DNA of 64,000 bases, taken from the NCBI GenBank assembly GCA_035634255.1, contig DASQDI010000079.1, forward strand, positions 53,214 to 117,213, read 5' to 3'. Positions 1-64,000 of the stretch are shown piece by piece. The DNA is from Blastocatellia bacterium (GTDB taxonomy: Bacteria > Acidobacteriota > Blastocatellia > UBA7656). The position numbers were made by a program, and so were the translations under genes. Every line of letters begins with the position of its first letter. Position 1 is the stretch's first letter. A model generated the notes under the pieces. That model was not told the DNA's origin. It made no database searches and saw only the letters and a list, made by a program, of their open reading frames with translations.

Positions 1-174
1 AAGCTTCCGCCGCCCGACCGATCCGTCGCCTCTGCATAAACCCGAGCCTAACATATAGGTGTACCGAGACGCTTCAGGCGGGTGGATTTCCCGCCCGGCC
101 GCTGGTAACCGTCGGAGGTTGTCCGCTATCATAGAGCCGCTCTGAAAAGAGTTGTTTCTGTTCGGGAGGCGTCT

Positions 175-477
175 ATGGCAACACTCAACGCAAGGCAGAG
201 GGCACACCTCAGGGCTCTGGCCCACCCCCTGAAGCCGATCCTGCACATCGGCAAGGAAGGCGTGACCGAAGCCGCCGTGAAGACCATCGAAGGGGCCTTC
301 AACACTCGAGAACTCCTTAAGCTGAAAGTGCTCGAAGCGGCCCCGGAAGAGGCGCGCGAGACCGGGGACATTCTGGCCGGGCGAATCGAGGGCGCGCACG
401 CGGTCCAGGTGATCGGCCGAACCGTCGTGCTCTACCGCCGCCACCCGGAAAAGCCTGTGATCGAGCTGCCCCGCTGA
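175..477 (+). CDS. yhbY: YhbY-like CRM-domain RNA-binding protein
   Basis: 100-aa ORF. LRALAHPLKPILHIGKEGVTEA...ELLKLKV pattern and size are typical of the YhbY/CRS1 family. Confidence 0.8.
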   Translation: MATLNARQRAHLRALAHPLKPILHIGKEGVTEAAVKTIEGAFNTRELLKLKVLEAAPEEARETGDILAGRIEGAHAVQVIGRTVVLYRRHPEKPVIELPR

Positions 478-501
478 CCCCGCCCGCGCGAGTAATCTTC
501 T

Positions 502-1347
502 ATGTACAGAGTTGACCCCGAGCAGATCGAGCGGTATCGGCAGGACGGCTTCCTCGTCCTGGAAGGGTTCGTGAGCCCGAAAGCATGTGAGGCCCTGAGA
601 AGGCGGGCAGAGTCGCTCGTCGGGCGGTTCGACCCCGCGGGCGTAGTATCCATATTCTCCACCCGCGAGCAGACACGCACCTCGGACGATTACTTCATGG
701 GCTCGGGCGACAGGGTACGCTTCTTCTTCGAGGAGGCGGCCTTCGGCCCGGACGGAGAGCTGTTGCGGCCGAAGGAGCTGTCGATCAACAAGATCGGACA
801 TGCCCTGCACGACCTCGACCCCGAGTTCGAGCGATTCTCCCGGACTCCCGACCTGTCCTCTCTCGCCGCAAGCCTCGGGTTCATTCGGCCCCTGCTCGTA
901 CAGTCCATGTACATCTTCAAACAGCCCGGCATCGGCGGGGAGGTCAGCTGCCATCAGGACAGCACCTTCCTCTACACGGAGCCGCCGAGCGCGGCCGGCT
1001 TCTGGTTCGCCCTCGAAGACGCCACCGTGGAGAACGGCTGCCTGCACGCGATTCGGGGCGGGCATAAGGCCGGCCTTAAATCCCGATTCGTGAGAGCGCC
1101 GGGAGGCGGCGCCCGCTTCGACGTGTTCGATGACAGCCCGTGGCCTATGGAGTCTCTGGTCCCTCTTGAAGTGCCCGAAGGGACGTTGATTCTGCTCGAC
1201 GGCCTGCTGCCGCATTTGAGCTACGCGAACAATTCCGCGAAATCGCGGCACGCCTACACGCTTCACGTCATCGAAGGCAAGAGCAGATACATGGCCGACA
1301 ACTGGCTACAGCGCGGCCCGGAAATGCCATTGCGCGGCTTCGAGTGA
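502..1347 (+). CDS. Phytanoyl-CoA dioxygenase (PhyH) family Fe(II)/2OG oxygenase
   Basis: N-terminal YRQDGFLVLEGF, an HQDSTF (HxD) iron motif and a C-terminal SRHAYTLH motif. 281 aa. Confidence 0.8.
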   Translation: MYRVDPEQIERYRQDGFLVLEGFVSPKACEALRRRAESLVGRFDPAGVVSIFSTREQTRTSDDYFMGSGDRVRFFFEEAAFGPDGELLRPKELSINKIGHALHDLDPEFERFSRTPDLSSLAASLGFIRPLLVQSMYIFKQPGIGGEVSCHQDSTFLYTEPPSAAGFWFALEDATVENGCLHAIRGGHKAGLKSRFVRAPGGGARFDVFDDSPWPMESLVPLEVPEGTLILLDGLLPHLSYANNSAKSRHAYTLHVIEGKSRYMADNWLQRGPEMPLRGFE

Positions 1348-1387
1348 ATACATCCGCGCGTGAAGAGAACCCGGATCGAAGAGGGTT

Positions 1388-2260
1388 ATGCATAAATATC
1401 AATACGTACTCGTTGCAATCATCCTGTCCGCATACCTGGCGGCTTCCTGTCCCGGCATAGCCGCGGCAGGTTATCAGCAGAGCAAGGTCATTATATCGAC
1501 TCAGGAAGACCTGGCGCAGGACGTCGCTTCGGCCCCCTGCAAAGAGAAAGAGCGGCTGGAAGCTGTACGCGCGCTCTTCCTGAAGATGGGAGCCCAACCC
1601 GGCCAGATCGTGATCGAGAAAACCGGAGGGGTTGAAAATCTCGTCGTGACCAGGCCGGGGCAGTCCGAAGATACCCTCGTTATAGGGGCTCATTATGACA
1701 AGACCGATGCCGGGTGCGGCGTTGTAGACAATTGGAGCGGGGTCATCGCGATAGCGCATATATTCAGGAGCCTCAAGGACATCTCCCTGTCTAAGACTCT
1801 CGTCTTCGTCGCCTTCGATAAGGAAGAAGACGGGCTGCTCGGGTCGAAAGCGATGGTCAGGGGGATAGAAAAGGAGAAGTTGAACAGGCATTGCGCTATG
1901 GTAAACATCGACAGCCTGGGCCTGGCCGCCCCCCAGACTCTGGAGAACCTGTCGAGCAAGCCGCTCATCAATCGCGCCGAGGAAATAGCAAAACGTATGA
2001 ATATCCCTTTCACGCGGGCCACTATTCTGAGCGCGGGAGCGGACTCGCAGCCATTCATCGAAAAAAAGATTCCGGCGATAACTATCAGCGGCCTTTCCAA
2101 CAAGTGGGTCGAGGTTATCCACACGGGGGAGGATAAAGCCGCCAACCTCAATAACGTCAGCCTCTATCTCGGCTACAGGCTTGCGCTCGCGCTCGTCGTG
2201 GAGCTGCATAATCTTCCGTGTGATGTCGGCAGGGCGAAGGAAGTGACGAGTGATAAATGA
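1388..2260 (+). CDS. Secreted M28-family aminopeptidase
   Basis: Signal peptide. Metal-ligand motifs GAHYD...DNWSG and AFDKEEDGLLGS are typical of peptidase M28. Confidence 0.75.
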   Translation: MHKYQYVLVAIILSAYLAASCPGIAAAGYQQSKVIISTQEDLAQDVASAPCKEKERLEAVRALFLKMGAQPGQIVIEKTGGVENLVVTRPGQSEDTLVIGAHYDKTDAGCGVVDNWSGVIAIAHIFRSLKDISLSKTLVFVAFDKEEDGLLGSKAMVRGIEKEKLNRHCAMVNIDSLGLAAPQTLENLSSKPLINRAEEIAKRMNIPFTRATILSAGADSQPFIEKKIPAITISGLSNKWVEVIHTGEDKAANLNNVSLYLGYRLALALVVELHNLPCDVGRAKEVTSDK

Positions 2261-2468
2261 GCGCCGCTCGCCACTTTCCCTTGACTGAAGGGAAGGGTTG
2301 ATTACAATCTGTTGCGCCTTATCTGAGTGCAGACTGCCGCGCTGGGATGATTATAACTTTCGATCTTTACTCCGGAGACGATGGGAGGCAGCCCATACGA
2401 GCGGGACAGGTTTGGATTTAATTCAACGTTTCGGAGGGATCGAAAGACGAGCCATCGGAGGCCCCGAC

Positions 2469-2948
2469 ATGTCCAATTCAGCAAACACGCCCGGTTCGAC
2501 CGGTTCGACCGGCGGCAACATCAGCATCGCTCCCGTCACGACCGATTCGTGCAGACCGTTTACTCTCGACGTGATGGTGTTCAGCCCGGAAGCCGGGTAT
2601 AAATTCGAGGTCTCTATAGAGCGGGACTGCATAAAAGCCACCGCGACCGACCCGGCCATAGAGCAGTGGAAGCTGGTCTTCGATCTTTATAAACTGAAGA
2701 CCGGCGGCACGGACTTCGACCAGATCGTCCACGTCTCTTACACCGCCGCCAATCCGGTGCAGGAGAGAAAGGTGGCGGCGACCGCGGCCAACGGGCTCAA
2801 CCCGGCGCAGTCTCAGCAACTCATCACGAAAGTCCACCCGGCGGTCAAAGGGGTCGAAGACCTGGGCTCACTCCCGCCCGACCAGGCGGACGTGGCGAAG
2901 CAAAAGATCAAGGACCAGATGAGCAAGACGGTAGACCTTGCCTTCTAA
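2469..2948 (+). CDS. Hypothetical protein
   Basis: ATG at 2469 preceded by GGAGG. Non-shadow amino-acid composition. No family recognised. The track ORF starts further upstream at 2298. Confidence 0.5.
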   Translation: MSNSANTPGSTGSTGGNISIAPVTTDSCRPFTLDVMVFSPEAGYKFEVSIERDCIKATATDPAIEQWKLVFDLYKLKTGGTDFDQIVHVSYTAANPVQERKVAATAANGLNPAQSQQLITKVHPAVKGVEDLGSLPPDQADVAKQKIKDQMSKTVDLAF

Positions 2949-3000
2949 CCGACAGAACGCTCGCCCGGCTCGCGCCCGCGCCGCAAAGGGACGGAAGGTC

Positions 3001-5079
3001 ATGACCGCTCGCAACCCCCACCAACGTCTGCCTCTGCCGCTCATCCTGTCCCTGCTTCTGTTGCTGTGGGCCTGGGCGAGCCCCGCTCAGGCCCAGTGCA
3101 GCGGAGACAACATTTCCGAGGCGGAAGGCTACCTCGTTCGCGACGTGACCGCGGACACCCTCTTCGGTCGCGCGCCTCGAAAGCTCAAAGATATTTTGGG
3201 CAAGCACCGCGGGGAGAGGTACAGGACCACCACCGACGATTTCGTCGTCGGCAGCGCCTCCGCTTCCGGAACGAGCCGCACCGTTTACCGCAGGGAAGTG
3301 GAGAACTTCTTCGATCAGGACAGCGCGGTCGCGCTGGACCATCTGTTCGGCCTGTCGGGGCAGGACTCGTTTTACATCAGGGCCGCGTACCTGACCGATT
3401 GCGTGACGATTGTTCCGGAGGCCGAATGCCGAGCGACGTTGAAAGATGGCGCGGGGCAGCCCGTCTCCAAATGCCTCGACGTGTCGGTCAAAGTCAGGGT
3501 GATTCCCATCAACACCGCCAACCTCGGCGCGAACCTGCTGGACCTCGCGCGCTCGAACAAGCTCAGGTTTTACCGGGAACTGCCGCGCCCGCTCATCGCC
3601 TTCAACCCGGCCATTCGGATGGAGCAGGACAGGGAGTACGGCACGGCCGTGGGCGGCGGCATCTCGACGAACCTGCTCGCCCTTCCGTCCACGTTGAGCG
3701 GCGAGCCTGAGCCCGAGCAGAACACTCAGCTTCGCCTGTCGGCGGCCGGACGCAAATCTCTGGACGAGCCTTTCTACAACATGTCCGCGAGCCTCGGGCT
3801 GTCGCAGACGAGGGCGGTCGAGCTGTTTCAGAAGGTCAGCCTCGAATCCAGCTTTGCCTCGGACCGCCAGCCTCTCGGGGCGGGCACGGTCTTCAGGAAC
3901 TCGGTGCGCCTCGGCGTGGCGACGTTCATAAAACCGAAAGCAGGGATGGTCAGCCAGATAAGCCTCGGGGCGGCCTACCGATTCGCGGGCAACCGGTTCT
4001 TCACGGGCACGGGGCAGCCTGACGAGCTTACTTCGGAGCAGGCGTTCGAGTCGCGCGCCATCGTGGACGGGAGCCTGGGCAGGGGCTTCCTGCGCGGAGC
4101 GGCCTGGTTCGACGTCGCGTCCCCGGACGAGGAGTCGGACTATCACCGGGTGGCGGCGACGGTAGGCTACGCCCGGAACTTTATTCTGCCTCACTGGAAG
4201 TGCAGAGTCGTAACGGACGGGGGCCGGGAGACGTGCGTCTTTCCCGATAAGAATGCCCCGGCAATCGGGGTCGAAGTGCTGTTCGGGGCCGGCCGCGCCT
4301 GGGGCGACGTTCCGGAATACGCGCGCTTCTACGGCGGCAACTCTACCGCGAGTTTCTTTTACGACGCGGTCGAGTCCCCGTCGATGACCAATATTCCGGG
4401 CGGCCCCCTCATTCGCAGCTTCGGGAGGAATCAGGCGGGCGTCGGGGCCGGGGTGAACTCGGGTCGCGGGGGGACATCCTACTGGCATTTCAATCTCACG
4501 GCCAGCCTGCCGGTGCCCAAGCTTTCGCGCCCCCTGATACCGGCAGAGCTTGTGATCTCGCAGCCGGATGATTCGGGGCGGCTCTCGTGCGCGGGCTGTA
4601 CTTCTCTGAAAGACCTGCTCAAAAGGCAGGTCAGCAGCGGCAGGAACATATTCATCGACGCCCTCGCCATACAGGACCTCTCGTCCGAGCAACGCGACGA
4701 CCTTGCTCTGGACCCCGACGACGGACTGACCCCCGAGCAGTCGGCGCGGCTGGCGAGCGCCGAACAGGCGTTCGCCAGCGCGCGGGAGGCCGTCAAGCCA
4801 CAGGCCGATAAGCTATGGAGCCAGCTGGACCCGGCCATCGGTTATATCTCGGATCAGGCGAACCTTTACGCCGTAAAACCCATCGTGATGTTTGACGCGA
4901 TGCGCCTCTCGGCGCGGGGCGGGCCCGACAATCGCACGCGGCTCGGGCTCGGGGCCGGGCTGCAATTCAACATCGTAGTCGCCAAAGTAGAGCTGGGATA
5001 CATGCGCACGATCCGCCGCCTGCCCGGCGACCAGCGCGGCAACTTCGTCGCGCGCATGGTATTTGAAAAGTTCTTCTAG
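3001..5079 (+). CDS. Outer-membrane beta-barrel protein (Omp85/surface-antigen-like)
   Basis: Signal peptide MTARNPHQRLPLPLILSLLLLLWAWASPAQA. Alternating beta-strand-like C-terminal region ending FEKFF (terminal aromatic residue typical of OMPs). Confidence 0.55.
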   Translation: MTARNPHQRLPLPLILSLLLLLWAWASPAQAQCSGDNISEAEGYLVRDVTADTLFGRAPRKLKDILGKHRGERYRTTTDDFVVGSASASGTSRTVYRREVENFFDQDSAVALDHLFGLSGQDSFYIRAAYLTDCVTIVPEAECRATLKDGAGQPVSKCLDVSVKVRVIPINTANLGANLLDLARSNKLRFYRELPRPLIAFNPAIRMEQDREYGTAVGGGISTNLLALPSTLSGEPEPEQNTQLRLSAAGRKSLDEPFYNMSASLGLSQTRAVELFQKVSLESSFASDRQPLGAGTVFRNSVRLGVATFIKPKAGMVSQISLGAAYRFAGNRFFTGTGQPDELTSEQAFESRAIVDGSLGRGFLRGAAWFDVASPDEESDYHRVAATVGYARNFILPHWKCRVVTDGGRETCVFPDKNAPAIGVEVLFGAGRAWGDVPEYARFYGGNSTASFFYDAVESPSMTNIPGGPLIRSFGRNQAGVGAGVNSGRGGTSYWHFNLTASLPVPKLSRPLIPAELVISQPDDSGRLSCAGCTSLKDLLKRQVSSGRNIFIDALAIQDLSSEQRDDLALDPDDGLTPEQSARLASAEQAFASAREAVKPQADKLWSQLDPAIGYISDQANLYAVKPIVMFDAMRLSARGGPDNRTRLGLGAGLQFNIVVAKVELGYMRTIRRLPGDQRGNFVARMVFEKFF

Positions 5080-5093
5080 CCCGCTGCGAAGCG

Positions 5094-5421
5094 TTAGACC
5101 GCGTTGATTTCGACTAGCTGCTCGCCAGCTTGTAAGAGTTCGAGCGCCTTTTCTAACGTGCCGGTGAGTATCTCTTTCAAACGAGCGTTAGAAGTGTTGC
5201 CGCACGTTAGCCATATGACCTTTGGGGGAGGTCCGCTTACCTCAAGTAGCCTTACGAAATCACTATCTTTGGTCATCACGATAGCGTCCGAAGCTCTTGC
5301 CGCAAGGAAAATCTAGATCTGTCGCATCACGCAACCCTAAATCACGCAAAGCAACCGCAGGAATGGAATATTGCATAGTGATCCAGGCTGCGATTACAGG
5401 CGATAGTTGTGCGTCAAGCAA
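5094..5421 (-). pseudogene. DUF5615-type (PIN-like) toxin, frameshifted
   Basis: The minus strand reads ILLDAQLSPVIAAWITMQYSIPAVALRDLGLRDATDLD in one frame and IFLAARASDAIVMTKDSDFVRLL... in another. An in-frame TAG lies at 5313-5315, and there is no canonical start codon. Confidence 0.6.
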
Positions 5422-5426
5422 AATCG

Positions 5427-5651
5427 TCAGGCTGCCAGTATAGGGTGGTCTAACCGACGAGCGGCATACCGGAGAGCAGCTTTCAGGTCTTCCATCTCAA
5501 GGTCGGGCATCTCTTCCAGGATTTGTTCCGCGCTCAAGCCCGCCGCGAATAAATCCAGCACATCGGCAACCCGTATCCTCATGCCGAGAATGCAAGGGCG
5601 GCCCCCGCATTGTTCAGGGTTGAATGTAATTCTTTCCGTCCCGGTTGACAT
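5427..5651 (-). CDS. DUF433-domain antitoxin-like protein
   Basis: MSTGTERITFNPEQCGGRPCILGMRIRVADVLD matches the DUF433 signature. GAGGGGG Shine-Dalgarno before the ATG at 5651. Confidence 0.7.
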   Translation of the reverse strand: MSTGTERITFNPEQCGGRPCILGMRIRVADVLDLFAAGLSAEQILEEMPDLEMEDLKAALRYAARRLDHPILAA

Positions 5652-6139
5652 ACATCCCCCTCGATGCGCCATTAATAATAACTGCGGCATAAAGAATATC
5701 ATTTTTCATCAACCGCGCCTACGATCAGCGGTATAACAACTCACTGTACCAAAGCGAGGGCTTCGGGACGCCGGAGGAATTGCGTTGACCGGTTGGGCTT
5801 TCTTTGATATGCATGGCCTCGACGTTTCGCAGTCAGAGGTCTTCTTACTATCGCCCCGGATTCCGAAGGAGAAATATGGCCCGACAGGGAAAGGCCGCGT
5901 CCGGCGAAGCCGGCCCCAAAGCTTTTCGACTCCTCCTGCGTGGTCTTCGTCAGCCCGTACTGCATAGGCGATTGGGAGGACATGGAGATTAAGTCTGACG
6001 AGCGGCCTCGATGGGACCGTGCAGGTTTATGAGTGCAAGGTCTGCACGCCTTTCGACGGCCTGCTCAATCCCGCGGGCGAGCGCGCCGTGCGAGGTACCC
6101 GCAATAGTCGCGGGGTGATTCCAGTAGAGGGGCGATGCT

Positions 6140-6778
6140 ATGGAGATAGCGATTCTTATTTATGACAGGTTCACGGCGCTCGACGCCATAGGGCCTTACG
6201 AAGTCCTGAGATCGGCTCCCGGAGCCAACGTCAGGTTCGTGGCGAGAGAGCGCGGCCCGGTCCGCACGGACGCGGGCAGCCTCGCCGTCGTCGCGGACTA
6301 CGCGCTCGGGGAGGTCACGTCGCCCGATATATTGGTCGTTCCGGGAGGGCCGGGGCAGGTCGCCCTGATGGACGACCGGGAAGTCCTCGACTGGGTCCGC
6401 CGGGTCCACGGGGGGACGAAGTGGACCACCTCCGTCTGCACGGGCTCTTTGATACTCGGGGCGGCGGGGCTGTTGAAGGGACTGCGGGCGACGACCCACT
6501 GGCTCGCTCTGGAAGTGCTCGGCAGGCTGGGCGCCGAGCCCGTGACGGACCGCGTGGTTATCGAAGGGCGGATCATCACGGCGGCGGGAGTCTCCGCCGG
6601 GATCGACATGGCCCTCACTCTGGTCGCCCGCGAGTTCGGGGACGAGATCGCTCAGTCGATACAGCTCGGGATCGAGTACGACCCCCAACCGCCGTTCGAC
6701 GCGGGGTCGCCCTCCAAAGCCCCCAAGGCAGTTGTCGAAAGGCTCCGCGGCTGGGGCCGTTTCATACTTGAAGGTTGA
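6140..6778 (+). CDS. DJ-1/PfpI family protein
   Basis: ILIYDRFTALDAIGPYEVL, nucleophile-elbow SVCTGS and AAGVSAGIDMAL motifs. Confidence 0.85.
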   Translation: MEIAILIYDRFTALDAIGPYEVLRSAPGANVRFVARERGPVRTDAGSLAVVADYALGEVTSPDILVVPGGPGQVALMDDREVLDWVRRVHGGTKWTTSVCTGSLILGAAGLLKGLRATTHWLALEVLGRLGAEPVTDRVVIEGRIITAAGVSAGIDMALTLVAREFGDEIAQSIQLGIEYDPQPPFDAGSPSKAPKAVVERLRGWGRFILEG

Positions 6779-6801
6779 TCGCAACCGGGGAGAGATAATC
6801 T

Positions 6802-8406
6802 ATGCCGAAACCACGCCTGTCACTACCGGCGGGAGCAGCCCGCGCCCTCTTCTTTTCGCCCCTCCTCCTGCTCATTATATTGGCGGCCCGCCCGCCCGCG
6901 CTCGCGCAGAGGGCCACGGCGTCGACGCCCGAGCAGAAGACGGCCCGCCATTTCGAGTCGATAAAGGCGGAGCCCCTCGAACTCTACATGTTCCTGCGGC
7001 AGATGCCGAAGGGCGCGGACCTGCACAACCACATGACGGGGTCGGTCTACGCGGAGTCATACGTCAGGTGGGCGGCGGAGGCGGGCATGTGCGTCGACCG
7101 GAAGACCATGCTCCTCTTCAACGGCCCGTGCGACGAGGCGTCGGGCCGCCCGGCGGCGAGCACGGCCATGACGGACGGGGTGCTCTATCGCTCGATGATC
7201 GATGCGTGGTCCATGCGAAATTCCGAGTACGCGGGCCAGAGCGGTCACGACCAGTTCTTCGACTCCTTCGGGAAGTTCGGCCTGGCGGGAAATAACCGCT
7301 ACGGGGACATGCTTGCCGAGGTGACCGCGCGCGCGGCGTCGGGGCGGGTCGCTTACATGGAGCTGATGCTGACGCCCGACAACGGAAAGTCGAGGGATCT
7401 GGGCAGGCAGTTGAAGTGGCCGGACGGGGCCGCGGATGCGTCCCCCGCCGAGCTCGCGAAGGTCATGGAGCAGATGCGCCAGGAGTTGCTGCGGCTCGGA
7501 ATCTCGCAGGCCGTGCGGGAAGGGCAGAACACCCTTAACATAATGGAGGCCCGGCGGAAGGAGTTGTTGAAATGCGACGACCCCAATAAGGCCGCGCCCG
7601 GATGCGGCGTGACGGTGCGCTATATTTTTCAGATCGCCCGCGCCAACCCTCCCGCTCAGGCTTTCGCGCAGATGGTCGCGGCTATGGAGATGGCTCTCGT
7701 CGAGCCGAGGCTTGTCGCCCTGAACCTTGTGCAGGCGGAGGACAGCCTGCCATCGATGACCTACTTCCCCCTGCAAATGCTCATGCTCGATTACCTAAAC
7801 TCGGTTTACCCGAAGGTCAACATAACCCTGCATGCGGGCGAGCTTGCGCCGGGGCTCGTGCCGCCCGACGGCCTGCGATTTCACGTCCGCGACTCGGTCA
7901 GGAAAGGGCATGCGAAGCGGATAGGCCATGGGGTGGCCGTGGCCTACGAGGACGACCCGGTCGGCCTCCTGCGCGAGATGTCCGAAAAAAGGGTGATGGT
8001 GGAAATCTGCCTGTCGAGCAACGACGGCATCCTTGGAGTCCGCGGCAAGCAGCACCCCCTGCCCCTCTACCTTAAATTCGGGGTGCCGGTCGCGCTCGCG
8101 ACTGACGACGAAGGGGTCTCGCGGTCGGAGATGACGCGCGAGTTCGTGAAGGCCGTGGAAGATCACGGGCTCGGCTACGTCCAGCTCAAGGCGATGGCGC
8201 GCACGAGCCTTGAGCATGCCTTCGTAGAGGGCGCGAGCCTCTGGAAAGACGCGGGCCGGTGGCTCCCGGTCAGCGAGTGTAAATCAGACCGGGCCGGCGA
8301 TGGGAGCCCATCGGGCGAGTGCCAGCGCTTCCTGAAGGGTAACGAGAAGGCGCGATTGCAGTGGGCTCTCGAAGGCTCGTTCGCCGACTTCGAAAAGAAG
8401 CATTGA
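6802..8406 (+). CDS. Secreted adenosine deaminase-like protein (ADGF/ADA2-like)
   Basis: Signal peptide. MPKGADLHNHMTGS, ITLHAGE and ATDDEGVSRS metal/catalytic motifs of the adenosine/AMP deaminase superfamily. 534 aa with a long N-terminal extension. Confidence 0.75.
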   Translation: MPKPRLSLPAGAARALFFSPLLLLIILAARPPALAQRATASTPEQKTARHFESIKAEPLELYMFLRQMPKGADLHNHMTGSVYAESYVRWAAEAGMCVDRKTMLLFNGPCDEASGRPAASTAMTDGVLYRSMIDAWSMRNSEYAGQSGHDQFFDSFGKFGLAGNNRYGDMLAEVTARAASGRVAYMELMLTPDNGKSRDLGRQLKWPDGAADASPAELAKVMEQMRQELLRLGISQAVREGQNTLNIMEARRKELLKCDDPNKAAPGCGVTVRYIFQIARANPPAQAFAQMVAAMEMALVEPRLVALNLVQAEDSLPSMTYFPLQMLMLDYLNSVYPKVNITLHAGELAPGLVPPDGLRFHVRDSVRKGHAKRIGHGVAVAYEDDPVGLLREMSEKRVMVEICLSSNDGILGVRGKQHPLPLYLKFGVPVALATDDEGVSRSEMTREFVKAVEDHGLGYVQLKAMARTSLEHAFVEGASLWKDAGRWLPVSECKSDRAGDGSPSGECQRFLKGNEKARLQWALEGSFADFEKKH

Positions 8407-8476
8407 CCGCCGCCGGCATTCGAGCCCCGGCGGATTGCTAGAACTCGCGGCGATCTTCGGATAATCTTCTACGCGA

Positions 8477-9154
8477 ATGGACAACTTCGATGACACGCAA
8501 TTCACCCGCGCCACCCCGGTTATCGAATCGACGCACGCGGCCGTGGGGGAGTTCGCGCGGAGACATGCCGGGGGCTGCGGCTCGGACATCGAGCGCGCGG
8601 TCCGGCTCTATTACGCGGTCAGAGACTCGATCCGCTACGACCCATACCTGATCGATTTGTCCGTGGAAGGGATTAAAGCCAGCGCGACGCTCTCAAGCGG
8701 GCGCGGGTGGTGCGTGTCGAAGGCCGTGCTGCTCGCGGCCTGCTGCCGGGCCGTCGGGGTCGCGGCGCGGCTCGGGTTCGCCGATGTCAGGAATCACCTG
8801 TCGACCGCGCGCCTGCGCGAGAGGATGCGCACGGACGTATTCTACTGGCACGGGTACACGGAGGTTTATCTGGAGGGCAGGTGGGTGAAGGCGACTCCCG
8901 CATTCAACATCGAGCTGTGTGAGAAATTCCGCCTGCTGCCTCTCGATTTCGACGGGCGCAACGACTCCATCTATCACCCGTTCGACTCCCTTGGCAATCG
9001 ACATATGGAGTATTTGAATGACCGGGGGTGGTATTCGGACCTGCCCCTCGAAGAGATCATCCGGACTTTTAGGGACGAGTATGGCGCGGCCGAGGCCCCC
9101 GAGGGGTTCGACCGGGCGAGCTTCGATGAGGACGTGACGCGCGAGACTCGGTAG
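8477..9154 (+). CDS. Transglutaminase-like cysteine protease-fold protein
   Basis: GRGWCVSKAVLLAACCRAVGVAARL (catalytic Cys context) followed by YWHGYTEVYLEGRWVKATP (His/Asp region). Confidence 0.75.
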   Translation: MDNFDDTQFTRATPVIESTHAAVGEFARRHAGGCGSDIERAVRLYYAVRDSIRYDPYLIDLSVEGIKASATLSSGRGWCVSKAVLLAACCRAVGVAARLGFADVRNHLSTARLRERMRTDVFYWHGYTEVYLEGRWVKATPAFNIELCEKFRLLPLDFDGRNDSIYHPFDSLGNRHMEYLNDRGWYSDLPLEEIIRTFRDEYGAAEAPEGFDRASFDEDVTRETR

Positions 9155-9194
9155 AGGAACCTTCGCAGACTGCACAGTGTTGAAAGGAGCATCC

Positions 9195-10172
9195 ATGGCT
9201 ACGTCGAAGAAGAGCAGCAAGTCAGCAAAAAGCAGCAAGGCAATGGGCAAGGCCGAGAAAGAACCGGCCGTCGAGGTGAGGCGCAAGTGCGGGGCGATGC
9301 AGGCGCATTTCCGCCTTCTTGAAGAAGACCCCGGCTTTCGCGCGAGGCAAGCCGACCTGGAACAGTCGACCGCGCGGAGGATGAGCCTGGGCGCGGACAG
9401 CCTCAGGGCGGGCGGGCCATTCACTATTCCCGTCGTCGTCCACGTGGTCTTCAACGCCGCCGCCGAGAACATTTCGATGGCGCAGATCAGGAGCCAGATC
9501 GGCGTGTTGAATCGTGACTTTCAAAACCAGAACGCGGACAGGAGCAAGGTGCCCGCGCCCTTCAAGGGGCTCGCGGCGGACGCCAACATCAGGTTCGTGC
9601 TGGCAAAACATGACCCCGAGGGCAAGCCGACCGATGGCGTGACCCGAACGCAGACAACGCGGACCTCTTTCGGGGCTAACGACTCGGTGAAGTCGTCGGC
9701 CACCGGGGGCCAGGACCCGTGGCCCACGGACAGGTACCTGAACATCTGGGTGTGCAACCTTGGGGGAGGGCTTCTAGGGTACGCGCAGTTCCCCGGAGGG
9801 CCGGCCGAAACCGATGGGGTCGTGATCACTCACAAGGGGTTCGGCAAGGTCGGGACCGCGCAGGCCCCGTTCAATCTTGGCAGGACGACGACGCATGAGA
9901 TCGGCCATTTCCTCAACCTGAGGCACATCTGGGGCGACACGGAAGACTGCTCCGGGACCGACTTCGTCGCGGACACGCCGAATTCGGCCGGGCCGAATTT
10001 CGGCAAGCCCGTCTTCCCGCACGTTTCTTGTAGGAACGGTCCCAACGGTGATATGTTCATGAACTACATGGATTATGTTGACGACGCCGCGATGTTCATG
10101 TTCTCGACCCAGCAGGTAGCGCGTATGCATGCCACCCTCGAAGGGGCTCGCAATACACTGGTCAATCCTTGA
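9195..10172 (+). CDS. M43 (pappalysin/ulilysin-like) zinc metalloprotease
   Basis: THEIGHFLNLRHIWGD extended zincin motif and MNYMDY Met-turn region. AAAGGAG Shine-Dalgarno before the ATG at 9195. Confidence 0.8.
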   Translation: MATSKKSSKSAKSSKAMGKAEKEPAVEVRRKCGAMQAHFRLLEEDPGFRARQADLEQSTARRMSLGADSLRAGGPFTIPVVVHVVFNAAAENISMAQIRSQIGVLNRDFQNQNADRSKVPAPFKGLAADANIRFVLAKHDPEGKPTDGVTRTQTTRTSFGANDSVKSSATGGQDPWPTDRYLNIWVCNLGGGLLGYAQFPGGPAETDGVVITHKGFGKVGTAQAPFNLGRTTTHEIGHFLNLRHIWGDTEDCSGTDFVADTPNSAGPNFGKPVFPHVSCRNGPNGDMFMNYMDYVDDAAMFMFSTQQVARMHATLEGARNTLVNP

Positions 10173-10191
10173 GTTTTTAAGGGGTGCGCCG

Positions 10192-10518
10192 ATGACCGAG
10201 ACGGTTGAACGAGACGCTCTGCTCCGGCGGTGGGTGCATTCATGGGAAGAGGACACGGGCGGCGGGCAGGTGTTCCGGCCGGAGGGCTATGAGTTCCAGC
10301 TCTCCCGCCGCCCCCGGGAGTCCTTCGAGCTGAAGCCTGACGGCACCCTGATTCTGGGATGGCCGTCCCCCTCGGACCGTCTGGATGAGTCTCGGGGAAG
10401 GTGGGAGATCACCGAAGGCGACAAGCTCCTCTTTTACTCCGGCTCAAAGGCCAGGCCTGAAAAGAAGCTGAGCATCAAATCCCTGAGCGACGACCGCCTT
10501 GTAGTCGAAGCCGGATAA
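10192..10518 (+). CDS. Hypothetical small protein
   Basis: ATG at 10192 inside the track ORF 10129-10518. Balanced composition. No family recognised. Confidence 0.5.
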   Translation: MTETVERDALLRRWVHSWEEDTGGGQVFRPEGYEFQLSRRPRESFELKPDGTLILGWPSPSDRLDESRGRWEITEGDKLLFYSGSKARPEKKLSIKSLSDDRLVVEAG

Positions 10519-10705
10519 GTAAACGGCCGACAGTTCAACCATCGCGGGCGGCTCCCTGCTCGCCCGCGGCCGGCGGGGCCACGGCCCCGCCCATCTGCGG
10601 CCCGAGCGCGGGCAAGCCAGCCTGAGATTTCAGGCGCGGCCGCGCGAGTGAGCCTAACAGCTTGTTGTACCCGAACACGGCGGCCGGGATAAGAGATTGA
10701 ATCCG

Positions 10706-11329
10706 ATGAAACAAAACTCTCTCGACGCGCGGGATCATCCAGGGGGCCGAGCAAGGAAAGTTGTATTATGCAGCGGCCATATGATCGACAGGCCCGAGCG
10801 CGAAGACCCCCGGTTTCCGCCCGAGAAAGAGGGGGTCGTGCGCGAGCGCACGGAGAGGCAACTGGACCGGTGGGGGGTCGGGGAGGGGGACCTCGCGATC
10901 TGCGGCGGAGCGCAGGGGGCGGACCTCATATTCGCCGAGGCGTGCGCGGGCAGGGAAGCCGAAGTGTGGCTGTTTCTCGCTCTGGACGAGGAGGAGTTTC
11001 TCGCAAGGTCGGTCCACCTGCCGGGCGGGGCCTGGGAAGATCGGTTCCGTGCGCTGCGGGCTCGCGGGAACGTGAGGACTATTTTTCTGGACGAAGGATC
11101 GGGCAAGGGCGCGGAGGGGCAGTCAGTTTTCGCCCTCAACAACGAGCGGATGATTGAGGCGGCCCTTGAGCAGGCCGGGGACCCGGGGAACATCTTCGCG
11201 CTTCTGGTCTGGGACGAGCGGGAGACGGGCGACGGGCCGGGAGGCACTTCGGAATTCGCCTCAATGGTCAGGAGTTTGGGAACTAATCTGGCGATCATCA
11301 ACCCAAGGGAACTGGCAAAAGGAGAATAG
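10706..11329 (+). CDS. Rossmann-like SLOG/YpsA/DprA-like protein (putative nucleotide-binding or nucleotide-processing)
   Basis: VVLCSGHMIDRPER..PRFP, ICGGAQGADLIFAEAC (GGxxGxD) and a late GDGPGGTSEF motif resemble the SLOG superfamily. Its stop codon lies 1 nt before the patatin ATG. The assignment is by eye only. Confidence 0.45.
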   Translation: MKQNSLDARDHPGGRARKVVLCSGHMIDRPEREDPRFPPEKEGVVRERTERQLDRWGVGEGDLAICGGAQGADLIFAEACAGREAEVWLFLALDEEEFLARSVHLPGGAWEDRFRALRARGNVRTIFLDEGSGKGAEGQSVFALNNERMIEAALEQAGDPGNIFALLVWDERETGDGPGGTSEFASMVRSLGTNLAIINPRELAKGE

Positions 11330-11330
11330 A

Positions 11331-12455
11331 ATGTCCTTTAAGGATAAGCTGAGCAAGGGAGGGCCTCGGAAGCTGCTCGCCCTGGATGGCGGAGGCATCC
11401 GCGGCGCTATAAGCATAGAGGTGCTGGCTAAGATAGAGTCTGTGCTACAGGAAGAGCTTGGCCTGGATGACAGGTTCGTGCTGGCGGACTATTTCGATTA
11501 CGTGGCGGGCACGAGCACCGGGGCGATCATCGCCACGTGCGTATCGCTCGGGATGCGCGTCGATAAGATTCGCGAGTTCTACAGAACGAGCGGCCCGGCC
11601 ATGTTCGACAAGACGAGCCTGCTCCGGCGGTTCCGCTACAAGTTCGAAGACCAGCAGCTCGCGGGCAAGCTGAAAGAAGTGATCGGGGGCGACACGACTC
11701 TGGGGAGCGACAAGCTGAAGACGCTCCTGCTGCTGGTCATGAGAAACGCGACCACCGACTCGCCCTGGCCGATCTCGAACAACCCGCGCGCGAAGTACAA
11801 CTGCATACCCGGCGATCCGGGCTGCAACCTGAACTTCCCCCTGTGGCAACTCGTTCGGGCTAGCACGGCCGCGCCGACTTACTTTCCGCCCGAAATAATT
11901 ATGGTGAATGGCAAGCCCTTCACCTTCGTGGACGGAGGGGTGACGATGTATAACAACCCGGCCTTCCAGCTTTTCCTGATGGCGACGGTAGAGCCCTACA
12001 ACCTGCGCTGGCCCTCGGGGGAAGATAAAATGCTTCTGGTGTCAATCGGCACCGGCACGAGCCCAGACGCGAACGAGGACCTCACACCCGAGGAGATGAA
12101 TCTGCTCTACAACGCATCGTCGATCCCTTCGGCCCTGATGTTCGCCGCGTCGAACGAGCAGGACTTCCTCTGCCGCGTCTTCGGCAAGTGCCTGGCCGGG
12201 GACGAGCTGGAAAGCGAGGTGGGAGACATGATAGGCAAGAGCGGCCCCGCGCTTCCCAAGCTCTTCACCTACATGCGCTATAACGCGGAGCTGAGCCGCT
12301 CGGGCCTGGACAAGCTGGGGCTCGGCCACGTCAGGCCGGAGGACGTGCAGAAGCTCGATTCGGTCGAGCACATAGACGATCTTCAGGCAGTGGGCAGGGC
12401 CGTCGCGGAGGACAGGGTGAAGAAGGAGCACTTCGCGAGCTTTATTCAACTTTAA
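11331..12455 (+). CDS. Patatin-like phospholipase
   Basis: LALDGGGIRG oxyanion motif, GTSTGAIIA (GxSxG serine) and VDGGV (Asp of the dyad). ATG at 11331. Confidence 0.9.
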   Translation: MSFKDKLSKGGPRKLLALDGGGIRGAISIEVLAKIESVLQEELGLDDRFVLADYFDYVAGTSTGAIIATCVSLGMRVDKIREFYRTSGPAMFDKTSLLRRFRYKFEDQQLAGKLKEVIGGDTTLGSDKLKTLLLLVMRNATTDSPWPISNNPRAKYNCIPGDPGCNLNFPLWQLVRASTAAPTYFPPEIIMVNGKPFTFVDGGVTMYNNPAFQLFLMATVEPYNLRWPSGEDKMLLVSIGTGTSPDANEDLTPEEMNLLYNASSIPSALMFAASNEQDFLCRVFGKCLAGDELESEVGDMIGKSGPALPKLFTYMRYNAELSRSGLDKLGLGHVRPEDVQKLDSVEHIDDLQAVGRAVAEDRVKKEHFASFIQL

Positions 12456-12620
12456 AGGGAAGAGAAAGAAGGGCGGGATGACGCCTGACGAGGTAAGTGA
12501 TAAGTACGCAAAACAGGGTGTGAAGGTCACCTGCCGGATATTGGAGGGCGATCAGGTTTTGAAATGATGCGGGGGCAGAGATGAATCTACCCCCCGCCGG
12601 AATCCCGCGACGTTACTTCG

Positions 12621-13943
12621 TTACTTTTTCTTAGCCGATGCGTCGCTGTCGGCGACCGGCAGCCCTTTGACCACGCGCAGGTTGAGGTCCTCGTCCGCGG
12701 CCTCGTAAAATATGCGGCCCTGCATCATCTCGTCCACGGTCTTTTCGCCCCACCGCACGGTCTGGGCCGGGTCCGGGTTGAACCTGTTCTTCTCGCTATT
12801 GTCGTACGTGCCGATGTACTCCACGACCGTCCCTTTGGGAACTCTCAGTGGCTCGTCGAGAATATAGGTCCGCTGCCAGTTGAAGTTGTACCCTTGCACT
12901 TCCAGGGCCGTCTCCACCCGGCCATCGGGGTAGTGGAGCTTCATCACGTAAGACTTGCCCCGCAGGTGCATGTGGACGTGGAAGAACTTGATGACCGCGT
13001 CGGTAGGGAACGTGTTGCGGGAGATGAAGGAGGCGTCGCTCTGGCCCGGCTGGATCACGAGGTCCTTCCGGTCTCCGAACAGCATCCGAATGTTCTTCCT
13101 GACGATGCCGTTGGAAAAGTACATGCCGATCTTCGTCTGATCGTGGGCATCTTCGTCGCTGGGCGCGTAATGGACCTGTATGCCGAGCCGCATGCCTTTC
13201 GGGATGCGCACGGCCGTGCCTTCCGTGAGCCTGACGGTGTTGGTCCCCGGCACCCACCCGGAGATCATTATCGTGCCCCTGGCCGACGGGTCGAAATCGC
13301 CCGCGATGTAGCCTTCGGGCGGGGCCTGGAAGTTGGGCGGGACGAGGTGGACGTTCGCATGATGTACCTTGCTCGCGTTGCCGGGTCGGACCTGAATCGA
13401 GTTGACCCACGTGTTCTCAGGAAAGACGTGATCGAAGACGAAGAAGACGTAGAGGTCTTTGTCGTTCTTCCTGAGCGTGAACGGGCGGGCGGGCGACACG
13501 ACGAGGTCGGGCTGCCCGAAAGCCCAGTCGTCTTTCCACACCCTTGGCGGGGGGAGGTCTTTCCGGTTGCCTTCCTTCGCGCCGCCGTCCACCCAGTCGC
13601 GGATCGTCGCGATCTCGGCGTCGGTCAACCGCGGGTCTTCGTGATAGCGCCCCACCGACCCCAGAGCGTGGAAAGGCGGCATCTCTCGCTTGACGGCCTT
13701 CTCCCTAATGGCCCGAGCCCACGGCCGCGCCTCTTTGTAAGTCGCGAACGACATGGGGGCGACCCCGCCCTGGCGGTGACACTCTTCGCACCGCTTCTGC
13801 ATAATCCGGGCGACATCTTTGGCGAAGGTGACGTTTGCCGGGCGGTCCGCCCCGGAGCTTGCCGAGGCGCTCGCCATGTACGCCGAGAGCCCCGAGGCTA
13901 CCGCCAAAGCGAGCACAGCTTTCCTTATTCTCGAAAGATTCAC
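12621..13943 (-). CDS. Cytochrome c domain fused to a PHM/DBH-like copper monooxygenase fold
   Basis: GTG start at 13943 after GGAGG. Signal peptide. CEECH haem-c motif. VHHANVHL, IQVHYAP, HVHMHLRG and VDEMMQG match the CuH (HH...H) and CuM (HxH...M) ligand pattern. Confidence 0.7.
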   Translation of the reverse strand: MNLSRIRKAVLALAVASGLSAYMASASASSGADRPANVTFAKDVARIMQKRCEECHRQGGVAPMSFATYKEARPWARAIREKAVKREMPPFHALGSVGRYHEDPRLTDAEIATIRDWVDGGAKEGNRKDLPPPRVWKDDWAFGQPDLVVSPARPFTLRKNDKDLYVFFVFDHVFPENTWVNSIQVRPGNASKVHHANVHLVPPNFQAPPEGYIAGDFDPSARGTIMISGWVPGTNTVRLTEGTAVRIPKGMRLGIQVHYAPSDEDAHDQTKIGMYFSNGIVRKNIRMLFGDRKDLVIQPGQSDASFISRNTFPTDAVIKFFHVHMHLRGKSYVMKLHYPDGRVETALEVQGYNFNWQRTYILDEPLRVPKGTVVEYIGTYDNSEKNRFNPDPAQTVRWGEKTVDEMMQGRIFYEAADEDLNLRVVKGLPVADSDASAKKK

Positions 13944-14135
13944 TTCTCCCTTCCTCCTTCCGCGACTCTTGAGATGGCGATTCCGGCAGCGCGCTTGAGA
14001 GCGAATGCATGAGATCGTGCGCAATCGACGCCCGGCGGCTGGCGTGCTGCCCTGAATCATATGCCTTGCGAATTCCTACATCAAGTCGAATTGAATGCGG
14101 GTGCATAAGTGCGCCAGATCGAGTATCGTGATCTT

Positions 14136-14690
14136 ATGAGCGAAATATACGTGAGCACAGACGTTGAGACCGACGGGCCGGTGCCGGGCCTCAATTCCAT
14201 GTTGAGCTTCGCCTCGGCGGCCTTTCTTCCCGACAAGACTCTGGTCAGCACCTTCTCGGCGAACCTCGACACTCTGGAGGGGGCGAGGTCCGACCCCGAG
14301 ACGATGGCGTGGTGGGAGACGAAGCCCGAGGCGTGGGAGGCTTGCAGAAGACACCTGCAACCCCCTTCGCTCGTGATGCCGCAGTACGTCTCCTGGCTGA
14401 AGGGGCTGCCCGAGCCCCCCGTCTTCGTGGGCTACCCGGCCGCCTTCGATTTCATGTTCGTCACTTATTACCTCTATCGCTTCGCGGGAGAGAGCCCGTT
14501 TTCTTACCTCGCTCTGGACATAAAATCTTACGCGATGGCCGTGATGAGGGTGGACTTTCACGAGGTCGTCAAGAAAAATATGCCCCAGCGGTGGTTCGAC
14601 GCCCTGCCTTACACGCACATCGCTCTGGACGACGCCATCTCTCAGGGCGCTCTGTTCTGCAACATGCTGGATGAGAACACGAACCGGTGA
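14136..14690 (+). CDS. DEDDh-type 3'-5' exonuclease-like protein
   Basis: [13 protein letters not shown] (DxE), FDFMFV and [11 protein letters not shown] (Hx4D) motifs. Confidence 0.65.
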
Positions 14691-14720
14691 GCACGCGCCG
14701 GGGCGGGCGGCCGGTACCGG

Positions 14721-14933
14721 ATGGGCAAGTACGTGATAAAAGTAATGGGCGGCCTCATCATCCTGCTCGGGCTCTACCTCGGGGGCCACGGCATAAATGC
14801 CCTCCGCGGGTGGGAGCACAGGAATAAAGAGGCGTTCGGGATTTCCGACAGGGCTCCGTACGTTGAGCTCGCAGTCGCTTTATTCGGCGTCGCGGTCGGC
14901 GGGTGGATTCTTTTCAGGAGGCCTAAAGCGTAA
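14721..14933 (+). CDS. Small two-TM membrane protein
   Basis: 70 aa with two hydrophobic helices (VMGGLIILLGLYLGG and VALFGVAVGGWILF). Weak ribosome-binding site. Confidence 0.4.
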   Translation: MGKYVIKVMGGLIILLGLYLGGHGINALRGWEHRNKEAFGISDRAPYVELAVALFGVAVGGWILFRRPKA

Positions 14934-14942
14934 GGAAAGAAT

Positions 14943-15416
14943 ATGCGAATGAACCGGAATCTTCTGATGATTTTTGCGGCCCTTTCCCTGTGCCCCGCGC
15001 TCTGCGCGCAGGCTCCGGGCGCGCAGGAGGGCCGCACGATAATTAAAGATAAGCAGGCGAGGGCGAGGCTGCTCGGCGAGCACAGGTTGTCCTTGCAGTG
15101 GATTAGCTGGGATTACTTCGGCAAGGCCGTAGTCAGGGAGAATAAAGGGGTCCTCTCCATCGCGGGCGAGCAGAAGGGGCGGGGGACCGGCGATTACCTG
15201 AAGATCGAAGGCGTCATCACCGAAGTCGATACCACGGAGATAAAATTCAAAGGGACGATAGAGACGAGAGTGAGCCACATCAATCAGGGCAACCCGTGCA
15301 AGAGGGAAGGGGAGATGACCTTTCGCATCACGCAAAACAGGAGGTACTGGCGGCTGAAAGAGATGGACAACCCCTGCGACGAAGCGACCGACTACGTCGA
15401 TATTTACTTTCGCTGA
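14943..15416 (+). CDS. Secreted hypothetical protein
   Basis: Signal peptide MRMNRNLLMIFAALSLCPALCAQA. Non-shadow composition. Confidence 0.55.
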   Translation: MRMNRNLLMIFAALSLCPALCAQAPGAQEGRTIIKDKQARARLLGEHRLSLQWISWDYFGKAVVRENKGVLSIAGEQKGRGTGDYLKIEGVITEVDTTEIKFKGTIETRVSHINQGNPCKREGEMTFRITQNRRYWRLKEMDNPCDEATDYVDIYFR

Positions 15417-15436
15417 CCTCGCGCGAAAAAAAATCC

Positions 15437-15468
15437 TTGACCCTGGAATCGATTCCAACCTTTATAAT
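15437..15468 (+). promoter_or_regulatory. MerR-type promoter: TTGACC, 20-nt spacer containing the palindrome TGGAATCGATTCCA, then TATAAT
   Basis: -35 at 15437-15442, perfect 14-bp palindrome at 15444-15457, -10 at 15463-15468, immediately upstream of the MerR-family gene. Confidence 0.55.
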
Positions 15469-15474
15469 CATCCC

Positions 15475-15987
15475 GTGGCTGATCGACCGACAGACGAATC
15501 CTTCCTGCGCGCGGGCGAGCTGGCGAAAGCGTGCGGGATAAGCACGGACACCCTGCGCCATTACGAGCGGAAAGGAGTCCTGCCTGCTCCCGTCCGGGCC
15601 CCTAACGGCTACCGGCAGTATCCCGCCGGGGCGCTCGGCCGCGTGCGCCTGATCCGCAGGGCGCTCGCCCTCGGGTTCACGCTCGACGAGCTTGCCGGGA
15701 TTCTGAAAGTGCGCGACCGCGGCGGCGCGCCGTGCAGACAGGTCCGCGAGCTTGCCGAGGCGAGGCTGTCTGAAATCGAAGAGCAGCTCCGCGACCTGAT
15801 GGGGCTGCGCGACGATCTGCGGGCCATACTGCGGGACTGGGATGACCGGCTCTCGGGCCGCGAGCCGGGCGAGCGGACCGGCCTTCTGGAATCCCTCGGA
15901 GAGCGTGAATCCGCCCCTGCGCCCCGGAGCCTGAACGGACGGGCCGCGCGAAAGCTCAAGATTAAGGAGAAAGAGAGTGAAGCATAA
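15475..15987 (+). CDS. MerR-family transcriptional regulator
   Basis: LRAGELAKACGISTDTLRHYERKGVLPAP helix-turn-helix and coiled-coil dimerisation region. GTG start at 15475. Confidence 0.85.
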   Translation: MADRPTDESFLRAGELAKACGISTDTLRHYERKGVLPAPVRAPNGYRQYPAGALGRVRLIRRALALGFTLDELAGILKVRDRGGAPCRQVRELAEARLSEIEEQLRDLMGLRDDLRAILRDWDDRLSGREPGERTGLLESLGERESAPAPRSLNGRAARKLKIKEKESEA

Positions 15988-16540
15988 GAATTACCTGAGA
16001 AAGATTATTCTGGCCGCCTGCGCCTCCGCGATGACGTTGACGGCCCACGCGCAACAACCCTCCGCGCCCGCGCGCGAGAAGGCCGCGTGCCCGATGCATA
16101 AGAAGCACATGGCCGAGTCTCAGGACCGGCACGCGCACGACCTGAACGAGCGGGGCGGCAAGGCGATGGGGTTCGATCAGTCGAAGACAACTCACCACTT
16201 CAGGCTGCTGCGGGACGGCGGGGCGATTGAGGTGGAGGCGAATGACCCCCGCGACGAAGCGAGCAAGGGCCAGATCAGGCGGCACCTCGCGCACATCTCG
16301 AAGATGTTCGCCGAAGGCGACTTCTCGACGCCGTTCGCCGTTCACGCGCGAACCCCCTCTGGAGTCCCGGAACTGACGCGATTGAAGGCCGAAATTACTT
16401 ACAAGTATGAAGAGACTGAGGGCGGCGGCCGGGTCCGCATCTCGACCGGGGACGCGAAAGCCTTAGCCGCGATCCATGAGTTCCTGCGCTTTCAGATCGA
16501 GGACCACCGGACCGGCGACCCTCTGGAAGTGATAAAGTAA
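15977..16540 (+). CDS. Secreted His-rich hypothetical protein
   Basis: GTG start after AAGGAG, overlapping the end of the merR-like gene by 11 nt. Signal peptide. CPMHKKHMAESQDRHAHD segment. Confidence 0.6.
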   Translation: MKHKNYLRKIILAACASAMTLTAHAQQPSAPAREKAACPMHKKHMAESQDRHAHDLNERGGKAMGFDQSKTTHHFRLLRDGGAIEVEANDPRDEASKGQIRRHLAHISKMFAEGDFSTPFAVHARTPSGVPELTRLKAEITYKYEETEGGGRVRISTGDAKALAAIHEFLRFQIEDHRTGDPLEVIK

Positions 16541-16605
16541 CAGGGCAATTCCCGGATGCGTACCGATAAGCGGCCCGCTCGGGGCCGCTTCCTTTTTCTT
16601 CATCA

Positions 16606-17547
16606 TCACTCGAACGGCACTTGCAGAGCGCCTCGCATGTAACCGATCATCAGGTCGCCGTCGTAGCCCCCGAACCAGAAGGTCACGGGCCACGGCGCTT
16701 CGAGGTCGAGCCTGCGCCCGTTTTCGCCGGCTTCGATCCCCTCGACCAGCCCCTTGCTCCCTTCGATGTGGAAATTCCAGATGCGTTGCATGCCGAGGCG
16801 GCTCCTGATCCTCTGCCCGAAGAACTCGATGACGTAGAGGCGAGTTTTGTACATCTCTTCGAGCGCCCTCTTATCCATGCCCGTCTCCGCCGCCTCCTGC
16901 TCCACGTTCTTAAGCAGCCCCTCTATGTCTTTCGCGCGGTCATTGAAGTACTCGAAGAAGTCATAGACCCCGATGGCTTCCATGACTTCAAGGCTCGGCT
17001 CCGCGGCGGGCGGGACGCCGAGCCGGTCCTGATAAACGTCCGGCGGCAGCTTCCAGAGAGGTATGTCGCGAGAGAGCACGTCTTTCCTCTGGATGTGCTG
17101 ATCAGGGTGGTCCGGGTTTCTTATGTCGATGATGAAAGGGTCTATCGGGAACTCGACGTTGTCATCGGACGCGACGATGTCGTTGCGCCCTTCGAACATC
17201 GGCCCCACGTCCCCGGTCCTGAAGTCTCTGTCGAGCAGGTTGACCATGCCGCCCACTAGGTTTTGAGCCGGGGCGTAACTCGCGCCGTTGACGGTCGCGG
17301 ACTTCACCTTCACGCCGAGGCTGAGCTTATTCTGCTCTATCAGGCGCGGCCCCGGCTTCCGCAGGTTCTTCTTCAGGTACTCTTCGCTCGGGTTGAGCAG
17401 GATGTAGTTATCGAGGTCCGTCTCGCTCGCGAGCGCGAGGGTGTAGCCGCTGACCCCGCGCTTCTCGTCGGTCGGGTCCGGGTCGGTGGTCAGCCTGCAC
17501 ATGAAGTAGCCTTCGAAGGCGATGTCGAGCGTTTCCCAGTTTTTCAT
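16606..17547 (-). CDS. Hypothetical protein (partner of the ferritin-like protein)
   Basis: 313-aa ORF with balanced composition, 18 nt downstream of the ferritin-like gene on the same strand. No family recognised. Confidence 0.6.
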   Translation of the reverse strand: MKNWETLDIAFEGYFMCRLTTDPDPTDEKRGVSGYTLALASETDLDNYILLNPSEEYLKKNLRKPGPRLIEQNKLSLGVKVKSATVNGASYAPAQNLVGGMVNLLDRDFRTGDVGPMFEGRNDIVASDDNVEFPIDPFIIDIRNPDHPDQHIQRKDVLSRDIPLWKLPPDVYQDRLGVPPAAEPSLEVMEAIGVYDFFEYFNDRAKDIEGLLKNVEQEAAETGMDKRALEEMYKTRLYVIEFFGQRIRSRLGMQRIWNFHIEGSKGLVEGIEAGENGRRLDLEAPWPVTFWFGGYDGDLMIGYMRGALQVPFE

Positions 17548-17565
17548 CGTAATCTCTCCCGTGGC

Positions 17566-18945
17566 CTAGCTTGTGATGAAGCGCCGGAAGTTGGCGTTCA
17601 TTCGTGAGATGTTCTCGCACATGAAGTCCAGTCTCTTATGAACGTCCGGCGGCTGGCCGAGCTTTTTAGACATCTCTCTGAGGCGGTCACCCTGCCGTTC
17701 CATCAGGCCGATCCTCTTCAGGAAGAAGTCGGGTAGCTCCTTTTCGGGAGGCAGTCTCAGGGGCGATTCTTCCGTGGGCTCGGGCTGATCCTTGTCGGGC
17801 ACGAGGTCCCAGTTGGGCCCCGCGAAGTACGGGCCTTTGCCCGACGGCAGGCGCGTGATGATCTCCCCGAGCGGGCGGAGGATCATCGTCATCATCGGGG
17901 CGAAGGCCGTCTCCTGAAGCGCGGTACTGACGTTTCTGAAAGACTGGTCGCACGACACGGGCGAAAAGTAGGCGTAAAAGCCCAGGAGCATGTAGACCAT
18001 CGTGGTGTAGCTGTCGTTGAAGAAGTCCATCGCTTCGAGCGCGAACGGGTCCGTGACGTTCTCTTTCGACGGGTTGAGCACGACGTTCCATGCGGGCTCG
18101 AAGTCGGGGTTGTTCTGATTCGCGGCTTTGAACTCTTCGAGTATCTCGGCGAAGATGTGGAAGTGGCTCGAAAAGGCCGGCTGCGCGTCGATGCCTTCGC
18201 CCTGCTTGAGTATCAGGTTGATGGCGGCGTTGGCCGTGGGGACGCTCGTCACCGGGAAGGTAAAGATGTTCATCTCGAAGTTGAATTGAAAGTCCTGGTA
18301 TGGCTCGCGGCTCGGGGTGCCCCTGAAGAGATTTTTCAAGTCGTCGTAGCCGTGGCAGTTGTTGATCGCCACCTGAATCGCCTGATAAAGCTGCTGGACC
18401 GATTGGAAGTCGATGCCCTGCCTTAAAGATCGGGGCGGCACGAGCGCCAGAGGCTCTTCCGGCTCGCCCGTTAGCATGGGCTGAGTCCTTTTCGGCTCAA
18501 GCTCGGACAGGTCGAAGCCCGTGCCTTCGAGGTGTCGGTCGTCGGGCTTTTCGAACTTCACGAAGCGGCGGACCGCGCGCTTGTTGTACCGCTCAAGCCG
18601 GAAGGGCAGGTCGAGGTGGTCGAAGAAGTCGGATTGGAGCGGGAAATCGGGCCGGTAGAAGTAAGGGGCCTCGCCCATCCCTATCAACAGATTGTTCACG
18701 AGCCCGAGGTGCTCCATCTCCTGCCGCGCGACCATCATGGTCTTGGCCTCCCACCGCCTGACGATCTCGGCCTCGGCCGGAGAGATGCCCGGCTCGTTCG
18801 CTTTCTTCAGAGTGATCGCCGCGTGCAGGTAGCAGATCATGAGTAGCTGTTCAAGCTCGGAGGCGTCTTGCAGGGCGCTGACCAGTTGCCTGCGCGTCTC
18901 GATCACGGGAGCGTCTTGCGGAGGCGGAGGATTGCAGGGGTCCAT
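17566..18945 (-). CDS. Ferritin-like domain protein
   Basis: N-terminal ELEQLLMICYLHAAITLK and ARQEMEHLGLVNNLL (ExxH) resemble the ferritin-like four-helix family. Confidence 0.6.
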   Translation of the reverse strand: MDPCNPPPPQDAPVIETRRQLVSALQDASELEQLLMICYLHAAITLKKANEPGISPAEAEIVRRWEAKTMMVARQEMEHLGLVNNLLIGMGEAPYFYRPDFPLQSDFFDHLDLPFRLERYNKRAVRRFVKFEKPDDRHLEGTGFDLSELEPKRTQPMLTGEPEEPLALVPPRSLRQGIDFQSVQQLYQAIQVAINNCHGYDDLKNLFRGTPSREPYQDFQFNFEMNIFTFPVTSVPTANAAINLILKQGEGIDAQPAFSSHFHIFAEILEEFKAANQNNPDFEPAWNVVLNPSKENVTDPFALEAMDFFNDSYTTMVYMLLGFYAYFSPVSCDQSFRNVSTALQETAFAPMMTMILRPLGEIITRLPSGKGPYFAGPNWDLVPDKDQPEPTEESPLRLPPEKELPDFFLKRIGLMERQGDRLREMSKKLGQPPDVHKRLDFMCENISRMNANFRRFITS

Positions 18946-19137
18946 GAAATTTCTCCTTTCGATTTAGCGAACGAAATCAACCGGGGTGAGCCTTGTGAAA
19001 TGAGAGCCACAAACAACTCCCGAATAGTATGAGTGGCATAATTCAAAGTCAAGCGAGCCGCTCATGATTTAAAAATAATGAGCATTACTGCTACAATCCT
19101 GCCGTCCAAGCTCCGTATCATTCGAGGAACATATAAA

Positions 19138-21639
19138 ATGAGCAAGCCACCCAGCCGCCGAAGGGAAAAGAATCAAGATAAGTTATCCGAGGTATCCGCC
19201 CTCATCGAGGCAGCGCGCAAGAGTCAAATAATGAGATTGGATTTATCTGGAATGGGCTTCACTGAAGTGCCGGAATCAATTGGCCAGTTAACTCAGCTTC
19301 AGGTTCTACACCTCTCCAATAATAAACTGACAAAGTTGCCCGACTCAATCGGACAGTTGACGCGGCTTCAGAATCTATACCTCTCCGGCAATAGACTGAC
19401 AGAAGTGCCGGAATCAATCGGCCAGTTGACGCGGCTTATAGCTTTGTCCCTATCCAACAATCAACTGGCAAAGTTGCCTGAGTCAATCGGCCGATTAACC
19501 CAGCTTCGAATTCTGTACGCCGATCATAATCATCTAATAAATTTGCCGGAGTCTCTGAAAAGCCTTATATCCCTAAAAGCGCTCTTTCTACATGGGAATG
19601 ACTCACTTAACCTTCCTGCGGAAGTCTTGGGGACAACATGGCAGGAGGCTGCTGCGCAGAAATTGCAGATGGCCAACGCTGCCGACATCATCGATTATTA
19701 TTTTCGCATTCGCGGCGAGCCGCGTCCCTTGAACGAAGCCAAGCTCATTCTGGTCGGTCGCGGAGAGGTGGGCAAGACCACTATAGTCAATCGACTCGTG
19801 CATAAACGATTTAACAAGAATGAAAAGAAGACGGAAGGTATCAATATCACAGCATGGCCGCTCACGCTCAATGGAGATGAGAATGTGCGGCTCAACGTCT
19901 GGGACTTCGGCGGGCAGGAGATTATGCACGCCACCCACCAGTTCTTCCTCACTCAACGCAGCCTTTACCTGCTCGTTCTGAATGGCCGCATGGGTGGCGA
20001 AGAGGCTGAAGCCGAGTACTGGCTCAAGCTCATCGAGAGCTTCGGAGGCGATTCGCCCGTCATCGTCGTGATGAACAAGATCAAGGAACATCCGTTCGAT
20101 GTGAATCGGCGTGCGCTGCAACAAAAGTATCCGGTGATCCGCGACTTCATCAAGACGGATTGTGAAGACGAAACGGGCATTGAAGACCTTCGCAAAGTGA
20201 TTGAGAGAGAGACCGACCGGCTTGAGCATCTGCGCGACTCTTTCCCGGCAAGCTGGTTTTCGATTAAGGATAAACTCGCTGGAATGGAGAAGAACTATCT
20301 GAACTTTGATGAGTACCGCGATGTTTGCGCGGGACTCGGTGAAACAGACTCGAAGGCTCAGGAGGCGCTCGCATTTTATCTGCACAGTCTCGGAATCGCT
20401 CTCAACTACAAAGACGATCCGCGATTGCAGGACACGCACGTCCTGAATCCGCGATGGGTCACGAACGGCATCTATAAGATTTTGAATTCAGACAAGCTTG
20501 AAGAACAGCACGGTCTGATTCGCTTGAGCGATCTGCCCGGAATCCTCGACACATCGGAATACCCAATAAAAATGCACCTTTTTCTGCTCGACCTGATGAA
20601 AAAGTTCGAGCTGTGCTTCAGCTTTCCGGGTGACGAGAACTATTATCTGATTCCCGAACTGCTCGACAAGCAGGAGCCTCTGGACACGGCAAACTTCAAT
20701 CTCGCAGAGTGCTTAAACTTTCAGTATCACTACCCCGTGCTGCCGGAAGGCCTGCTGCCTCGCTTTATAGTCCGTACGCACGCGATGAGTGAGGGCTTAC
20801 CGCGCTGGCGTACCGGAGTAATCCTCAGGTTTGAGAGCAATCAAGCTCTGGTGAAAGCAGATGCGCAGGATAAGAAAGTATTCATCTCCGTTTCAGGCCC
20901 GGCGGCGAGCCGCCGTCGGTTGCTTGCCATAATCCGGTCGGACTTCGAAAGAATCCACCACGACATTCGCAATCTGAAGCCGGAGGAGATGGTCCCTCTT
21001 CCCGATTACCCGCAGGAGACGGTTACTTACCACGAACTGGCGGTGATGGAACAAGCCGGGGTGAATAAGTTCACCAAGGTTGTCGGCAATCGCGTGCTCC
21101 CTCTGGTCGTAGATGACTTGCTCAACGGGGTGGACCTCGAAGGTACTCGCCGGAAGCAGGCGAGGATGGATGAGAGAAGGGATGCGGTGCGGTTGTTCTA
21201 CAGCTATTCGCACAAGGACGAGAGGCTGCGAAACAACCTTGAGACTCACCTGAAGCTGATGCAGCGCCGGGGAGTGATCGACGTGTGGCACGACCGCAAG
21301 ATCGAGGCGGGCGAGGACTGGAAGCAGAAGATCGATCAGAACCTTGAGCAAGCCGACATCATCCTCCTGCTCGTGAGCGCGGACTTTATCAATTCGGATT
21401 ACTGCTATGAGATAGAGATGAAGCGCGCTCTGGAGCGTCACGATAAGGGAGAAGCGAGAGTCGTCCCGGTCATAGTGCGCGATGTGAACTGGTCGGCCGC
21501 CCCGTTCGCGCGGCTGCAAGCCCTGCCTAAAGACGGTCTGCCCGTCAGCAAATGGCGCGACAGGGATTCGGCGCTCCGCAATGTTTCCGAAGGCATTGAA
21601 ATGGTAGTCAAAGAAATGAGAAAGACTACCCGAGCCTGA
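19138..21639 (+). CDS. LRR-Roc(GTPase)-COR-TIR multidomain protein (ROCO family with a TIR effector)
   Basis: Six 23-aa LRRs (LxxLPESIGQLTxLxxLxLSxNxL). Roc motifs GRGEVGKTT and WDFGGQE. Long COR-like middle region. C-terminal TIR: FYSYSHKDE...LLLVSADFINSDYCYEIEM...VVPVIV. Confidence 0.85.
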   Translation: MSKPPSRRREKNQDKLSEVSALIEAARKSQIMRLDLSGMGFTEVPESIGQLTQLQVLHLSNNKLTKLPDSIGQLTRLQNLYLSGNRLTEVPESIGQLTRLIALSLSNNQLAKLPESIGRLTQLRILYADHNHLINLPESLKSLISLKALFLHGNDSLNLPAEVLGTTWQEAAAQKLQMANAADIIDYYFRIRGEPRPLNEAKLILVGRGEVGKTTIVNRLVHKRFNKNEKKTEGINITAWPLTLNGDENVRLNVWDFGGQEIMHATHQFFLTQRSLYLLVLNGRMGGEEAEAEYWLKLIESFGGDSPVIVVMNKIKEHPFDVNRRALQQKYPVIRDFIKTDCEDETGIEDLRKVIERETDRLEHLRDSFPASWFSIKDKLAGMEKNYLNFDEYRDVCAGLGETDSKAQEALAFYLHSLGIALNYKDDPRLQDTHVLNPRWVTNGIYKILNSDKLEEQHGLIRLSDLPGILDTSEYPIKMHLFLLDLMKKFELCFSFPGDENYYLIPELLDKQEPLDTANFNLAECLNFQYHYPVLPEGLLPRFIVRTHAMSEGLPRWRTGVILRFESNQALVKADAQDKKVFISVSGPAASRRRLLAIIRSDFERIHHDIRNLKPEEMVPLPDYPQETVTYHELAVMEQAGVNKFTKVVGNRVLPLVVDDLLNGVDLEGTRRKQARMDERRDAVRLFYSYSHKDERLRNNLETHLKLMQRRGVIDVWHDRKIEAGEDWKQKIDQNLEQADIILLLVSADFINSDYCYEIEMKRALERHDKGEARVVPVIVRDVNWSAAPFARLQALPKDGLPVSKWRDRDSALRNVSEGIEMVVKEMRKTTRA
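19237..19630 (+). repeat. Tandem 69-bp coding repeats (LRR units)
   Basis: Near-identical DNA units, e.g. gtgccggaatcaattggccagttaactcagcttcag and gtgccggaatcaatcggccagttgacgcggctt. Confidence 0.7.
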
Positions 21640-21656
21640 CCGCTTTCAAGCTCCGG

Positions 21657-22277
21657 TCAGAAGCGGTAGCCGACGCCCGCTGTGAACTGAAAGTTATGGC
21701 TGATGCCGTCGGCCCTCACCCCATCGCCGCGACGATTTAAGAGTCTGTCATCGTTGAACCGAATCATGGTATCGCCCACGTCCGCTCTCACGATCACCCT
21801 GCGAGTCGGGTAAAATTCGAAGACCGCTCCGGCGTCCATCGAGAACCTGTTACCGCTTCGCGCGCCTCTTTCGCAGGCCAGAGGATCGGGGTCGAAGCCG
21901 CAGAAGCCTCGTAGCGTCCTCAGACCCGGAAAGCTGACGACTCCCGCGCGTAGCTTGGCGAACGCCCCCACCCATCGGTTGCGCTTACCCGCCTTCACTC
22001 CGATCACACCCTGAGCCCTGTCGTCGAGTAGATCGTTACCAAAGCTGTACTTCGGAAAATAGTTCCCTTCGGCCTCTACCGAGAGGTAGTCATTGATGTT
22101 GAAGCCGAGCCGCGTTCCTATACCCACCTCCGTCTCATCGACGGCGCTGAAGTTGAGGGCCGTGTAATGAACGCTTATTTCCATGCGATTATCTCCCGGC
22201 TGCGCTCTCGACTCACCCGCCGCAACAGAGAGCACGAACGCCGCCGCGAGCACCCACGGGCGTAAATTCTTTAACAT
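21657..22277 (-). CDS. Outer-membrane beta-barrel (OmpA-like/porin-family) protein
   Basis: ATG at 22277 after AGGAGG. Signal peptide ending ESRAQ. Alternating strands. C-terminal GVGYRF. Confidence 0.7.
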   Translation of the reverse strand: MLKNLRPWVLAAAFVLSVAAGESRAQPGDNRMEISVHYTALNFSAVDETEVGIGTRLGFNINDYLSVEAEGNYFPKYSFGNDLLDDRAQGVIGVKAGKRNRWVGAFAKLRAGVVSFPGLRTLRGFCGFDPDPLACERGARSGNRFSMDAGAVFEFYPTRRVIVRADVGDTMIRFNDDRLLNRRGDGVRADGISHNFQFTAGVGYRF

Positions 22278-22457
22278 AATTTCCTCCTTTCCTGGGGCAT
22301 CGCCTGGCAATCCTGATGCCGGCAGGGAAGTTGAAGAAAAATCGAATTCATCGCGTAATCGAGTCAAATCGGGTTGCTATCAATGGCCGACATATGAAAG
22401 AAATATGTTGCACCTCGGCGTACCCCTGCCGGGCCCCTAAAGAAAGAGAGTAGAACG

Positions 22458-22964
22458 ATGATCATTCGCTCCGAGAGAGAAGAGGATCACCCGCAGGTTC
22501 GCCGCGTGGTCGAGATGGCATTCGGCCAGCCTCAGGAGGCCGACCTTGTCGAAACCCTGCGCCGGGACGCACGACCTTACATCTCGCTCGTCGCCGTCGT
22601 GGGCACAGAGATTGCCGGACATATCTTTTTCAGCCCGGTGACTATCCATTCCGAAGATTCAGTATTCGAGGCCGTGGGGCTCGCGCCTCTGTCGGTGCTG
22701 CCGGAGTATCAGAATAAGGGGATCGGCTCCGCCCTGACGCGCGCGGGGTTGGAAGAGTGCAGTCGCGCGGGCCGGGAGGTCGTGGTGGTGCTGGGGCACC
22801 CGAACTACTACCCTCGGTTCGGCTTCCGCCCCGCCAGCCTGAAGGGGATCACCTGCGAGTATGATGTCCCCGACGATCACTTCATGGTCGCGGAGCTGAG
22901 CGAGGGCGCTCTGGCAGGGCACCGCGGGCTGGCCAAATATCACCTGGCTTTCGCGGGCTTTTAG
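22458..22964 (+). CDS. GNAT-family N-acetyltransferase
   Basis: QNKGIGSALTRAGLEE acetyl-CoA motif and HPNYYPRFGF C-terminal motif. Confidence 0.85.
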   Translation: MIIRSEREEDHPQVRRVVEMAFGQPQEADLVETLRRDARPYISLVAVVGTEIAGHIFFSPVTIHSEDSVFEAVGLAPLSVLPEYQNKGIGSALTRAGLEECSRAGREVVVVLGHPNYYPRFGFRPASLKGITCEYDVPDDHFMVAELSEGALAGHRGLAKYHLAFAGF

Positions 22965-22989
22965 AACAATTTTCACTACTGGAAGGGCT

Positions 22990-23475
22990 ATGAAAAATTC
23001 GGAGATCGGAATAATACTCGCCCTGATCGATCAGGCATTCGATCACAGGGCATGGCACGGCACAAACCTGAAGGGCTCGATCCGCGGGATGAGCGCGACC
23101 GAGGCCGCGTGGCGGCCCGCGCCCGGCAGGCGCAGCATATGGGAGATCGTCGTTCACGCGGCCTACTGGAAGTACATCGCCCGGAGGCGTCTGCTCGGAG
23201 AGGCCAAAGGCTCATTCCCGCTCAAGGGCTCGAACTGGTTCGCGCGCCCGTCCGACCCCGCGTCCCCCGAGGTCGAGTGGAAGATGGACCTCGCGCTTCT
23301 GAACGAGACGCACAAAAGCCTGCGCGAGGCCGTGGCGAGCCTGACCCCCGCGGACCTCGGCGTCACGCCCTCGGGGAGCAAGGTCAGCAACCTCGCCCTG
23401 CTGACCGGCATCGCCTCCCACGACCTTTATCACGCAGGACAGATTCAATTGCTCAAGCGCCTGCAATCGAGCTGA
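22990..23475 (+). CDS. DinB-superfamily protein
   Basis: IWEIVVHAAYWKY and HDLYHAGQIQLLKRL motifs. Confidence 0.8.
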   Translation: MKNSEIGIILALIDQAFDHRAWHGTNLKGSIRGMSATEAAWRPAPGRRSIWEIVVHAAYWKYIARRRLLGEAKGSFPLKGSNWFARPSDPASPEVEWKMDLALLNETHKSLREAVASLTPADLGVTPSGSKVSNLALLTGIASHDLYHAGQIQLLKRLQSS

Positions 23476-23488
23476 GGTTAGACGAGAG

Positions 23489-24325
23489 ATGATCACGCTC
23501 AGAGTCGATCACGTAACAATCGCGGGCCACGACCTTGCCGCGCTTGAGAGCGCATTCGCCCGCCTCAGGCTCGGCACCGTTTACGGGGGCATGCACTCTA
23601 ACGGCGTCACCCATATGTCGGTCCTCGGCTTCGACGACGGCTCGTACATGGAGTTGATCTCGACGAAGGATAAGGACAAAAGATCCCCCCTGTGGGGCGA
23701 CTACATCTCCGGCGATGCGGGCATATGCGCGTGGGCCGTCGAAGCGGACGATGTCTCGGGGGAAGTGTCGAGACTTTCCGCGAAGGGCCTGACGGTGAAC
23801 GGGCCAGTCTATATGAGCAGGCAGAGGCCGGACGGTAAGACCGCCGAGTGGGACCTCGCCTTCGTCGGCGCGCACGAGCCCGGCGCGAAATTCCCCTTCA
23901 TAATCAAAGACAGGACTCCGCGCGGGCTGCGAGTCGAGCCCACCGAAAGCGTGAGCGGGACCGAACTGACCGGCATCGGCAAAATCATACTGGGAGTCGC
24001 GGACATGAGCTCGTCCGCGGAGTCGTTCCGCCATGCTTACGATCTTTATGAGCCGAGTATTACGGACGACGAGGAGTTCGGGGCGAGGCTGGCTGACTTT
24101 GAAGGCTCGCCCGTGATGCTGGCCGCCCCCCTCGGGGATGAAGGCTGGCTGTTAGATCGATTAAACCGGTTCGGAGAACTGCCCTGCGGCATGCTGATAC
24201 GGACCGTCGATATGGAGAAGACGATTCGAAGATTCAACGTCGCGCGCGAGCCCGATCGTCAGGGCAGAATAGCCTGGCTGAGCGCGGACGCTTTCAACGG
24301 AACTAGAATCGGCTTTACGCCCTGA
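23489..24325 (+). CDS. Glyoxalase-like (VOC superfamily) protein
   Basis: VDHVTIAGHDLAALESAF...GMHSNGVTHMSVLGFDDGSYMELIS pattern. Confidence 0.7.
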   Translation: MITLRVDHVTIAGHDLAALESAFARLRLGTVYGGMHSNGVTHMSVLGFDDGSYMELISTKDKDKRSPLWGDYISGDAGICAWAVEADDVSGEVSRLSAKGLTVNGPVYMSRQRPDGKTAEWDLAFVGAHEPGAKFPFIIKDRTPRGLRVEPTESVSGTELTGIGKIILGVADMSSSAESFRHAYDLYEPSITDDEEFGARLADFEGSPVMLAAPLGDEGWLLDRLNRFGELPCGMLIRTVDMEKTIRRFNVAREPDRQGRIAWLSADAFNGTRIGFTP

Positions 24326-24339
24326 CGCGCCGGGTCGCG

Positions 24340-25272
24340 TCAATTCGCGGTCGCCGCCTCTTCCTTTCGCTGCCTCTCCAAAACCCCCGAGTCTATAGTC
24401 TTGCCCGTGCGCGAAATTACCTGGAAGTGCATCTTGTCGTCAACGACCTCGACCAGCATGAAATGCAGGTCATCATCATACGCCTTCGCCGTCAGGGTGG
24501 ACGCCTTGACGTCGCCCGGCCTCAGCTTGCCGCCCGCGCCGGAGATGAAGTAATAGATTCCCTTTTGAGGCTTTATCCTCTCATAAAAGTGCTCGTGGCC
24601 GGCGAAGACCACGTTCACTCCGTGCTTCAAGAAGATCGGCTCTACGACCTCCCGCAATTCCTCGTTGGACCCGTGTTTTTTGCCCGACGAGTAAGGAGGG
24701 TGATGGAAGAAAGCTATCTTCCACTCGGAGTCGTCCTTCGACATCTCGCCTTCCAGCCACTCGATCTGCTTCTTATCCATGTAGTTGCTGTTCAGGCAAT
24801 AGAACGCCACGTTGCCCTTTTTGAAGCGGTGGTATTCGTTGCCGTTCATGTTGAAGTGTTCGTAGAACCGCTGGTTGGATTCGTCGTGGTTCCCGAGCGC
24901 GGCGTAGAACTTCACTTTGGCGTCGAGCAGGGGCTTGTAAACGCCCTCGAATTTTCTCTTGTAGTCGGCCGCGTCCTCGCTCCCGTAGAGGTTGTCGCCC
25001 AGCATGAGAACGAACTCGAAGGGGAAGACCTCTCTGTAGCGGACCACCATGTCGGCCACCTGTTGCTGCTCTTTCGCCCCGGAGCCCGTATCGCCGATTA
25101 TCATGAACCGGACAGAGCCCTCCTTCACGGGCAGGGTGACGCTTACGGGCTGGGCGGCCTGCGGGCTCCCTTTGGCAGCGCCGGAAGACTCGCTCTGACT
25201 ATGACCGGTACCCGCGAAGCCGCCCAGGAGCAGCAACGCGACTGAGAAAACTGTAACGACAGGCCGTTTCAT
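24340..25272 (-). CDS. Secreted metallophosphoesterase (purple acid phosphatase-like)
   Basis: Signal peptide. Motifs GDTG, GDNLY, GNHD, HHPPYSSG and GHEHFYER. Confidence 0.85.
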   Translation of the reverse strand: MKRPVVTVFSVALLLLGGFAGTGHSQSESSGAAKGSPQAAQPVSVTLPVKEGSVRFMIIGDTGSGAKEQQQVADMVVRYREVFPFEFVLMLGDNLYGSEDAADYKRKFEGVYKPLLDAKVKFYAALGNHDESNQRFYEHFNMNGNEYHRFKKGNVAFYCLNSNYMDKKQIEWLEGEMSKDDSEWKIAFFHHPPYSSGKKHGSNEELREVVEPIFLKHGVNVVFAGHEHFYERIKPQKGIYYFISGAGGKLRPGDVKASTLTAKAYDDDLHFMLVEVVDDKMHFQVISRTGKTIDSGVLERQRKEEAATAN

Positions 25273-25295
25273 ATGCGTCCTCCTTTGCGCCCCGT

Positions 25296-25916
25296 CTAAG
25301 GCAGCGCGTTAGGCATGTAATCGACGATCAGGCCATTCTCTCTGTCAACGAGTAACATGTTCGTGCCGACGAACCGGTACCTTAGCTGCTTCGGCAGTTG
25401 CGGAAGTATCAGCAAAAGTGTCGGAGGCATCTCGACCAGCTCTTTCGACTCCGGGTAAGGGTGGTTCACCCGCACGGGAATGCCCTTCGTCTCGGCTTCC
25501 GTGACCGTCTCCCGCAGATCCATCAACTCTTTGTCTCTGAAACGTTCCTTAATGATGGCCCGTATGTGATTGGCGATGTCGGGCGTAAACATAGTTCCGG
25601 GCTTGGCCCCGGTCCTCGATGCCCTGACCACATTCTGAAAAGATTTCTTGTGCGCTTCGATCTCTTCGGGCTTGGCGTCTTTGGACAGCTTCGGCAGCTT
25701 CTCTTCGAGCCCCTCACGCATCTTCACGTACGCCTTCACGCGGTCTTCGAACGCCTTGACGGTCTGGTGGCGGTCGTTCGCCCCGGTAGCTTGAGGGTAC
25801 TGTCTCCGCCCCGCGAGAGTAAGATCGGCCGTCAGCATCACGGGCAGGGTCGCTAAACAGACCGTTAACGCAAGGCCCGCAATGAAAGTGAAGTCTTTGC
25901 TTATCTTCTGTTTCAT
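25296..25916 (-). CDS. Secreted/membrane-anchored hypothetical protein
   Basis: N-terminal hydrophobic segment FIAGLALTVCLATLPVMLTA. The start codon is ambiguous (25916, 25922 or 25934). Confidence 0.55.
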   Translation of the reverse strand: MKQKISKDFTFIAGLALTVCLATLPVMLTADLTLAGRRQYPQATGANDRHQTVKAFEDRVKAYVKMREGLEEKLPKLSKDAKPEEIEAHKKSFQNVVRASRTGAKPGTMFTPDIANHIRAIIKERFRDKELMDLRETVTEAETKGIPVRVNHPYPESKELVEMPPTLLLILPQLPKQLRYRFVGTNMLLVDRENGLIVDYMPNALP

Positions 25917-26194
25917 CAGCATACAGAGGTGCAAGCGCGGTGCCAGAATAAGCCCGACGGAGAGCCCGCGCGCCGGGCGGCTTAAATGTTGGAATAGCTG
26001 TGTTACTGGTATAATTGCGCCCGCATGGACTTCGGCCGGAATATTAGCGGGCGACTACTTGTCGTACAGGCGGTACAGTATTGAAGGCCCGCGTTCTTAT
26101 TATTCTGAAGAGAGTTTCGGGATGAGTTTCGGCGGTGTTAGTATCACCTGCGCGCGGTCTGTGAGGCGCGGGGATTATTTCGACGGAGTGATTC

Positions 26195-26476
26195 ATGGAA
26201 TGTCGTGCGGGATGCGGAGCGTGCTGCATAGCTCCGTCCATCTCTTCTCCCATACCGGGAATGCCGGGCGGCAAGCCCGCTGGCGTGCGGTGCATTCAGC
26301 TCACGGACGATAACCGTTGCCGCCTGTTCGGAAGGCCCGAGCGCCCCGCCGTCTGCGCGAGCCTGAGGCCGTCGGAAGAGATGTGCCGCGACACCCGCGA
26401 CGAGGCGCTTGAGTGGCTCGTGAACCTCGAAGGCCTCACGAAGATCGCGTCATCTAAGCGGGAACAGTGTCAATGA
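26195..26476 (+). CDS. YkgJ-family cysteine-cluster protein
   Basis: [12 protein letters not shown]...RCRLF...CASL cysteine pattern. 93 aa. Confidence 0.75.
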
Positions 26477-26526
26477 GAAGCCCGGAGCGGGCTGGCCGTT
26501 CGTATCGATTTCAACCGGAGGTGTAA

Positions 26527-27381
26527 ATGGTGATTACTCGCAGAAGTTTCATGAAAGAGGCTGCCGGAGCCGTTTTCGGGGGAGTGGCTCTTGCCGGGAC
26601 CGGCCTGCTCGCGGCCCCGCGCTTCAAAGAGATCAGTAAGATCGGGTTGCAGTTGTACACCATGAGAAGAGAGATGGAGAAGGACTTCGCGGGCACCCTC
26701 GACAAGGTCGCCGCCATCGGCTACAGGGAGGTCGAATTCGCGGGGTACTTCGGCCGGACGCCGGAACAGGTCAAACAGGCTTTGAGCCATAGCGGGTTGA
26801 CCGCCCCGGCCGCGCACGTACCTCTTCAGTCGATACGCAACGATTGGACGAGGACCCTCGAAGCGGCAAACTCGATGGGCCACCGCTACCTGATTCTCGC
26901 CTACCTCCTGCCGAACGAGCGGAAGACTCTGGACGACTACAAGAGGCTTGCTGAGCTCCTCTCCAAAGCCGGGCGTGAGGCCAAAGGGGCCTCGATCCAG
27001 CTCGCTTATCACAACCACGATTTCGAGTTCGAGCGGCTGGACGGGCAGGTGCCCTACGACGTGTTGTTGAAGGAGACCGACCCGTCTCTGGTGAAGATGG
27101 AGCTGGACCTGTACTGGATAGCGAAAGCCGGGCAGGAGCCCTCGAAGTACTTCGCGATGTACCCCAAACGCTTCGAGCTTTTTCACGTCAAGGACATGGA
27201 CAACACCGCGAAGAAGCACTTCACGGAAGTGGGCCGGGGCGTGATCGATTTCAAGAGGATCTTCGGGCAGTCGGAACGGGCGGGCGTCCGGCACTATTTC
27301 GTCGAGCAGGATGAGACCCCCGGCTCGCCGTTCGACAGCATCAAGGTCAGCTACGATTACCTGAAGCGGATTAAGTTCTGA
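26527..27381 (+). CDS. Sugar phosphate isomerase/epimerase (xylose isomerase-like TIM barrel), Tat-exported
   Basis: TRRSFMKEAAG twin-arginine signal. YHNHDFEF and LFHVKD motifs. Confidence 0.8.
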   Translation: MVITRRSFMKEAAGAVFGGVALAGTGLLAAPRFKEISKIGLQLYTMRREMEKDFAGTLDKVAAIGYREVEFAGYFGRTPEQVKQALSHSGLTAPAAHVPLQSIRNDWTRTLEAANSMGHRYLILAYLLPNERKTLDDYKRLAELLSKAGREAKGASIQLAYHNHDFEFERLDGQVPYDVLLKETDPSLVKMELDLYWIAKAGQEPSKYFAMYPKRFELFHVKDMDNTAKKHFTEVGRGVIDFKRIFGQSERAGVRHYFVEQDETPGSPFDSIKVSYDYLKRIKF

Positions 27382-27386
27382 AGGCT

Positions 27387-28385
27387 ATGACGCAGGGCGC
27401 TTCGCTCGAACTGGTGAATCTCACGAGCAGGAGGGGGATGAGCGAGTCGTCCTTCGAGCGCGTGATGGAGTTGCTCGCCGAGAGGCGCGAGGCGGCGGGC
27501 GACGACCTGCTCGGGGCCTACGCGGAGACGGTAGATGAAAGCCTCTTCGCCGGGGACGACCCGCCGCCGCCCGACTGCCGCGAATGCGGGGCGTGCTGCT
27601 CTTACTTTCATCGCATACCCGTCCAGTTAACCGACCCGACCCCTCGTCTGTTTGCGTGGACGGTCTGGGAGGCCGGGGCGGCCTCCGGCCCGAAGCTCCT
27701 CTGGCTGCGCCGCGAGCCGGAAGCGGGTTACTGCGTGGCCCTGAGCGGAAGAGTCGGCGAAAGCGCCCTGTGCGCCATCTATGAACTGCGCCCGAGTTCG
27801 TGCAGAGAGTTCGACGCGGGGAGCGACCGCTGTCACGCCGTGAGGCGGTTGTATGGCCTTGAGCCTCGGCTTTCGGAATCAGAGACGAGGCGGCGCGCTC
27901 TGGCTCTGAGCCTGCGCGGGCACGGCGGCCGCGAGGAAGATGGTTTCGAAGAGAGCCCCGAAGAGAACAGGCCCGAAATCTCGGATGAAGCGGGGAGGCT
28001 CAAACTTCTTGAAGAGCTGATGAGGTTCAGCGGAGAGAAGATCGACCGCATAGTGGCCGAGTCCGAGCGGCTGCTCGAATTCTTCGAAGGGCGCGGCATA
28101 ACCGAGGGGGCTGACAGGTGCAGGCGCGTCCTGAAGGCAATCGAAGAAGATACTAAAGCGATGGCGGAGGAGCAGGCGCGCATCTCCATCCCCAACGACC
28201 TTGAGCCGCTTGAGCCGCGACAACTGGAAGAACTGTCGCGCGACATCCTGAGGGCGGGCCTCGCCTCGCACGGGGCGCTTGAGCGCGCGTCGAGATGGCT
28301 GATAGAACTGGGGAGGTTCGCTTTCGAAGCTTCGGGCATGCGAGACCGCGCGGGCGGGATGCCCGCCGGGCCGCCTTCTGCCTGA
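27387..28385 (+). CDS. YkgJ-like cysteine-cluster protein with a long charged C-terminal extension
   Basis: CRECGACCSYF...CAIYELRPSSCREF cluster, followed by about 170 aa of acidic/helical sequence. Confidence 0.6.
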   Translation: MTQGASLELVNLTSRRGMSESSFERVMELLAERREAAGDDLLGAYAETVDESLFAGDDPPPPDCRECGACCSYFHRIPVQLTDPTPRLFAWTVWEAGAASGPKLLWLRREPEAGYCVALSGRVGESALCAIYELRPSSCREFDAGSDRCHAVRRLYGLEPRLSESETRRRALALSLRGHGGREEDGFEESPEENRPEISDEAGRLKLLEELMRFSGEKIDRIVAESERLLEFFEGRGITEGADRCRRVLKAIEEDTKAMAEEQARISIPNDLEPLEPRQLEELSRDILRAGLASHGALERASRWLIELGRFAFEASGMRDRAGGMPAGPPSA

Positions 28386-28428
28386 CAAGTGACTGTACCA
28401 AACAGTGGCGGGTAATGAGGAGGGCCGG

Positions 28429-28818
28429 ATGGTTCGGAGCATAATCGCCGTCGTGACTGGTTTCTTGTTCATCGGCGCGCTATCGGTCGGCGCGACCTTC
28501 CTGTTGAAAATCGTGATGCCGGGGGCTCTAACGGCGCGCACGGAAAGCGTGCCGGTGCTGCTGCTGGTGATGGCCTACGTCGGGGTCTTCGCCGTGGCGG
28601 GCTGTTACCTCGCGGCGGTTCTGGCCGGTCGCAAGCCGATGAAGCACGCGCTGATCCTGGGGGTGCTCGGGCTGGCCTTCAATATAATAGGCACGATAGA
28701 CCGGTGGGACACCGCGCCCGCGTGGTTCCACATAATCTCCCTGCTGCTCGTGATGCCGTACGCATGGCTCGGCGGGCGCTTGCGAGAAATGCAGCTCCGG
28801 CAGGCCCGCGCCGCCTGA
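28429..28818 (+). CDS. Integral membrane protein
   Basis: ATG at 28429 after GAGGAGGG. Four hydrophobic helices. Confidence 0.55.
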   Translation: MVRSIIAVVTGFLFIGALSVGATFLLKIVMPGALTARTESVPVLLLVMAYVGVFAVAGCYLAAVLAGRKPMKHALILGVLGLAFNIIGTIDRWDTAPAWFHIISLLLVMPYAWLGGRLREMQLRQARAA

Positions 28819-28829
28819 CCGCCTTCCGC

Positions 28830-29861
28830 TCACCGCACGGGGTCGTAGCTGATCCCGAGGGTCATGATTTTTTGCAGCAAGGCTCCATACCCGACTCCGC
28901 AGTGCTCGGCCGAGTCGGCGAAGTCTTCGTTGTGCGCTATCTGGGGGTTCGGGTTCACCTCAAGCACGTAGATCCGGCCATCCTCCCTCAGGCGGTAGTC
29001 GATCCTCGCGTACCCGGTCAGGCCGAGTATCTTGTAGATGCGCTTTGAAAGGCGCTCGAACTCCCTTTTCGCCGGGGGCTCAAGCTCCGCCGGGCGGGTC
29101 GTAAGGCCGATCTTCTTTTGATACTCCACGTCCCACTTGACCTTGCCCGTGGCGATATTGGGCGCTCCTTCCGGCAGGTTGGCCATCACAAGCTCCCACG
29201 GCGTGTAGGCCTGAAGCTTCTGATTGCCGATCACTCCGACGTATATCTCGCGCCCTTCGACGTACTCTTCGGCGATGGCGTGCGTCCCGTTCTGCCGGTG
29301 GATGAACTCCACGCGCTCCTTCAGCCGCTCGTCGTCGCGCACGATTGAGGCCTGCGCTATCCCGACCGAGCCTTCGTCGCTGACCGATTTTACGAAGAGC
29401 GGGAAGGTCAAACGGCCCGGCCTCTGCACCTTGCGGTTGAGCGGGAAGACCCCGAAACGGGGCACGTGCACGCGGTGGTAAGCCAGAATCTTCTTCGTCA
29501 GAGCCTTGTCGTGGGTGAGGGTCAGGCCGCGGGGGTTGCACCCCGTGTACTTTTGCTTCCTCAATTCGAGGTAGCTCACCACGTGCTGGTCGAAGAGCGG
29601 ATAGCCGTCGAACTCTTCGAGCAGGTTGAAAGCTATGTGGGGCTTGTGCTCTTCGATGGCGTCCCGGATAACCCCAAGCTCGCCCCTGACCCCCACGGGC
29701 CAGACGCTGTGCCCCAGCCCGCGCAGGGTGGACACCACGTCGTATTCGGTGCGCCACTCCTCTTTCTCTTTATTGTCGACGCCATCCAGAGTGTCGGGCG
29801 GGACCAGGTCTTCGCGCACCAGCACGATGGCGCGGAGCTTTTTCTTAGGCTTGAATCTCAT
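28830..29861 (-). CDS. ATP-grasp enzyme (D-Ala-D-Ala ligase-like family)
   Basis: FPLFVKSVSDEGSVGI, EEYVEGREIYVGVIG and ARIDYRL...IYVLEVNPNP motifs. The ATG overlaps the upstream stop (ATGA at 29858-29861). Confidence 0.8.
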   Translation of the reverse strand: MRFKPKKKLRAIVLVREDLVPPDTLDGVDNKEKEEWRTEYDVVSTLRGLGHSVWPVGVRGELGVIRDAIEEHKPHIAFNLLEEFDGYPLFDQHVVSYLELRKQKYTGCNPRGLTLTHDKALTKKILAYHRVHVPRFGVFPLNRKVQRPGRLTFPLFVKSVSDEGSVGIAQASIVRDDERLKERVEFIHRQNGTHAIAEEYVEGREIYVGVIGNQKLQAYTPWELVMANLPEGAPNIATGKVKWDVEYQKKIGLTTRPAELEPPAKREFERLSKRIYKILGLTGYARIDYRLREDGRIYVLEVNPNPQIAHNEDFADSAEHCGVGYGALLQKIMTLGISYDPVR

Positions 29862-30850
29862 AGAGCAATCCTGTGATAGCCGGAATGAATTCCGTTCATG
29901 GTCTGGACCGTCAACAGCACGAGCGCCTTCTGCCGCGCATGCTCCGGCGTCAGGTCGACTCGCAGCTTCAGCTCCCTGCAACGGTTGATCATCTGTGTGA
30001 GCATCTGGTCGATGGCGTAGTTGTGCACGCCGGTCGCTTCCGCCACCTCGCGGCATAGCTCGCGGCGGGAGCGTTTGAGGAAGGTGACCGCGCTCGGGGC
30101 TGATTTGTGGCGGGGCTCCGGCGAGAAGATGCGGAGCAGGTCGCGGTCATAATCGCGGGGCCACAGGAAGGCGTAGTATTGCCGCTTCTTCCGGTAATGC
30201 TCGCGCAGAGTCATCTCCAGCCCGGACAACTCGTCGACCCTCTCGCGGGATTCGTCGACGGGCGCCTTGCCCTCAAGCTCTCTGATAATTCCTTCGACGT
30301 ATTCCAGCTTGCGAAGGGCGGGCCAGCCCGCGTACTGCCTCTTCCACCGCGCTCCGGGCGCTACCACCACGGCGAAGGTCTCCGCGAAATCTTCGGCCGG
30401 GTGCGCCTGGGCGTACCACGCCGGAAGGTGCAGGACGTAGTCGCGGCTGTTAGGCTCCGGCTTGTACCAGTTGGGGTAGGGGCGTTTGTACGAGCCGAAC
30501 AACTCCCGGTAGAGCGGCCTGCGGTAAAGGCGAAACGCATTATCCAGCGCGTGGCCTGCCTCATGCCGCATGATCCGGAGGCAGTCTTTTTCGGAGCCGC
30601 CTTCCACTTCCAACATCTGCCTGCGCTCAAGTTTGGACAGCCGGGGGTGGGCCAGGTAAAAAGGGATGGCGAAGCCCGCGACCTGATCGGGGGAGAACCA
30701 CTCTTCGGACAGCCAGACGTGAGGCCTGAATCGAAGGCCGCGAGCTTCGAGCTCTCCGTAGAGCCTCTCGGCGCGGCGCTCAAGGGGAGTCCCTTCGATG
30801 GCGACGGGCAGGTCGCACAGGCGCGCGTCGAGCAATTGCTCGTCCGTCAT
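29858..30850 (-). CDS. Putative zinc metallopeptidase (Peptidase_Mx-like)
   Basis: IMRHEAGHALDNAF (HExxH) and AHPAEDFAETFA motifs. Start taken at ATG 30850; the track uses TTG at 30919. Confidence 0.7.
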   Translation of the reverse strand: MTDEQLLDARLCDLPVAIEGTPLERRAERLYGELEARGLRFRPHVWLSEEWFSPDQVAGFAIPFYLAHPRLSKLERRQMLEVEGGSEKDCLRIMRHEAGHALDNAFRLYRRPLYRELFGSYKRPYPNWYKPEPNSRDYVLHLPAWYAQAHPAEDFAETFAVVVAPGARWKRQYAGWPALRKLEYVEGIIRELEGKAPVDESRERVDELSGLEMTLREHYRKKRQYYAFLWPRDYDRDLLRIFSPEPRHKSAPSAVTFLKRSRRELCREVAEATGVHNYAIDQMLTQMINRCRELKLRVDLTPEHARQKALVLLTVQTMNGIHSGYHRIAL

Positions 30851-31108
30851 GCGATCAAGTTCTTTTGCACGCAACACGCGCCGGAAGCTCCGCCTTAAAT
30901 TTGATAGAGTCTCCTCCAAGCGCCTGCGTGATTATAGCTTATGACGCGGCCCCGCGTCTTTGGCTGGAACTGATTGTTAGGCCATATCTTTCGCGGGGAG
31001 CGGCCGACTCCGTCCGGGCGACAGGGGCTTGCAAAATGGGCAGGGCCAGAACCGGCGATCTCTTTCTCTTAATGATCGTCGTCTTTCTGAACGGAGCCTT
31101 CCGGCGAG

Positions 31109-31143
31109 AAAAAAGGTGCGGGGAGATGATTTCTCTCCGCACC
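31109..31143 (-). terminator. Rho-independent terminator-like hairpin with no annotated upstream gene
   Basis: 12-bp stem (31115-31126 pairing with 31132-31143, one mismatch). On the minus strand it is followed by TTTTTT (31109-31114). Confidence 0.45.
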
Positions 31144-31315
31144 GTAACTTCAACGCGGGTTTGTGAGGCACAACTCAGACTTAATGCAGAAAAACTACAC
31201 CTTACCCTTTGCTCGCCCCTGCCGGTGAAGATAGTCGAAATATACACCGCGCCCGTATAAAACTGAACCGTCCGTGAGCGCTTTTCGAAGGACCTCATCA
31301 TATCCATAGCGCGGG

Positions 31316-31343
31316 TTGTTTTGCCAGTTAATTGGAGTATAAT
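31316..31343 (+). promoter_or_regulatory. Sigma70-like promoter for the 31389 gene
   Basis: TTGTTT (31316-31321), 16-nt spacer, perfect TATAAT (31338-31343). Confidence 0.35.
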
Positions 31344-31388
31344 GAGGTTTCCTCCTAACAGAATCAAAAGGTTATAAGGTTATAAAGT

Positions 31389-32816
31389 ATGACGCGCGAA
31401 GTGTTGCATTCGGCCGTTAACAAGTTAAGTGCGGCTGGGCCTGGGACCGAAGAGAAGATGGAGCAGTTGGAGAAGATTTTGGGGAGCCGCCTGCTCCAGG
31501 GCTCGGGCAATCTCAGGTCTCTGCTCAGGTATGTCACCCTCAAAGTGATCGAAGACCAGGACATTCAACTGAAGGAGTACATAATCGCGACCGACGTGTT
31601 CGGTCGCGGTAGCGATTTCGACGCGCGCACCGATTCGGTCGTGCGCGTGCAGGCGAAGAGGCTCAGAGAGAAATTAAAAGAGTATTACGAGACGGAAGGC
31701 AAAGAGGACAGGGTTCTGATCGAGCTTCCGAAGGGGCAGTACAACGTGGCCTTCTCGTTCATCGAAAGGGAGGGAGAGGAGCGGGTCGCCGCCGAGCCGG
31801 AGCCGCCCGTCGCCCCGCTCGGGGCGCAGACGCCCCAGGAGCAGGAGGGCGCCGCGCAAACGCCACCGGCCCCTTCGCCCTCGCTCCTCGACGGGGAGAA
31901 GCTATGGAAGATGGCTTCGGGCGCGGCGCTCTTAGTGTTGCTCGGCTCGATCATAGTGCTCTCACTCTCGTATAACAACTTTCGCACGCAGTCCAGCGAG
32001 ACCGGCCCGACAGACCTGAACGTCTCCCCCGGAGCCGTGTGGGACCCCTTCATGCGGAGCGGCCTTCCCACCCTGCTCGTCCTGAGCAACCCGCCCGTTT
32101 ATCGCTTCTCGAACGGCTCGGACCCGGAAGTGTTGCTGAAGAAGTCGATGGAGATGACTTCGGAGCAAACTGAGCTGATGGCCCAGTCGCTCAAGGACAA
32201 GTTCGTGATGAGGCAGTCGCACGCCCCCCGGCTGATCCTCTCCTCCGGAGACTACACGGGGATGGGCGAGGCCATAGGGGTTTACTGCGTCACCGACCTC
32301 TTCCGGTCGTCCGGGAAGAAGATAGCGCTCAAGCAGAGCCGCACCGTCAGCGCGGAAGACCTTAAGAGCAACAACATGATTTTGCTCGGGAGCGTCTGGG
32401 CGAACGAGTGGTCCGGGAAGCTGCCCATCAAGGAAGATTTCACCTACAGCCTGAACGCCACCATCGATAACAACAACCCCCTGCCCGGAGAGGAGCGCGA
32501 GTACAGGCCGAAGTTCAACGAGCAGACGGGCGAGCTTGTGGAAGACTACGCCCTCATCACGGTCAAGCCGAGCGTCTCCGTCCGCAACATACTGATGGTC
32601 CTGTCGGGCATCCACAGCGAAGGGACGCAGGCCGCGGCGGAGTACGTGACCAGGAGGGATTACCTGAACAACCTCAACCAGCGCCTCGAACAGATGGCGG
32701 TCAGGGGCACGCCTCCGAAGTACTACCAGGTACTTCTGAAGGTCCAGGTGGTGAACGGAATCTCGATGACCGTCTCGATAGTCTCCATCCATCAACTCGT
32801 GGCGGCCGGGGAGTGA
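31389..32816 (+). CDS. Membrane-anchored protein of unknown function
   Basis: N-terminal cytoplasmic module (LLRYVTLKVIE...VRVQAKRLREKLKEYYETEG...LPKGQYNVAFSF), one TM segment (ALLVLLGSIIVLSLSY) and a large external domain. Confidence 0.6.
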   Translation: MTREVLHSAVNKLSAAGPGTEEKMEQLEKILGSRLLQGSGNLRSLLRYVTLKVIEDQDIQLKEYIIATDVFGRGSDFDARTDSVVRVQAKRLREKLKEYYETEGKEDRVLIELPKGQYNVAFSFIEREGEERVAAEPEPPVAPLGAQTPQEQEGAAQTPPAPSPSLLDGEKLWKMASGAALLVLLGSIIVLSLSYNNFRTQSSETGPTDLNVSPGAVWDPFMRSGLPTLLVLSNPPVYRFSNGSDPEVLLKKSMEMTSEQTELMAQSLKDKFVMRQSHAPRLILSSGDYTGMGEAIGVYCVTDLFRSSGKKIALKQSRTVSAEDLKSNNMILLGSVWANEWSGKLPIKEDFTYSLNATIDNNNPLPGEEREYRPKFNEQTGELVEDYALITVKPSVSVRNILMVLSGIHSEGTQAAAEYVTRRDYLNNLNQRLEQMAVRGTPPKYYQVLLKVQVVNGISMTVSIVSIHQLVAAGE

Positions 32817-32829
32817 TATGGGGCCGCCC

Positions 32830-33738
32830 TTACGGAGATTTGGGAGGGGGGAAGTGGGGCTTGTTGGGCAGGACGATGTTTTTACCCACGCCCACGTCGT
32901 TAAGAGTTATCTGTTTGCGCGTGTTCCTGTCCACCTTCCACCGGGCCTGCCAGTACCAGAGGCCATAGTCTGAGCACTTCTCGCCGTTCCACTCGATCCA
33001 CTGCCGGAAATTATTGTACGTCTCGTAGCTCTTCTCGCCCCACCGGATGTCCGGCGCGTCCAGGTCGTATATCTTACCTTCGGAGTCGGGAGTCAGCCTG
33101 AGGTACCTCGGGTTCGACGTGTCGGAGGTCCACACCTTGTTGGTGGAGTCCGCGACGTGCCCATCTATCCAGTTGTGAGAGAAGACCTCGCGCTTGAACG
33201 CCCAGCCCGATGCCACGACTTTGTGGACGCCTTTGGGCGACAGGGTGGCGACCGGGGCGACTTTGGCGGAAGCGCCCATATTGTCTACGAAAGTGCCTTC
33301 CTTCTCGTCGATAAGTGATGACATCGGGCTTTTGAAGGTGACGGCCCCGAGCTTGTCGGTCGCGTCCCGCGAGCCCGGATCGAAGGGCGCCGCGTTGGGC
33401 GGCCGAAGCCCGCTCTTCTTGATCTCGATGACCGCCCACAATACCCAAAGGTCGACGTGATCTTTCACGCCCCCGAGGGACGCCTCGACGTGATACTTTT
33501 TGCTGGCCGCGAGCGACACCTTGCGCTGGTTCGGCTTGCCCGGCACCGGAGAGCCCGAGCCTTCGGACCACCGAATCTGCTTCCACTCAGCTTCGTTATT
33601 GTTGGGGGCGGTCTTCGCCTCGACAATCGCATGGGCCGAACTATTCTTCACCGCCGCCCAGTTCTTGTCGCCCGTGACGTTCGCCTGAGTTGCATTCTCC
33701 ACCACGGTGAGCTTGACTAGTTTAGCTGGAGTGGACAT
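32830..33738 (-). CDS. Hypothetical protein
   Basis: 302-aa ORF, W/K/N-rich non-shadow composition, no signal peptide, no family recognised. Confidence 0.6.
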   Translation of the reverse strand: MSTPAKLVKLTVVENATQANVTGDKNWAAVKNSSAHAIVEAKTAPNNNEAEWKQIRWSEGSGSPVPGKPNQRKVSLAASKKYHVEASLGGVKDHVDLWVLWAVIEIKKSGLRPPNAAPFDPGSRDATDKLGAVTFKSPMSSLIDEKEGTFVDNMGASAKVAPVATLSPKGVHKVVASGWAFKREVFSHNWIDGHVADSTNKVWTSDTSNPRYLRLTPDSEGKIYDLDAPDIRWGEKSYETYNNFRQWIEWNGEKCSDYGLWYWQARWKVDRNTRKQITLNDVGVGKNIVLPNKPHFPPPKSP

Positions 33739-33945
33739 CGCGGCCTCTCCTGAAAACCTGATCCCTGCCTGAAGGGGCTGTCTGTTACGTTCATCTCATT
33801 TTTTCCGGTCAAGCCTATTACTACTCGTGATTCATGTCAAATCGCGGCCGGGCCCGCCTGCCGAACCCGTTACCGATGCTAGGTGCCGCGCGCGGGCTGC
33901 TGATAAAATCATGCCGCGACCGGATCAAGGCAAGGAGGCAGACAG

Positions 33946-34548
33946 GTGAAACTCAAGATCGTTCAGGTAGGCGAGCCCGTGCTCAGGCAGAGGGCGCGCG
34001 CGCTCTCGCCGGAGGACATAAAGAGCCCGTCAACCCAGCAGCTCATCGAGTCCATGAAAGAGACCATGCGCAAGGCCCCCGGCGTCGGGCTCGCCGCGCC
34101 GCAGATAGGCCAGCCCCTTCAGCTCGCCGTCATAGAAGACCGCTCCGAGTACATGAAAGACCTCTCCCCGGAAACCGTGGACGAGCGCGGCCGCGCGGCC
34201 ATCCCGTTCCACGTGATAATAAATCCGGAGCTGAAAGTGGTGGAGGCCGGGCCGGCCTACTTCTTCGAAGGGTGCCTCAGCCTCACGGGATTCACCGCCA
34301 TAGTCCCGCGCGCGCTGGCCGTGGAGGTGCGGTGCCTGAACGAGCGCGCCGAGCCCGTGACCATCAGGGCGCGCGGCTGGTACGCGCGAATACTCCAGCA
34401 CGAGATAGACCACCTGAACGGGAAAGTCTACATCGACCGCATGGAGGCGCGCTCGTTCACGACGATGGACAACTATTCGAAGCACTGGCTGGACCACCCG
34501 GTCGAACACGTGCGGATAAGCCTCGGCCTGGTGCCGTGGAAAAGCTGA
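33946..34548 (+). CDS. def: Peptide deformylase
   Basis: GVGLAAPQIG, EGCLS and HEIDHLNG motifs. GTG start after AAGGAGG. Confidence 0.9.
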   Translation: MKLKIVQVGEPVLRQRARALSPEDIKSPSTQQLIESMKETMRKAPGVGLAAPQIGQPLQLAVIEDRSEYMKDLSPETVDERGRAAIPFHVIINPELKVVEAGPAYFFEGCLSLTGFTAIVPRALAVEVRCLNERAEPVTIRARGWYARILQHEIDHLNGKVYIDRMEARSFTTMDNYSKHWLDHPVEHVRISLGLVPWKS

Positions 34549-34582
34549 GGGACGAGCGCGCGACGTCGGAACGGCCGCCGCC

Positions 34583-35254
34583 TTACTTCGCCCTGCGGCC
34601 CGCCGCCTTGAGGATGTAGTCGGAGGCGTCGGGGGTCTTGCAGTTGGTCTCTCCATGATCCACTTCGACTTTGCCGATCCTTTTCGCGGAGGCGAGGGCC
34701 TTCTTCTGCAAGCCGGGACTCCGCAGGCCGATTGCTATCAGGGCCGAATTCATCGCGTCCTTCACGCGGTTCTTGCGCGAGTGAATGTCCCGCTCGATGG
34801 TTTCGAGGAAGGTCTCGAAGTAAGAGTCGTCAAGCTCCGCGTCACTCGCGGCCAGACGCGCCAGCACCAGCCAGCCCGCGCGCCCGACCATCTCCGCGCC
34901 CGATTTGCTCCACTTCTCCATCCTGCCGCGGGCGTACGGGGTGCGGGCCGCGAACCCGGCGAAGGCGTCGGTGATCGGGTAATTGCTCAACTCCTTCGCC
35001 CACCTGTCGAGCACGGCCGCCTTGACCAGAGATGGGTCGCCTACCATCGTGGCGAGCAAGCGGGCGTCGTGGTTGCCCGATTCCCAGAGCCTTTCCGCGA
35101 GGACCTGATCGACCTTGATCCTCTTCTTCAGAGCCCCGAGCGCGGCGTAACTGACCCCGTAAAGATCACCCTCGACGCCGTGACGCCTGTAGGTCTTCCG
35201 GGTCTGCTCCGAGCCGAGGGCCTTCAACTCCTCCATCGCGTCTTCGTAATTCAT
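34583..35254 (-). CDS. DNA alkylation repair protein (AlkD-like HEAT repeat)
   Basis: EELKALGSEQTRKTYRRHG...LWESGNHDARLLA pattern. 223 aa. Confidence 0.85.
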   Translation of the reverse strand: MNYEDAMEELKALGSEQTRKTYRRHGVEGDLYGVSYAALGALKKRIKVDQVLAERLWESGNHDARLLATMVGDPSLVKAAVLDRWAKELSNYPITDAFAGFAARTPYARGRMEKWSKSGAEMVGRAGWLVLARLAASDAELDDSYFETFLETIERDIHSRKNRVKDAMNSALIAIGLRSPGLQKKALASAKRIGKVEVDHGETNCKTPDASDYILKAAGRRAK

Positions 35255-35291
35255 GCCGAGTGCTCAACCTTTCTTAGTCCGGGATTAGGCC

Positions 35292-35678
35292 TCATGGCTT
35301 TGGCCGCTTGAAGTATAAACCATCCAGCTTGGTGCCCCTGACCTCCATCGGCCCCGGCCCGACCATCTCCCACCCTTCGTCTCCAAGGCGGGCGACGGCC
35401 TTAGCGGCGGCCGCGTTGGTCGTCGCGTTGTCCTCAACGTCCACGACGCGCACGCCCGAATCTCTGTAGTAGGTTATCCAGTACACGCCGGCCCTGCCGC
35501 CCACGTACGCGGCCTTTGTGACCACGCAATACTCCCACCTCTGGGGCGGGCTTTCTACCGCGGCCTCCGCCTCGGGCGTGACTGAGCGGTCTGCCCGGAG
35601 ACTGCTGAAGAACAGCCCGCCCCCTAGGAATCCGACCGTGAAGATGGCTGCGGCGATAAACTGTCGCATTCTATTCAT
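35292..35678 (-). CDS. Membrane-anchored hypothetical protein
   Basis: ATG at 35678 after GGAGGAGA. N-terminal TM segment FIAAAIFTVGFLGGGLFF. Confidence 0.55.
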   Translation of the reverse strand: MNRMRQFIAAAIFTVGFLGGGLFFSSLRADRSVTPEAEAAVESPPQRWEYCVVTKAAYVGGRAGVYWITYYRDSGVRVVDVEDNATTNAAAAKAVARLGDEGWEMVGPGPMEVRGTKLDGLYFKRPKP

Positions 35679-35797
35679 CGTCTCTCCTCCCTGAAGATCG
35701 GCAATGTATATCTCCATCAAATAACGCGGGGCGGTCGGAAAAGTGGCAAAATAAAAAGGCCCGCGGCACAGGATCGCAAGCGAGACCGCGCCGCCCC

Positions 35798-36568
35798 TCA
35801 CATCCTCCGCTTGAATACCTTGTCGTTCTTCATAACGAAGTGGACCTGCTTGAGCGCCTGAATGTTATCAAGAGGATTTTCGGGAAGTCCTATGATGTCG
35901 GCCGCCAGTCCGGGCTTGATGGCCCCGCGCCGCTTTTCGACCCCGAGCAGCCGCGCGGAGTTGACGGTTAGGGCCCGAAGGATCGACTTCGCCGGGACCC
36001 CCGCTTCGAGGTACTCGGGGTCGTCGAGGGCCGACCGCCTGACCCTCAGGCCGAACTGCCCCCCGAACGGGGCGATGATGCGGCCCGCCGCTATGATAGT
36101 CGGGCCGGGGACCAACCCCTCGTCGATGGCACGGCGGAGGTCAACGTCCGCGTAGTCGCCCGCGTTGCCCACGTCGCGTACGGTCGTGAAGCCCGAGTCG
36201 AGCATCTCTTTCGCGTGGACGACCCCTTGGATGGCCCGGTAGCCAGTGCGGTCGAGCAGGCTCAGGAGTAGGAAGTCACCCCCGTCGCGGGGGATTGATA
36301 GGAGGGCGCAGAGGTGAGTGTGGCTGTCGAACAGGCCCGGCATTACGGTCGAGCCGGACAGGTCGATGACGTTCGCGCCCTTCGGGACCTCAAGTCCCGG
36401 CGCGACCGCCGTTATCTTGTCCCGCTCGACGAGTATGACCTGATTCTTCGACACCGCGCCGGGCTCAGGGTCGAGCAGCCTGCCCGCTTTGATCGCGGTC
36501 ACCTGCGCGAGCGCGGCGGGAGGGAAGAGCAGCAAGAAGGACAGGACGATGTGCAGGGGAGCTTTCAT
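35798..36568 (-). pseudogene. Amidohydrolase-family gene with an apparent internal deletion
   Basis: Signal peptide, DSHTHL, GFTTVRDVG and the C-terminal GLAADIIGL...NPLDNI motifs are present. The central region carrying the remaining metal ligands is missing (about 256 aa mature, versus roughly 400 typical for the family). Confidence 0.45.
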
Positions 36569-36686
36569 GGTGATCTCAGGGGAATCTTTCTTAAAGCATG
36601 CGGCCGGCCGGCCCGCGCTTCTATGAAGCCCGCGGGCCGGCCAGCCGTTTTGTCGGTACGTCAAGTTGTTAGGGAGATTCCGAGCG

Positions 36687-37070
36687 TTACGACGCCGCCG
36701 AGTCCTCCTGCATCATGCCGAAGATGTTCGACTCCGTGTCCTTGCAGTAGACGAGCCAGCCGACTCCGGGGATGGCCATCTTCGGCATGACTACGGTGCC
36801 GCCGATGCTTTCGACTTTAGAGGCCGCCTCGTCCACCGAGGGAACGTCCACGGTGCAAACGTAAGCGGTGACGGCCTGACCGTCGACGGGGCCCATTCGC
36901 TTCAGCAGCCCGCCGTCGATGCCCGGCTGTTCTTCCGGCCCGGTCCTGATGAGCCAGTAGTCCTGAGGGCCTCCGAACCTTTGAAACTGCCAGCCGAAAG
37001 CGCTCTCATAAAAGGAGACCGCGCGCTGCGGCTCCTCGGCGTGAATCTCGAAATGTATTACTCTTGGCAT
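36687..37070 (-). CDS. VOC-family (glyoxalase/bleomycin resistance) protein
   Basis: VIHFEIHAEEPQRAVSFYESAFGW...GWLVYCKDTESNIFGMMQ. Confidence 0.8.
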   Translation of the reverse strand: MPRVIHFEIHAEEPQRAVSFYESAFGWQFQRFGGPQDYWLIRTGPEEQPGIDGGLLKRMGPVDGQAVTAYVCTVDVPSVDEAASKVESIGGTVVMPKMAIPGVGWLVYCKDTESNIFGMMQEDSAAS

Positions 37071-37266
37071 GGTTGTTCTGTTCCTCCAGATCAATGTCGA
37101 ACAACCCTCTCAACTGCCTGTAGTAAAGGTGCGTCATCGTTTTTCTGTTTCGCGGTTTTACCAACCCGCTTTCTTTTCATCCCCACGGGCTCGGCCACTC
37201 GGACCAATGGTTGCGAGACATGTTGGCTACGATTCTTTTCGGGCGCAGGTTCCGGGCCGGAGGGTC

Positions 37267-37644
37267 TCACACGGGCTGAATCGCGATGACCGCCTGCTTC
37301 GTCTTTCTCAGCCGGCTGAAGAAGTCCCCGAACCGCTTCAGCCACCCGTATTTCTTAGTCAGCAACTCCTGGCCGCGCGCCGCCTCAGCCCCATCGACCA
37401 TTCGGGCCTTCGCGTCGACCCAGTCGCCCTTGAGCGAGCCGCGAACGTCGCAGGGGGCGATCCGCACGTTCGGATTATTTCGCACCCTCTTCACCTTGCC
37501 CGCGTCGGCGCGCGAGTAGACGTAGAGCGTCCCGCCTTCGCGCGCGAACCACACGGGGGTGTCCACGGGCGTCCCGCTCTTCCTGTACGTCTTAAGGTTT
37601 ATATACTTCTCGTTCGCGAACCGGGCCAGCTTGTCGTCATTCAT
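37267..37644 (-). CDS. PPOX-class (pyridoxamine 5'-phosphate oxidase-like, probably F420/FMN-binding) protein
   Basis: YINLKTYRKSGTPVDTPVWFA...VRNNPNVRIAPCD pattern. The ATG overlaps the upstream stop (ATGA). Confidence 0.8.
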   Translation of the reverse strand: MNDDKLARFANEKYINLKTYRKSGTPVDTPVWFAREGGTLYVYSRADAGKVKRVRNNPNVRIAPCDVRGSLKGDWVDAKARMVDGAEAARGQELLTKKYGWLKRFGDFFSRLRKTKQAVIAIQPV

Positions 37645-38789
37645 AGGGCGCGGACCTCGCTCTCAAGCCGTCCGGCCTTAAGGTCTATCAGCACCTCGGC
37701 GTTCGTGGCGCGCATGAAAGTCTCGAAGGCCGCGCGCTCCACCGCCGCCACGACCTCCGTCTGCAACCCGCGAGCGCCGGTGCCGCGCCTCAGGCTGCGC
37801 GCGACGATGTGCTCAAGCGCGGCGTCCGTCACGTTCAGTCGCAGGCCCTCGCCCTCGAACTCGCGCCGGAACTGCGGCAGCACGTTGTCGACCAGGATGC
37901 GCCGCAGGGTTTCAGGCGGGAGCGGGGGGAAGCTGACGATTCGCGAGAACCTGCCGACCAGTTCCGGCAGGAAGCCGTACTTCTGAAAGGACCCGACCTC
38001 TTCGAGGCTCAGCTCGCTCGACTCGTTCCCGTTCGCGTTCCGAAAGCCTATGCTGGCCCTCGTGGTCTGAAGCAGGTCGTCGAGGCCCGAGAACGCCCCG
38101 CACGCGATGAACGGGATGTCCTGAGTAGACAGCTCGATTCGGTAGCCATACTGCGAGTACCCGTAATCCATCGGCACTACCACGTCGGTGCCCTGCAACA
38201 TCGCGAGCAACTCCCTCTGCACCCCGTAGCCCGACACGTCCTTGGTCGTGCCCTGCCCGGCGAAGCGGGCGTTGCTGCCGGACGAGGCGATCTTATCGAA
38301 CTCGTCGAGGCAGACCACCCCGCAGGACGCCATGAAAGGGTTGCCGCCGGAGTTTATTATGAGCCGGGTCAGGACGGTCCGCACGTCGTCGCCGATGTAG
38401 CCGCTCTCGGTGAAGCTGGTTATATCGACGATGACCGTGGGCAGTTTCAGTATGTTTTGAAACAGCAGCTCGACCAGGAAGGTCTTGCCGCACCCCGTGG
38501 GGCCGAGCATCAGGATGTTCTGCTTGGGAGGGAGAGCGCTCCTGGGCTCGCCCTCGACGTGCAGACGCTTGAGCCTGCGGACGTGGCGGTAAGCCATCAG
38601 GGCCAGAGCCCGCCTCTGCTCGTCCTGCCCCTTGTAGCCGAGCCGCTCCAACTCGTCCGCGATGGCGGGAGGGGAGAGGACCGGCAGGGCGGCGACGAAG
38701 GCGCGGAAAGACTCGCGGTAATGCCGGGAGGTGTCCTCGTCTTCGAACGGGTCTCCGTGTTGGTTCTGTTCGGGCAACGTGAATTTCAT
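37641..38789 (-). CDS. ClpX-like AAA+ ATPase lacking the N-terminal zinc finger
   Basis: Walker A GPTGCGKT, pore-loop-like ESGYIGDDV, Walker B VVCLDEFDK, GARGLQ sensor-2 region. No C4 Zn-finger and no IGF-type loop seen. Confidence 0.8.
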   Translation of the reverse strand: MKFTLPEQNQHGDPFEDEDTSRHYRESFRAFVAALPVLSPPAIADELERLGYKGQDEQRRALALMAYRHVRRLKRLHVEGEPRSALPPKQNILMLGPTGCGKTFLVELLFQNILKLPTVIVDITSFTESGYIGDDVRTVLTRLIINSGGNPFMASCGVVCLDEFDKIASSGSNARFAGQGTTKDVSGYGVQRELLAMLQGTDVVVPMDYGYSQYGYRIELSTQDIPFIACGAFSGLDDLLQTTRASIGFRNANGNESSELSLEEVGSFQKYGFLPELVGRFSRIVSFPPLPPETLRRILVDNVLPQFRREFEGEGLRLNVTDAALEHIVARSLRRGTGARGLQTEVVAAVERAAFETFMRATNAEVLIDLKAGRLESEVRAL

Positions 38790-38886
38790 CGTCTCTCTCT
38801 GCCGGATGATCTCGAACGACGCCTGAGCGCGAAGCTCCGTCTAATAGTATGCCTCAGCTTTTTTCTTCGCCACCTTCTTATTGAAA

Positions 38887-39014
38887 GAAGGGTCGGGGGT
38901 AAGAGTTCGGTGCTCGGGGGGCAGGGAAGGGATTCTATAAAGAGAGTTCGGAATGATTAAGGCGCGGGGCGTGTCGCTCACCGGCCCCCGGCCCCTGAGC
39001 CCTGACCCCTGAGC
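38887..39014. repeat. Repeat element copy A (G-rich arm, GGATTCTATAAAGAGAGT core, C-rich CCCCTGA arm)
   Basis: The 18-nt core at 38930-38947 is identical to the reverse complement of 50957-50974. The flanking gcccc(c/t)ggcccctga..cctgacc arms are also shared. Confidence 0.6.
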
Positions 39015-39205
39015 TGTCGCAGCAGCGTTTCGAGCAGGCGGAGCCTCTGCCGTTTGTAGGCTATCGTGCGGTCAAAATCGGCTGACGCATCCTGCATCTC
39101 GATCCACGCGCGCAGGGTCCTGATGTGGTCCGTCGCGGCTTCGAAGAAGTTATCCTCGGCTTCTTTTACCACTGCTTCCAAATGCTCGCTTGTAACTGCG
39201 TTCAT
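38978..39205 (-). CDS. Small helical hypothetical protein
   Basis: 75-aa ORF. Its C-terminal RGQGSGAGGR is encoded by the repeat arm, so the 3' end (or the whole ORF) is uncertain. Confidence 0.35.
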   Translation of the reverse strand: MNAVTSEHLEAVVKEAEDNFFEAATDHIRTLRAWIEMQDASADFDRTIAYKRQRLRLLETLLRQLRGQGSGAGGR

Positions 39206-39618
39206 GCGTCACCTCTAATGGTCCGATATGATCAACCGGAAGAAATATTCAATTATTCCCGTACACTGCAATCTCCATACCTCTTGGTAGCTACATACCC
39301 GACCGGCTTAAAAAGATTCCACGGCGGGCCGGGGAGGCAAAAATTTCTCATCCCTGGGAGGAGGCTGCGTAATTATTACCGCCGCGGACGGGAAAGCGTA
39401 CAGTAAGGTCAATTGCAAAACTCGCCTAATTGACAATTCCGCCGGTGCGGATTAGAGTTTTGCAGGCTGCACCCGCGATCTGCCCGGACCGCTTTTTACG
39501 CCGGGGCGGGTGAACCGCGCGGGGCTTGCAGGTGGCGTCCGGCCGCCCGGTCCTTGCGAATGAGAGGATTGGAGCCTCAGTTCTCATGGATGGATTTTAA
39601 GTGAGAAAGGATAAAGAC

Positions 39619-40257
39619 ATGGCAATAAGAATTGGTGATACCGCACCTGACTTTACGGCTGAAACGACCGAAGGCACGATCAACTTCCACGAGTGGATCG
39701 GTGATAACTGGGCCGTTCTCTTCTCTCATCCCAAAGATTTCACCCCCGTCTGTACCACCGAACTCGGGGAGGTCGCGCGCCTCAAGCCCGAGTTCGACAA
39801 GCGCAACGTGAAGGTCATCGGACTGAGCGTCGACCCGTCGGACTCCCATCACAAGTGGGCCGAGGACATAAAAGAGACTCAGGGCCACGCGCTCAACTTC
39901 CCGGTCATCGCCGACTCGGACCGGAAGGTGTCGGACCTTTACGACATGATCCACCCGAACGCCAACGACACTCTGACGGTCCGGTCCGTATTCGTCATCG
40001 GCCCGGACAAGAAAGTTAAGCTGATGATCACCTACCCGGCGAGCACGGGGCGGAACTTCGAAGAGATCCTGCGCGTGATCGACTCCCTGCAACTGACCGC
40101 CAACTACAGCGTGGCGACGCCGGTCAACTGGAGGGACGGGGACGACTGCATAATCGTCCCCGCGCTCTCCGACGAGCAGGCGAAGGAGAAGTTCCCCGGC
40201 GGGTGGAAGACCCTGAAGCCGTACCTGAGGATGGTCTCCCAGCCCAACAAGCAGTAA
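39619..40257 (+). CDS. 1-Cys peroxiredoxin (Prx6 type)
   Basis: IGDTAPDF...WAVLFSHPKDFTPVCTTELG motif. 212 aa. Confidence 0.9.
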   Translation: MAIRIGDTAPDFTAETTEGTINFHEWIGDNWAVLFSHPKDFTPVCTTELGEVARLKPEFDKRNVKVIGLSVDPSDSHHKWAEDIKETQGHALNFPVIADSDRKVSDLYDMIHPNANDTLTVRSVFVIGPDKKVKLMITYPASTGRNFEEILRVIDSLQLTANYSVATPVNWRDGDDCIIVPALSDEQAKEKFPGGWKTLKPYLRMVSQPNKQ

Positions 40258-40450
40258 CCTTCAACCGCCCGGTTCCCGCACGAAGAGGGAAGGCCGAAAA
40301 GCCTTCCCTCTTCTCGTTAATCCGACCTGCTCTCGGCCGCCCCGCCCAGCGTCACCGAGCGGAAGACCGCTCTGATCGAGGCTCAGCCCGCCGTGGATTC
40401 GAAGCGCGAGACAGGGAAGATGCTTCGGACCGATGACCGCGCCTGAAATA

Positions 40451-41476
40451 TCAGAGCACTTCGCGCCGCAACTCGGGGAAGACTTTTGACACCTTGCCGA
40501 GCAGGTAATCTCCGTACGTCCCGGTGAATTCGTGAACGCTCGCGCGGTCCCATCGCTCGTCGCGGTCGTCGCGCGCTCGGGAGGGGCCGCCGAGTTCAAT
40601 CGGCTTCACTTCCGCGTCGAAGTTAGGGTCGAAGAAGAAAGGGAATGAAAGCCTATCGCGCCCCGAGGCGTTTTGCACGCGGTGGGGCGTGGAGCGGTAG
40701 AGGCCGCTCGTCATTCGGTCCAGCATGTCGCCTATGTTGCAGACGAATGAGCCCGCGACCGGAGGCGCGGCGACCCACCGCGACCTCGACTTAACCTGCA
40801 AGCCGCCCGACTCGTCCTGTTTTAGGATCGTCAGCACTCCGTAATCCGTGTGCTCTCCCACCCCCCACGCCTTCTCGCCTCCGGGAGCGCCGGCCGACGG
40901 GGGGTAGTTGAAGATGCGAAACAGGACGAACGGGTCCGACGTGTAGCGGTCCGAGAAGTAAGAATCTTCAAGGCCGAGGCTCAAGGCGATGCCGGACATC
41001 AAGGCATGTCCCAGGAGGGTCATCACCGACATGTAACCGAGCACCGTCTCCCGGAAGAGAGGCAGGTCGGAGGGGAAGAGATTTCGCCCGTGCATCGGGG
41101 TCCCGGCTTTGACCATCGGGTGATCGTCTTCCAGTTCGGCCCCGAAATAGATGCCTTCTTTCAGGTCGGGCCTGCCCGAGGTCAACTCGCCCCCCACGGG
41201 GAAATAACCCCTCCAGGCTTTGCCGCCCTTCGACATGCTGATCTCAAGCTTCCTCTCAGGCTCTCTGGCGAAGAACTCGCGGCTGAGACGCTCCAAGGTG
41301 CGTTGCAACCCCTCATCCACCCCATGATTGACGGCGTAAAAGAAGCCGCAATCCCGGCAGGCCCGCCCGATCCGGTCGGCGACCGCGCGGCGGTCCCCCT
41401 TGCCCGACACGAGCGCGCCCACGTCGATGATCGGAATCCGCGAAGAATCTCCCGCCTCGGGTCTTAAGATGTCCAT
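40451..41476 (-). CDS. Isopenicillin N synthase-family Fe(II)/2OG oxygenase
   Basis: IPIIDV...GFFYAVNHGV, GEHTDYGVLTIL (HxD) and STPHRV motifs. Confidence 0.85.
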   Translation of the reverse strand: MDILRPEAGDSSRIPIIDVGALVSGKGDRRAVADRIGRACRDCGFFYAVNHGVDEGLQRTLERLSREFFAREPERKLEISMSKGGKAWRGYFPVGGELTSGRPDLKEGIYFGAELEDDHPMVKAGTPMHGRNLFPSDLPLFRETVLGYMSVMTLLGHALMSGIALSLGLEDSYFSDRYTSDPFVLFRIFNYPPSAGAPGGEKAWGVGEHTDYGVLTILKQDESGGLQVKSRSRWVAAPPVAGSFVCNIGDMLDRMTSGLYRSTPHRVQNASGRDRLSFPFFFDPNFDAEVKPIELGGPSRARDDRDERWDRASVHEFTGTYGDYLLGKVSKVFPELRREVL

Positions 41477-41486
41477 CAGGCTTCCC

Positions 41487-42017
41487 CTAAAGATCGAACC
41501 GCGCTTTGATCCTCGAAACGGCCTCTTCCGCCGGCAGGTCCGTATTGTCGATGCTCAGACCCTCCCTCCCCGGCACGGCGGAGAAGAGTTCATACCGCCC
41601 CATCACTTCTTTCAGAGTCTCTACGGTCCCGATCTTGCCGAACTTCCTCCTCGACTCCGCGACGACCCTCTCTTCCAGACGCCTCGCGTCGCAATATAGC
41701 TGCACGAAGCAGACCTCCCCGCCATGCCGCTCGACGGCGGACGTGATTCGGTCGATGAATCGATTGTCCTGAGGGTTCGCGTAGACGAAGGTGAAGATCA
41801 GGCCGTCGATCTTCTCGCGGGCCGCCTCCTCGATCAGGTCGATTCGGATCTTATCGACCAGCCTGACGAAAGGCGCGGTCCCGAAGTCGAATACCGCCCC
41901 GACGCAATCGACCGTCAGATGGTTGTGAAAGAGCCGAAACCCGGTCGAGGCCGCCAGCGACGACGCCACGGTGAGTTTTCCGGCGGCCGGGGGGCCGTAA
42001 ATCAGAACCAGTCTCAT
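41487..42017 (-). CDS. P-loop kinase-like (AAA_33-type) protein
   Basis: MRLVLIYGPPAAGKLTVA Walker A motif. About 176 aa. Confidence 0.65.
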   Translation of the reverse strand: MRLVLIYGPPAAGKLTVASSLAASTGFRLFHNHLTVDCVGAVFDFGTAPFVRLVDKIRIDLIEEAAREKIDGLIFTFVYANPQDNRFIDRITSAVERHGGEVCFVQLYCDARRLEERVVAESRRKFGKIGTVETLKEVMGRYELFSAVPGREGLSIDNTDLPAEEAVSRIKARFDL

Positions 42018-42409
42018 ATCGATCTTCAATTCTTCTTCATCGTAGCGCGGCTGTCCAGGACGGAAGGCCCACATGTAAATCGACGCATGTCTTTAACACC
42101 GGGGGCACGAAAAGTAAACAGAAGACGCTCCATCGAAAAAGAAACTCTGGTTTGCATTCTTCGCGTAGCAGGTGGAATCAAACAACTTTCCGCTATATAG
42201 TTCGCACTTCCGCTGGCTGTCCCTTCGGACAGGACCTGGTGATTTTTACAGCCCTGGATCGAATCTGATCCTACCATTCAGCAGTTCTTAGGTCATTAAA
42301 ATCCCTGAAGCCCGATCTGAACTCACGCTGTCCCACTCACCGGACGCGCGAGCGGGCGAATCTGTCGTACGAATGCGCTTTTGAATGTTCGACTCTTGAT
42401 GGAGAATTT

Positions 42410-44185
42410 ATGCACCCCCCCGTGAATTCTTGTTGGATCAAGTGTGTAATCCTTCTTTTCTGCCTCGCCGGCTGCGCCGGAAACGGCTTCGCGACAACAG
42501 TGATCACGCCGAGCGACGACGATATGATCGTCGGGGCCAGGGCCATCGTCCGCGCGCGGGTGTCAGGCATCAGCACTGGCATGGACGAAACGCAGGGGGC
42601 GGTCTACACGTACGTGGCCTTGCAGGTGGAGGAAGTGATTAAGGGTCGCGTCTCCGAGAGCCGCGTGGTCCTCAGGCAGCCGGGCGGAGAGTTCGGCGAC
42701 CGCGGCACGATCTTTTACGGCGCTCCCAGGTTCAGTCAGGGGGAGGACGTTCTGGTCTACCTCGACACGTGGGCCGACGGGAGCCTCCGCGTCCACCAGA
42801 TGTACCTCGGCAAGTTCTCCATCCAGAAAGACCCGGAGACGGGCCTTGAAACGGCCGTTCGTGCTAACCCGGCGGACCTGCCGGGAGTGATCGGAATACC
42901 GGTCTCGGGGAGCGTCACGGACCGGCTGGAGCTTCGGGCTTACAGGCGGATGGTGCGGGAGCGGCTCGCGGCCAACCGCGAGAGGGTGAGCCGATTCGAC
43001 CGGCTTCATTACCGGGGGAAGCCGATGTTGATGCGGCCGCCGGATTTCAGGGGGGCGGAGGGCGGAGCGGTGCGGCCGCAGTTCGCGACCATGGCCCCGG
43101 CCCTCTGCTGGTTCGAGCTGTCGGGCGGCCGGGCGGTGCAGGTCGTCACCGGCGCGGATGGCGCGCTCTACTCCTCCGTCGCCTCGGACATTTCGGCGGC
43201 CGTGAATGCGTGGTCCGCCGCGCCCAACATATTTATACAGCTCGCGGATGGGGCGGCGGGCGCAAACCTCTGCTCCTCAACTTCGGGGAAAATTTCGGTC
43301 ATCTTCAATAACTGTGACGGGCTGTGGTCGGCGGTGTCCGGGTGCTCCGGCGTGCTGGCCCAGACCGCGATCTCCTACAGCAACTCGCAGACGCGCGTGG
43401 TCAACGGCCAGACCTTCCGCAGGATCACCGGGGCGGTCGTGTCGTTCAACCCGCACGCAAGCTGCTTTCTGGAAAGCCGGTGCCACATTCAGGAGATCGC
43501 CACGCACGAGATAGGCCACGCCCTGGGCCTGGGCCACGCGGGGGATTCGAGTTTCGGAATCCCGACGGAATCGGAGAAGGACGCCACGATGTACGCGGTG
43601 ATCCATTTCGACAGCCGGTGCGCCGCGCTCCGCAAGGACGACATGGCCGGCATCGAGTTCATCTACCCGGCGGGGCCTCAGACGCTCGCCCCGGCGATAA
43701 CGACCGGCACCCCGCTCTACAGCACGACCCTGGGGGACTCTTACCTGCAAACCCTGAGCGCGGCGGGCGGCGCTCCGCCTTACACGTGGAGCCTGTCGGA
43801 CGGGAGCGGCGGCCTGCCTCCGGGCATCACCCTGACCGCCGACGGGCGGCTCGCGGGTAAGTCTTCATCCGCCGGGAGTTTCAACCTCACGGTTCAGGTG
43901 ACGGACGGGGCGGGGGGCGTCGCGCGGAAAGCGATCTCGATAACCGTCACGGACACGCCTCTAATAAATGTCGTGAAGTACAAAGCGAAGAAGGGCAAAT
44001 TGACGATCAAAGGCGAGAGGTTCGCTTCCGCCGCCCTGTTGGTCGACCGCGTGCGGGCGAACGCCACGATCAGCGGCGGCTCCATCGTCGCGAAAAACCT
44101 GAGGCTCGCGGCGGGCATCCACGAACTTCGCATAGTCGATGCCCTCGGGCGGCTCTCCGACCCATTCTTTCTGGAAGTCGAGTGA
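42410..44185 (+). CDS. Matrixin-like (M10) zinc metalloprotease lipoprotein with a cadherin-like Ig domain
   Basis: LAGC lipobox. THEIGHALGLGH zincin motif plus a Met-turn (ATMYAV). PPYTWSLSDGSGGLPPGITLTADGRLAG is a putative Ig repeat. Confidence 0.75.
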   Translation: MHPPVNSCWIKCVILLFCLAGCAGNGFATTVITPSDDDMIVGARAIVRARVSGISTGMDETQGAVYTYVALQVEEVIKGRVSESRVVLRQPGGEFGDRGTIFYGAPRFSQGEDVLVYLDTWADGSLRVHQMYLGKFSIQKDPETGLETAVRANPADLPGVIGIPVSGSVTDRLELRAYRRMVRERLAANRERVSRFDRLHYRGKPMLMRPPDFRGAEGGAVRPQFATMAPALCWFELSGGRAVQVVTGADGALYSSVASDISAAVNAWSAAPNIFIQLADGAAGANLCSSTSGKISVIFNNCDGLWSAVSGCSGVLAQTAISYSNSQTRVVNGQTFRRITGAVVSFNPHASCFLESRCHIQEIATHEIGHALGLGHAGDSSFGIPTESEKDATMYAVIHFDSRCAALRKDDMAGIEFIYPAGPQTLAPAITTGTPLYSTTLGDSYLQTLSAAGGAPPYTWSLSDGSGGLPPGITLTADGRLAGKSSSAGSFNLTVQVTDGAGGVARKAISITVTDTPLINVVKYKAKKGKLTIKGERFASAALLVDRVRANATISGGSIVAKNLRLAAGIHELRIVDALGRLSDPFFLEVE

Positions 44186-44220
44186 TGGTCAGAGGGAGGC
44201 GGCGCGCGGGCCGCGGGTAA

Positions 44221-45108
44221 TCATTTGTTAATCGTGGCCCGCCGCTCTTTTTCTAATTTGTCTCGGTACTCGGCCTCGGTTCGCTCCACGAAGTTCCGGT
44301 ACCCGCGAGGGTCGATGAAGGGGTTCGTCTTTTCGCCCCGCTCCATCCGCTTCATCTTCTCTTGCATCGCGAAGAAAGACCCGTGCGGGGCAAGGAACAC
44401 GTCACAGTTCAGAGACTTCAGCAGGCGAAAAGTGTAGTCGTAATCCGAAGCGATCTCCGGGTACTTCGGGTTGTCCGCGAGCTTGTAGCCCGGAGCGGTC
44501 GTGCTGCCTATGAAGACAACGTCGTACTGCCTGCCGCCTTCTTCCACCTTCATGGTCCACGTGGTACAGCCCTTCGTATGCCCCGGCGTCAGGCGCGCGA
44601 CCATCGTGACGCCGCCGAGCTCGACCTTGTCCTTATCCCGCAGCAGGCGGTCCGCCTGAACGGGTTTGAAAGCCAGAGAGTCGCCCCAGGCGAAATCGTC
44701 CCGGCCGCCCCTGGCCAGCAGGGCCGCGTCGGCCTCGCTCGCCATCAGCTTCGCGCCCGTCAGCTCTTTGAGCGTGCCCAGCCCTCCCGCGTGGTCGGAG
44801 TGCGCGTGGCTGTTGATGAGTACCTTCACGTCCTCGATCCTGAACCCCAGCTGCCTGATGTTGCTCCGGATTTGGGGGACCGTCTCTTCGAACCCGCTGT
44901 CGAGAAGTATGTGGCCCGCGGGCGTGGTGATGAGGAAAGAAGTTACGTCGGACGCGCCGACATAATAAATATTCCCGATCACCTTGTAAGGCTTGACGGG
45001 GCGGTTCCACGAGCGCCAGGTCTCGTCGGCCTGCGCTTTCGCAAGCGCGGGGCATAAGAGCAGGGTGACGGCGCAGGCGAGTTTTTTAAGGCGGGATGAA
45101 TTTCGCAT
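44221..45108 (-). CDS. Subclass B3-like metallo-beta-lactamase
   Basis: Signal peptide. HAHSDHAGG, TPGHTKG and LAPHGSFF ligand pattern. Confidence 0.85.
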   Translation of the reverse strand: MRNSSRLKKLACAVTLLLCPALAKAQADETWRSWNRPVKPYKVIGNIYYVGASDVTSFLITTPAGHILLDSGFEETVPQIRSNIRQLGFRIEDVKVLINSHAHSDHAGGLGTLKELTGAKLMASEADAALLARGGRDDFAWGDSLAFKPVQADRLLRDKDKVELGGVTMVARLTPGHTKGCTTWTMKVEEGGRQYDVVFIGSTTAPGYKLADNPKYPEIASDYDYTFRLLKSLNCDVFLAPHGSFFAMQEKMKRMERGEKTNPFIDPRGYRNFVERTEAEYRDKLEKERRATINK

Positions 45109-45133
45109 AGGCCCTCGCTAATCTTTTTCTATA

Positions 45134-45682
45134 TCACTTCTTCAGCTTCGACATGTAGAGCTTGCGGAACTTGGCCACCTTCGGGGCCACCACCGCGCGG
45201 CAATATGGCTGGTTGGGGTTCTGCTCGTAATACTGTTGATGGTAGCCCTCCGCCGGGTAGAAGGTCTCCAGAGGCGTGACCTCCGTGACTATCGGCCGGT
45301 CCCAGACGCGCTCGGCCTCCATCTCTTTAATCACCTGCTCCGCGACTCCCTTCTGCTCGGGCGAGTGATAAAAGATGGCCGAGCGGTATTGCGTGCCGAC
45401 ATCCGCGCCCTGCCGGTTCAGAGTCGTGGGGTCGTGAATGGTGAAGAAGACCTCCAGCAATTCTTTGAAGGAGGCCTCCTTAGGGTCGAAGACGATTTGA
45501 ACCACCTCCGCGTGCCCCGTGGTCCCCGCGCAGACCTGTTGGTAGGACGGGTTGGGCAGGTTGCCGCCGGCGTATCCGGAAGTCACCTTCTCGACGCCTC
45601 GCATGTCATTGAATACCGCTTCGAGGCACCAGAAGCACCCCCCGGCCAGCGTCGCTGTCTCTCTGTCGCTCTCTGAATTCAT
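45134..45682 (-). CDS. msrA: Peptide-methionine (S)-S-oxide reductase
   Basis: GGCFWCLEAVF active site, GHAEVVQIVFDP and YHQQY motifs. Confidence 0.9.
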   Translation of the reverse strand: MNSESDRETATLAGGCFWCLEAVFNDMRGVEKVTSGYAGGNLPNPSYQQVCAGTTGHAEVVQIVFDPKEASFKELLEVFFTIHDPTTLNRQGADVGTQYRSAIFYHSPEQKGVAEQVIKEMEAERVWDRPIVTEVTPLETFYPAEGYHQQYYEQNPNQPYCRAVVAPKVAKFRKLYMSKLKK

Positions 45683-45779
45683 TTGCGCTCCTCGATCTGT
45701 GTTACTCCGCGTGTAAGTATAGCGGCTCTCTGATGCCGTCACAATTCGAGGGAGCGCCGGGCTCCCGAAAGCCGCGCCC

Positions 45780-46076
45780 TCAATCGCGGCTTTCGATGGC
45801 CTTGAGCACCCTCTGCGTGCAGCGGCTGACGTGCGCCCCCAGGGCGAACAGCCCGGCCCCCAGGATCATATAGACCGCCATCGCCGCTATCAGCAGCAGG
45901 ACGTGATTCCGGTTGGAGAAGTCGGCCAGCAGCACGAAGCTCAGCAGGAAGAGAGCCTCGATTGCCAGCCCCGCGACCCAGGCGATCTTGTAAGACCTTT
46001 CGCTCTTATCTATCCGGTCCAGGGCCGACCTCCGCGCCTGTTCGACACCGCTCTCTCTAATCATAATAGCCTCCAT
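45780..46076 (-). CDS. Two-TM membrane protein (possible ECF-associated)
   Basis: 98 aa with two hydrophobic helices. Last gene of the ECF sigma gene string. Confidence 0.5.
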   Translation of the reverse strand: MEAIMIRESGVEQARRSALDRIDKSERSYKIAWVAGLAIEALFLLSFVLLADFSNRNHVLLLIAAMAVYMILGAGLFALGAHVSRCTQRVLKAIESRD

Positions 46077-46089
46077 AGCTCTGCGAAGT

Positions 46090-46212
46090 TCAAACGTAAA
46101 TCTTGAACAGGATGGCCGTGATTATCACCACGGCCTCCACTATCGCCAAAAGGATTATCACGGTCTTCATGACCGGCTTCTGTCTCTCGTCATCGTCGGT
46201 GCTTTCCGGCAT
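46090..46212 (-). CDS. Unannotated 40-aa single-TM micro-protein
   Basis: The minus strand reads MPESTDDDERQKPVMKTVIILLAIVEAVVIITAILFKIYV. A GGAG lies 6 nt upstream of the ATG, overlapping the sigma gene stop codon. Confidence 0.45.
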   Translation of the reverse strand: MPESTDDDERQKPVMKTVIILLAIVEAVVIITAILFKIYV

Positions 46213-46222
46213 ACCCGTCTCC

Positions 46223-46786
46223 TCACTTTTCGAGATCGCCGCGCGGCCCGCAGCTCTGCAGGTTTTTGCGGAGGGTCGCGAGGCCGTACGAGAGCCTCGA
46301 CTTAACCGTGCCTACCGGCAGCCCCAGCACGTCCGCGACTTCCTGTAGGGACATCTCGTGCAGGTAGTGCAGCACGAGGACGGCCCGGTTACCGGGAGAG
46401 ACCCGGCCCAGAAGGTCGGGGATGCGCTCCAACAGTTCGGGCTCGAACGCGTCCTGCGCGGGCGCGGGTATGGCTTCGAGGACCGCTTCGTCCCTGACCT
46501 GATCCGACCACCTGCGCTCCTTCCTCAGAGACCTGAAAGCCTCTCGGCTCGCTATCCTGTACGCCCACGGCCTGAAAAGCTCCGGCTGCCTGAGCCAGTA
46601 GAGTTTCTTGTAGATCAACAACAGCACTTCCTGAAGCGCGTCTTCGGCGAGCCCCGGCTCTCTCACAAGGCTGAGGATGTAGCGGTAGAGCGGGACCTCG
46701 ATGTTCCTGAAAAGCTCGTCGAGCGCGGCCCGGTCTCCGGTCTGGGCCAGCAGCACGCGCATGATCTCCCGCTTTTCAGTCGCCAT
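46223..46786 (-). CDS. ECF-type sigma-70 family RNA polymerase sigma factor
   Basis: Region 2 (DALQEVLLLIYKKL...FRPWAYRIA) and region 4 (MSLQEVADVLGLPVGTVKSRL). Confidence 0.9.
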   Translation of the reverse strand: MATEKREIMRVLLAQTGDRAALDELFRNIEVPLYRYILSLVREPGLAEDALQEVLLLIYKKLYWLRQPELFRPWAYRIASREAFRSLRKERRWSDQVRDEAVLEAIPAPAQDAFEPELLERIPDLLGRVSPGNRAVLVLHYLHEMSLQEVADVLGLPVGTVKSRLSYGLATLRKNLQSCGPRGDLEK

Positions 46787-46918
46787 TTTCTCTCTCCATT
46801 ATTTAAGAGGAAGCGGCCCGCGAAACTGTTCGGATTTGTTCGAGTTTAATCTGAGAATCGGCTGGCTCGGGCTGGGATTACTTGCGGGGACGGGCCTCGC
46901 GCCCGCCCCGGTCTTCGT

Positions 46919-48199
46919 TCAGTGCGGCAGAATCTTGTCGAGACTCTTCAGCAGGTCGTTGCCGCGAAGGCCGGGCTGCCCCTTTTTCGTGTTGTTGAGC
47001 GAGATGATCCTGCCGTCCGGCCCGATGAGCATGGTGGTCGGGTACGAATTGATTCGCAGGTTTCGGATGACCCGGATGATGCTGTCCATCTTCGCCTGAG
47101 TCCAGGGCATGCCGTTCTTTTCGAGGGTCGTCTTCACCTGCGGCATCACCTCCGGCTGATCGGTGTTCAGCCCGAGAATCTCGAAGCCCCTCGCCTGAAA
47201 GCGCGAGTACGCCGCCTTGAGGTAGGGGAGTTCCTGGCGGCAGGGGGGGCACCACATGCCCCAGAAATCTATCAGCACGTGCTTGCCCCTGAATTCCGAC
47301 AGCCTGCGCTTTTTGCCATTGAAATCGGTGAACTCGAAGTCGGGCATCTCCTTCCCAACCGCCACTTCGATGCGCTTGTAGTCCGACGCCGGATGCGACC
47401 TCATCGTTATTAGGTTCTTTTCCAGGTCGACCTTCTTGGTGGAGACGTAGTTGTTGCCGACCCGGAAGACGACCGCTTCGTCCTGCGTCTCGGCCGCTTC
47501 GGGGGAGAAGGGGTCGAAGTCGACCTCGCCGTCGCCGTCGGCGTCAACCCCGAGCCTGCCATTCATCACGCTGATCTTATTCGCGCGCGCGTTGTAATCG
47601 TACTGCACGAGCGTCTTCCTGCCCTGAATATCGACGAACCCCGCGGCGAAGGCTGCCCTCGACTCGAACAGCATGCGTTCATCGTCGGACATGCCCTCCC
47701 ACCGCACATTCTTCATGTACTGGACGAACAAAGGGAAGCTCTGGAACGGTCCCTCTTTGAGTGGCTGGCTGACGGACGCCTCCCAGATGTATGGGTTGTC
47801 TTCTTCCCCGCGCTTGAACTCGAACCGCTCGCTCTCGTCGAACTGATTGTTGAGGTCGATGTCCGCGAGCAGGTAAGGCGGCTCGTCTTCCGGCTCGACC
47901 AGCAGAGTCAGGATGGCCGACTTGTCGTTGAGCACGTGATAGAGGCGGCCCGCCGTAACGGTCGCGCCTTTCTCAATCGGCTTCGCGAGCCTGAGCTTTG
48001 ACAGGTCGGCGATGGGCCTGAAGGCCACGTGCTCTCGGCCATCCCGGTTGACCCTCAACTGCGGCTCCAGCTTCCCGGTGTATTCGCCGTCGGCCCGGAC
48101 GGGCGGAGCCAGAGGAAGCATCAGAGCGAGCGCGGAGACGATCCCGGCGGAGCGCACGATAGCCTGGGCGCGGGGCTTCATTCGAAACGGTATTCTCAT
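46919..48199 (-). CDS. Secreted TlpA/redoxin-like thiol-disulfide oxidoreductase with a large N-terminal domain
   Basis: Signal peptide. C-terminal HVLIDFWGMWCPPCRQELP thioredoxin fold with a CxxC motif. Confidence 0.8.
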   Translation of the reverse strand: MRIPFRMKPRAQAIVRSAGIVSALALMLPLAPPVRADGEYTGKLEPQLRVNRDGREHVAFRPIADLSKLRLAKPIEKGATVTAGRLYHVLNDKSAILTLLVEPEDEPPYLLADIDLNNQFDESERFEFKRGEEDNPYIWEASVSQPLKEGPFQSFPLFVQYMKNVRWEGMSDDERMLFESRAAFAAGFVDIQGRKTLVQYDYNARANKISVMNGRLGVDADGDGEVDFDPFSPEAAETQDEAVVFRVGNNYVSTKKVDLEKNLITMRSHPASDYKRIEVAVGKEMPDFEFTDFNGKKRRLSEFRGKHVLIDFWGMWCPPCRQELPYLKAAYSRFQARGFEILGLNTDQPEVMPQVKTTLEKNGMPWTQAKMDSIIRVIRNLRINSYPTTMLIGPDGRIISLNNTKKGQPGLRGNDLLKSLDKILPH

Positions 48200-48310
48200 C
48201 TGTACAACCCTTATCGGATGAAATGTAAATTCGGGACTGGGTCTGATCTACCCGGAGCCTTGAGGAGTTTGAAGGCAGTTGTAATGATTTGTCAATCAGA
48301 ATCGTGATGC

Positions 48311-48350
48311 TAATAACGAAACCGGCCGGGCGTGTTAAGCTCGGCCGGTT
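48311..48350 (-). terminator. Terminator-like hairpin downstream of the precursor ORF
   Basis: Perfect 9-bp stem (48320-48328 with 48342-48350, AACCGGCCG/CGGCCGGTT). On the minus strand it is followed by UCGUUAUUA. Confidence 0.5.
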
Positions 48351-48409
48351 CATTCGCGCATGTTATCCATATGCTTGAGACCTCTTTCCAGAAGGCCCGG
48401 AGGCAAGCT

Positions 48410-48580
48410 TTACTTGCCCCTGCTGCTCACTTCATCCGTATCCGACGGGTACTTCAACGTCTGCGGCGGCGGGCTTTCTTCACCGGTTCCACCGGCCTTG
48501 ATGCTGGTCTTCACATTCGGAAAATCCTGTCCTTCAAGATATCTCGCAAAGAATGGTGTCTCTGCTTTACTCCTGTTCAT
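48410..48580 (-). CDS. Microviridin/marinostatin-family (graspetide) precursor peptide candidate
   Basis: 56-aa ORF MNRSKAETPFFARYLEGQDFPNVKTSIKAGGTGEESPPPQTLKYPSDTDEVSSRGK. AAGGAGGAG lies 6 nt before the ATG. It has the leader motif PFFARYL and the core TLKYPSDTDE. It is below the ORF-track length cutoff. Confidence 0.75.
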   Translation of the reverse strand: MNRSKAETPFFARYLEGQDFPNVKTSIKAGGTGEESPPPQTLKYPSDTDEVSSRGK

Positions 48581-48708
48581 TTCTCGCTCCTCCTTGTATC
48601 TCCACTTATATTTATTCGGCGAGAATCATGCTGCCTCGCCTGTCCACATTCGGCGGATCGTTGCCGCCTTAAATCTCCGCCTGATGCTTTCAGCGTCGAT
48701 CTGTTTAG

Positions 48709-48736
48709 TTAATATCGCAAGCGGTGTGCCACTCAA
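48709..48736 (-). promoter_or_regulatory. Possible sigma70-like promoter of the precursor gene
   Basis: Minus strand: TTGAGT (48731-48736), 16-nt spacer, TATTAA (48709-48714). Confidence 0.3.
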
Positions 48737-49075
48737 GAAATGCGAAAACTCTTAGGGAAAACGCCATTTTCGGCCTCTGCAAGCCCCGAACGAAATCACG
48801 GCTACGGTGTGTACTGTATGAGGATGGACGGATGTACGTTTTAAGATTATGTGACAACGCCCGTGTGTATCAGTGAGATTCAACTCTATCACTAAATGAT
48901 AATGCTGCGGGGCAGGGCGCGGCTCGCGCGAGATGATGCGCCCATCTGTGCGCGTGCAACAGGGGACATCTGTTGCGCGCCGAGCCCTGCTCTCACAGGT
49001 CCCCTCCGCAGGGGACGGGGCAGGAAAGGCGAGGGGGATGACTCGCTTTCCGCCCGGAGCGATCTCATCTATTTT

Positions 49076-50746
49076 TTAATCGCGACCCGCCTTCGACTTC
49101 ATCTCGCCCATCTTCTTTCCGACTGCCGAGAGGATCTCTACCAGTATCGCGCTCCGCTCCCGGCGCGCCTGCTCTATACTCGCCTCTCCGCTTTCAGGCT
49201 CAAGGTTATACTCGATATCGGCGCTCTCGTAATATTTGTCGACGAGTGAATACAAATCTTCGTCGTCGAATAATTCGCCGAGTACCCTAGTCCACCTGAG
49301 AGCGCGCTGGGGCGCATCATTCTCCGGGCGGCGGAGCTGAGACACGAGGTAGGGTGCCAGCCGTTCGTCTCGCCATATAAACGCAAGCTCTATCAGGTCG
49401 CCTTCGCCGTCCCCGGCCGGGTCGGTCTTGAAGAGGGCCGTCATCAGGCGCTCCCTCTGCTTACCGGTCAGCATCTCGGCGAAGTTAAGCGCCGCACCTG
49501 CTGAAGCCGTGGCCGCCTCTCCCGATTCGGAATTGGGTTCCTGAGGCTCTTCCGGTTTTTTCTGCTCCGTAGCTCGCGCCCACGCGGCCAGCTCGTAAGC
49601 GCCCTCCCATCTCGTCGCGGGGTCTTCGGCGCAACGCACGAGCCACTCGGTCATCTCTTGGGCGTTATCGCGCGTGGCTTCGCCTATGACCTCAAGCTCC
49701 CTCATCCGCTCGGCGTAGACCGACAGGTCGCGCGTCGAGAGCTTCTTGATACCGTACATTTCCTGACTCACCTCGTAGCCGTCCCGAGCATTCGCGTGAG
49801 GTTTGAGGAAGAGGAGCAGGCTGTCGCCTTCCGTGAAGCGGCTCTCGGGGTCCTTCCACTTCCAGTGGTGGAGGTAAACGACTCGCTTCCTGCCCTTGCC
49901 TTTTATGGTCGAAGAGATTCGAAGCTCCGTCTTCATCATCTCCCCGTGCTCTTTACTTTCCAGCGAAACCGATTTGCCGACGCTCGCGACCACGATCAGG
50001 TCGCTCTCGAAATATAGGTTTCGGAGAGGCTCCGGGGGAGAGATGACTATCTCTCCCATAGTCACGGAGCTTTCGACCTGCATCGTGACATCGAAGTTCT
50101 GCTGCTGATTTTGAGACAAGGTCATCTGTTCGATCACCTGACCGAATCCCATGGCCGCGAGCGACAGATGGTAAGCGCCCGGCTTGAGCGAGGCGAATCC
50201 GTACCGCCCTTCATCGGACGATTCAGCGGAGTGAGTCTCGGAAGTCTCCACGTTTGTGAGTACTATCTTCGCCCCCGCGATCACCGCGCCCTCCGCATCA
50301 AGAATACGACCCGACAGCGAAGCAGTTCCCCCTTCCGCCCGCGGCTGAGACTCGGGCTTCTTCGCCCCCGCCCCGGATGGACCTGAGACGGACGATTCCG
50401 CCTGCGGGAATACTATGGCGCTCGCGCTGCCGCTGATGCCGAGTATCGCCGTGACGACGGCCGCGGCGACGGGCGAGGCGCGACGGCTGATGAGATGCAG
50501 GGCGGGCCGGGCCTCTTCGGCAACGACGGTCCCGTCGGCCCCGCGCGTTATTCGCGCGCAGAGCTTCCCGCGCGCGGCGGAGACGATGGCCTCTGCTTCG
50601 CCGCGCGTCATCTTCGAAAAATTGTAGACCCGCTTGTCGCACTGTAAGCAATAGCGAACCTGTTCACCGCCCGCCATGCGGTTCCATTCGATATTGCAGG
50701 GGTTTGCGATCTGAAGGCGATCCAGCCTGTTCTTTCTTCCGGACAC
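49076..50746 (-). CDS. Membrane protein with a Cys-rich N-terminal module and a CarboxypepD_reg-like domain
   Basis: NPCNIEWNRM...RYCLQCDKRVYNFSKMTRGEAEA, one TM segment, GRILDAEGAVIAGAKIVLTN...GRYGFASLKPGAYHL, and a C-terminal region of unknown function. Confidence 0.65.
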   Translation of the reverse strand: MSGRKNRLDRLQIANPCNIEWNRMAGGEQVRYCLQCDKRVYNFSKMTRGEAEAIVSAARGKLCARITRGADGTVVAEEARPALHLISRRASPVAAAVVTAILGISGSASAIVFPQAESSVSGPSGAGAKKPESQPRAEGGTASLSGRILDAEGAVIAGAKIVLTNVETSETHSAESSDEGRYGFASLKPGAYHLSLAAMGFGQVIEQMTLSQNQQQNFDVTMQVESSVTMGEIVISPPEPLRNLYFESDLIVVASVGKSVSLESKEHGEMMKTELRISSTIKGKGRKRVVYLHHWKWKDPESRFTEGDSLLLFLKPHANARDGYEVSQEMYGIKKLSTRDLSVYAERMRELEVIGEATRDNAQEMTEWLVRCAEDPATRWEGAYELAAWARATEQKKPEEPQEPNSESGEAATASAGAALNFAEMLTGKQRERLMTALFKTDPAGDGEGDLIELAFIWRDERLAPYLVSQLRRPENDAPQRALRWTRVLGELFDDEDLYSLVDKYYESADIEYNLEPESGEASIEQARRERSAILVEILSAVGKKMGEMKSKAGRD

Positions 50747-50904
50747 AACTCACCTCACCACATTCGATATGGCATCTGAATGCACACGGGCTCACTGAAA
50801 ATTAAGATTGATGAGCGCCCGGCAAGCCGTGGAACTCGCGCCCATAATCCATGAACAGACCTCCGCTCGGACCTTGCGAAAAATCTACGGGATACCGTAC
50901 TTCA

Positions 50905-51042
50905 GGGGGCAGTGGTCAGGAGTCAGGGGCCAGGGGCTAAGGAAGGAAGATTTCAGACTCTCTTTATAGAATCCTTTTGGATCAAATCGAGATCATGGGC
51001 GGCATCACTGGCTCCTGACCGCCGGCCTCTGACCCCTGCTGG
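50905..51042. repeat. Repeat element copy B (inverted relative to copy A), with self-complementary arms
   Basis: ggtcaggagtcaggggccaggggc (left arm), core actctctttatagaatcc (50957-50974), gctcctgacc...ctgacccctg (right arm, 51011-51040). Confidence 0.6.
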
Positions 51043-51133
51043 AATATTCCCCGCCCCGCCCGGTATTACAGAGGTGTGTGCGGGGGAGCTGCTCAAAGTG
51101 GAGATTAAGCCCGCGCCGTTCGGTGGAGAAATT

Positions 51134-51757
51134 ATGAGCACATTGATGGCTTCGATGCCCGGAGAAATCGCCGTCCGGCGGCGCTCGCGGGAACACGAGC
51201 ACTCTCACGCGCAGAATCGTTTCGCGGTCATTCCCACCCCCGTAAGGTTGAATGCCGTCGAAGGGCGCACGGGCAAAGGCGACGCCAGATGGCACCGGCC
51301 CTCCGAGAATCTTTTTCTCGGTATAGACCACACGGCAATAGTCGTGGGCGACACGGAGGCAAGCCTCAGGTTCTACCGCAACGCCCTGGGCCTGAAGGTC
51401 GGGGGCGAAAGCGAAAATCACGGCACGGAGCAGGGGCACTTGAATAACGTCTTCGGCGCGTGCCTGAGAATCACGAGCCTCCGCGCCGAGGCGGGGCCGG
51501 GGGTAGAATTTCTCGAATACCTGTCGCCGCGCGATGGGCGCCCCATTCCGTCGGACAAAAGGGCCAATGATCTTATACACTGGCAGACAAAGCTGGTGAC
51601 GGTGGACGCGGGCGCTGCCGCCCGACGCCTGTTCGCGGCGAAATATCACTCCGTATCTTCCGGAGTGATCGCGATGCCGGAAGACGAGATGGCTTTCAGA
51701 AAGAGTTTTCTCGTGCGCGACCCGGACGGGCACGTCTTACAGCTCATTGAAAACTGA
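51134..51757 (+). CDS. VOC-family (glyoxalase-like) protein
   Basis: ATG at 51134 after GGAG. IDHTAIVVGDTEASLRFYRNALGL...VRDPDGHVLQLIE. Confidence 0.7.
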   Translation: MSTLMASMPGEIAVRRRSREHEHSHAQNRFAVIPTPVRLNAVEGRTGKGDARWHRPSENLFLGIDHTAIVVGDTEASLRFYRNALGLKVGGESENHGTEQGHLNNVFGACLRITSLRAEAGPGVEFLEYLSPRDGRPIPSDKRANDLIHWQTKLVTVDAGAAARRLFAAKYHSVSSGVIAMPEDEMAFRKSFLVRDPDGHVLQLIEN

Positions 51758-51772
51758 CCCGAAAGGTGGCCT

Positions 51773-52348
51773 ATGGATAACACGAGACCATTGTTCATAC
51801 CAGTAATTCTCGGCACCCCGCGACAGGGGAGGATGAGCGAGCACGCGGCCCGCTTCATGCTCAGTGAAGTGGGCAAGAGGAAGGGGGTCGAGACGGTCCT
51901 GATCGACGTGCGCGAGCTGAAGCTGCCCATCACGGACGCGGGCGAGGCGATCAAGGACCCGGCCTTCTCCGCGCAGATGGAGCGGGCCGACGCCCTCGTC
52001 ATCGTCGCCCCCGAATATAACCACGGCTACCCCGGCCTGCTCAAGCACGCGCTCGATTCGAACCTCAAAGAGTACATCCATAAAGCCGTCGGCGTGTGCG
52101 GAGTCTCCGCCGGGCCGTTCGGCGGGGCGCGGGTGATAGAGAATCTCCTGCCGGTCTTCAGGGAACTGGGGCTCGTGGCGATATTCTGGGACGTGAATTT
52201 TTCGTCCGTGCAGGACCGCTTCGACTCGGAAGGCAAACTCATCGACGAGGCGTACTACAAGCGCGCGGATAAATTTTTAAAAGAGCTGATCTGGATGGCG
52301 AAGGTGCTGAGGCACGGGAGGGAGAACGTCAGCTTGGATGATGAGTGA
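51773..52348 (+). CDS. NAD(P)H-dependent FMN reductase
   Basis: IPVILGTPRQGRMSE and VIVAPEYNHGYPGLLKHALD motifs. Confidence 0.85.
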   Translation: MDNTRPLFIPVILGTPRQGRMSEHAARFMLSEVGKRKGVETVLIDVRELKLPITDAGEAIKDPAFSAQMERADALVIVAPEYNHGYPGLLKHALDSNLKEYIHKAVGVCGVSAGPFGGARVIENLLPVFRELGLVAIFWDVNFSSVQDRFDSEGKLIDEAYYKRADKFLKELIWMAKVLRHGRENVSLDDE

Positions 52349-52454
52349 TCAGGAATGGTGGGCGGGCGGCGCAACGCGGTATCACAGGGGTCCGCTAAAC
52401 AAGTTACTCCCCGCCGCGCGCCCGTCAGAATAGGGAAGAAAAGGATCTGCGGAC

Positions 52455-55106
<2,652 letters not shown>

Positions 55107-55144
55107 CGGCGAGTATAAGCGAGTAACAAGGAGAAAGATCAGAC

Positions 55145-56248
55145 ATGAAAGCTATCGCAGTATACCCCGGAAAACCCGGCAGCGTTCACCTGGCCGAATT
55201 GCCGAAGCCCTCGACCTCCGAAATCCCCGGCGGGCGTGGCGTGCTGGTCAAGGTCCTGCGCGTCGGCGTGGACGGCACGGACAAGGAGATCAACGCGGCG
55301 GAATACGGCGCGGCCCCCGAAGGCTACGACTTTCTGGTGCTCGGCCACGAGAGCTTCGGGCAGGTCGAGTCGGTCGGGCCGAACGTCTCGGGATTGGAGC
55401 CCGGCGATTACGTCGTGGCGACCGTCCGGCGTCCGGGGTCGAGCATATACGACCTCATCGGCACGAACGATATGACCACCGACGACACCTACTTCGAGCG
55501 CGGCATCAACCTGCTCCACGGGTACCTGACCGAGTACTACGTCGACGACGCGGAGTTCATAGTGAAAGTCCCGCGGGGGCTGAAGGAAGTCGGCGTGCTG
55601 CTTGAGCCCGCGACCGTGGTGGAGAAGGGAATAGCTCAGGCGTACGAGATACAGCGCCGCCTCCGCGTGTGGCGCCCGAAGCGCGCGGCCGTCATGGGCG
55701 CGGGGACCATCGGCCTGCTCGCCACGCTCGTCCTGCGTCTGCGCGGGCTCGAGGTCGTCACCTTCGCCAAGTCCCCGAAGCCCTACATCAACTCCGACCT
55801 GCTCGAAGAGATCGGCGCTCAATATATCTCGACCGCCGACGTGCCCCTGCTCGACGCGGCGCGCGAGGCGGGGCCGTTCGACCTGATATTCGAGGCGACT
55901 GGTTACTCTCCCATCGTCTTCGACAGCATGCAGGTGCTCGGGAAAAACGGCGTGCTCGTGCTTTCGAGCGTGACGGGAGGCGACCGGAAAGTCGAGGTGC
56001 CCGCCGACAGGATCAACCTCGAATTCGTGCTGGGCAATAAGGTGATGGTCGGCACGGTCAACGCCAACCGCGAGTATTTCGAAATGGGTGTGCGCGACCT
56101 CTCGCAGACCGAGCTTGAGTATCCGGGCTGGCTCGCGAGACTGCTCACGCACCCCGTCAAGGGGCTGGAAAATTACGGAGAGCTGTTCGAGAAGCTCACC
56201 AACGCCAAGGGCGCGATCAAAGTATTCTGCGAGGTCGCGCCCCTGTAG
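55145..56248 (+). CDS. Glucose 1-dehydrogenase (MDR family, archaeal/haloarchaeal type)
   Basis: MKAIAVYPG...[13 protein letters not shown]...[12 protein letters not shown]...VVATVRRPG and the GAGTIGLL Rossmann motif. Confidence 0.8.
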
Positions 56249-56261
56249 AACAGGTGCCGGA

Positions 56262-58286
56262 ATGATCGAATTCACCGAAGAGATTTGCGGAGACCTGAGC
56301 GCCGCTTCGAGGCGCGAGTGGCTTGAGACTAACGGAATCGGCGGCTTCGCCTCGTCCACCCTGACCGGGCTCAACACGCGGCGCTATCACGGCCTGCTGG
56401 TCGCCGCGACCCGCCCGCCCGTCGGAAGGCTGCTGCTGCTTTCAAAGCTCGAAGAGACTCTCGTCGTCGGCGGGCGGAGATTCGACCTATCGGCCAATCA
56501 ATACCCCGGCGCGATTCACCCGCGAGGCTTCGCCTACCTCAAACGTTTCAGGCTCGACCCCTTCCCCGTCTTCACCTACGGGGTGGAAGGCTTCGAGATA
56601 GAGAAGTCAATCTTTATGATCCATGGCGAAAACTCTTCGGTCGTCCAGTACGAAGCCCGCAGCCTTGAAGGCGCCCGATTAACCTGCGCGCTCGAAGTGC
56701 GCCCGCTCGTGGCCTTCCGCGATTATCACGGCACGACGCATGAGAACGGCGCGCTCGACCCCCGCGTGGAGGTCGAAGAGGGCAGGGCTAGCTTCGCGCC
56801 CTACCGCGACCTGCCCGCGCTCCACTTCGCTCACGACGCGGAAGAGATTCGGCCCGAGGGGTTCTGGTACCGCAGCTTCGAGTACGAGGCCGAGCGCGAG
56901 CGGGGGCTCGATTTCAAAGAAGACCTCTTCAATCCATTCGCCCTCACTTTCGACCTTTCGCGCAAGCCGCGCGCGGCCATAATCGCTTCGACCGAGCCGC
57001 GCGACGCGGCGGCGGCGGGCTCTTACCGCATGACCGAGCTGGGCAGGCGCGAGCGGCTTCAGTCCGCCCCGCCGGGCGGCGAGCTTGCGCGGGCGCTAGT
57101 CTCTGCCTCCGACCAGTTCATCGTCGCGCGCGGGGACCACAAGACGGTCATCGCGGGGTACCACTGGTTCACCGACTGGGGCCGCGACACGATGATCGCC
57201 CTGCCGGGCCTCACCCTGGCGACCGGGCGCTTCGACGTTGCGAAGAGCATCCTGCTCGAATTCGCCCGCCACCTCGATCAGGGCATGCTCCCAAACCGCT
57301 ACCCCGACGCGGGAGAGGCCCCCGAATACAACACAGTGGACGCGACCCTCTGGTTCTTCGAGGCGGTTCGCTCGCTCGCGGATTACAGCAGAGATTATGA
57401 ATTCATACGGCGGAATCTTTATGAAGCGATGGCCGAATCGATAGACTGGCACGTGCGCGGCACGCGCTTCGGCATACGGGTGGACGAGGACGCCCTGCTC
57501 GCCTCGGGGGCCGAGGGCGCGCAGCTCACGTGGATGGACGCGAAAGTGGGGGATTACGTCGTGACCCCCCGGCGCGGGAAGCCCGTCGAGATTCAGGCTC
57601 TATGGTACAACGCCCTCCGCGTCATGGAAGGATTCGCGCGAAGATTCGGGGAAGCCGGGCGCGAGCGGCTATTCGGCAGGATGGCCCGGCGCGCGAAGCG
57701 GAGTTTCAATAAAAAGTTCTGGAATGAAGATGAAGGCTGCCTCTACGACGTGGTCGGTGGCGGCGCGCCCGCCCCTTCGGCAGACCCTTCCGTCCGCCCC
57801 AACCAAATTTTCGCGGTCAGCCTGCCTCACGCAATGCTCTCGCGGGATAAGGCGAGGCGCGTGGTCGAAACGGTCGAGCGCGACCTGCTCACCCCCTTCG
57901 GGCTGAGAAGCCTCTCGCCGGCGGATGCTCAATATATCGGGCGGTACGAAGGCGACCCGTGGCGGCGGGATGTCTCCTACCATCAGGGGACGGTGTGGTC
58001 GTGGCTGATGGGGCCATTCATCACCGCGTACATCAAAGTGAATTCGGCAAACGAACCCGGCCGGGCGCGTGCCCGCGCTCGCGCCGAGGGGTGGGTCGCG
58101 GCCTTTCGCGAGCACCTCTTCGACGCGGGCCTTAATCAGGTGTCAGAGATATTCGACGGGGACGCTCCGCACGAGCCGCGCGGCTGCATCGCGCAGGCGT
58201 GGAGCGTGGCCGAACTATTGCGCGCGACGTTCGAGGATATTTACGAGCTTAAGCCGGCCGGGCGGAGCAGCGCCGCCGGCGCTTAG
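56262..58286 (+). CDS. Glycogen debranching enzyme-like amylo-alpha-1,6-glucosidase
   Basis: REWLETNGIGGFASSTLTGLNTRRYHGLLVAA N-terminal domain. GYHWFTDWGRDTMIAL and YHQGTVWSWLMGPF in the GDE_C region. Confidence 0.85.
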   Translation: MIEFTEEICGDLSAASRREWLETNGIGGFASSTLTGLNTRRYHGLLVAATRPPVGRLLLLSKLEETLVVGGRRFDLSANQYPGAIHPRGFAYLKRFRLDPFPVFTYGVEGFEIEKSIFMIHGENSSVVQYEARSLEGARLTCALEVRPLVAFRDYHGTTHENGALDPRVEVEEGRASFAPYRDLPALHFAHDAEEIRPEGFWYRSFEYEAERERGLDFKEDLFNPFALTFDLSRKPRAAIIASTEPRDAAAAGSYRMTELGRRERLQSAPPGGELARALVSASDQFIVARGDHKTVIAGYHWFTDWGRDTMIALPGLTLATGRFDVAKSILLEFARHLDQGMLPNRYPDAGEAPEYNTVDATLWFFEAVRSLADYSRDYEFIRRNLYEAMAESIDWHVRGTRFGIRVDEDALLASGAEGAQLTWMDAKVGDYVVTPRRGKPVEIQALWYNALRVMEGFARRFGEAGRERLFGRMARRAKRSFNKKFWNEDEGCLYDVVGGGAPAPSADPSVRPNQIFAVSLPHAMLSRDKARRVVETVERDLLTPFGLRSLSPADAQYIGRYEGDPWRRDVSYHQGTVWSWLMGPFITAYIKVNSANEPGRARARARAEGWVAAFREHLFDAGLNQVSEIFDGDAPHEPRGCIAQAWSVAELLRATFEDIYELKPAGRSSAAGA

Positions 58287-58316
58287 GCCGACGCCGGGAT
58301 GGAATAAAACCGCTCT

Positions 58317-58538
58317 GTGGACGCGGCCTTGAGGCTGCGGTTCGAGGTCTTCAACCTTGAGCTTGGAGAAGGGCTCGAATCCTCCTTTCAAACCGGCCGG
58401 GACTCGGATGAGTTCGACGAGACGTGCCATCACCTTGTCGTCTACGAGACGGCGAGGGGCGAGGTCGTCGGCACCTACCGCATGCAGACATCAGAGATGG
58501 CGCGGGCCGCGCGAGGCCTCTACTCCGCCGGTCAATGA
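58317..58538 (+). pseudogene. Fragment of a GNAT-type N-acyltransferase (OlsB/hemolysin-like family)
   Basis: [16 protein letters not shown]...[12 protein letters not shown]...VVGTYRMQ...LYSAG, then a stop. Only about 70 aa are present, whereas family members are several-fold longer. Confidence 0.55.
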
Positions 58539-59010
58539 CTTTTCTCGATCACGTGGCAAGGCTCTTCTCCCTGACTGAAATTTACGCGACCCTCAGCTTC
58601 GGCCCCGAGCCGGTTCGCGACGGCGACCGGAAAGCGCTGGCGGGAAAGCTGTGGCGAGCAGTCATGGATGAATTCACACCGGCGGTTATATTGGAGGAAG
58701 AATGCGCCCCCCGGCATCCTGATCGAAGACAACATCCACGCCCTACGGCAGGGAATCGAACTGATAGAAAGCATCGATCACCGCCTCTTCGTGACCCCGA
58801 CGCCGCCTCAATGGGCCGGATCGATTATGAAGACAGGCGGAGGAACGTTCTGGCCGAATCGGACCGCGGGCTCGCGATAATCGAGGCCATGTCGGTTTCG
58901 AAGGCCGGCGAGTCAAAGATCGGAATCCTTCGCGGCCTCGGCGGCGTGAAGGATTTTGTGGCCCGCGCGTCGCTGATAGAAGGGGCCTCGACCCATTCGC
59001 GAAGCTCTAA

Positions 59011-59249
59011 AAAGCGAATCGCTTCATCTCAGAAAACGACCTCTGCTTTCCCGTGGTCCTGAAGCCGAACGAGGGCCAGCGCGGGTCGGGCGTTATGATC
59101 GTCGGATCGGAGGGCGAGTTAAAAGACAACCTGAATCGCTCGCGGGTGGACATGCTGATTCAGGAGTACGCGCCGGGTTCGAGTTCAGAGTCTTCTACAT
59201 CCGCCGCCCGGAGGAAGAGAGGGGCACGATCTTTTCCATAACCGAGAAG
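59011..59249 (+). pseudogene. ATP-grasp gene fragment, frameshifted and truncated at both ends
   Basis: FPVVLKPNEGQRGSGVMIV...MLIQEYAPG in one frame continues as GFEFRVFYIRRPEEERGTIFSITEK in another (1-nt shift near 59176). There is no N-terminal domain and no C-terminal half. Confidence 0.55.
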
Positions 59250-59495
59250 GCCGGTGACCCCCATTGAAAGGACCGCCCCCAGACTCACGGTCGAGGGGAT
59301 GAGCAGCAGGACGGAGGCTATCAACTCGACTATGCCCGAACCTATCCTGCCCCACGGCTCAAGGCCGAGGGTAGAGAATATGTAGACCGATTCTTCCGCT
59401 CCGGTGAATTTGAAAAACAACGTCTGCAAAAGGATGACGGCGGCCGCGATTTGAAATACCCAACTGAGCACGTCTTCTACTCTGCTCAAACTCAT
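59160..59495 (-). pseudogene. DoxX-like membrane protein, 3'-truncated
   Basis: ILLQTLFFKFTGAEESVYIFSTLGLEPWGRIGSGIVELIASVLLLIP is DoxX-like. After about residue 85 the reading frame runs antisense through the ATP-grasp fragment. Confidence 0.5.
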
Positions 59496-59610
59496 AAGGC
59501 GTTTCTCCTTTCAAGGTTTGCTGGCTCTCTTTCAAATCGTTTAATCCCGGCCCGGCGTCTGATTATTCCCGCCCTCGTCCCGGCTATTCACGCGATCAAT
59601 ACGGGGCCGC

Positions 59611-60534
59611 TCACCTGACGCCCGCCGCGACCTCCGCGATCAGGTTTCTCATCCACGTGTGCGCCGGGTCCCCGTGAATCCGCTCGTGCCACACCATCGT
59701 CAGGCGGAATGGCGGGATGTTTATGGGGACGGGCAGCACTTGCAGCTTTGCGAGCTTGCTGAATTTCAGGGCGAGCCGTTCGGGCACCGTGGCTATGAGG
59801 TCCGATTCGGAGACCATGAACGGGACGCTCGCGAAGTGCGGCACAAGTACCGTCGAGTGGCGCGAGAAACCTTTCTGCGCGAGCAGGGTGTCGATGATGC
59901 CAGGGCCTTCCGTTTTATAAAACACCGCCGCGTGCCGCGCCGCCACGTACTGGCGCAGGGACACCTTGCCCCGGATCGAAGGGTGCGCGGCGCTGGCGAT
60001 GCAGACGTTCTTCTCCTCCCACAAAAGCTCGAAGTGCAGGGCCGCGTCGAGCGCGAGCGCGTCGGGAAAGAACCCGATGGCCAGGTTCAACGAGTCCGCA
60101 AGCTGCGCGGGCGTCGGGGCCTGAAATACGCTGGCCGAGCGGTGGATTCTCAGGTTTATCCCGCTCGCGCGCTGGCGCAGGGTGCGCAGGAGGGGTGCGA
60201 GCAGCATGATCTCCGTGTAGTCGTTGGTCATCACCTGAAACGTGCGCCGGGAAGCCGAGGGGTCGAAGGCGGGCTTCTCTTCGAGGGCCGCCCGCAGTTG
60301 CGCGAGCGCCTCACGGACGGCCGCTATCATCGCCCGCGCCGCGGGGGTCGGGGCCATCCCGGTGGGCGTACGGACCAGCAGCGGGTCGTTGAACGTGCGG
60401 CGGAGCCTCGTCAGCGCGTTACTCATCGCGGGCTGGCTTAGCCCCACGCGCCTCGCCGCGCGCGTGACGTTGCGCTCCTCCATCAGGGCTTCGAATATGA
60501 GCAGCAGGTTGAGGTCGAAAGATTTGAGGTTCAT
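59611..60534 (-). CDS. LysR-family transcriptional regulator
   Basis: FDLNLLLIFEALMEERNVTRAARRVGLSQPAMSNALTRLR helix-turn-helix plus a substrate-binding domain. Confidence 0.9.
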   Translation of the reverse strand: MNLKSFDLNLLLIFEALMEERNVTRAARRVGLSQPAMSNALTRLRRTFNDPLLVRTPTGMAPTPAARAMIAAVREALAQLRAALEEKPAFDPSASRRTFQVMTNDYTEIMLLAPLLRTLRQRASGINLRIHRSASVFQAPTPAQLADSLNLAIGFFPDALALDAALHFELLWEEKNVCIASAAHPSIRGKVSLRQYVAARHAAVFYKTEGPGIIDTLLAQKGFSRHSTVLVPHFASVPFMVSESDLIATVPERLALKFSKLAKLQVLPVPINIPPFRLTMVWHERIHGDPAHTWMRNLIAEVAAGVR

Positions 60535-60545
60535 AAGATTTCCGT

Positions 60546-60560
60546 ATTCACGCTGTGAAT
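60546..60560. promoter_or_regulatory. LysR-type T-N11-A dyad (ATTCAC-GCT-GTGAAT)
   Basis: Perfect inverted repeat in the divergent intergenic region between the lysR-like gene and the serine hydrolase gene. Confidence 0.4.
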
Positions 60561-60662
60561 GGACCATATTATAACAATCTATAAAACGAATCCCGACCTT
60601 TCGCGTTTATCCTATTGCGAAACCGATATCATTAATTACTAGCGGTACGAGGTGAAGGAATT

Positions 60663-62189
60663 ATGAAGATAAGGCCGAATTTCACACTACTCTCTTCGAC
60701 GGGCGTCGTGATGGCTCTGGTCGTCTCCTCGATGCTCTCGCTACCGGTCGCGAGAGCGCAGCAGCCCGCGAACGGCGCGGAGTTCCCAGCCACGCCCGTG
60801 GGCAAGCTCGCCCGCTCGTTCGTGGAAGCGATCAACAGCGGGGATAAAGAGCGGCAGGCCAGCTTCATCAAGTCGGGGTACTCGGACTCGGTCCTCAAGG
60901 AGACCCCTATGGACGAGCTCGTGTCGGAGCTTCAAAAGCTCTCCGCGCAGAGCGGGGGGTTCGAGCTAAAAAGCATCATAGACTCGTCCCCCTCCGAGAT
61001 CAGGTTCCTGACGCGCACGAAGCGCGGGAACATCCACGTTCGCATGCTCATGCGCGTGGACAAGGCGCAGCCCGACAGGCTGGAAGGTTACGGCCTGAGG
61101 GTCGTCGCCGACCCCGAGGCGGAGAAAGCGAACGCCTGGTCGAGGGAGAAGATGGGCGACCCCGAGGCCATAAAGGAGATCGAGCGGCACGTCGAGCGCG
61201 CGGCCAGAGAGGACAGGTTCTCGGGCGTCGTGCTGGTCGCGAAAGGCGACTCCGTCATCTTCAACAAGGCGTACGGCATGGCCGAGAAGGTCTTCGGCGC
61301 CCCCAACAAGGTCGACACGAAATTCAACCTCGGCTCGATGAACAAGATGTTCACGAGCGTCGCGATAGCGCAGCTCGTGCAGGCGGGCAAGCTCTCCTAC
61401 GACGACACGCTCGCGAAGGTCTTGCCCGAGTACCCGAACAAAGAGGTGGCCGGGAAGGTTAAGGTCCACCACCTGCTCACGCACACTTCGGGGCTCGGGG
61501 ACTTCTTCAAGCCCGAGTTCTTCCAGAATCGCGAGAGGTACAGGAACCCGCGCGACTACTTCCCCATCTTCGCAAACGACGCCCTGTTGTTCGAGCCGGG
61601 CACGCGGTGGAGGTACAGCAACGCATCCTTCATAGTGCTCGGGGCGGTGGTCGAAAAAATATCGGGCGAGAACTATTTCGATTACGTGCGCGAGCACATC
61701 TTCAAGCCCGCGGGGATGAACGACACGGGCTCGTTCGCGATGGACGAAGTGACCCCGAACCTCGCGGTCGGCTACACACGGTTCGGGGCCGGCGACCCTC
61801 TGGGGTTGGAGCCGCGCCGCGCGAACTGGATGAGCCTGCCCCTGAAAGGGAGCCCCGCGGGGGGCGGGTACTCGACCGCGCCCGACCTGCTCAGGTTCGC
61901 GCAGGCCCTGCGCCGGAACAAGCTGCTGAGCCCGGAGCTGTCTGAAAAGATCACGAGCGGGTCGGTGGACACGGGGCAGGGCGGCCCGGCGAAATACGGC
62001 TACGGTTTCTCCGATGAGCTGAAGGGCGGCAAGAGCGTGCGAGGGCACAGCGGCGGCGCTCCCGGAATCAACTCGGACCTGAAGATATTCTGGGACGGCA
62101 GCTACACGGTCATAGTGATGGGCAACTACGACCCTCCCGCCGCGCAGAGCCTAGCGGGCAGTATCGCGGACTTTCTCGCGAGACAGTGA
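60663..62189 (+). CDS. Secreted serine hydrolase (beta-lactamase/PBP4-like family)
   Basis: Signal peptide. SMNK (SxxK), YSN and HSG motifs in the canonical order. Confidence 0.85.
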   Translation: MKIRPNFTLLSSTGVVMALVVSSMLSLPVARAQQPANGAEFPATPVGKLARSFVEAINSGDKERQASFIKSGYSDSVLKETPMDELVSELQKLSAQSGGFELKSIIDSSPSEIRFLTRTKRGNIHVRMLMRVDKAQPDRLEGYGLRVVADPEAEKANAWSREKMGDPEAIKEIERHVERAAREDRFSGVVLVAKGDSVIFNKAYGMAEKVFGAPNKVDTKFNLGSMNKMFTSVAIAQLVQAGKLSYDDTLAKVLPEYPNKEVAGKVKVHHLLTHTSGLGDFFKPEFFQNRERYRNPRDYFPIFANDALLFEPGTRWRYSNASFIVLGAVVEKISGENYFDYVREHIFKPAGMNDTGSFAMDEVTPNLAVGYTRFGAGDPLGLEPRRANWMSLPLKGSPAGGGYSTAPDLLRFAQALRRNKLLSPELSEKITSGSVDTGQGGPAKYGYGFSDELKGGKSVRGHSGGAPGINSDLKIFWDGSYTVIVMGNYDPPAAQSLAGSIADFLARQ

Positions 62190-62311
62190 TCACTGCTCGC
62201 GGGGACGCGGCATGTTTCTCGGTGTGAGATCATGCCGCGTCCCCGCGCCGGAAATCATGAAGGGTTGTCTCTATGGAATCCCGGCCGGCCCCCCGTCACT
62301 TTGTCGCTTCG

Positions 62312-62848
62312 TCACCTGATGCCGGAGCGGCATCGCAGGGTGAGCGCATTACCCGGCAGTCTGGAAGGTCCCTTCATCTCAAGGACTCGGGACGAAGGGA
62401 CACTTACGGCCTTCGCGGAACTCTCCCACGCGTCGGGGTAGAGGTCCACGTCGAAGTACTCTTCGGAGGACGCGAGCTTCGAGGCCTCCTCTTCCGTCAC
62501 GAACCCGACTAAATGGACGGAGCCGTCCGCGAGCTTATGCATCTCGAAGCTGTGGAAGCTCTTCTGCGCGAACAGGGGCGACTCCTGCTGCGGCGCGTAA
62601 GTGAACCCGTAGACTCCGTTCGGCAGGCGGGCGATGCCGAAGCCGCGCTCGCTGTCGTCGATCAGCCGCACCTTGTTGGCCGCCCGCAGGTGCTCGACGC
62701 CCGCCGAGGGTTTCGGGCTTCCGGCGGGGGAACCTCCGGGGTTATCGTCTGGTGTATCTTCCGGCCCTGGCCTGGAGCTTGTTGCCAGCCCCATCACTCC
62801 AATGGCAGACAGAAGAACACCGCTCCAGATCAAGCCTGTTACGATCAT
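62312..62848 (-). CDS. Membrane-anchored hypothetical protein
   Basis: ATG at 62848. TM segment LIWSGVLLSAIGVMGLA, then a Pro/Gly-rich linker. The 3' end is uncertain. Confidence 0.4.
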   Translation of the reverse strand: MIVTGLIWSGVLLSAIGVMGLATSSRPGPEDTPDDNPGGSPAGSPKPSAGVEHLRAANKVRLIDDSERGFGIARLPNGVYGFTYAPQQESPLFAQKSFHSFEMHKLADGSVHLVGFVTEEEASKLASSEEYFDVDLYPDAWESSAKAVSVPSSRVLEMKGPSRLPGNALTLRCRSGIR

Positions 62849-62981
62849 CGGTCTGTCTCCGGTTGTGCGAATATAAAAAACGCCAATTATATTAGTGAGG
62901 CCGCCCGCCCGAATCAAGCCCGGCTCGCGGCCTGAATCGACTTCCTTCTTCGCTCCCGTTCGGATAATAATAGTCGATCTC

Positions 62982-63680
62982 ATGGCCGGTCGGAAAAAAA
63001 ATCAAACAGGGCCGAATGCTGATGGCTACCGCTTCGACCCGTCGGAGGCCGTCGCCCATCTCTCGGCGGCCGACGAGCGGTTAGCTCTCCTGATGCGGCT
63101 GGTCGGCCCGTTTAACATGCAGATCAGGAGCATGCACAACCCCTTCGAAGCTCTCGCCAGAAACATCGTCTACCAGCAGTTGCACGGGACGGCGGCCTCG
63201 GCGATCCACGCCCGAGTCCTCGCGCTGTTCGACAGGAAGGACCGCCTCCGGCCGCGCGACATCCTGGCCGCGTCGGAGGAAGAACTGCGCGGCGCGGGCC
63301 TCTCGCGCGCCAAGACCGCGGCCCTGAAAGACCTCGCGGAGAAGACCGTCTCGGGCGTCGTGCCTTCGCTCGCGCGCCTTGAGAAGATGTCGGACGAGGA
63401 GATCATAGAGCGGCTCTCCGCCGTGCGCGGCATCGGGCGCTGGACCGTCGAGATGCTGCTGATCTTCCGGCTCGGCCGGCCCGACGTGCTGCCGGTCGGG
63501 GACTTCGCGGTCCGCAAAGGGTTCGGCCTCGCCTACCTTTTGGGCCGCCCGCCCGCCCCGAAGGAGCTGGCGCTTTACGGCGAGCGGTGGAAGCCCTTCA
63601 GAACCGTGGCGAGCTGGTACCTGTGGCGGGCGTCGGAGCTACCCCCGGAAGTTTTTGAAGAAGTCAGGGGTGAGAAATAG
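62982..63680 (+). CDS. DNA-3-methyladenine glycosylase II-like (HhH-GPD) protein
   Basis: FEALARNIVYQQL, LRGAGLSRAKTAALKDLA and VRGIGRWTVEMLLIF...DVLPVGD motifs. Confidence 0.85.
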   Translation: MAGRKKNQTGPNADGYRFDPSEAVAHLSAADERLALLMRLVGPFNMQIRSMHNPFEALARNIVYQQLHGTAASAIHARVLALFDRKDRLRPRDILAASEEELRGAGLSRAKTAALKDLAEKTVSGVVPSLARLEKMSDEEIIERLSAVRGIGRWTVEMLLIFRLGRPDVLPVGDFAVRKGFGLAYLLGRPPAPKELALYGERWKPFRTVASWYLWRASELPPEVFEEVRGEK

Positions 63681-63704
63681 ACAATCTTATTTGAAAGGAA
63701 TCGA

Positions 63705-64000
63705 ATGAAAATTCTGGTACTGGGCGCGGGTCGAATGGGCCTGGGCGCGGCCTTCGATCTTATTCATAACTCCGGCGCGGAATCCGTAACGATTGCAGAC
63801 GTGGACGCCGGGCGGCTGAGCGCGGTGGCCGAAAGGATCGGCAGCCCGAAGCTAGTCACGGAGCAGGCCGACGCTTCAGACTACGGGCAGGCGGTCGGGC
63901 TGATGCGCGGGCACGACGCGGCCATCAGTTGCGTCGTCTACCCTCTCAACCACCAGCTCGCGCGGGCCGCGATAGAGGCGAAGGTGAGCTTCTGCGATCT
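63705..64000 (+). CDS. Saccharopine dehydrogenase-family protein (partial, runs off the window)
   Basis: MKILVLGAGRMGLGAAFDL Rossmann N-terminus. No stop codon before the window end. Confidence 0.7.
   Translation, partial: MKILVLGAGRMGLGAAFDLIHNSGAESVTIADVDAGRLSAVAERIGSPKLVTEQADASDYGQAVGLMRGHDAAISCVVYPLNHQLARAAIEAKVSFCD

Follow-up and report, generated by a model that had tools for sequence, protein, structure and literature searches.

An LRR-Roc-COR-TIR protein encoded by a single acidobacterial gene, with an atypical Roc nucleotide-binding site and a predicted NAD+-cleaving TIR domain

The gene and its leucine-rich repeats

The stretch of DNA analysed here, referred to below as the window, comprises 64 kb of an acidobacterial contig. 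The gene of interest is encoded on its forward strand between a divergent gene for a ferritin-like protein (PF12902) and a convergent OMP_b-brl gene, an arrangement already given in the preliminary description of this DNA, which was made from the sequence alone. The open reading frame extends over 19078/19138-21639 on the forward strand, and a second, upstream ATG at 19078 would yield a protein of 853 aa. The start at 19138 was favoured because of a GAGGA motif and a promoter-like site, and because homologues are 833-835 aa long at 100% coverage. The features of this part of the locus are as follows:

19138..21639, forward strand: complete coding sequence of an LRR-Roc-COR-TIR protein, 833 aa plus stop codon (translation, Pfam)
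19068-19097, forward strand: promoter-like site, TTTAAA-18-TACAAT (consensus match only)
about 19122-19126, forward strand: putative Shine-Dalgarno sequence GAGGA, 10 nt 5' of the ATG (consensus match only)
19225..19632, forward strand: leucine-rich-repeat (LRR) domain, residues 30-165, predicted ligand sensor (Pfam LRR_8/LRR_14, AF2, 69-bp period)

Matches to the Pfam families LRR_8/LRR_14, Roc, COR-A, COR-B and TIR_2 all exceed their curated cut-offs. Together with AlphaFold models and Foldseek searches, they bear out the LRR-Roc-COR-TIR layout that the preliminary description had assigned to this single gene. The HMM scan and structure prediction that it had proposed provided domain borders and confident models, and what it had called a long COR-like region was resolved into COR-A and COR-B (Pfam, Foldseek). 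The motifs that it quoted (GRGEVGKT, DFGGQE, SYSH and CYEIEM) are all present on translation.

The Pfam LRR_8/LRR_14 matches span approximately residues 30-160. Within this region, the AF2 model features six beta-strands spaced by exactly 23 residues (33, 56, 79, 102, 125 and 148), and Tandem Repeats Finder (TRF) detected a 69-bp tandem period at 19264-19492, in agreement with the six 23-residue repeats counted previously; repeats 1 and 6 are degenerate. In the homologue alignment, the LRR diverges more than any other domain (55% identity versus 70-78% for the others), and its variability is highest at the concave, ligand-contact positions. Across the family, the region that precedes Roc varies from 164 to 554 aa and the number of repeats differs widely, while paralogues from the same genome differ from each other most in the LRR.

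The repeats also gave sub-threshold NCBIfam matches to XopAC, XopAE, XopL, SlrP and SspH2, which would fit an exported effector that targets a host, like the TIR proteins that disrupt eukaryotic TLR signalling or the LRR type III effectors. These matches fall far under the curated cut-offs (87 versus 450 bits, for example) and reflect generic LRRs only. The 833-aa protein features no signal peptide and no hydrophobic or membrane segment, which places it in the cytoplasm, no secretion genes are encoded nearby, and the organisms that carry the family belong to free-living soil and sediment phyla. We also know of no Roc-COR switch in secreted effectors, and an exported role is therefore considered highly improbable.

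The Roc-COR switch and the TIR active site

Downstream of the repeats, the protein consists of a G domain, two COR modules, a short linker and the TIR domain:

19732..20217, forward strand: Roc (Ras of complex) G domain, residues 199-360 (Pfam Roc at residues 202-315, 3e-31)
19756..19779, forward strand: G1 P-loop GRGEVGKT, G207-T214 (G207, G209, G212, K213 and T214 invariant)
19903..19920, forward strand: G3 / switch II DFGGQE, D256-E261 (invariant)
20074..20088, forward strand: atypical G4 NKIKE, N313-E317, in which Lys316 replaces the guanine-specificity Asp of NKxD (alignment)
20155..20163, forward strand: atypical G5 TDC, T340-C342, in which the clade-invariant D341 occupies the position of the Ser of the canonical Roco SCK (alignment)
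20245..20664, forward strand: COR-A, residues 370-509 (Pfam 1e-40; Foldseek 3dpu/4wnr)
20707..21090, forward strand: COR-B, residues 524-651, the dimerisation module in solved Rocos (Pfam 8e-34; Foldseek 3dpt/3dpu)
21091..21189, forward strand: flexible linker between COR-B and TIR, residues 652-684 (pLDDT <50 at residues 674-680)
21190..21624, forward strand: TIR domain, residues 685-829, predicted NAD+-cleaving effector (Pfam, PADLOC, AF2, Foldseek)
21415..21417, forward strand: codon of Glu760, the predicted catalytic glutamate and second E of CYEIEM (aligns with Cat1 E74)

A Roc domain followed directly by COR on one polypeptide (Pfam, Foldseek, phmmer) defines this protein as a member of the ROCO family, and its Roc domain matches those of MbRoco2 (4wnr, 2e-55) and CtRoco (1e-34). 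The G1 motif, the G2 threonine (T232) and G3 are invariant in 36 homologues and, as judged from the alignment, the nucleotide-binding and hydrolysis motifs G1-G3 are intact. The canonical G4 (NKxD) and G5 (S-C/A-K) motifs are absent and are replaced by NKIK and TDC across the clade, a deviation that represents variation inside the ROCO family and provides no ground for exclusion from it. The pattern suggests that the Asp that contacts the base may have shifted from G4 to G5, with a consequent rewiring of nucleotide recognition. The bound nucleotide is probably still guanine, with a specificity that is uncertain because the G4 Asp is missing.

The preliminary description had missed that G4 reads NKIK rather than NKxD, and the loss of the G4 Asp together with a fixed G5 Asp is previously unreported. 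The possibility that this swap is specific to TIR fusions was considered; this held in 72 genome loci and failed in representatives clustered at 50%, in which it is also found in clade members whose C-termini are PNP, CHAT or unclassified modules. Six sequences among these representatives carry both Asps. The linker that follows COR-B has a mean pairwise identity of 51%, and only the N-terminus is less conserved.

The C-terminal domain is matched by Pfam TIR_2 (6e-17, residues 687-794) and TIR (8e-7), and its AF2 model (pLDDT 84.7) is assigned a Foldseek probability of 1.0 for TIR against Cat1, RPP1, AbTir and SARM1. Alignment pairs S7, D33, S68 and E74 of Cat1 with S689, D719, S753 and E760, respectively, which are invariant in the 36 homologues. 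Mutagenesis has shown that Cat1 D33, S68 and E74 are essential, and S7 is a further residue lining that pocket (PMC12162218). With a TIR fold, a catalytic Glu at the start of the alpha-C helix and conserved pocket residues, the domain has the hallmarks of an enzymatic TIR. All four alignable residues are kept, so the NADase-type active site is intact by alignment and the TIR is predicted to be catalytically competent. The catalytic Glu had previously been placed within CYEIEM, and it is the second of the two glutamates in this motif (E760). An alignment to AbTir had pointed to the first, E758, which varies between E, D, K, G, A and N in homologues; E760 was chosen because it is invariant and aligned to Cat1 E74.

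Among defence models, the PADLOC ThsB model PDLC00420 matches residues 685-829 at 5e-60, far above any other. ThsB-type TIRs are makers of signals and not depleters of NAD+, and the match lends weight to an alternative in which this TIR, as in Thoeris, generates a cyclic or linear ADPR-derived messenger for an unlinked effector and does not itself deplete NAD+. The sequence does not specify which product the present TIR makes; evidence that bears on this alternative comes from the effector variants and the surroundings of the gene, which are described below.

Effector variants and genomic surroundings

More than 7,600 relatives were found, mostly in Acidobacteriota, and several phyla encode relatives with 57-72% identity. 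Members of this one Roco clade differ in what they carry at the effector position (TIR, PNP_UDP_1, CHAT or unclassified modules), and some are in-frame fusions to Septu PtuA (2e-56) that are followed directly by a PtuB gene (5e-39; P0098/L088). Neither PtuA nor PtuB is present in the window protein or its flanks, and both are restricted to fusion variants elsewhere. A stand-alone TIR of the same subtype (70% identity) is encoded in a Chlorobium defence island, beside an uncharacterised 394-aa gene. This is the only convincing stand-alone example, as the many short stand-alone TIR proteins were mostly contig-end or frameshift fragments of Roco-TIR genes.

A conserved partner gene was sought by clustering the flanking ORFs of 72 loci. 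No family featured in more than eight of the 72 loci, which argues for a single-gene module, and the recurrent families were housekeeping synteny groups only; the earlier remark that no partner is evident thus holds both in the 64-kb window and across the 72 loci. The window encodes no ThsA-type gene (SIR2/SLOG/Macro) or other defence system, and its matches to defence models are generic patatin, adenosine-deaminase and exonuclease cross-hits only. The absence of a ThsA-type gene from the window and of a recurring partner from the 72 loci count against a messenger-producing TIR, as does the direct action of the alternative effectors found at the TIR position (PNP nucleosidase and CHAT protease). 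Even with the ThsB match, and with a TIR of the same subtype beside a 394-aa gene in the Chlorobium island, we consider a Thoeris-like role to be quite unlikely.

Both in the window and at many acidobacterial loci, the gene sits in core chromosome, in housekeeping surroundings, which include two stable syntenic positions in related Acidobacteria (isocitrate dehydrogenase/purK or argB/FtsH). Signs of mobile elements were not detected in the window, as judged by tRNAs, notable flanking direct or inverted repeats, and integrases among the families listed for the window. The preliminary description had proposed a survey of homologue neighbourhoods for defence genes. In this survey, PADLOC matches among 112 nearest-neighbour ORFs from 32 loci were no commoner than among 89 control ORFs located more than 5.5 kb away, and were scattered and mostly generic in both sets; this is a crude comparison, with ad hoc ORF calls and mostly one phylum, in which a modest enrichment would fall below resolution. 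Housekeeping contexts, which the same description had named, together with the lack of a phage or NADase phenotype, as a ground for doubting its proposal, were found in many Acidobacteria, while the other grounds that it had named, a C-terminal domain that fails to match TIR models or lacks the Glu, do not apply.

Such surroundings, an absence of enriched defence genes beside the gene and the 57-72% identity kept between phyla would suit a non-immune regulatory GTPase. This would be a housekeeping or developmental switch, acting in stress, cell-cell or NAD-metabolism functions, with the TIR as either a scaffold or a regulated NAD-turnover enzyme. Such a role sits poorly with the swapping of effectors and the PtuA fusions with PtuB downstream, and with an LRR that varies widely in length and sequence and accounts for most of the differences between same-genome paralogues. 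In 38 of 42 loci, the gene also has a lower G+C content than the flanking DNA, and the GC3 of the present gene is among the lowest in the window. Invariant catalytic residues, moreover, would not be required of a pure scaffold. A non-immune function is therefore judged unlikely.

At some loci the neighbours are of a different kind: PDC-S01 and HicA adjoin the gene in a KSB1 genome, and MazE/PemK pairs are found in Desulfomonile. Taken with effector swapping, the PtuA/PtuB fusions, the hypervariable LRR, the anomalous composition, the Chlorobium island TIR and the LRR-divergent paralogues, these neighbours point to a role in biological conflict. We therefore propose that the gene probably, if far from certainly, encodes a conflict protein of the bacterial Roco (AP-GTPase) class that combines sensor, switch and NADase in one self-contained polypeptide. 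The housekeeping loci, the lack of PADLOC enrichment nearby, a TIR whose best defence model is ThsB and the missing G4 Asp all count against this proposal.

Proposed mechanism and relationship to known systems

In a conflict protein of this type, the LRR would be folded back onto Roc-COR in the resting state, as in the CtRoco dimer. The TIRs would hang off the C-terminal end of the COR-B dimeriser via the flexible linker of approximately 30 residues and would be positioned so as to be unproductive. A ligand that is derived from, or modified by, an invader may bind to the concave face of the LRR, where variability is highest, and binding would alter the nucleotide state and conformation of Roc-COR. 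Enzymatic TIRs need a composite active site that is formed by TIR-TIR packing, and the TIRs of two or more protomers could then pack into such a site. Once assembled, they would cleave NAD+, such that the infected cell is arrested or killed (abortive infection). The step that couples the switch to the TIRs is speculative, because GTP drives an LRR swing and monomerisation in CtRoco (PMC11052575) and, if this is conserved, TIR-TIR assembly is not obviously favoured.

A broader interpretation, which we regard as doubtful, is that the GRG/TDC Roco clade consists of true antiviral receptors in which TIR NADase assembly is gated by an LRRK2-type Roc-COR GTPase instead of a STAND ATPase, and in which G5 has taken over the base-contact Asp from G4, leaving the G4 position free to drift. 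If so, the switch may respond to a different nucleotide (ATP, XTP or one linked to infection, for example) or may contact guanine by a novel mode, bacterial Rocos would represent the immune ancestor of the LRRK/DAPK switch, and the LRRK2 field would gain a simple enzymatic read-out of Roc-COR signalling. CtRoco and MbRoco2 serve that field as structural models. NAD+ loss is easily measured, so a Roco with an NADase output would provide a test of effector control by the Roc-COR nucleotide cycle. An immune function would add a non-STAND class of GTPase switch to the single-protein bacterial receptors, and would support a bacterial immune origin of the LRRK/DAPK module. With the apparent relocation of the Asp from G4 to G5, nature seems to have run an experiment on how G domains recognise nucleotides. 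In other respects there is nothing unusual about this particular gene, which is one among thousands in a class that was predicted in 2021.

That class comprises bacterial proteins in which LRRs precede an AP-GTPase (Roc) and COR, and in which the effector at the C-terminus is drawn from at least 24 domains, including TIR (PMC8195603). Kaur, Iyer, Burroughs and Aravind (eLife 2021; PMC8195603) predicted in silico that AP-GTPase-COR-LRR proteins are counter-invader systems. The present protein belongs to the identical class, with rapidly evolving LRRs, Roc plus COR and a variable effector. Several paralogues per genome are a feature of that class, and two MAGs in the present family carry two copies each (L022/L046 and L016/L048); the source genome was seen over 64 kb only. 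The architecture is therefore already recognised as a prediction, with thousands of homologues, and the concept is not new. The 2021 study does not include the rewiring of G4 and G5, the finding that the gene stands without a partner across loci or a residue-level match to a validated NADase site. No experimental study of a Roc-COR/TIR architecture was found in the Roco, TIR and phage-defence literature, as the preliminary description had supposed, and a 2019 review lists all prokaryotic Rocos as plain LRR-Roc-COR proteins (PMC6337361).

The solved prokaryotic Rocos, CtRoco from Chlorobium tepidum (6hlu, 8r4b, 3dpu) and MbRoco2 from Methanosarcina barkeri (4wnr), share the LRR-Roc-COR core and identical G1-G3 motifs (DFGGQE). 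Whole-protein phmmer searches matched 4wnr at 5e-95 and CtRoco at about 7e-86, and the Foldseek TM score to 4wnr is 0.84. These proteins have a canonical G4 (NKID), G5 (SCK) and GDG/GxG P-loop, in contrast to NKIK, TDC and GRG here, and none of the solved Roco chains, among them CtRoco, gave a match to the present TIR.

STAND receptors, which include Avs/NLR-like proteins and the plant TIR-NLRs RPP1 and Roq1, follow a similar logic of a repeat sensor, an NTP switch and a TIR activated by oligomerisation, and the TIR model superposes on those of RPP1 and Roq1. Here, a TRAFAC Ras-like GTPase with a COR dimeriser takes the place of the AAA+ ATPase of STAND proteins, and the order is sensor-switch-effector, as opposed to effector-switch-sensor in plant TNLs. 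No STAND module (NACHT, NB-ARC or related) featured among the Pfam, NCBIfam and PADLOC matches. The Avs/STAND-type logic invoked in the preliminary description is thus appropriate as a scheme of sensor, NTPase switch and effector, whereas membership of Avs/STAND does not apply to a protein with a Ras-like Roc.

In both sequence and structure, the TIR is matched best by Cat1 (CARF-TIR, type III CRISPR) and AbTir/SARM1. Cat1 is activated by cA4 binding to CARF and forms filaments, whereas the regulator here is Roc-COR-LRR, and its trans-acting residues K121 and Y122 were not alignable with the present TIR. The likeness to Thoeris lies in the ThsB profile and does not extend to a ThsA neighbour, and ThsB is a small stand-alone protein, while the present TIR forms the C-terminus of an 833-aa receptor. 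Among eukaryotic proteins, LRRK1/LRRK2 and DAPK1 have the LRR-Roc-COR core in common with this protein (phmmer to LRRK2 about 5e-33) and carry their effector after COR. The LRRK effector is a kinase, and eukaryotic ROCO proteins are far larger, with additional ARM, ANK and WD40 domains.

Domain architecture and family of the Roco-TIR protein

The Roco-TIR gene lies in an open reading frame at 19078–21639 on the plus strand, and translation from its second ATG (19138) yields the 833 aa considered here. This start is favoured by a GAGGA sequence ~10 nt upstream, by a sigma-70-like site at 19068–19097 that would place the start of transcription 3′ of the 19078 ATG, and by homologues of 833–835 aa that cover 100% of the 833-aa query. 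All motifs quoted in the preliminary description were confirmed on translation, and every domain it had claimed scored over the curated Pfam cut-off:

Residues 30–160: leucine-rich repeats (LRR_8/LRR_14/LRR_4)
Residues 202–315: Roc, the Ras-like G domain (3e-31)
Residues 370–509: COR-A (1e-40)
Residues 524–651: COR-B (8e-34)
Residues 687–794: TIR_2 (6e-17; classical TIR model, 8e-7)

The AlphaFold2 model (mean pLDDT 82.7, pTM 0.66) features six short beta-strands at 33, 56, 79, 102, 125 and 148, an exact 23-residue spacing that is in line with a 69-bp period detected in the LRR-coding DNA by Tandem Repeats Finder. Both results bear out the six 23-residue repeats originally proposed, although the end repeats are degenerate. 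The linker between COR-B and the TIR domain is flexible (pLDDT <50 at residues 674–680). The protein contains no hydrophobic segment of at least 12 residues and is accordingly predicted to be cytoplasmic, and we regard export as an effector as very improbable.

The LRR-Roc-COR part is close kin of the solved prokaryotic Rocos. Sequence searches matched the protein to Methanosarcina barkeri Roco2 (4wnr, 5e-95) and Chlorobium tepidum CtRoco (6hlu and 8r4b, ~7e-86), while structure comparison gave a TM-score of 0.84 to 4wnr and a match list dominated by CtRoco, LRRK1 and LRRK2. The protein therefore belongs to the ROCO family, with deviant G4 and G5 motifs. More than 7,600 relatives were found in the protein database at E <1e-20, the best 120 of which are all full-length LRR-Roc-COR-TIR proteins with 57–72% identity, from sources including Desulfomonile, KSB1, Longimicrobiaceae, Pyrinomonadaceae, Nodosilinea and Fibrisoma. 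A survey of one genome per species yielded 80 loci, mostly from Acidobacteriota (Pyrinomonadaceae, Blastocatellia and Bryobacterales), with the remainder from KSB1, Bacteroidota, Abditibacteriaceae, Chlorobiaceae, Nitrospinota and one firmicute MAG; Cyanobacteria, Planctomycetota and Actinoplanes contributed more distant Rocos to the same scan. Four homologues (P0241, P0342, P0370 and P0387) carry two Roc-like G domains per chain, one of them degenerate (e.g. NEKQDR/ATNLA, SKADML). At one locus (L083, 431–6489), a Roco-TIR gene in three pieces (Roc/COR-A, COR-B and TIR), probably through assembly frameshifts or as a pseudogene, lies beside a PrkA kinase gene that contains an intein (Intein_splicing and LAGLIDADG).

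Mean pairwise identity is 78% for Roc, 70% for COR-A, 71% for COR-B and 70% for TIR, versus 55% for the LRR region. Owing to differing repeat numbers, homologues have between 164 and 554 residues ahead of Roc. Across 875 repeats, the L/N/P scaffold positions are fixed and entropy peaks at x3, x5, x7 and x8 of LxxLxLxxN (3.1–3.8 bits) and at x13; LRR receptors contact their ligands at the positions corresponding to these highly variable ones. In two MAGs with two paralogues each, divergence between the copies is greatest in the N-terminus and LRR, which share 39–44% identity, compared with 71–75% for Roc.

Base-recognition motifs and the predicted NADase site

Solved Rocos feature NKID at G4 and SCK at G5. 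The corresponding motifs of the Roco-TIR protein are:

20074–20088, plus strand: G4, NKIK(E)
20155–20163, plus strand: G5, TDC

Across 72 loci, all members with a closely related TIR domain combine NKx(K/R/...) and TDC with a GRG P-loop, while all other Rocos have NKxD and xSC with a GQG, GDG or GEG P-loop. Among the best 150 of 13,328 matches in a 50%-clustered library, a large clade has an essentially fixed Asp at G5, the residue in place of the G4 Asp is variable (K, R, N, G, S, A, E, Q, H and others), and six sequences with both Asp residues are plausible intermediates. Members of the clade whose C-termini are PNP, CHAT or unassigned share the swap, which therefore defines the clade and is not a TIR-linked trait. 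In Ras, guanine N1/N2 is read by the Asp of G4 (D119), to which the G5 Ser (S145) is hydrogen-bonded. The simplest reading of the alignments is that the base contact has shifted to the G5 Asp, leaving G4 unconstrained. To our knowledge, such rewiring, in which (S/T)SC at G5 has given way to TDC, has not previously been described for Roco proteins. Alternatively, the clade may have changed its nucleotide specificity, for which there is a precedent in SpoIVA, which descends from TRAFAC GTPases and hydrolyses ATP (PMC7952092).

A TIR-only model (pLDDT 84.7) had its best structural matches among enzymatically active TIRs (Cat1, RPPT/RPP1, AbTir, TIR-1/SARM1 and RUN1), and the top sequence matches were Cat1 (5e-7) and AbTir. 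The NADase pocket of Cat1 is lined by S7, H8, N9, N10, D33, S68 and E74, and substitution N10A, D33A, S68A or E74A abolishes its activity (PMC12162218). A HMMER alignment equates Cat1 S7, D33, S68 and E74 with S689, D719, S753 and E760, which are invariant in 36/36 full-length homologues and in an 18-sequence TIR alignment. The catalytic residue had been assigned to the Glu in CYEIEM, which is ambiguous as this motif contains two; the assignment holds for E760 and fails for E758, which is variable (E/D/K/G/A/N). Given these conserved pocket residues, the domain is, as far as its sequence shows, equipped with the requirements of an NADase-type TIR.

Genomic context and links to conflict systems

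The features surrounding the gene in the window are:

14109–14690, plus strand: 193-aa DEDD-type exonuclease (PADLOC CBASS-type 'Effector, Exonuclease' PDLC00753, 1.2e-30)
16606–18945, minus strand: divergent two-gene unit upstream, encoding a 459-aa ferritin-like protein (PF12902, 5.5e-32), then a 313-aa protein
21657–22367: convergent OMP beta-barrel gene downstream

The ferritin-like and OMP neighbours are as first described, and the 313-aa protein matched no Pfam or PADLOC family. The exonuclease has a sub-threshold Pfam Rv2179c-like match, and no cyclase or other CBASS gene was seen near it. The window is ordinary core chromosome (encoding glycogen debranching enzyme, MsrA, peptide deformylase and D-Ala-D-Ala ligase), with no tRNA or insertion scars. 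Its 64 kb contain no ThsA-like gene or other complete defence system. The absence of ThsA separates the gene from Thoeris, and a Thoeris-like signal generator is an improbable reading of the protein.

Clustering of flanking ORFs across 72 loci identified no neighbour family in more than eight. Those that recur are housekeeping genes at two sites shared by related Acidobacteria, one with isocitrate dehydrogenase and purK and the other with argB, FtsH and an OTCase-like gene. The Roco-TIR gene is thus a single-gene module; no partner is evident in the window either. Defence genes showed no enrichment beside the gene when PADLOC matches among 112 nearest neighbours from 32 loci were compared with those among 89 ORFs >5.5 kb away. 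This is real evidence against a defence role, in part of the kind that the preliminary description had itself named, though from a crude test dominated by one phylum. We consider a non-immune regulator unlikely.

Other features point to conflict biology. The G+C content of the gene is below that of its flanks in 38/42 loci (mean difference 5.6 points), including the window (0.53 versus 0.61), where few of the 59 ORFs have a GC3 as low as its 0.64 (typical values are 0.75–0.88) and the LRR part is lower still, at 0.53. The OMP gene also has a low GC3 (0.67), so the two may have been acquired together. In one homologue (P0098; L088, 8001–12685), LRR-Roc-COR-TIR is extended, without a break in the frame, by a Septu PtuA-type ATPase (PADLOC 2e-56), with a PtuB HNH-nuclease gene (5e-39) 12 nt downstream; P0043, P0052 and P0082 have the same kind of extension. 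In such members, the receptor is physically joined to a validated defence system. In a KSB1 MAG (L087, 8847–13190), the PADLOC candidate PDC-S01 (AAA_14/DUF4143, 7e-158) ends 27 nt upstream of the Roco-TIR gene, which is followed by a HicA toxin gene and a small adjacent ORF, possibly its antitoxin, while MazE/PemK pairs occur nearby in Desulfomonile. A Chlorobium sp. MAG (JAFLKX010000282; L081, 5815–12187) encodes a stand-alone 147-aa TIR, with 70% identity to the window TIR domain, in a defence island alongside a type I R-M S subunit, a Metallophos-NACHT-FGE-sulfatase protein, a MarR/WHD protein, a Mrr_cat-NACHT-WD40 protein and a 394-aa gene without PADLOC match or recorded Pfam family, which could be a partner of this TIR.

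Effectors are also swapped within the clade, whose C-terminal slot can hold PNP_UDP_1, CHAT, another TIR or unassigned modules (variant architectures: P0252, P0285, P0301, P0371, P0323, P0267 and P0325). P0323 is an HD-CE-Roc-COR-TIR protein with HD-CE instead of LRR, P0267 and P0325 carry the TIR ahead of Roc, and in P0244, P0260, P0299 and P0314 the 100–270 residues after COR-B match no Pfam family.

Proposed mechanism and comparison with known systems

For the Roco-TIR protein, the analysis establishes the order of the domains, the integrity of the G1–G3 motifs and of the NADase-type pocket, the flexibility of the linker between COR-B and TIR, and single-gene status. On balance, we favour a self-contained sensor-switch-NADase conflict protein, with moderate confidence. 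A ligand on the concave LRR face would alter the nucleotide state and conformation of Roc-COR; in CtRoco, GTP drives a large swing of the LRR around the LRR-Roc linker, and the dimer becomes a monomer (PMC11052575). The TIRs hanging from the COR-B dimerisation module could then build the composite active site on which TIR NADases depend, which in Cat1 needs K121 and Y122 of a second TIR (PMC12162218), and cleave NAD+. Should GTP monomerise the protein as it does CtRoco, the active form may be the dimer, GDP-bound or nucleotide-free, or a higher oligomer induced by ligand.

The observations of the preliminary description stand, and its interpretation is borne out in part: the sensor/switch/effector logic fits the comparative data, but the gene has no excess of defence genes next to it. 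PADLOC v2 has no model covering the Roco part, and a 2019 review described all prokaryotic Rocos as plain LRR-RocCOR proteins (PMC6337361). Searches of the literature, together with recent TIR and defence surveys, gave no experimental work on a Roco-TIR protein, in agreement with the initial statement that none was known. In this family, the Roc-COR switch could be followed through a tractable enzymatic read-out, and the base-recognition motifs G4 and G5 have been rewired in a way not remarked on before. Avs/NLR-type receptors have a similar working logic, but the Roco-TIR protein falls outside them as it lacks a STAND module. It instead fits the "AP-GTPase" conflict systems predicted in silico by Kaur et al., in which TIR is among at least 24 C-terminal effectors and N-terminal LRRs evolve fast, with multiple paralogues (PMC8195603). 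The gene is therefore a further member, one of thousands, of a class computationally predicted in 2021.

Follow-up and report, generated by a model that had tools for sequence, protein, structure and literature searches.

A conserved microviridin/marinostatin family precursor gene encoded apart from any ligase, with an apparent sigma-54-type promoter, in a soil acidobacterium

The precursor gene and its flanking signals

The 64-kb stretch of Blastocatellia DNA analysed here (the window) carries on its minus strand, at positions 48410-48580, a gene of 56 codons plus stop with the translation MNRSKAETPFFARYLEGQDFPNVKTSIKAGGTGEESPPPQTLKYPSDTDEVSSRGK*, preceded by the Shine-Dalgarno sequence AAGGAGGAG (48587-48595, minus strand) 6 nt upstream of the ATG; coordinates, translation and ribosome-binding site are exactly as described in an earlier note on this DNA. 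The leader of the peptide comprises PFFARYLEGQ (residues 9-18, with PFFARYL at 9-15) and VKTSIKAGG (residues 23-31), which holds a double-glycine-type site, and is followed by the spacer GTGEESPPPQ, a single core TLKYPSDTDE (residues 41-50) and the C-terminal tail VSSRGK, the two hallmark motifs standing in the order that the note had reported. The core follows the pattern T-x-K-Y-P-S-D-x-[DE]-[DE] and offers the donor and acceptor residues of two esters and an amide.

A profile search, the check that the note had proposed, assigns the peptide to the family with both curated models, Pfam PF12559 (Inhibitor_I10; 35 bits, E 1.6e-8, curated cut-off 21) and NCBIfam NF033738 (microvirid_RiPP; 44.7 bits, E 1.7e-11, curated cut-off 26). 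The latter, entitled 'microviridin/marinostatin family tricyclic proteinase inhibitor', is used by the NCBI annotation pipeline for naming proteins; the ORF, described earlier as unannotated, had looked so because of a 60-aa cut-off, and the label does not hold as the naming model matches. The resemblance of the motifs to those of microviridin/marinostatin precursors is far beyond chance, and the peptide is an addition to a known family already recognised by curated models and not the representative of an undescribed class.

Upstream of the gene lies a sigma-54-type element, TGGCAC-N5-TTGC (TGGCACACCGCTTGC, -24/-12, 48717-48731, minus strand), which ends 137 nt before the ATG. In 5/5 orthologous loci TGGCAC and TTGC are invariant and the 5-nt spacer is variable, at coding sequence dS values of up to 0.8-1.5, and the window holds two matches to the pattern where 0.04 would be expected. 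Further upstream, 75-115 nt from the -24, the conserved box TAAAACGTACATCCGTCCATCCTCATACAGTACACA (48805-48845, minus strand) shows the arrangement GTACA-N18-GTACA; it is near-invariant in the alignment of the five loci, with the pattern TAAAACGTACATCC.T.CAT.CTCAT..AGTACA, and has a single match in the window against 0.07 expected. As enhancer-binding proteins usually have their sites at this distance, the box is a candidate activator-binding site, and the gene is apparently driven by a sigma-54 promoter of its own. Neither an enhancer-binding protein (GAFTGA and Walker-A bEBP motifs) nor rpoN (RpoN-box) was found in the 64-kb window. Alignment among the upstream regions of the five loci is good only in the ~265 nt nearest the gene (61-85% identity), the distal intergenic part being 21-50% identical. 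Of the roughly 500 bp of lower-GC upstream DNA claimed earlier, the proximal 270 nt bear out the description (48.5% versus 61% for the window), but the distal intergenic part does not (60.9%).

The sole other exact TGGCAC-N5-TTGC in the window, at 25931-25945 on the minus strand, is located approximately 10 nt upstream of ATGCTGATGAAACAG, where a 212-aa ORF (25296-25934) without a Pfam match begins, and may be another sigma-54 promoter that gives rise to an almost leaderless transcript.

Between promoter element and start codon extends a conserved 5'UTR of 136 nt (48581-48716, minus strand) with three predicted hairpins, at 48672-48701, at 48652-48668 (GGCGG-CAACGAT-CCGCC, invariant) and at 48618-48640 (GGCGAG..CTCGCC), all on the minus strand. 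RNAalifold predicts 22 pairs, four of them with compensatory changes, and AAGGAGGA at the ribosome-binding site is unchanged in 5/5 orthologous loci. An Rfam search of the precursor locus assigned no family and gave a sub-threshold chance match only, and a covariance model of the 5'UTR, run against the window and 54 loci, recovered its five training sequences, all of this clade, and nothing else.

Starting 56 nt past the stop codon, a terminator-like G+C hairpin (ACCGGCCG..CGGCCGGU) followed by the U-rich UUUCGUUAUU occupies 48315-48354 on the minus strand, where the earlier note had placed the gene's own terminator. The 113-nt stretch after the stop folds at -40.7 kcal/mol (z = -2.96); a simple terminator scan missed the hairpin because its loop exceeds 8 nt. 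With a conserved promoter, a 5'UTR and a terminator-like hairpin of its own, the precursor gene constitutes a self-contained, monocistronic transcription unit, as had been surmised from the sequence.

Conservation of the gene and its surroundings

A search of 5.8 billion clustered proteins identified 29 precursor homologues, all with PF12559, in the alignment of which (28-29 homologues) P9, F10, F11, L15, E16, Q18, K24, T25, G30 and P45 are invariant. Nine of them (P0001-P0009) possess a single core, are 67-100% identical and form a clade from Blastocatellia (Acidobacteriota), while most of the others (P0010-P0029) contain two tandem cores, T-x-K-[YF]-P-S-D-x-D-E twice. The variable spacer of the single-core clade, GTGEESPPPQ in the window, sits where the two-core group has its first core. 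In this alignment the single-core clade has lost the first core relative to its two-core relatives, and the precursor is probably a single-core derivative of cluster precursors. A scan of metagenomes for nearer relatives retrieved mainly two-core cluster precursors and no member of the single-core clade.

DNA was compared for the window and four further representatives of the single-core clade (L120, L121, L122 and L006). Pairwise dN/dS of the precursor coding sequence is 0.07-0.45 at dS of up to 1.5, the reading frames are intact and all indels are in frame, a pattern that indicates a coding gene under purifying selection. Within the clade, substitutions pile up in spacer and tail, of which SSRG[KR] is conserved, and the leader and the core TLKYPSD[TSA][DE][DE] are kept; as both are retained while spacer and tail drift, selection covers the core as well as the leader. 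The 56-codon gene of this soil acidobacterium is thus real and conserved, and its product is a group 1 graspetide precursor (microviridin/marinostatin family).

Among species-representative genomes the closest match to the window is L006, from the Blastocatellia (Acidobacteriota) MAG SMAG_U13779, in agreement with the earlier impression of a lineage that is not cyanobacterial. The two are collinear across the precursor, which has the same position in both, with flanking proteins (FMN reductase, LysR regulator, beta-lactamase-family protein, ECF sigma factor, MsrA and metallo-beta-lactamase) 74-88% and DNA 72-85% identical, the position having been maintained over genus-level divergence. That the gene is a decaying, presently functionless relic of a former cluster, as one core fewer than in the two-core relatives and the lack of adjacent biosynthetic genes might indicate, is strongly disfavoured and hardly credible in view of the low dN/dS, the intact frames and the exclusively in-frame indels in five loci at dS of up to 1.5, together with the conservation of ribosome-binding site, promoter, UTR and genomic position.

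The gene immediately upstream of the precursor encodes a protein of 544-556 aa whose N-terminus is zinc-finger-like and which also has one membrane segment and a CarboxypepD_reg domain. It is the sole immediate neighbour kept together with the precursor, evolves fast (46% identity between window and L006) and, in its 556-aa form, has no catalytic domain match among Pfam and NCBIfam models. The downstream neighbour is a TlpA-like redoxin in the window versus a PQQ_2 beta-propeller gene in L006; as the redoxin is not conserved at that position, it was rejected as a functional partner. Up to 8 kb away, the remaining genes serve ordinary metabolism (2OG oxygenase, M10 peptidase, glyoxalase, GH63-like hydrolase, zinc dehydrogenase and glycogen debranching enzyme).

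Several features of these surroundings deserve mention in their own right. Downstream of the precursor terminator, a same-strand gene run (44221-48199, minus strand) comprises the TlpA-like redoxin, extended at its N-terminus by 270 aa, an ECF sigma factor, a 98-aa ORF that matches no Pfam family and stands where one would expect an anti-sigma factor gene, MsrA and a metallo-beta-lactamase-fold protein; conserved in L006 with the exception of the redoxin, the run looks like an oxidative or envelope-stress module. On the other side, the minus-strand ORFs 52425-55091 and 55139-56377 are shadow ORFs in DNA of 61% GC, the real genes being a GH63/MGH1-like hydrolase (52455-55106) and a zinc dehydrogenase (55145-56248) on the plus strand. 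Neither the hydrolase nor the debranching enzyme (56088-58286) occurs in the syntenic L006, so that both constitute an insertion relative to the sister genome.

With respect to regulation, the 400 nt upstream of 160 precursor genes from 119 loci were surveyed for the sigma-54 element with at most one mismatch. Matches occur in 9/160 regions, at a background rate of 0.008 per 400 nt; the single-core clade accounts for eight of them, its fetched loci, and L013 for the ninth, and all nine precursor loci are ligase-less. The clustered precursors checked (L007, L126) have no sigma-54 element upstream and lack the structured 5'UTR as well. In L013 (9878-10156; Blastocatellia MFD09206.bin.2.102), an independent low-GC, ligase-less precursor, MSTQNKTPDKEQPFFARYLEGQMFPDVKTGIKAGHTSQKSSDNDEVPTTLKFPSDSEDAGR, with a degenerate first core is preceded by a perfect sigma-54 element, TTGGCACCCTACTTGCA, approximately 50 nt before the ATG, and followed by its own terminator hairpin; directly upstream of the element lies TAAAAC..TCCATCC, which is related to the upstream box of the window. 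As L013 has it independently, the remote sigma-54-type design recurs outside the clade of the window. Both the invariant sigma-54-type promoter and the conserved structured 5'UTR are new here relative to the earlier note.

Regulation separate from that of the clustered precursors, a first core position decayed into spacer and 64 kb of surrounding DNA with no ligase would also suit a peptide that is made but not cyclised, either a leader-bearing decoy or activator that titrates ligases or exporter, or an unrelated small signalling peptide. We consider this unlikely, as the leader alone would suffice for a decoy, whereas the core is conserved in the clade to the same degree as the leader, with all ester and amide donors and acceptors kept.

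Ligases within and beyond the window

The usual hallmark of the family, an adjacent pair of MdnB/MdnC ligases (MvdD-type, PF21068), is absent from the precursor locus. In tblastn searches of the window with the two MvdD-type ligases and the ABC exporter of the canonical cluster L005 nothing was found below E 1.3, and a hidden Markov model (HMM) built from 122 MvdD-type ligases, applied with all filters off (--max) to all six-frame ORFs of at least 50 aa, gave a best E of 0.026. The statement that no ligase, GNAT or ABC exporter adjoins the gene can accordingly be extended to the entire 64-kb window, where an MvdD-type ligase, a GNAT and a cluster-type ABC exporter are all absent; a second PFF-type peptide or precursor was not found there either. 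The top score of the ligase model, 8.7 bits, falls on an 853-aa protein (19078-21639, plus strand) in which LRR, Roc GTPase and COR-A/COR-B precede a C-terminal TIR domain; this bacterial ROCO-TIR architecture recalls defence proteins of the NTPase-TIR kind.

The Ddl-like ATP-grasp gene noticed earlier 19 kb away is indeed present (28830-30056, minus strand, 408 aa). It was rejected as the ligase of the precursor, being of the D-Ala-D-Ala ligase type (Dala_Dala_lig_C, E 7e-27) and not MvdD (2.9 bits against the MvdD ligase model), and it is unlinked to the precursor in L006. It overlaps the end of a gene for a Peptidase_Mx-like zinc peptidase (353 aa), and the two (28830-30919, minus strand) possibly form an amidoligase/peptidase pair that has nothing to do with the precursor. 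The 'decayed ATP-grasp fragment' proposed for 59.0-59.25 kb is, on the other hand, not supported: the ORFs there have no ATP-grasp match, one (58424-59062) belonging to no Pfam family and the other (59160-59495) being weakly MauE/DoxX-like, and the ligase model scores nothing.

It is very unlikely that another enzyme encoded nearby modifies the peptide in a new graspetide arrangement, be it the 556-aa zinc-finger/TM/CarboxypepD_reg protein, for which its status as the only immediate neighbour conserved with the precursor speaks, or the Ddl-like ATP-grasp with its Peptidase_Mx-like partner. The former has no catalytic domain match and, at 46% identity versus 74-88% for the other flanking genes, is less well conserved than these; the latter neither resembles MvdD nor accompanies the precursor in L006, and the leader of the precursor is of the type used by precursors of MvdD clusters.

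Relatives provide the missing components at a distance. Although binning errors are possible, as the link consists of two contigs binned in one MAG, the 13-kb precursor contig L006 is without a ligase and L007, another contig of its MAG, holds a full cluster in which two MvdD-type ligases and three precursors accompany a C39-peptidase ABC exporter and a second ABC protein. The leader of the L007 precursors reads PFFARFLE.Q..VKT.IKAG, and PFFAR[FY]LEGQ..VKT..K[AG]G is common to the window precursor and the cluster precursors of L007, L126 and L005. No binning caveat applies to the 7.9-Mb contig CAWDRU010000002.1 (Blastocatellia MFD04935.bin.1.50), on which a full cluster, L012, at ~0.85 Mb is separated by 6.3 Mb from L021, a ligase-less precursor at 7.16 Mb. 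The trans arrangement, a remote precursor and a cluster in one genome, is thus shown to exist in relatives.

A survey of 61 precursor genes from species-representative genomes with at least 9 kb of flank on each side indicates how common such separation is. The distances are bimodal, adjacent or remote: in 54/61 genes a ligase is located within 2 kb (median 379 nt), and in the remaining seven (~11%; L013, L021, L033, L049, L052, L053 and L074), which come from Blastocatellia, Pyrinomonadaceae and Nostoc, a ligase is absent within ~10 kb.

In the 73.7-kb ENA contig L126, which has five tandem precursors, the C39-ABC exporter is called as three pieces (2676-7559) and the first ligase as a 240-aa product (9265-9987), probably owing to assembly frameshifts or real decay.

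For the strain of the window itself, a search with the L007 ligase defined a discrete clade of eight proteins (81-90% identity, next best 71%), a range in line with that of the proteins flanking the precursor in window and L006. One of the ligases, P0034, is 83% identical to the L007 ligase, carries the NCBI name of an MvdD-family maturase from a Blastocatellia MAG, as ligases of this lineage are already annotated automatically, and is encoded in the Logan run SRR9290673, which also yields L001, a sequence 99.74% identical to the window over 11,280 nt. The contig of P0034 (L123) and the terminal part of the L007 cluster are collinear at 79.8% nucleotide identity, the shared segment comprising the C-terminus of ligase 1, ligase 2 and a hybrid histidine kinase; this divergence matches that between window and L006 (72-85%). 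Both clades are very rare, with nine single-core precursors and nine L007-type ligases among 5.8 billion clustered proteins, and with the divergence matched and the run the same, P0034 and the window are best explained by, but do not prove, one organism; among the ligases looked up, this is the single sample co-occurrence of the two clades obtained, as P0032, P0036 and P0037 come from samples that differ from those of the precursor clade.

Many related acidobacteria live in soil metagenomes, and co-occurrence and matched divergence are what links P0034 to the window, so that the P0034 contig could derive from a different, co-occurring Blastocatellia species and the precursor be a strict orphan in a genome without any ligase. 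The rarity of both clades, the presence of both loci in the sister MAG and the purifying selection on the core, which would require a maturase, make this decidedly improbable. An MvdD-type ligase elsewhere in the genome of the window strain, as deduced from the sister MAG and the ligase of the same run, is likely, and of the two readings offered at the outset the orphan precursor served by a distant ligase is the one supported.

Proposed maturation in trans and relation to known systems

Taking these observations together, the gene is probably a 'satellite' precursor, transcribed alone from a sigma-54 promoter and matured in trans by a distant canonical cluster, whereby we infer the ligase in its own genome, the sigma-54 dependence, the cross-links and the target. 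Transcription from the sigma-54-dependent promoter would proceed through the structured 5'UTR, and the leader helix PFFARYLEGQ of the translated peptide would serve to recruit and activate a canonical cluster's pair of MvdD-type ATP-grasp ligases, encoded elsewhere in the genome. These are predicted to form the omega-esters Thr41-Asp47 and Ser46-Asp49 and the omega-amide Lys43-Glu50, pairs which we presume by mapping the core onto microviridin. The C39-peptidase ABC exporter of the cluster would then cut at the conserved KAG/GG site, as K-A/G-G after the leader fits the double-glycine-type site expected for its C39 peptidase domain, and export a product, (G)TGEESPPPQ-core-VSSRGK, that is possibly trimmed further. 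With Leu42 in the position that determines specificity, the predicted targets of the product are serine proteases of the elastase, chymotrypsin or subtilisin type. Both the 10-residue spacer and the SSRG[KR] tail set the precursor apart from characterised microviridins, so that its handling by the ligases might differ.

More tentatively, and with slightly less than an even chance of being correct, it can be proposed that Blastocatellia keep a vertically inherited satellite precursor with a sigma-54 promoter and structured 5'UTR. Differently regulated substrates would then share one set of maturases and one exporter, and the inhibitor would be made only under a condition sensed by an enhancer-binding protein.

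The precursor is, in any case, a clean example of a remotely encoded and apparently separately regulated graspetide precursor, with the ligase in its own genome presumed from relatives. Surveys of graspetides look for precursors one or two genes away from an ATP-grasp gene (PMC8939145), and because only such neighbours are taken, remote precursors escape them, even though, with 7/61 well-flanked genes, they are not rare here. If the satellite interpretation is true, ligase-centred genome mining would systematically miss this layer. With respect to applicability, promoter and 5'UTR make the timing and control of protease-inhibitor deployment in a soil acidobacterium accessible to testing, and the precursor together with a ligase pair of the P0034 type constitutes a ready substrate-enzyme pair for heterologous production.

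Among the closest known systems are the microviridins MdnA/MvdE of Microcystis and Planktothrix, with which the precursor shares a PFFARFL-type leader helix, the Pfam and NCBIfam models and the core T-x-K-Y-P-S-D-x-acidic-acidic with all three ring-forming pairs; the PFFARFL leader and the ring pattern of microviridins have been described (PMC8939145). As in the MdnB/MdnC (MvdC/MvdD) systems, relatives of the precursor adjoin two MvdD-type ligases. Unlike the microviridin genes, however, the precursor is acidobacterial and not cyanobacterial, stands alone at least 15 kb (the distance to the nearer window end) from any ligase and has a putative sigma-54 promoter, while its core ends in TDE where microviridin has WEE and is framed by a 10-residue spacer before and a 6-residue tail after it. 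Instead of the cyanobacterial GNAT/ABC set, the cluster of its relatives possesses a C39-ABC exporter, with a KAG/GG site in the precursors.

Marinostatin of Alteromonas, the core of which is FATMRYPSDSDE according to literature cited in PMC8939145, is recognised by the same family models and has a nearly identical core ending, YPSDSDE versus YPSDTDE in the precursor. Marinostatin is bicyclic, with two esters, because it carries an Arg where the precursor has a Lys; Lys43 would permit a third, amide ring. Precursors with several cores behind one leader, such as a cyanobacterial three-core substrate (PMC5934393) and chryseoviridin (PMC8939145), are resembled by the nearest relatives outside the clade, which carry two tandem cores and one leader, whereas the clade of the window is without the first core and has GTGEESPPPQ, or its variants, in its place.

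A limited literature search returned no description of orphan or remote microviridin-type precursors or of sigma-54 control of graspetides. The common denominator with prochlorosins, the well-known case in which ProcA precursors scattered across the genome are served by a single ProcM maturase (PMC10783134), is a shared leader in precursors located far from a trans-acting maturase, as seen here in L012/L021. Prochlorosins are, on the other hand, lanthipeptides with Nif11 leaders and thus another RiPP class, and one or few remote copies, for which separate sigma-54 control is proposed, are present here. Cumulatively, peptide, leader and core belong to a familiar family, and what appears less familiar is the remote, monocistronic, sigma-54-type arrangement of a single-core derivative of two-core ancestors.
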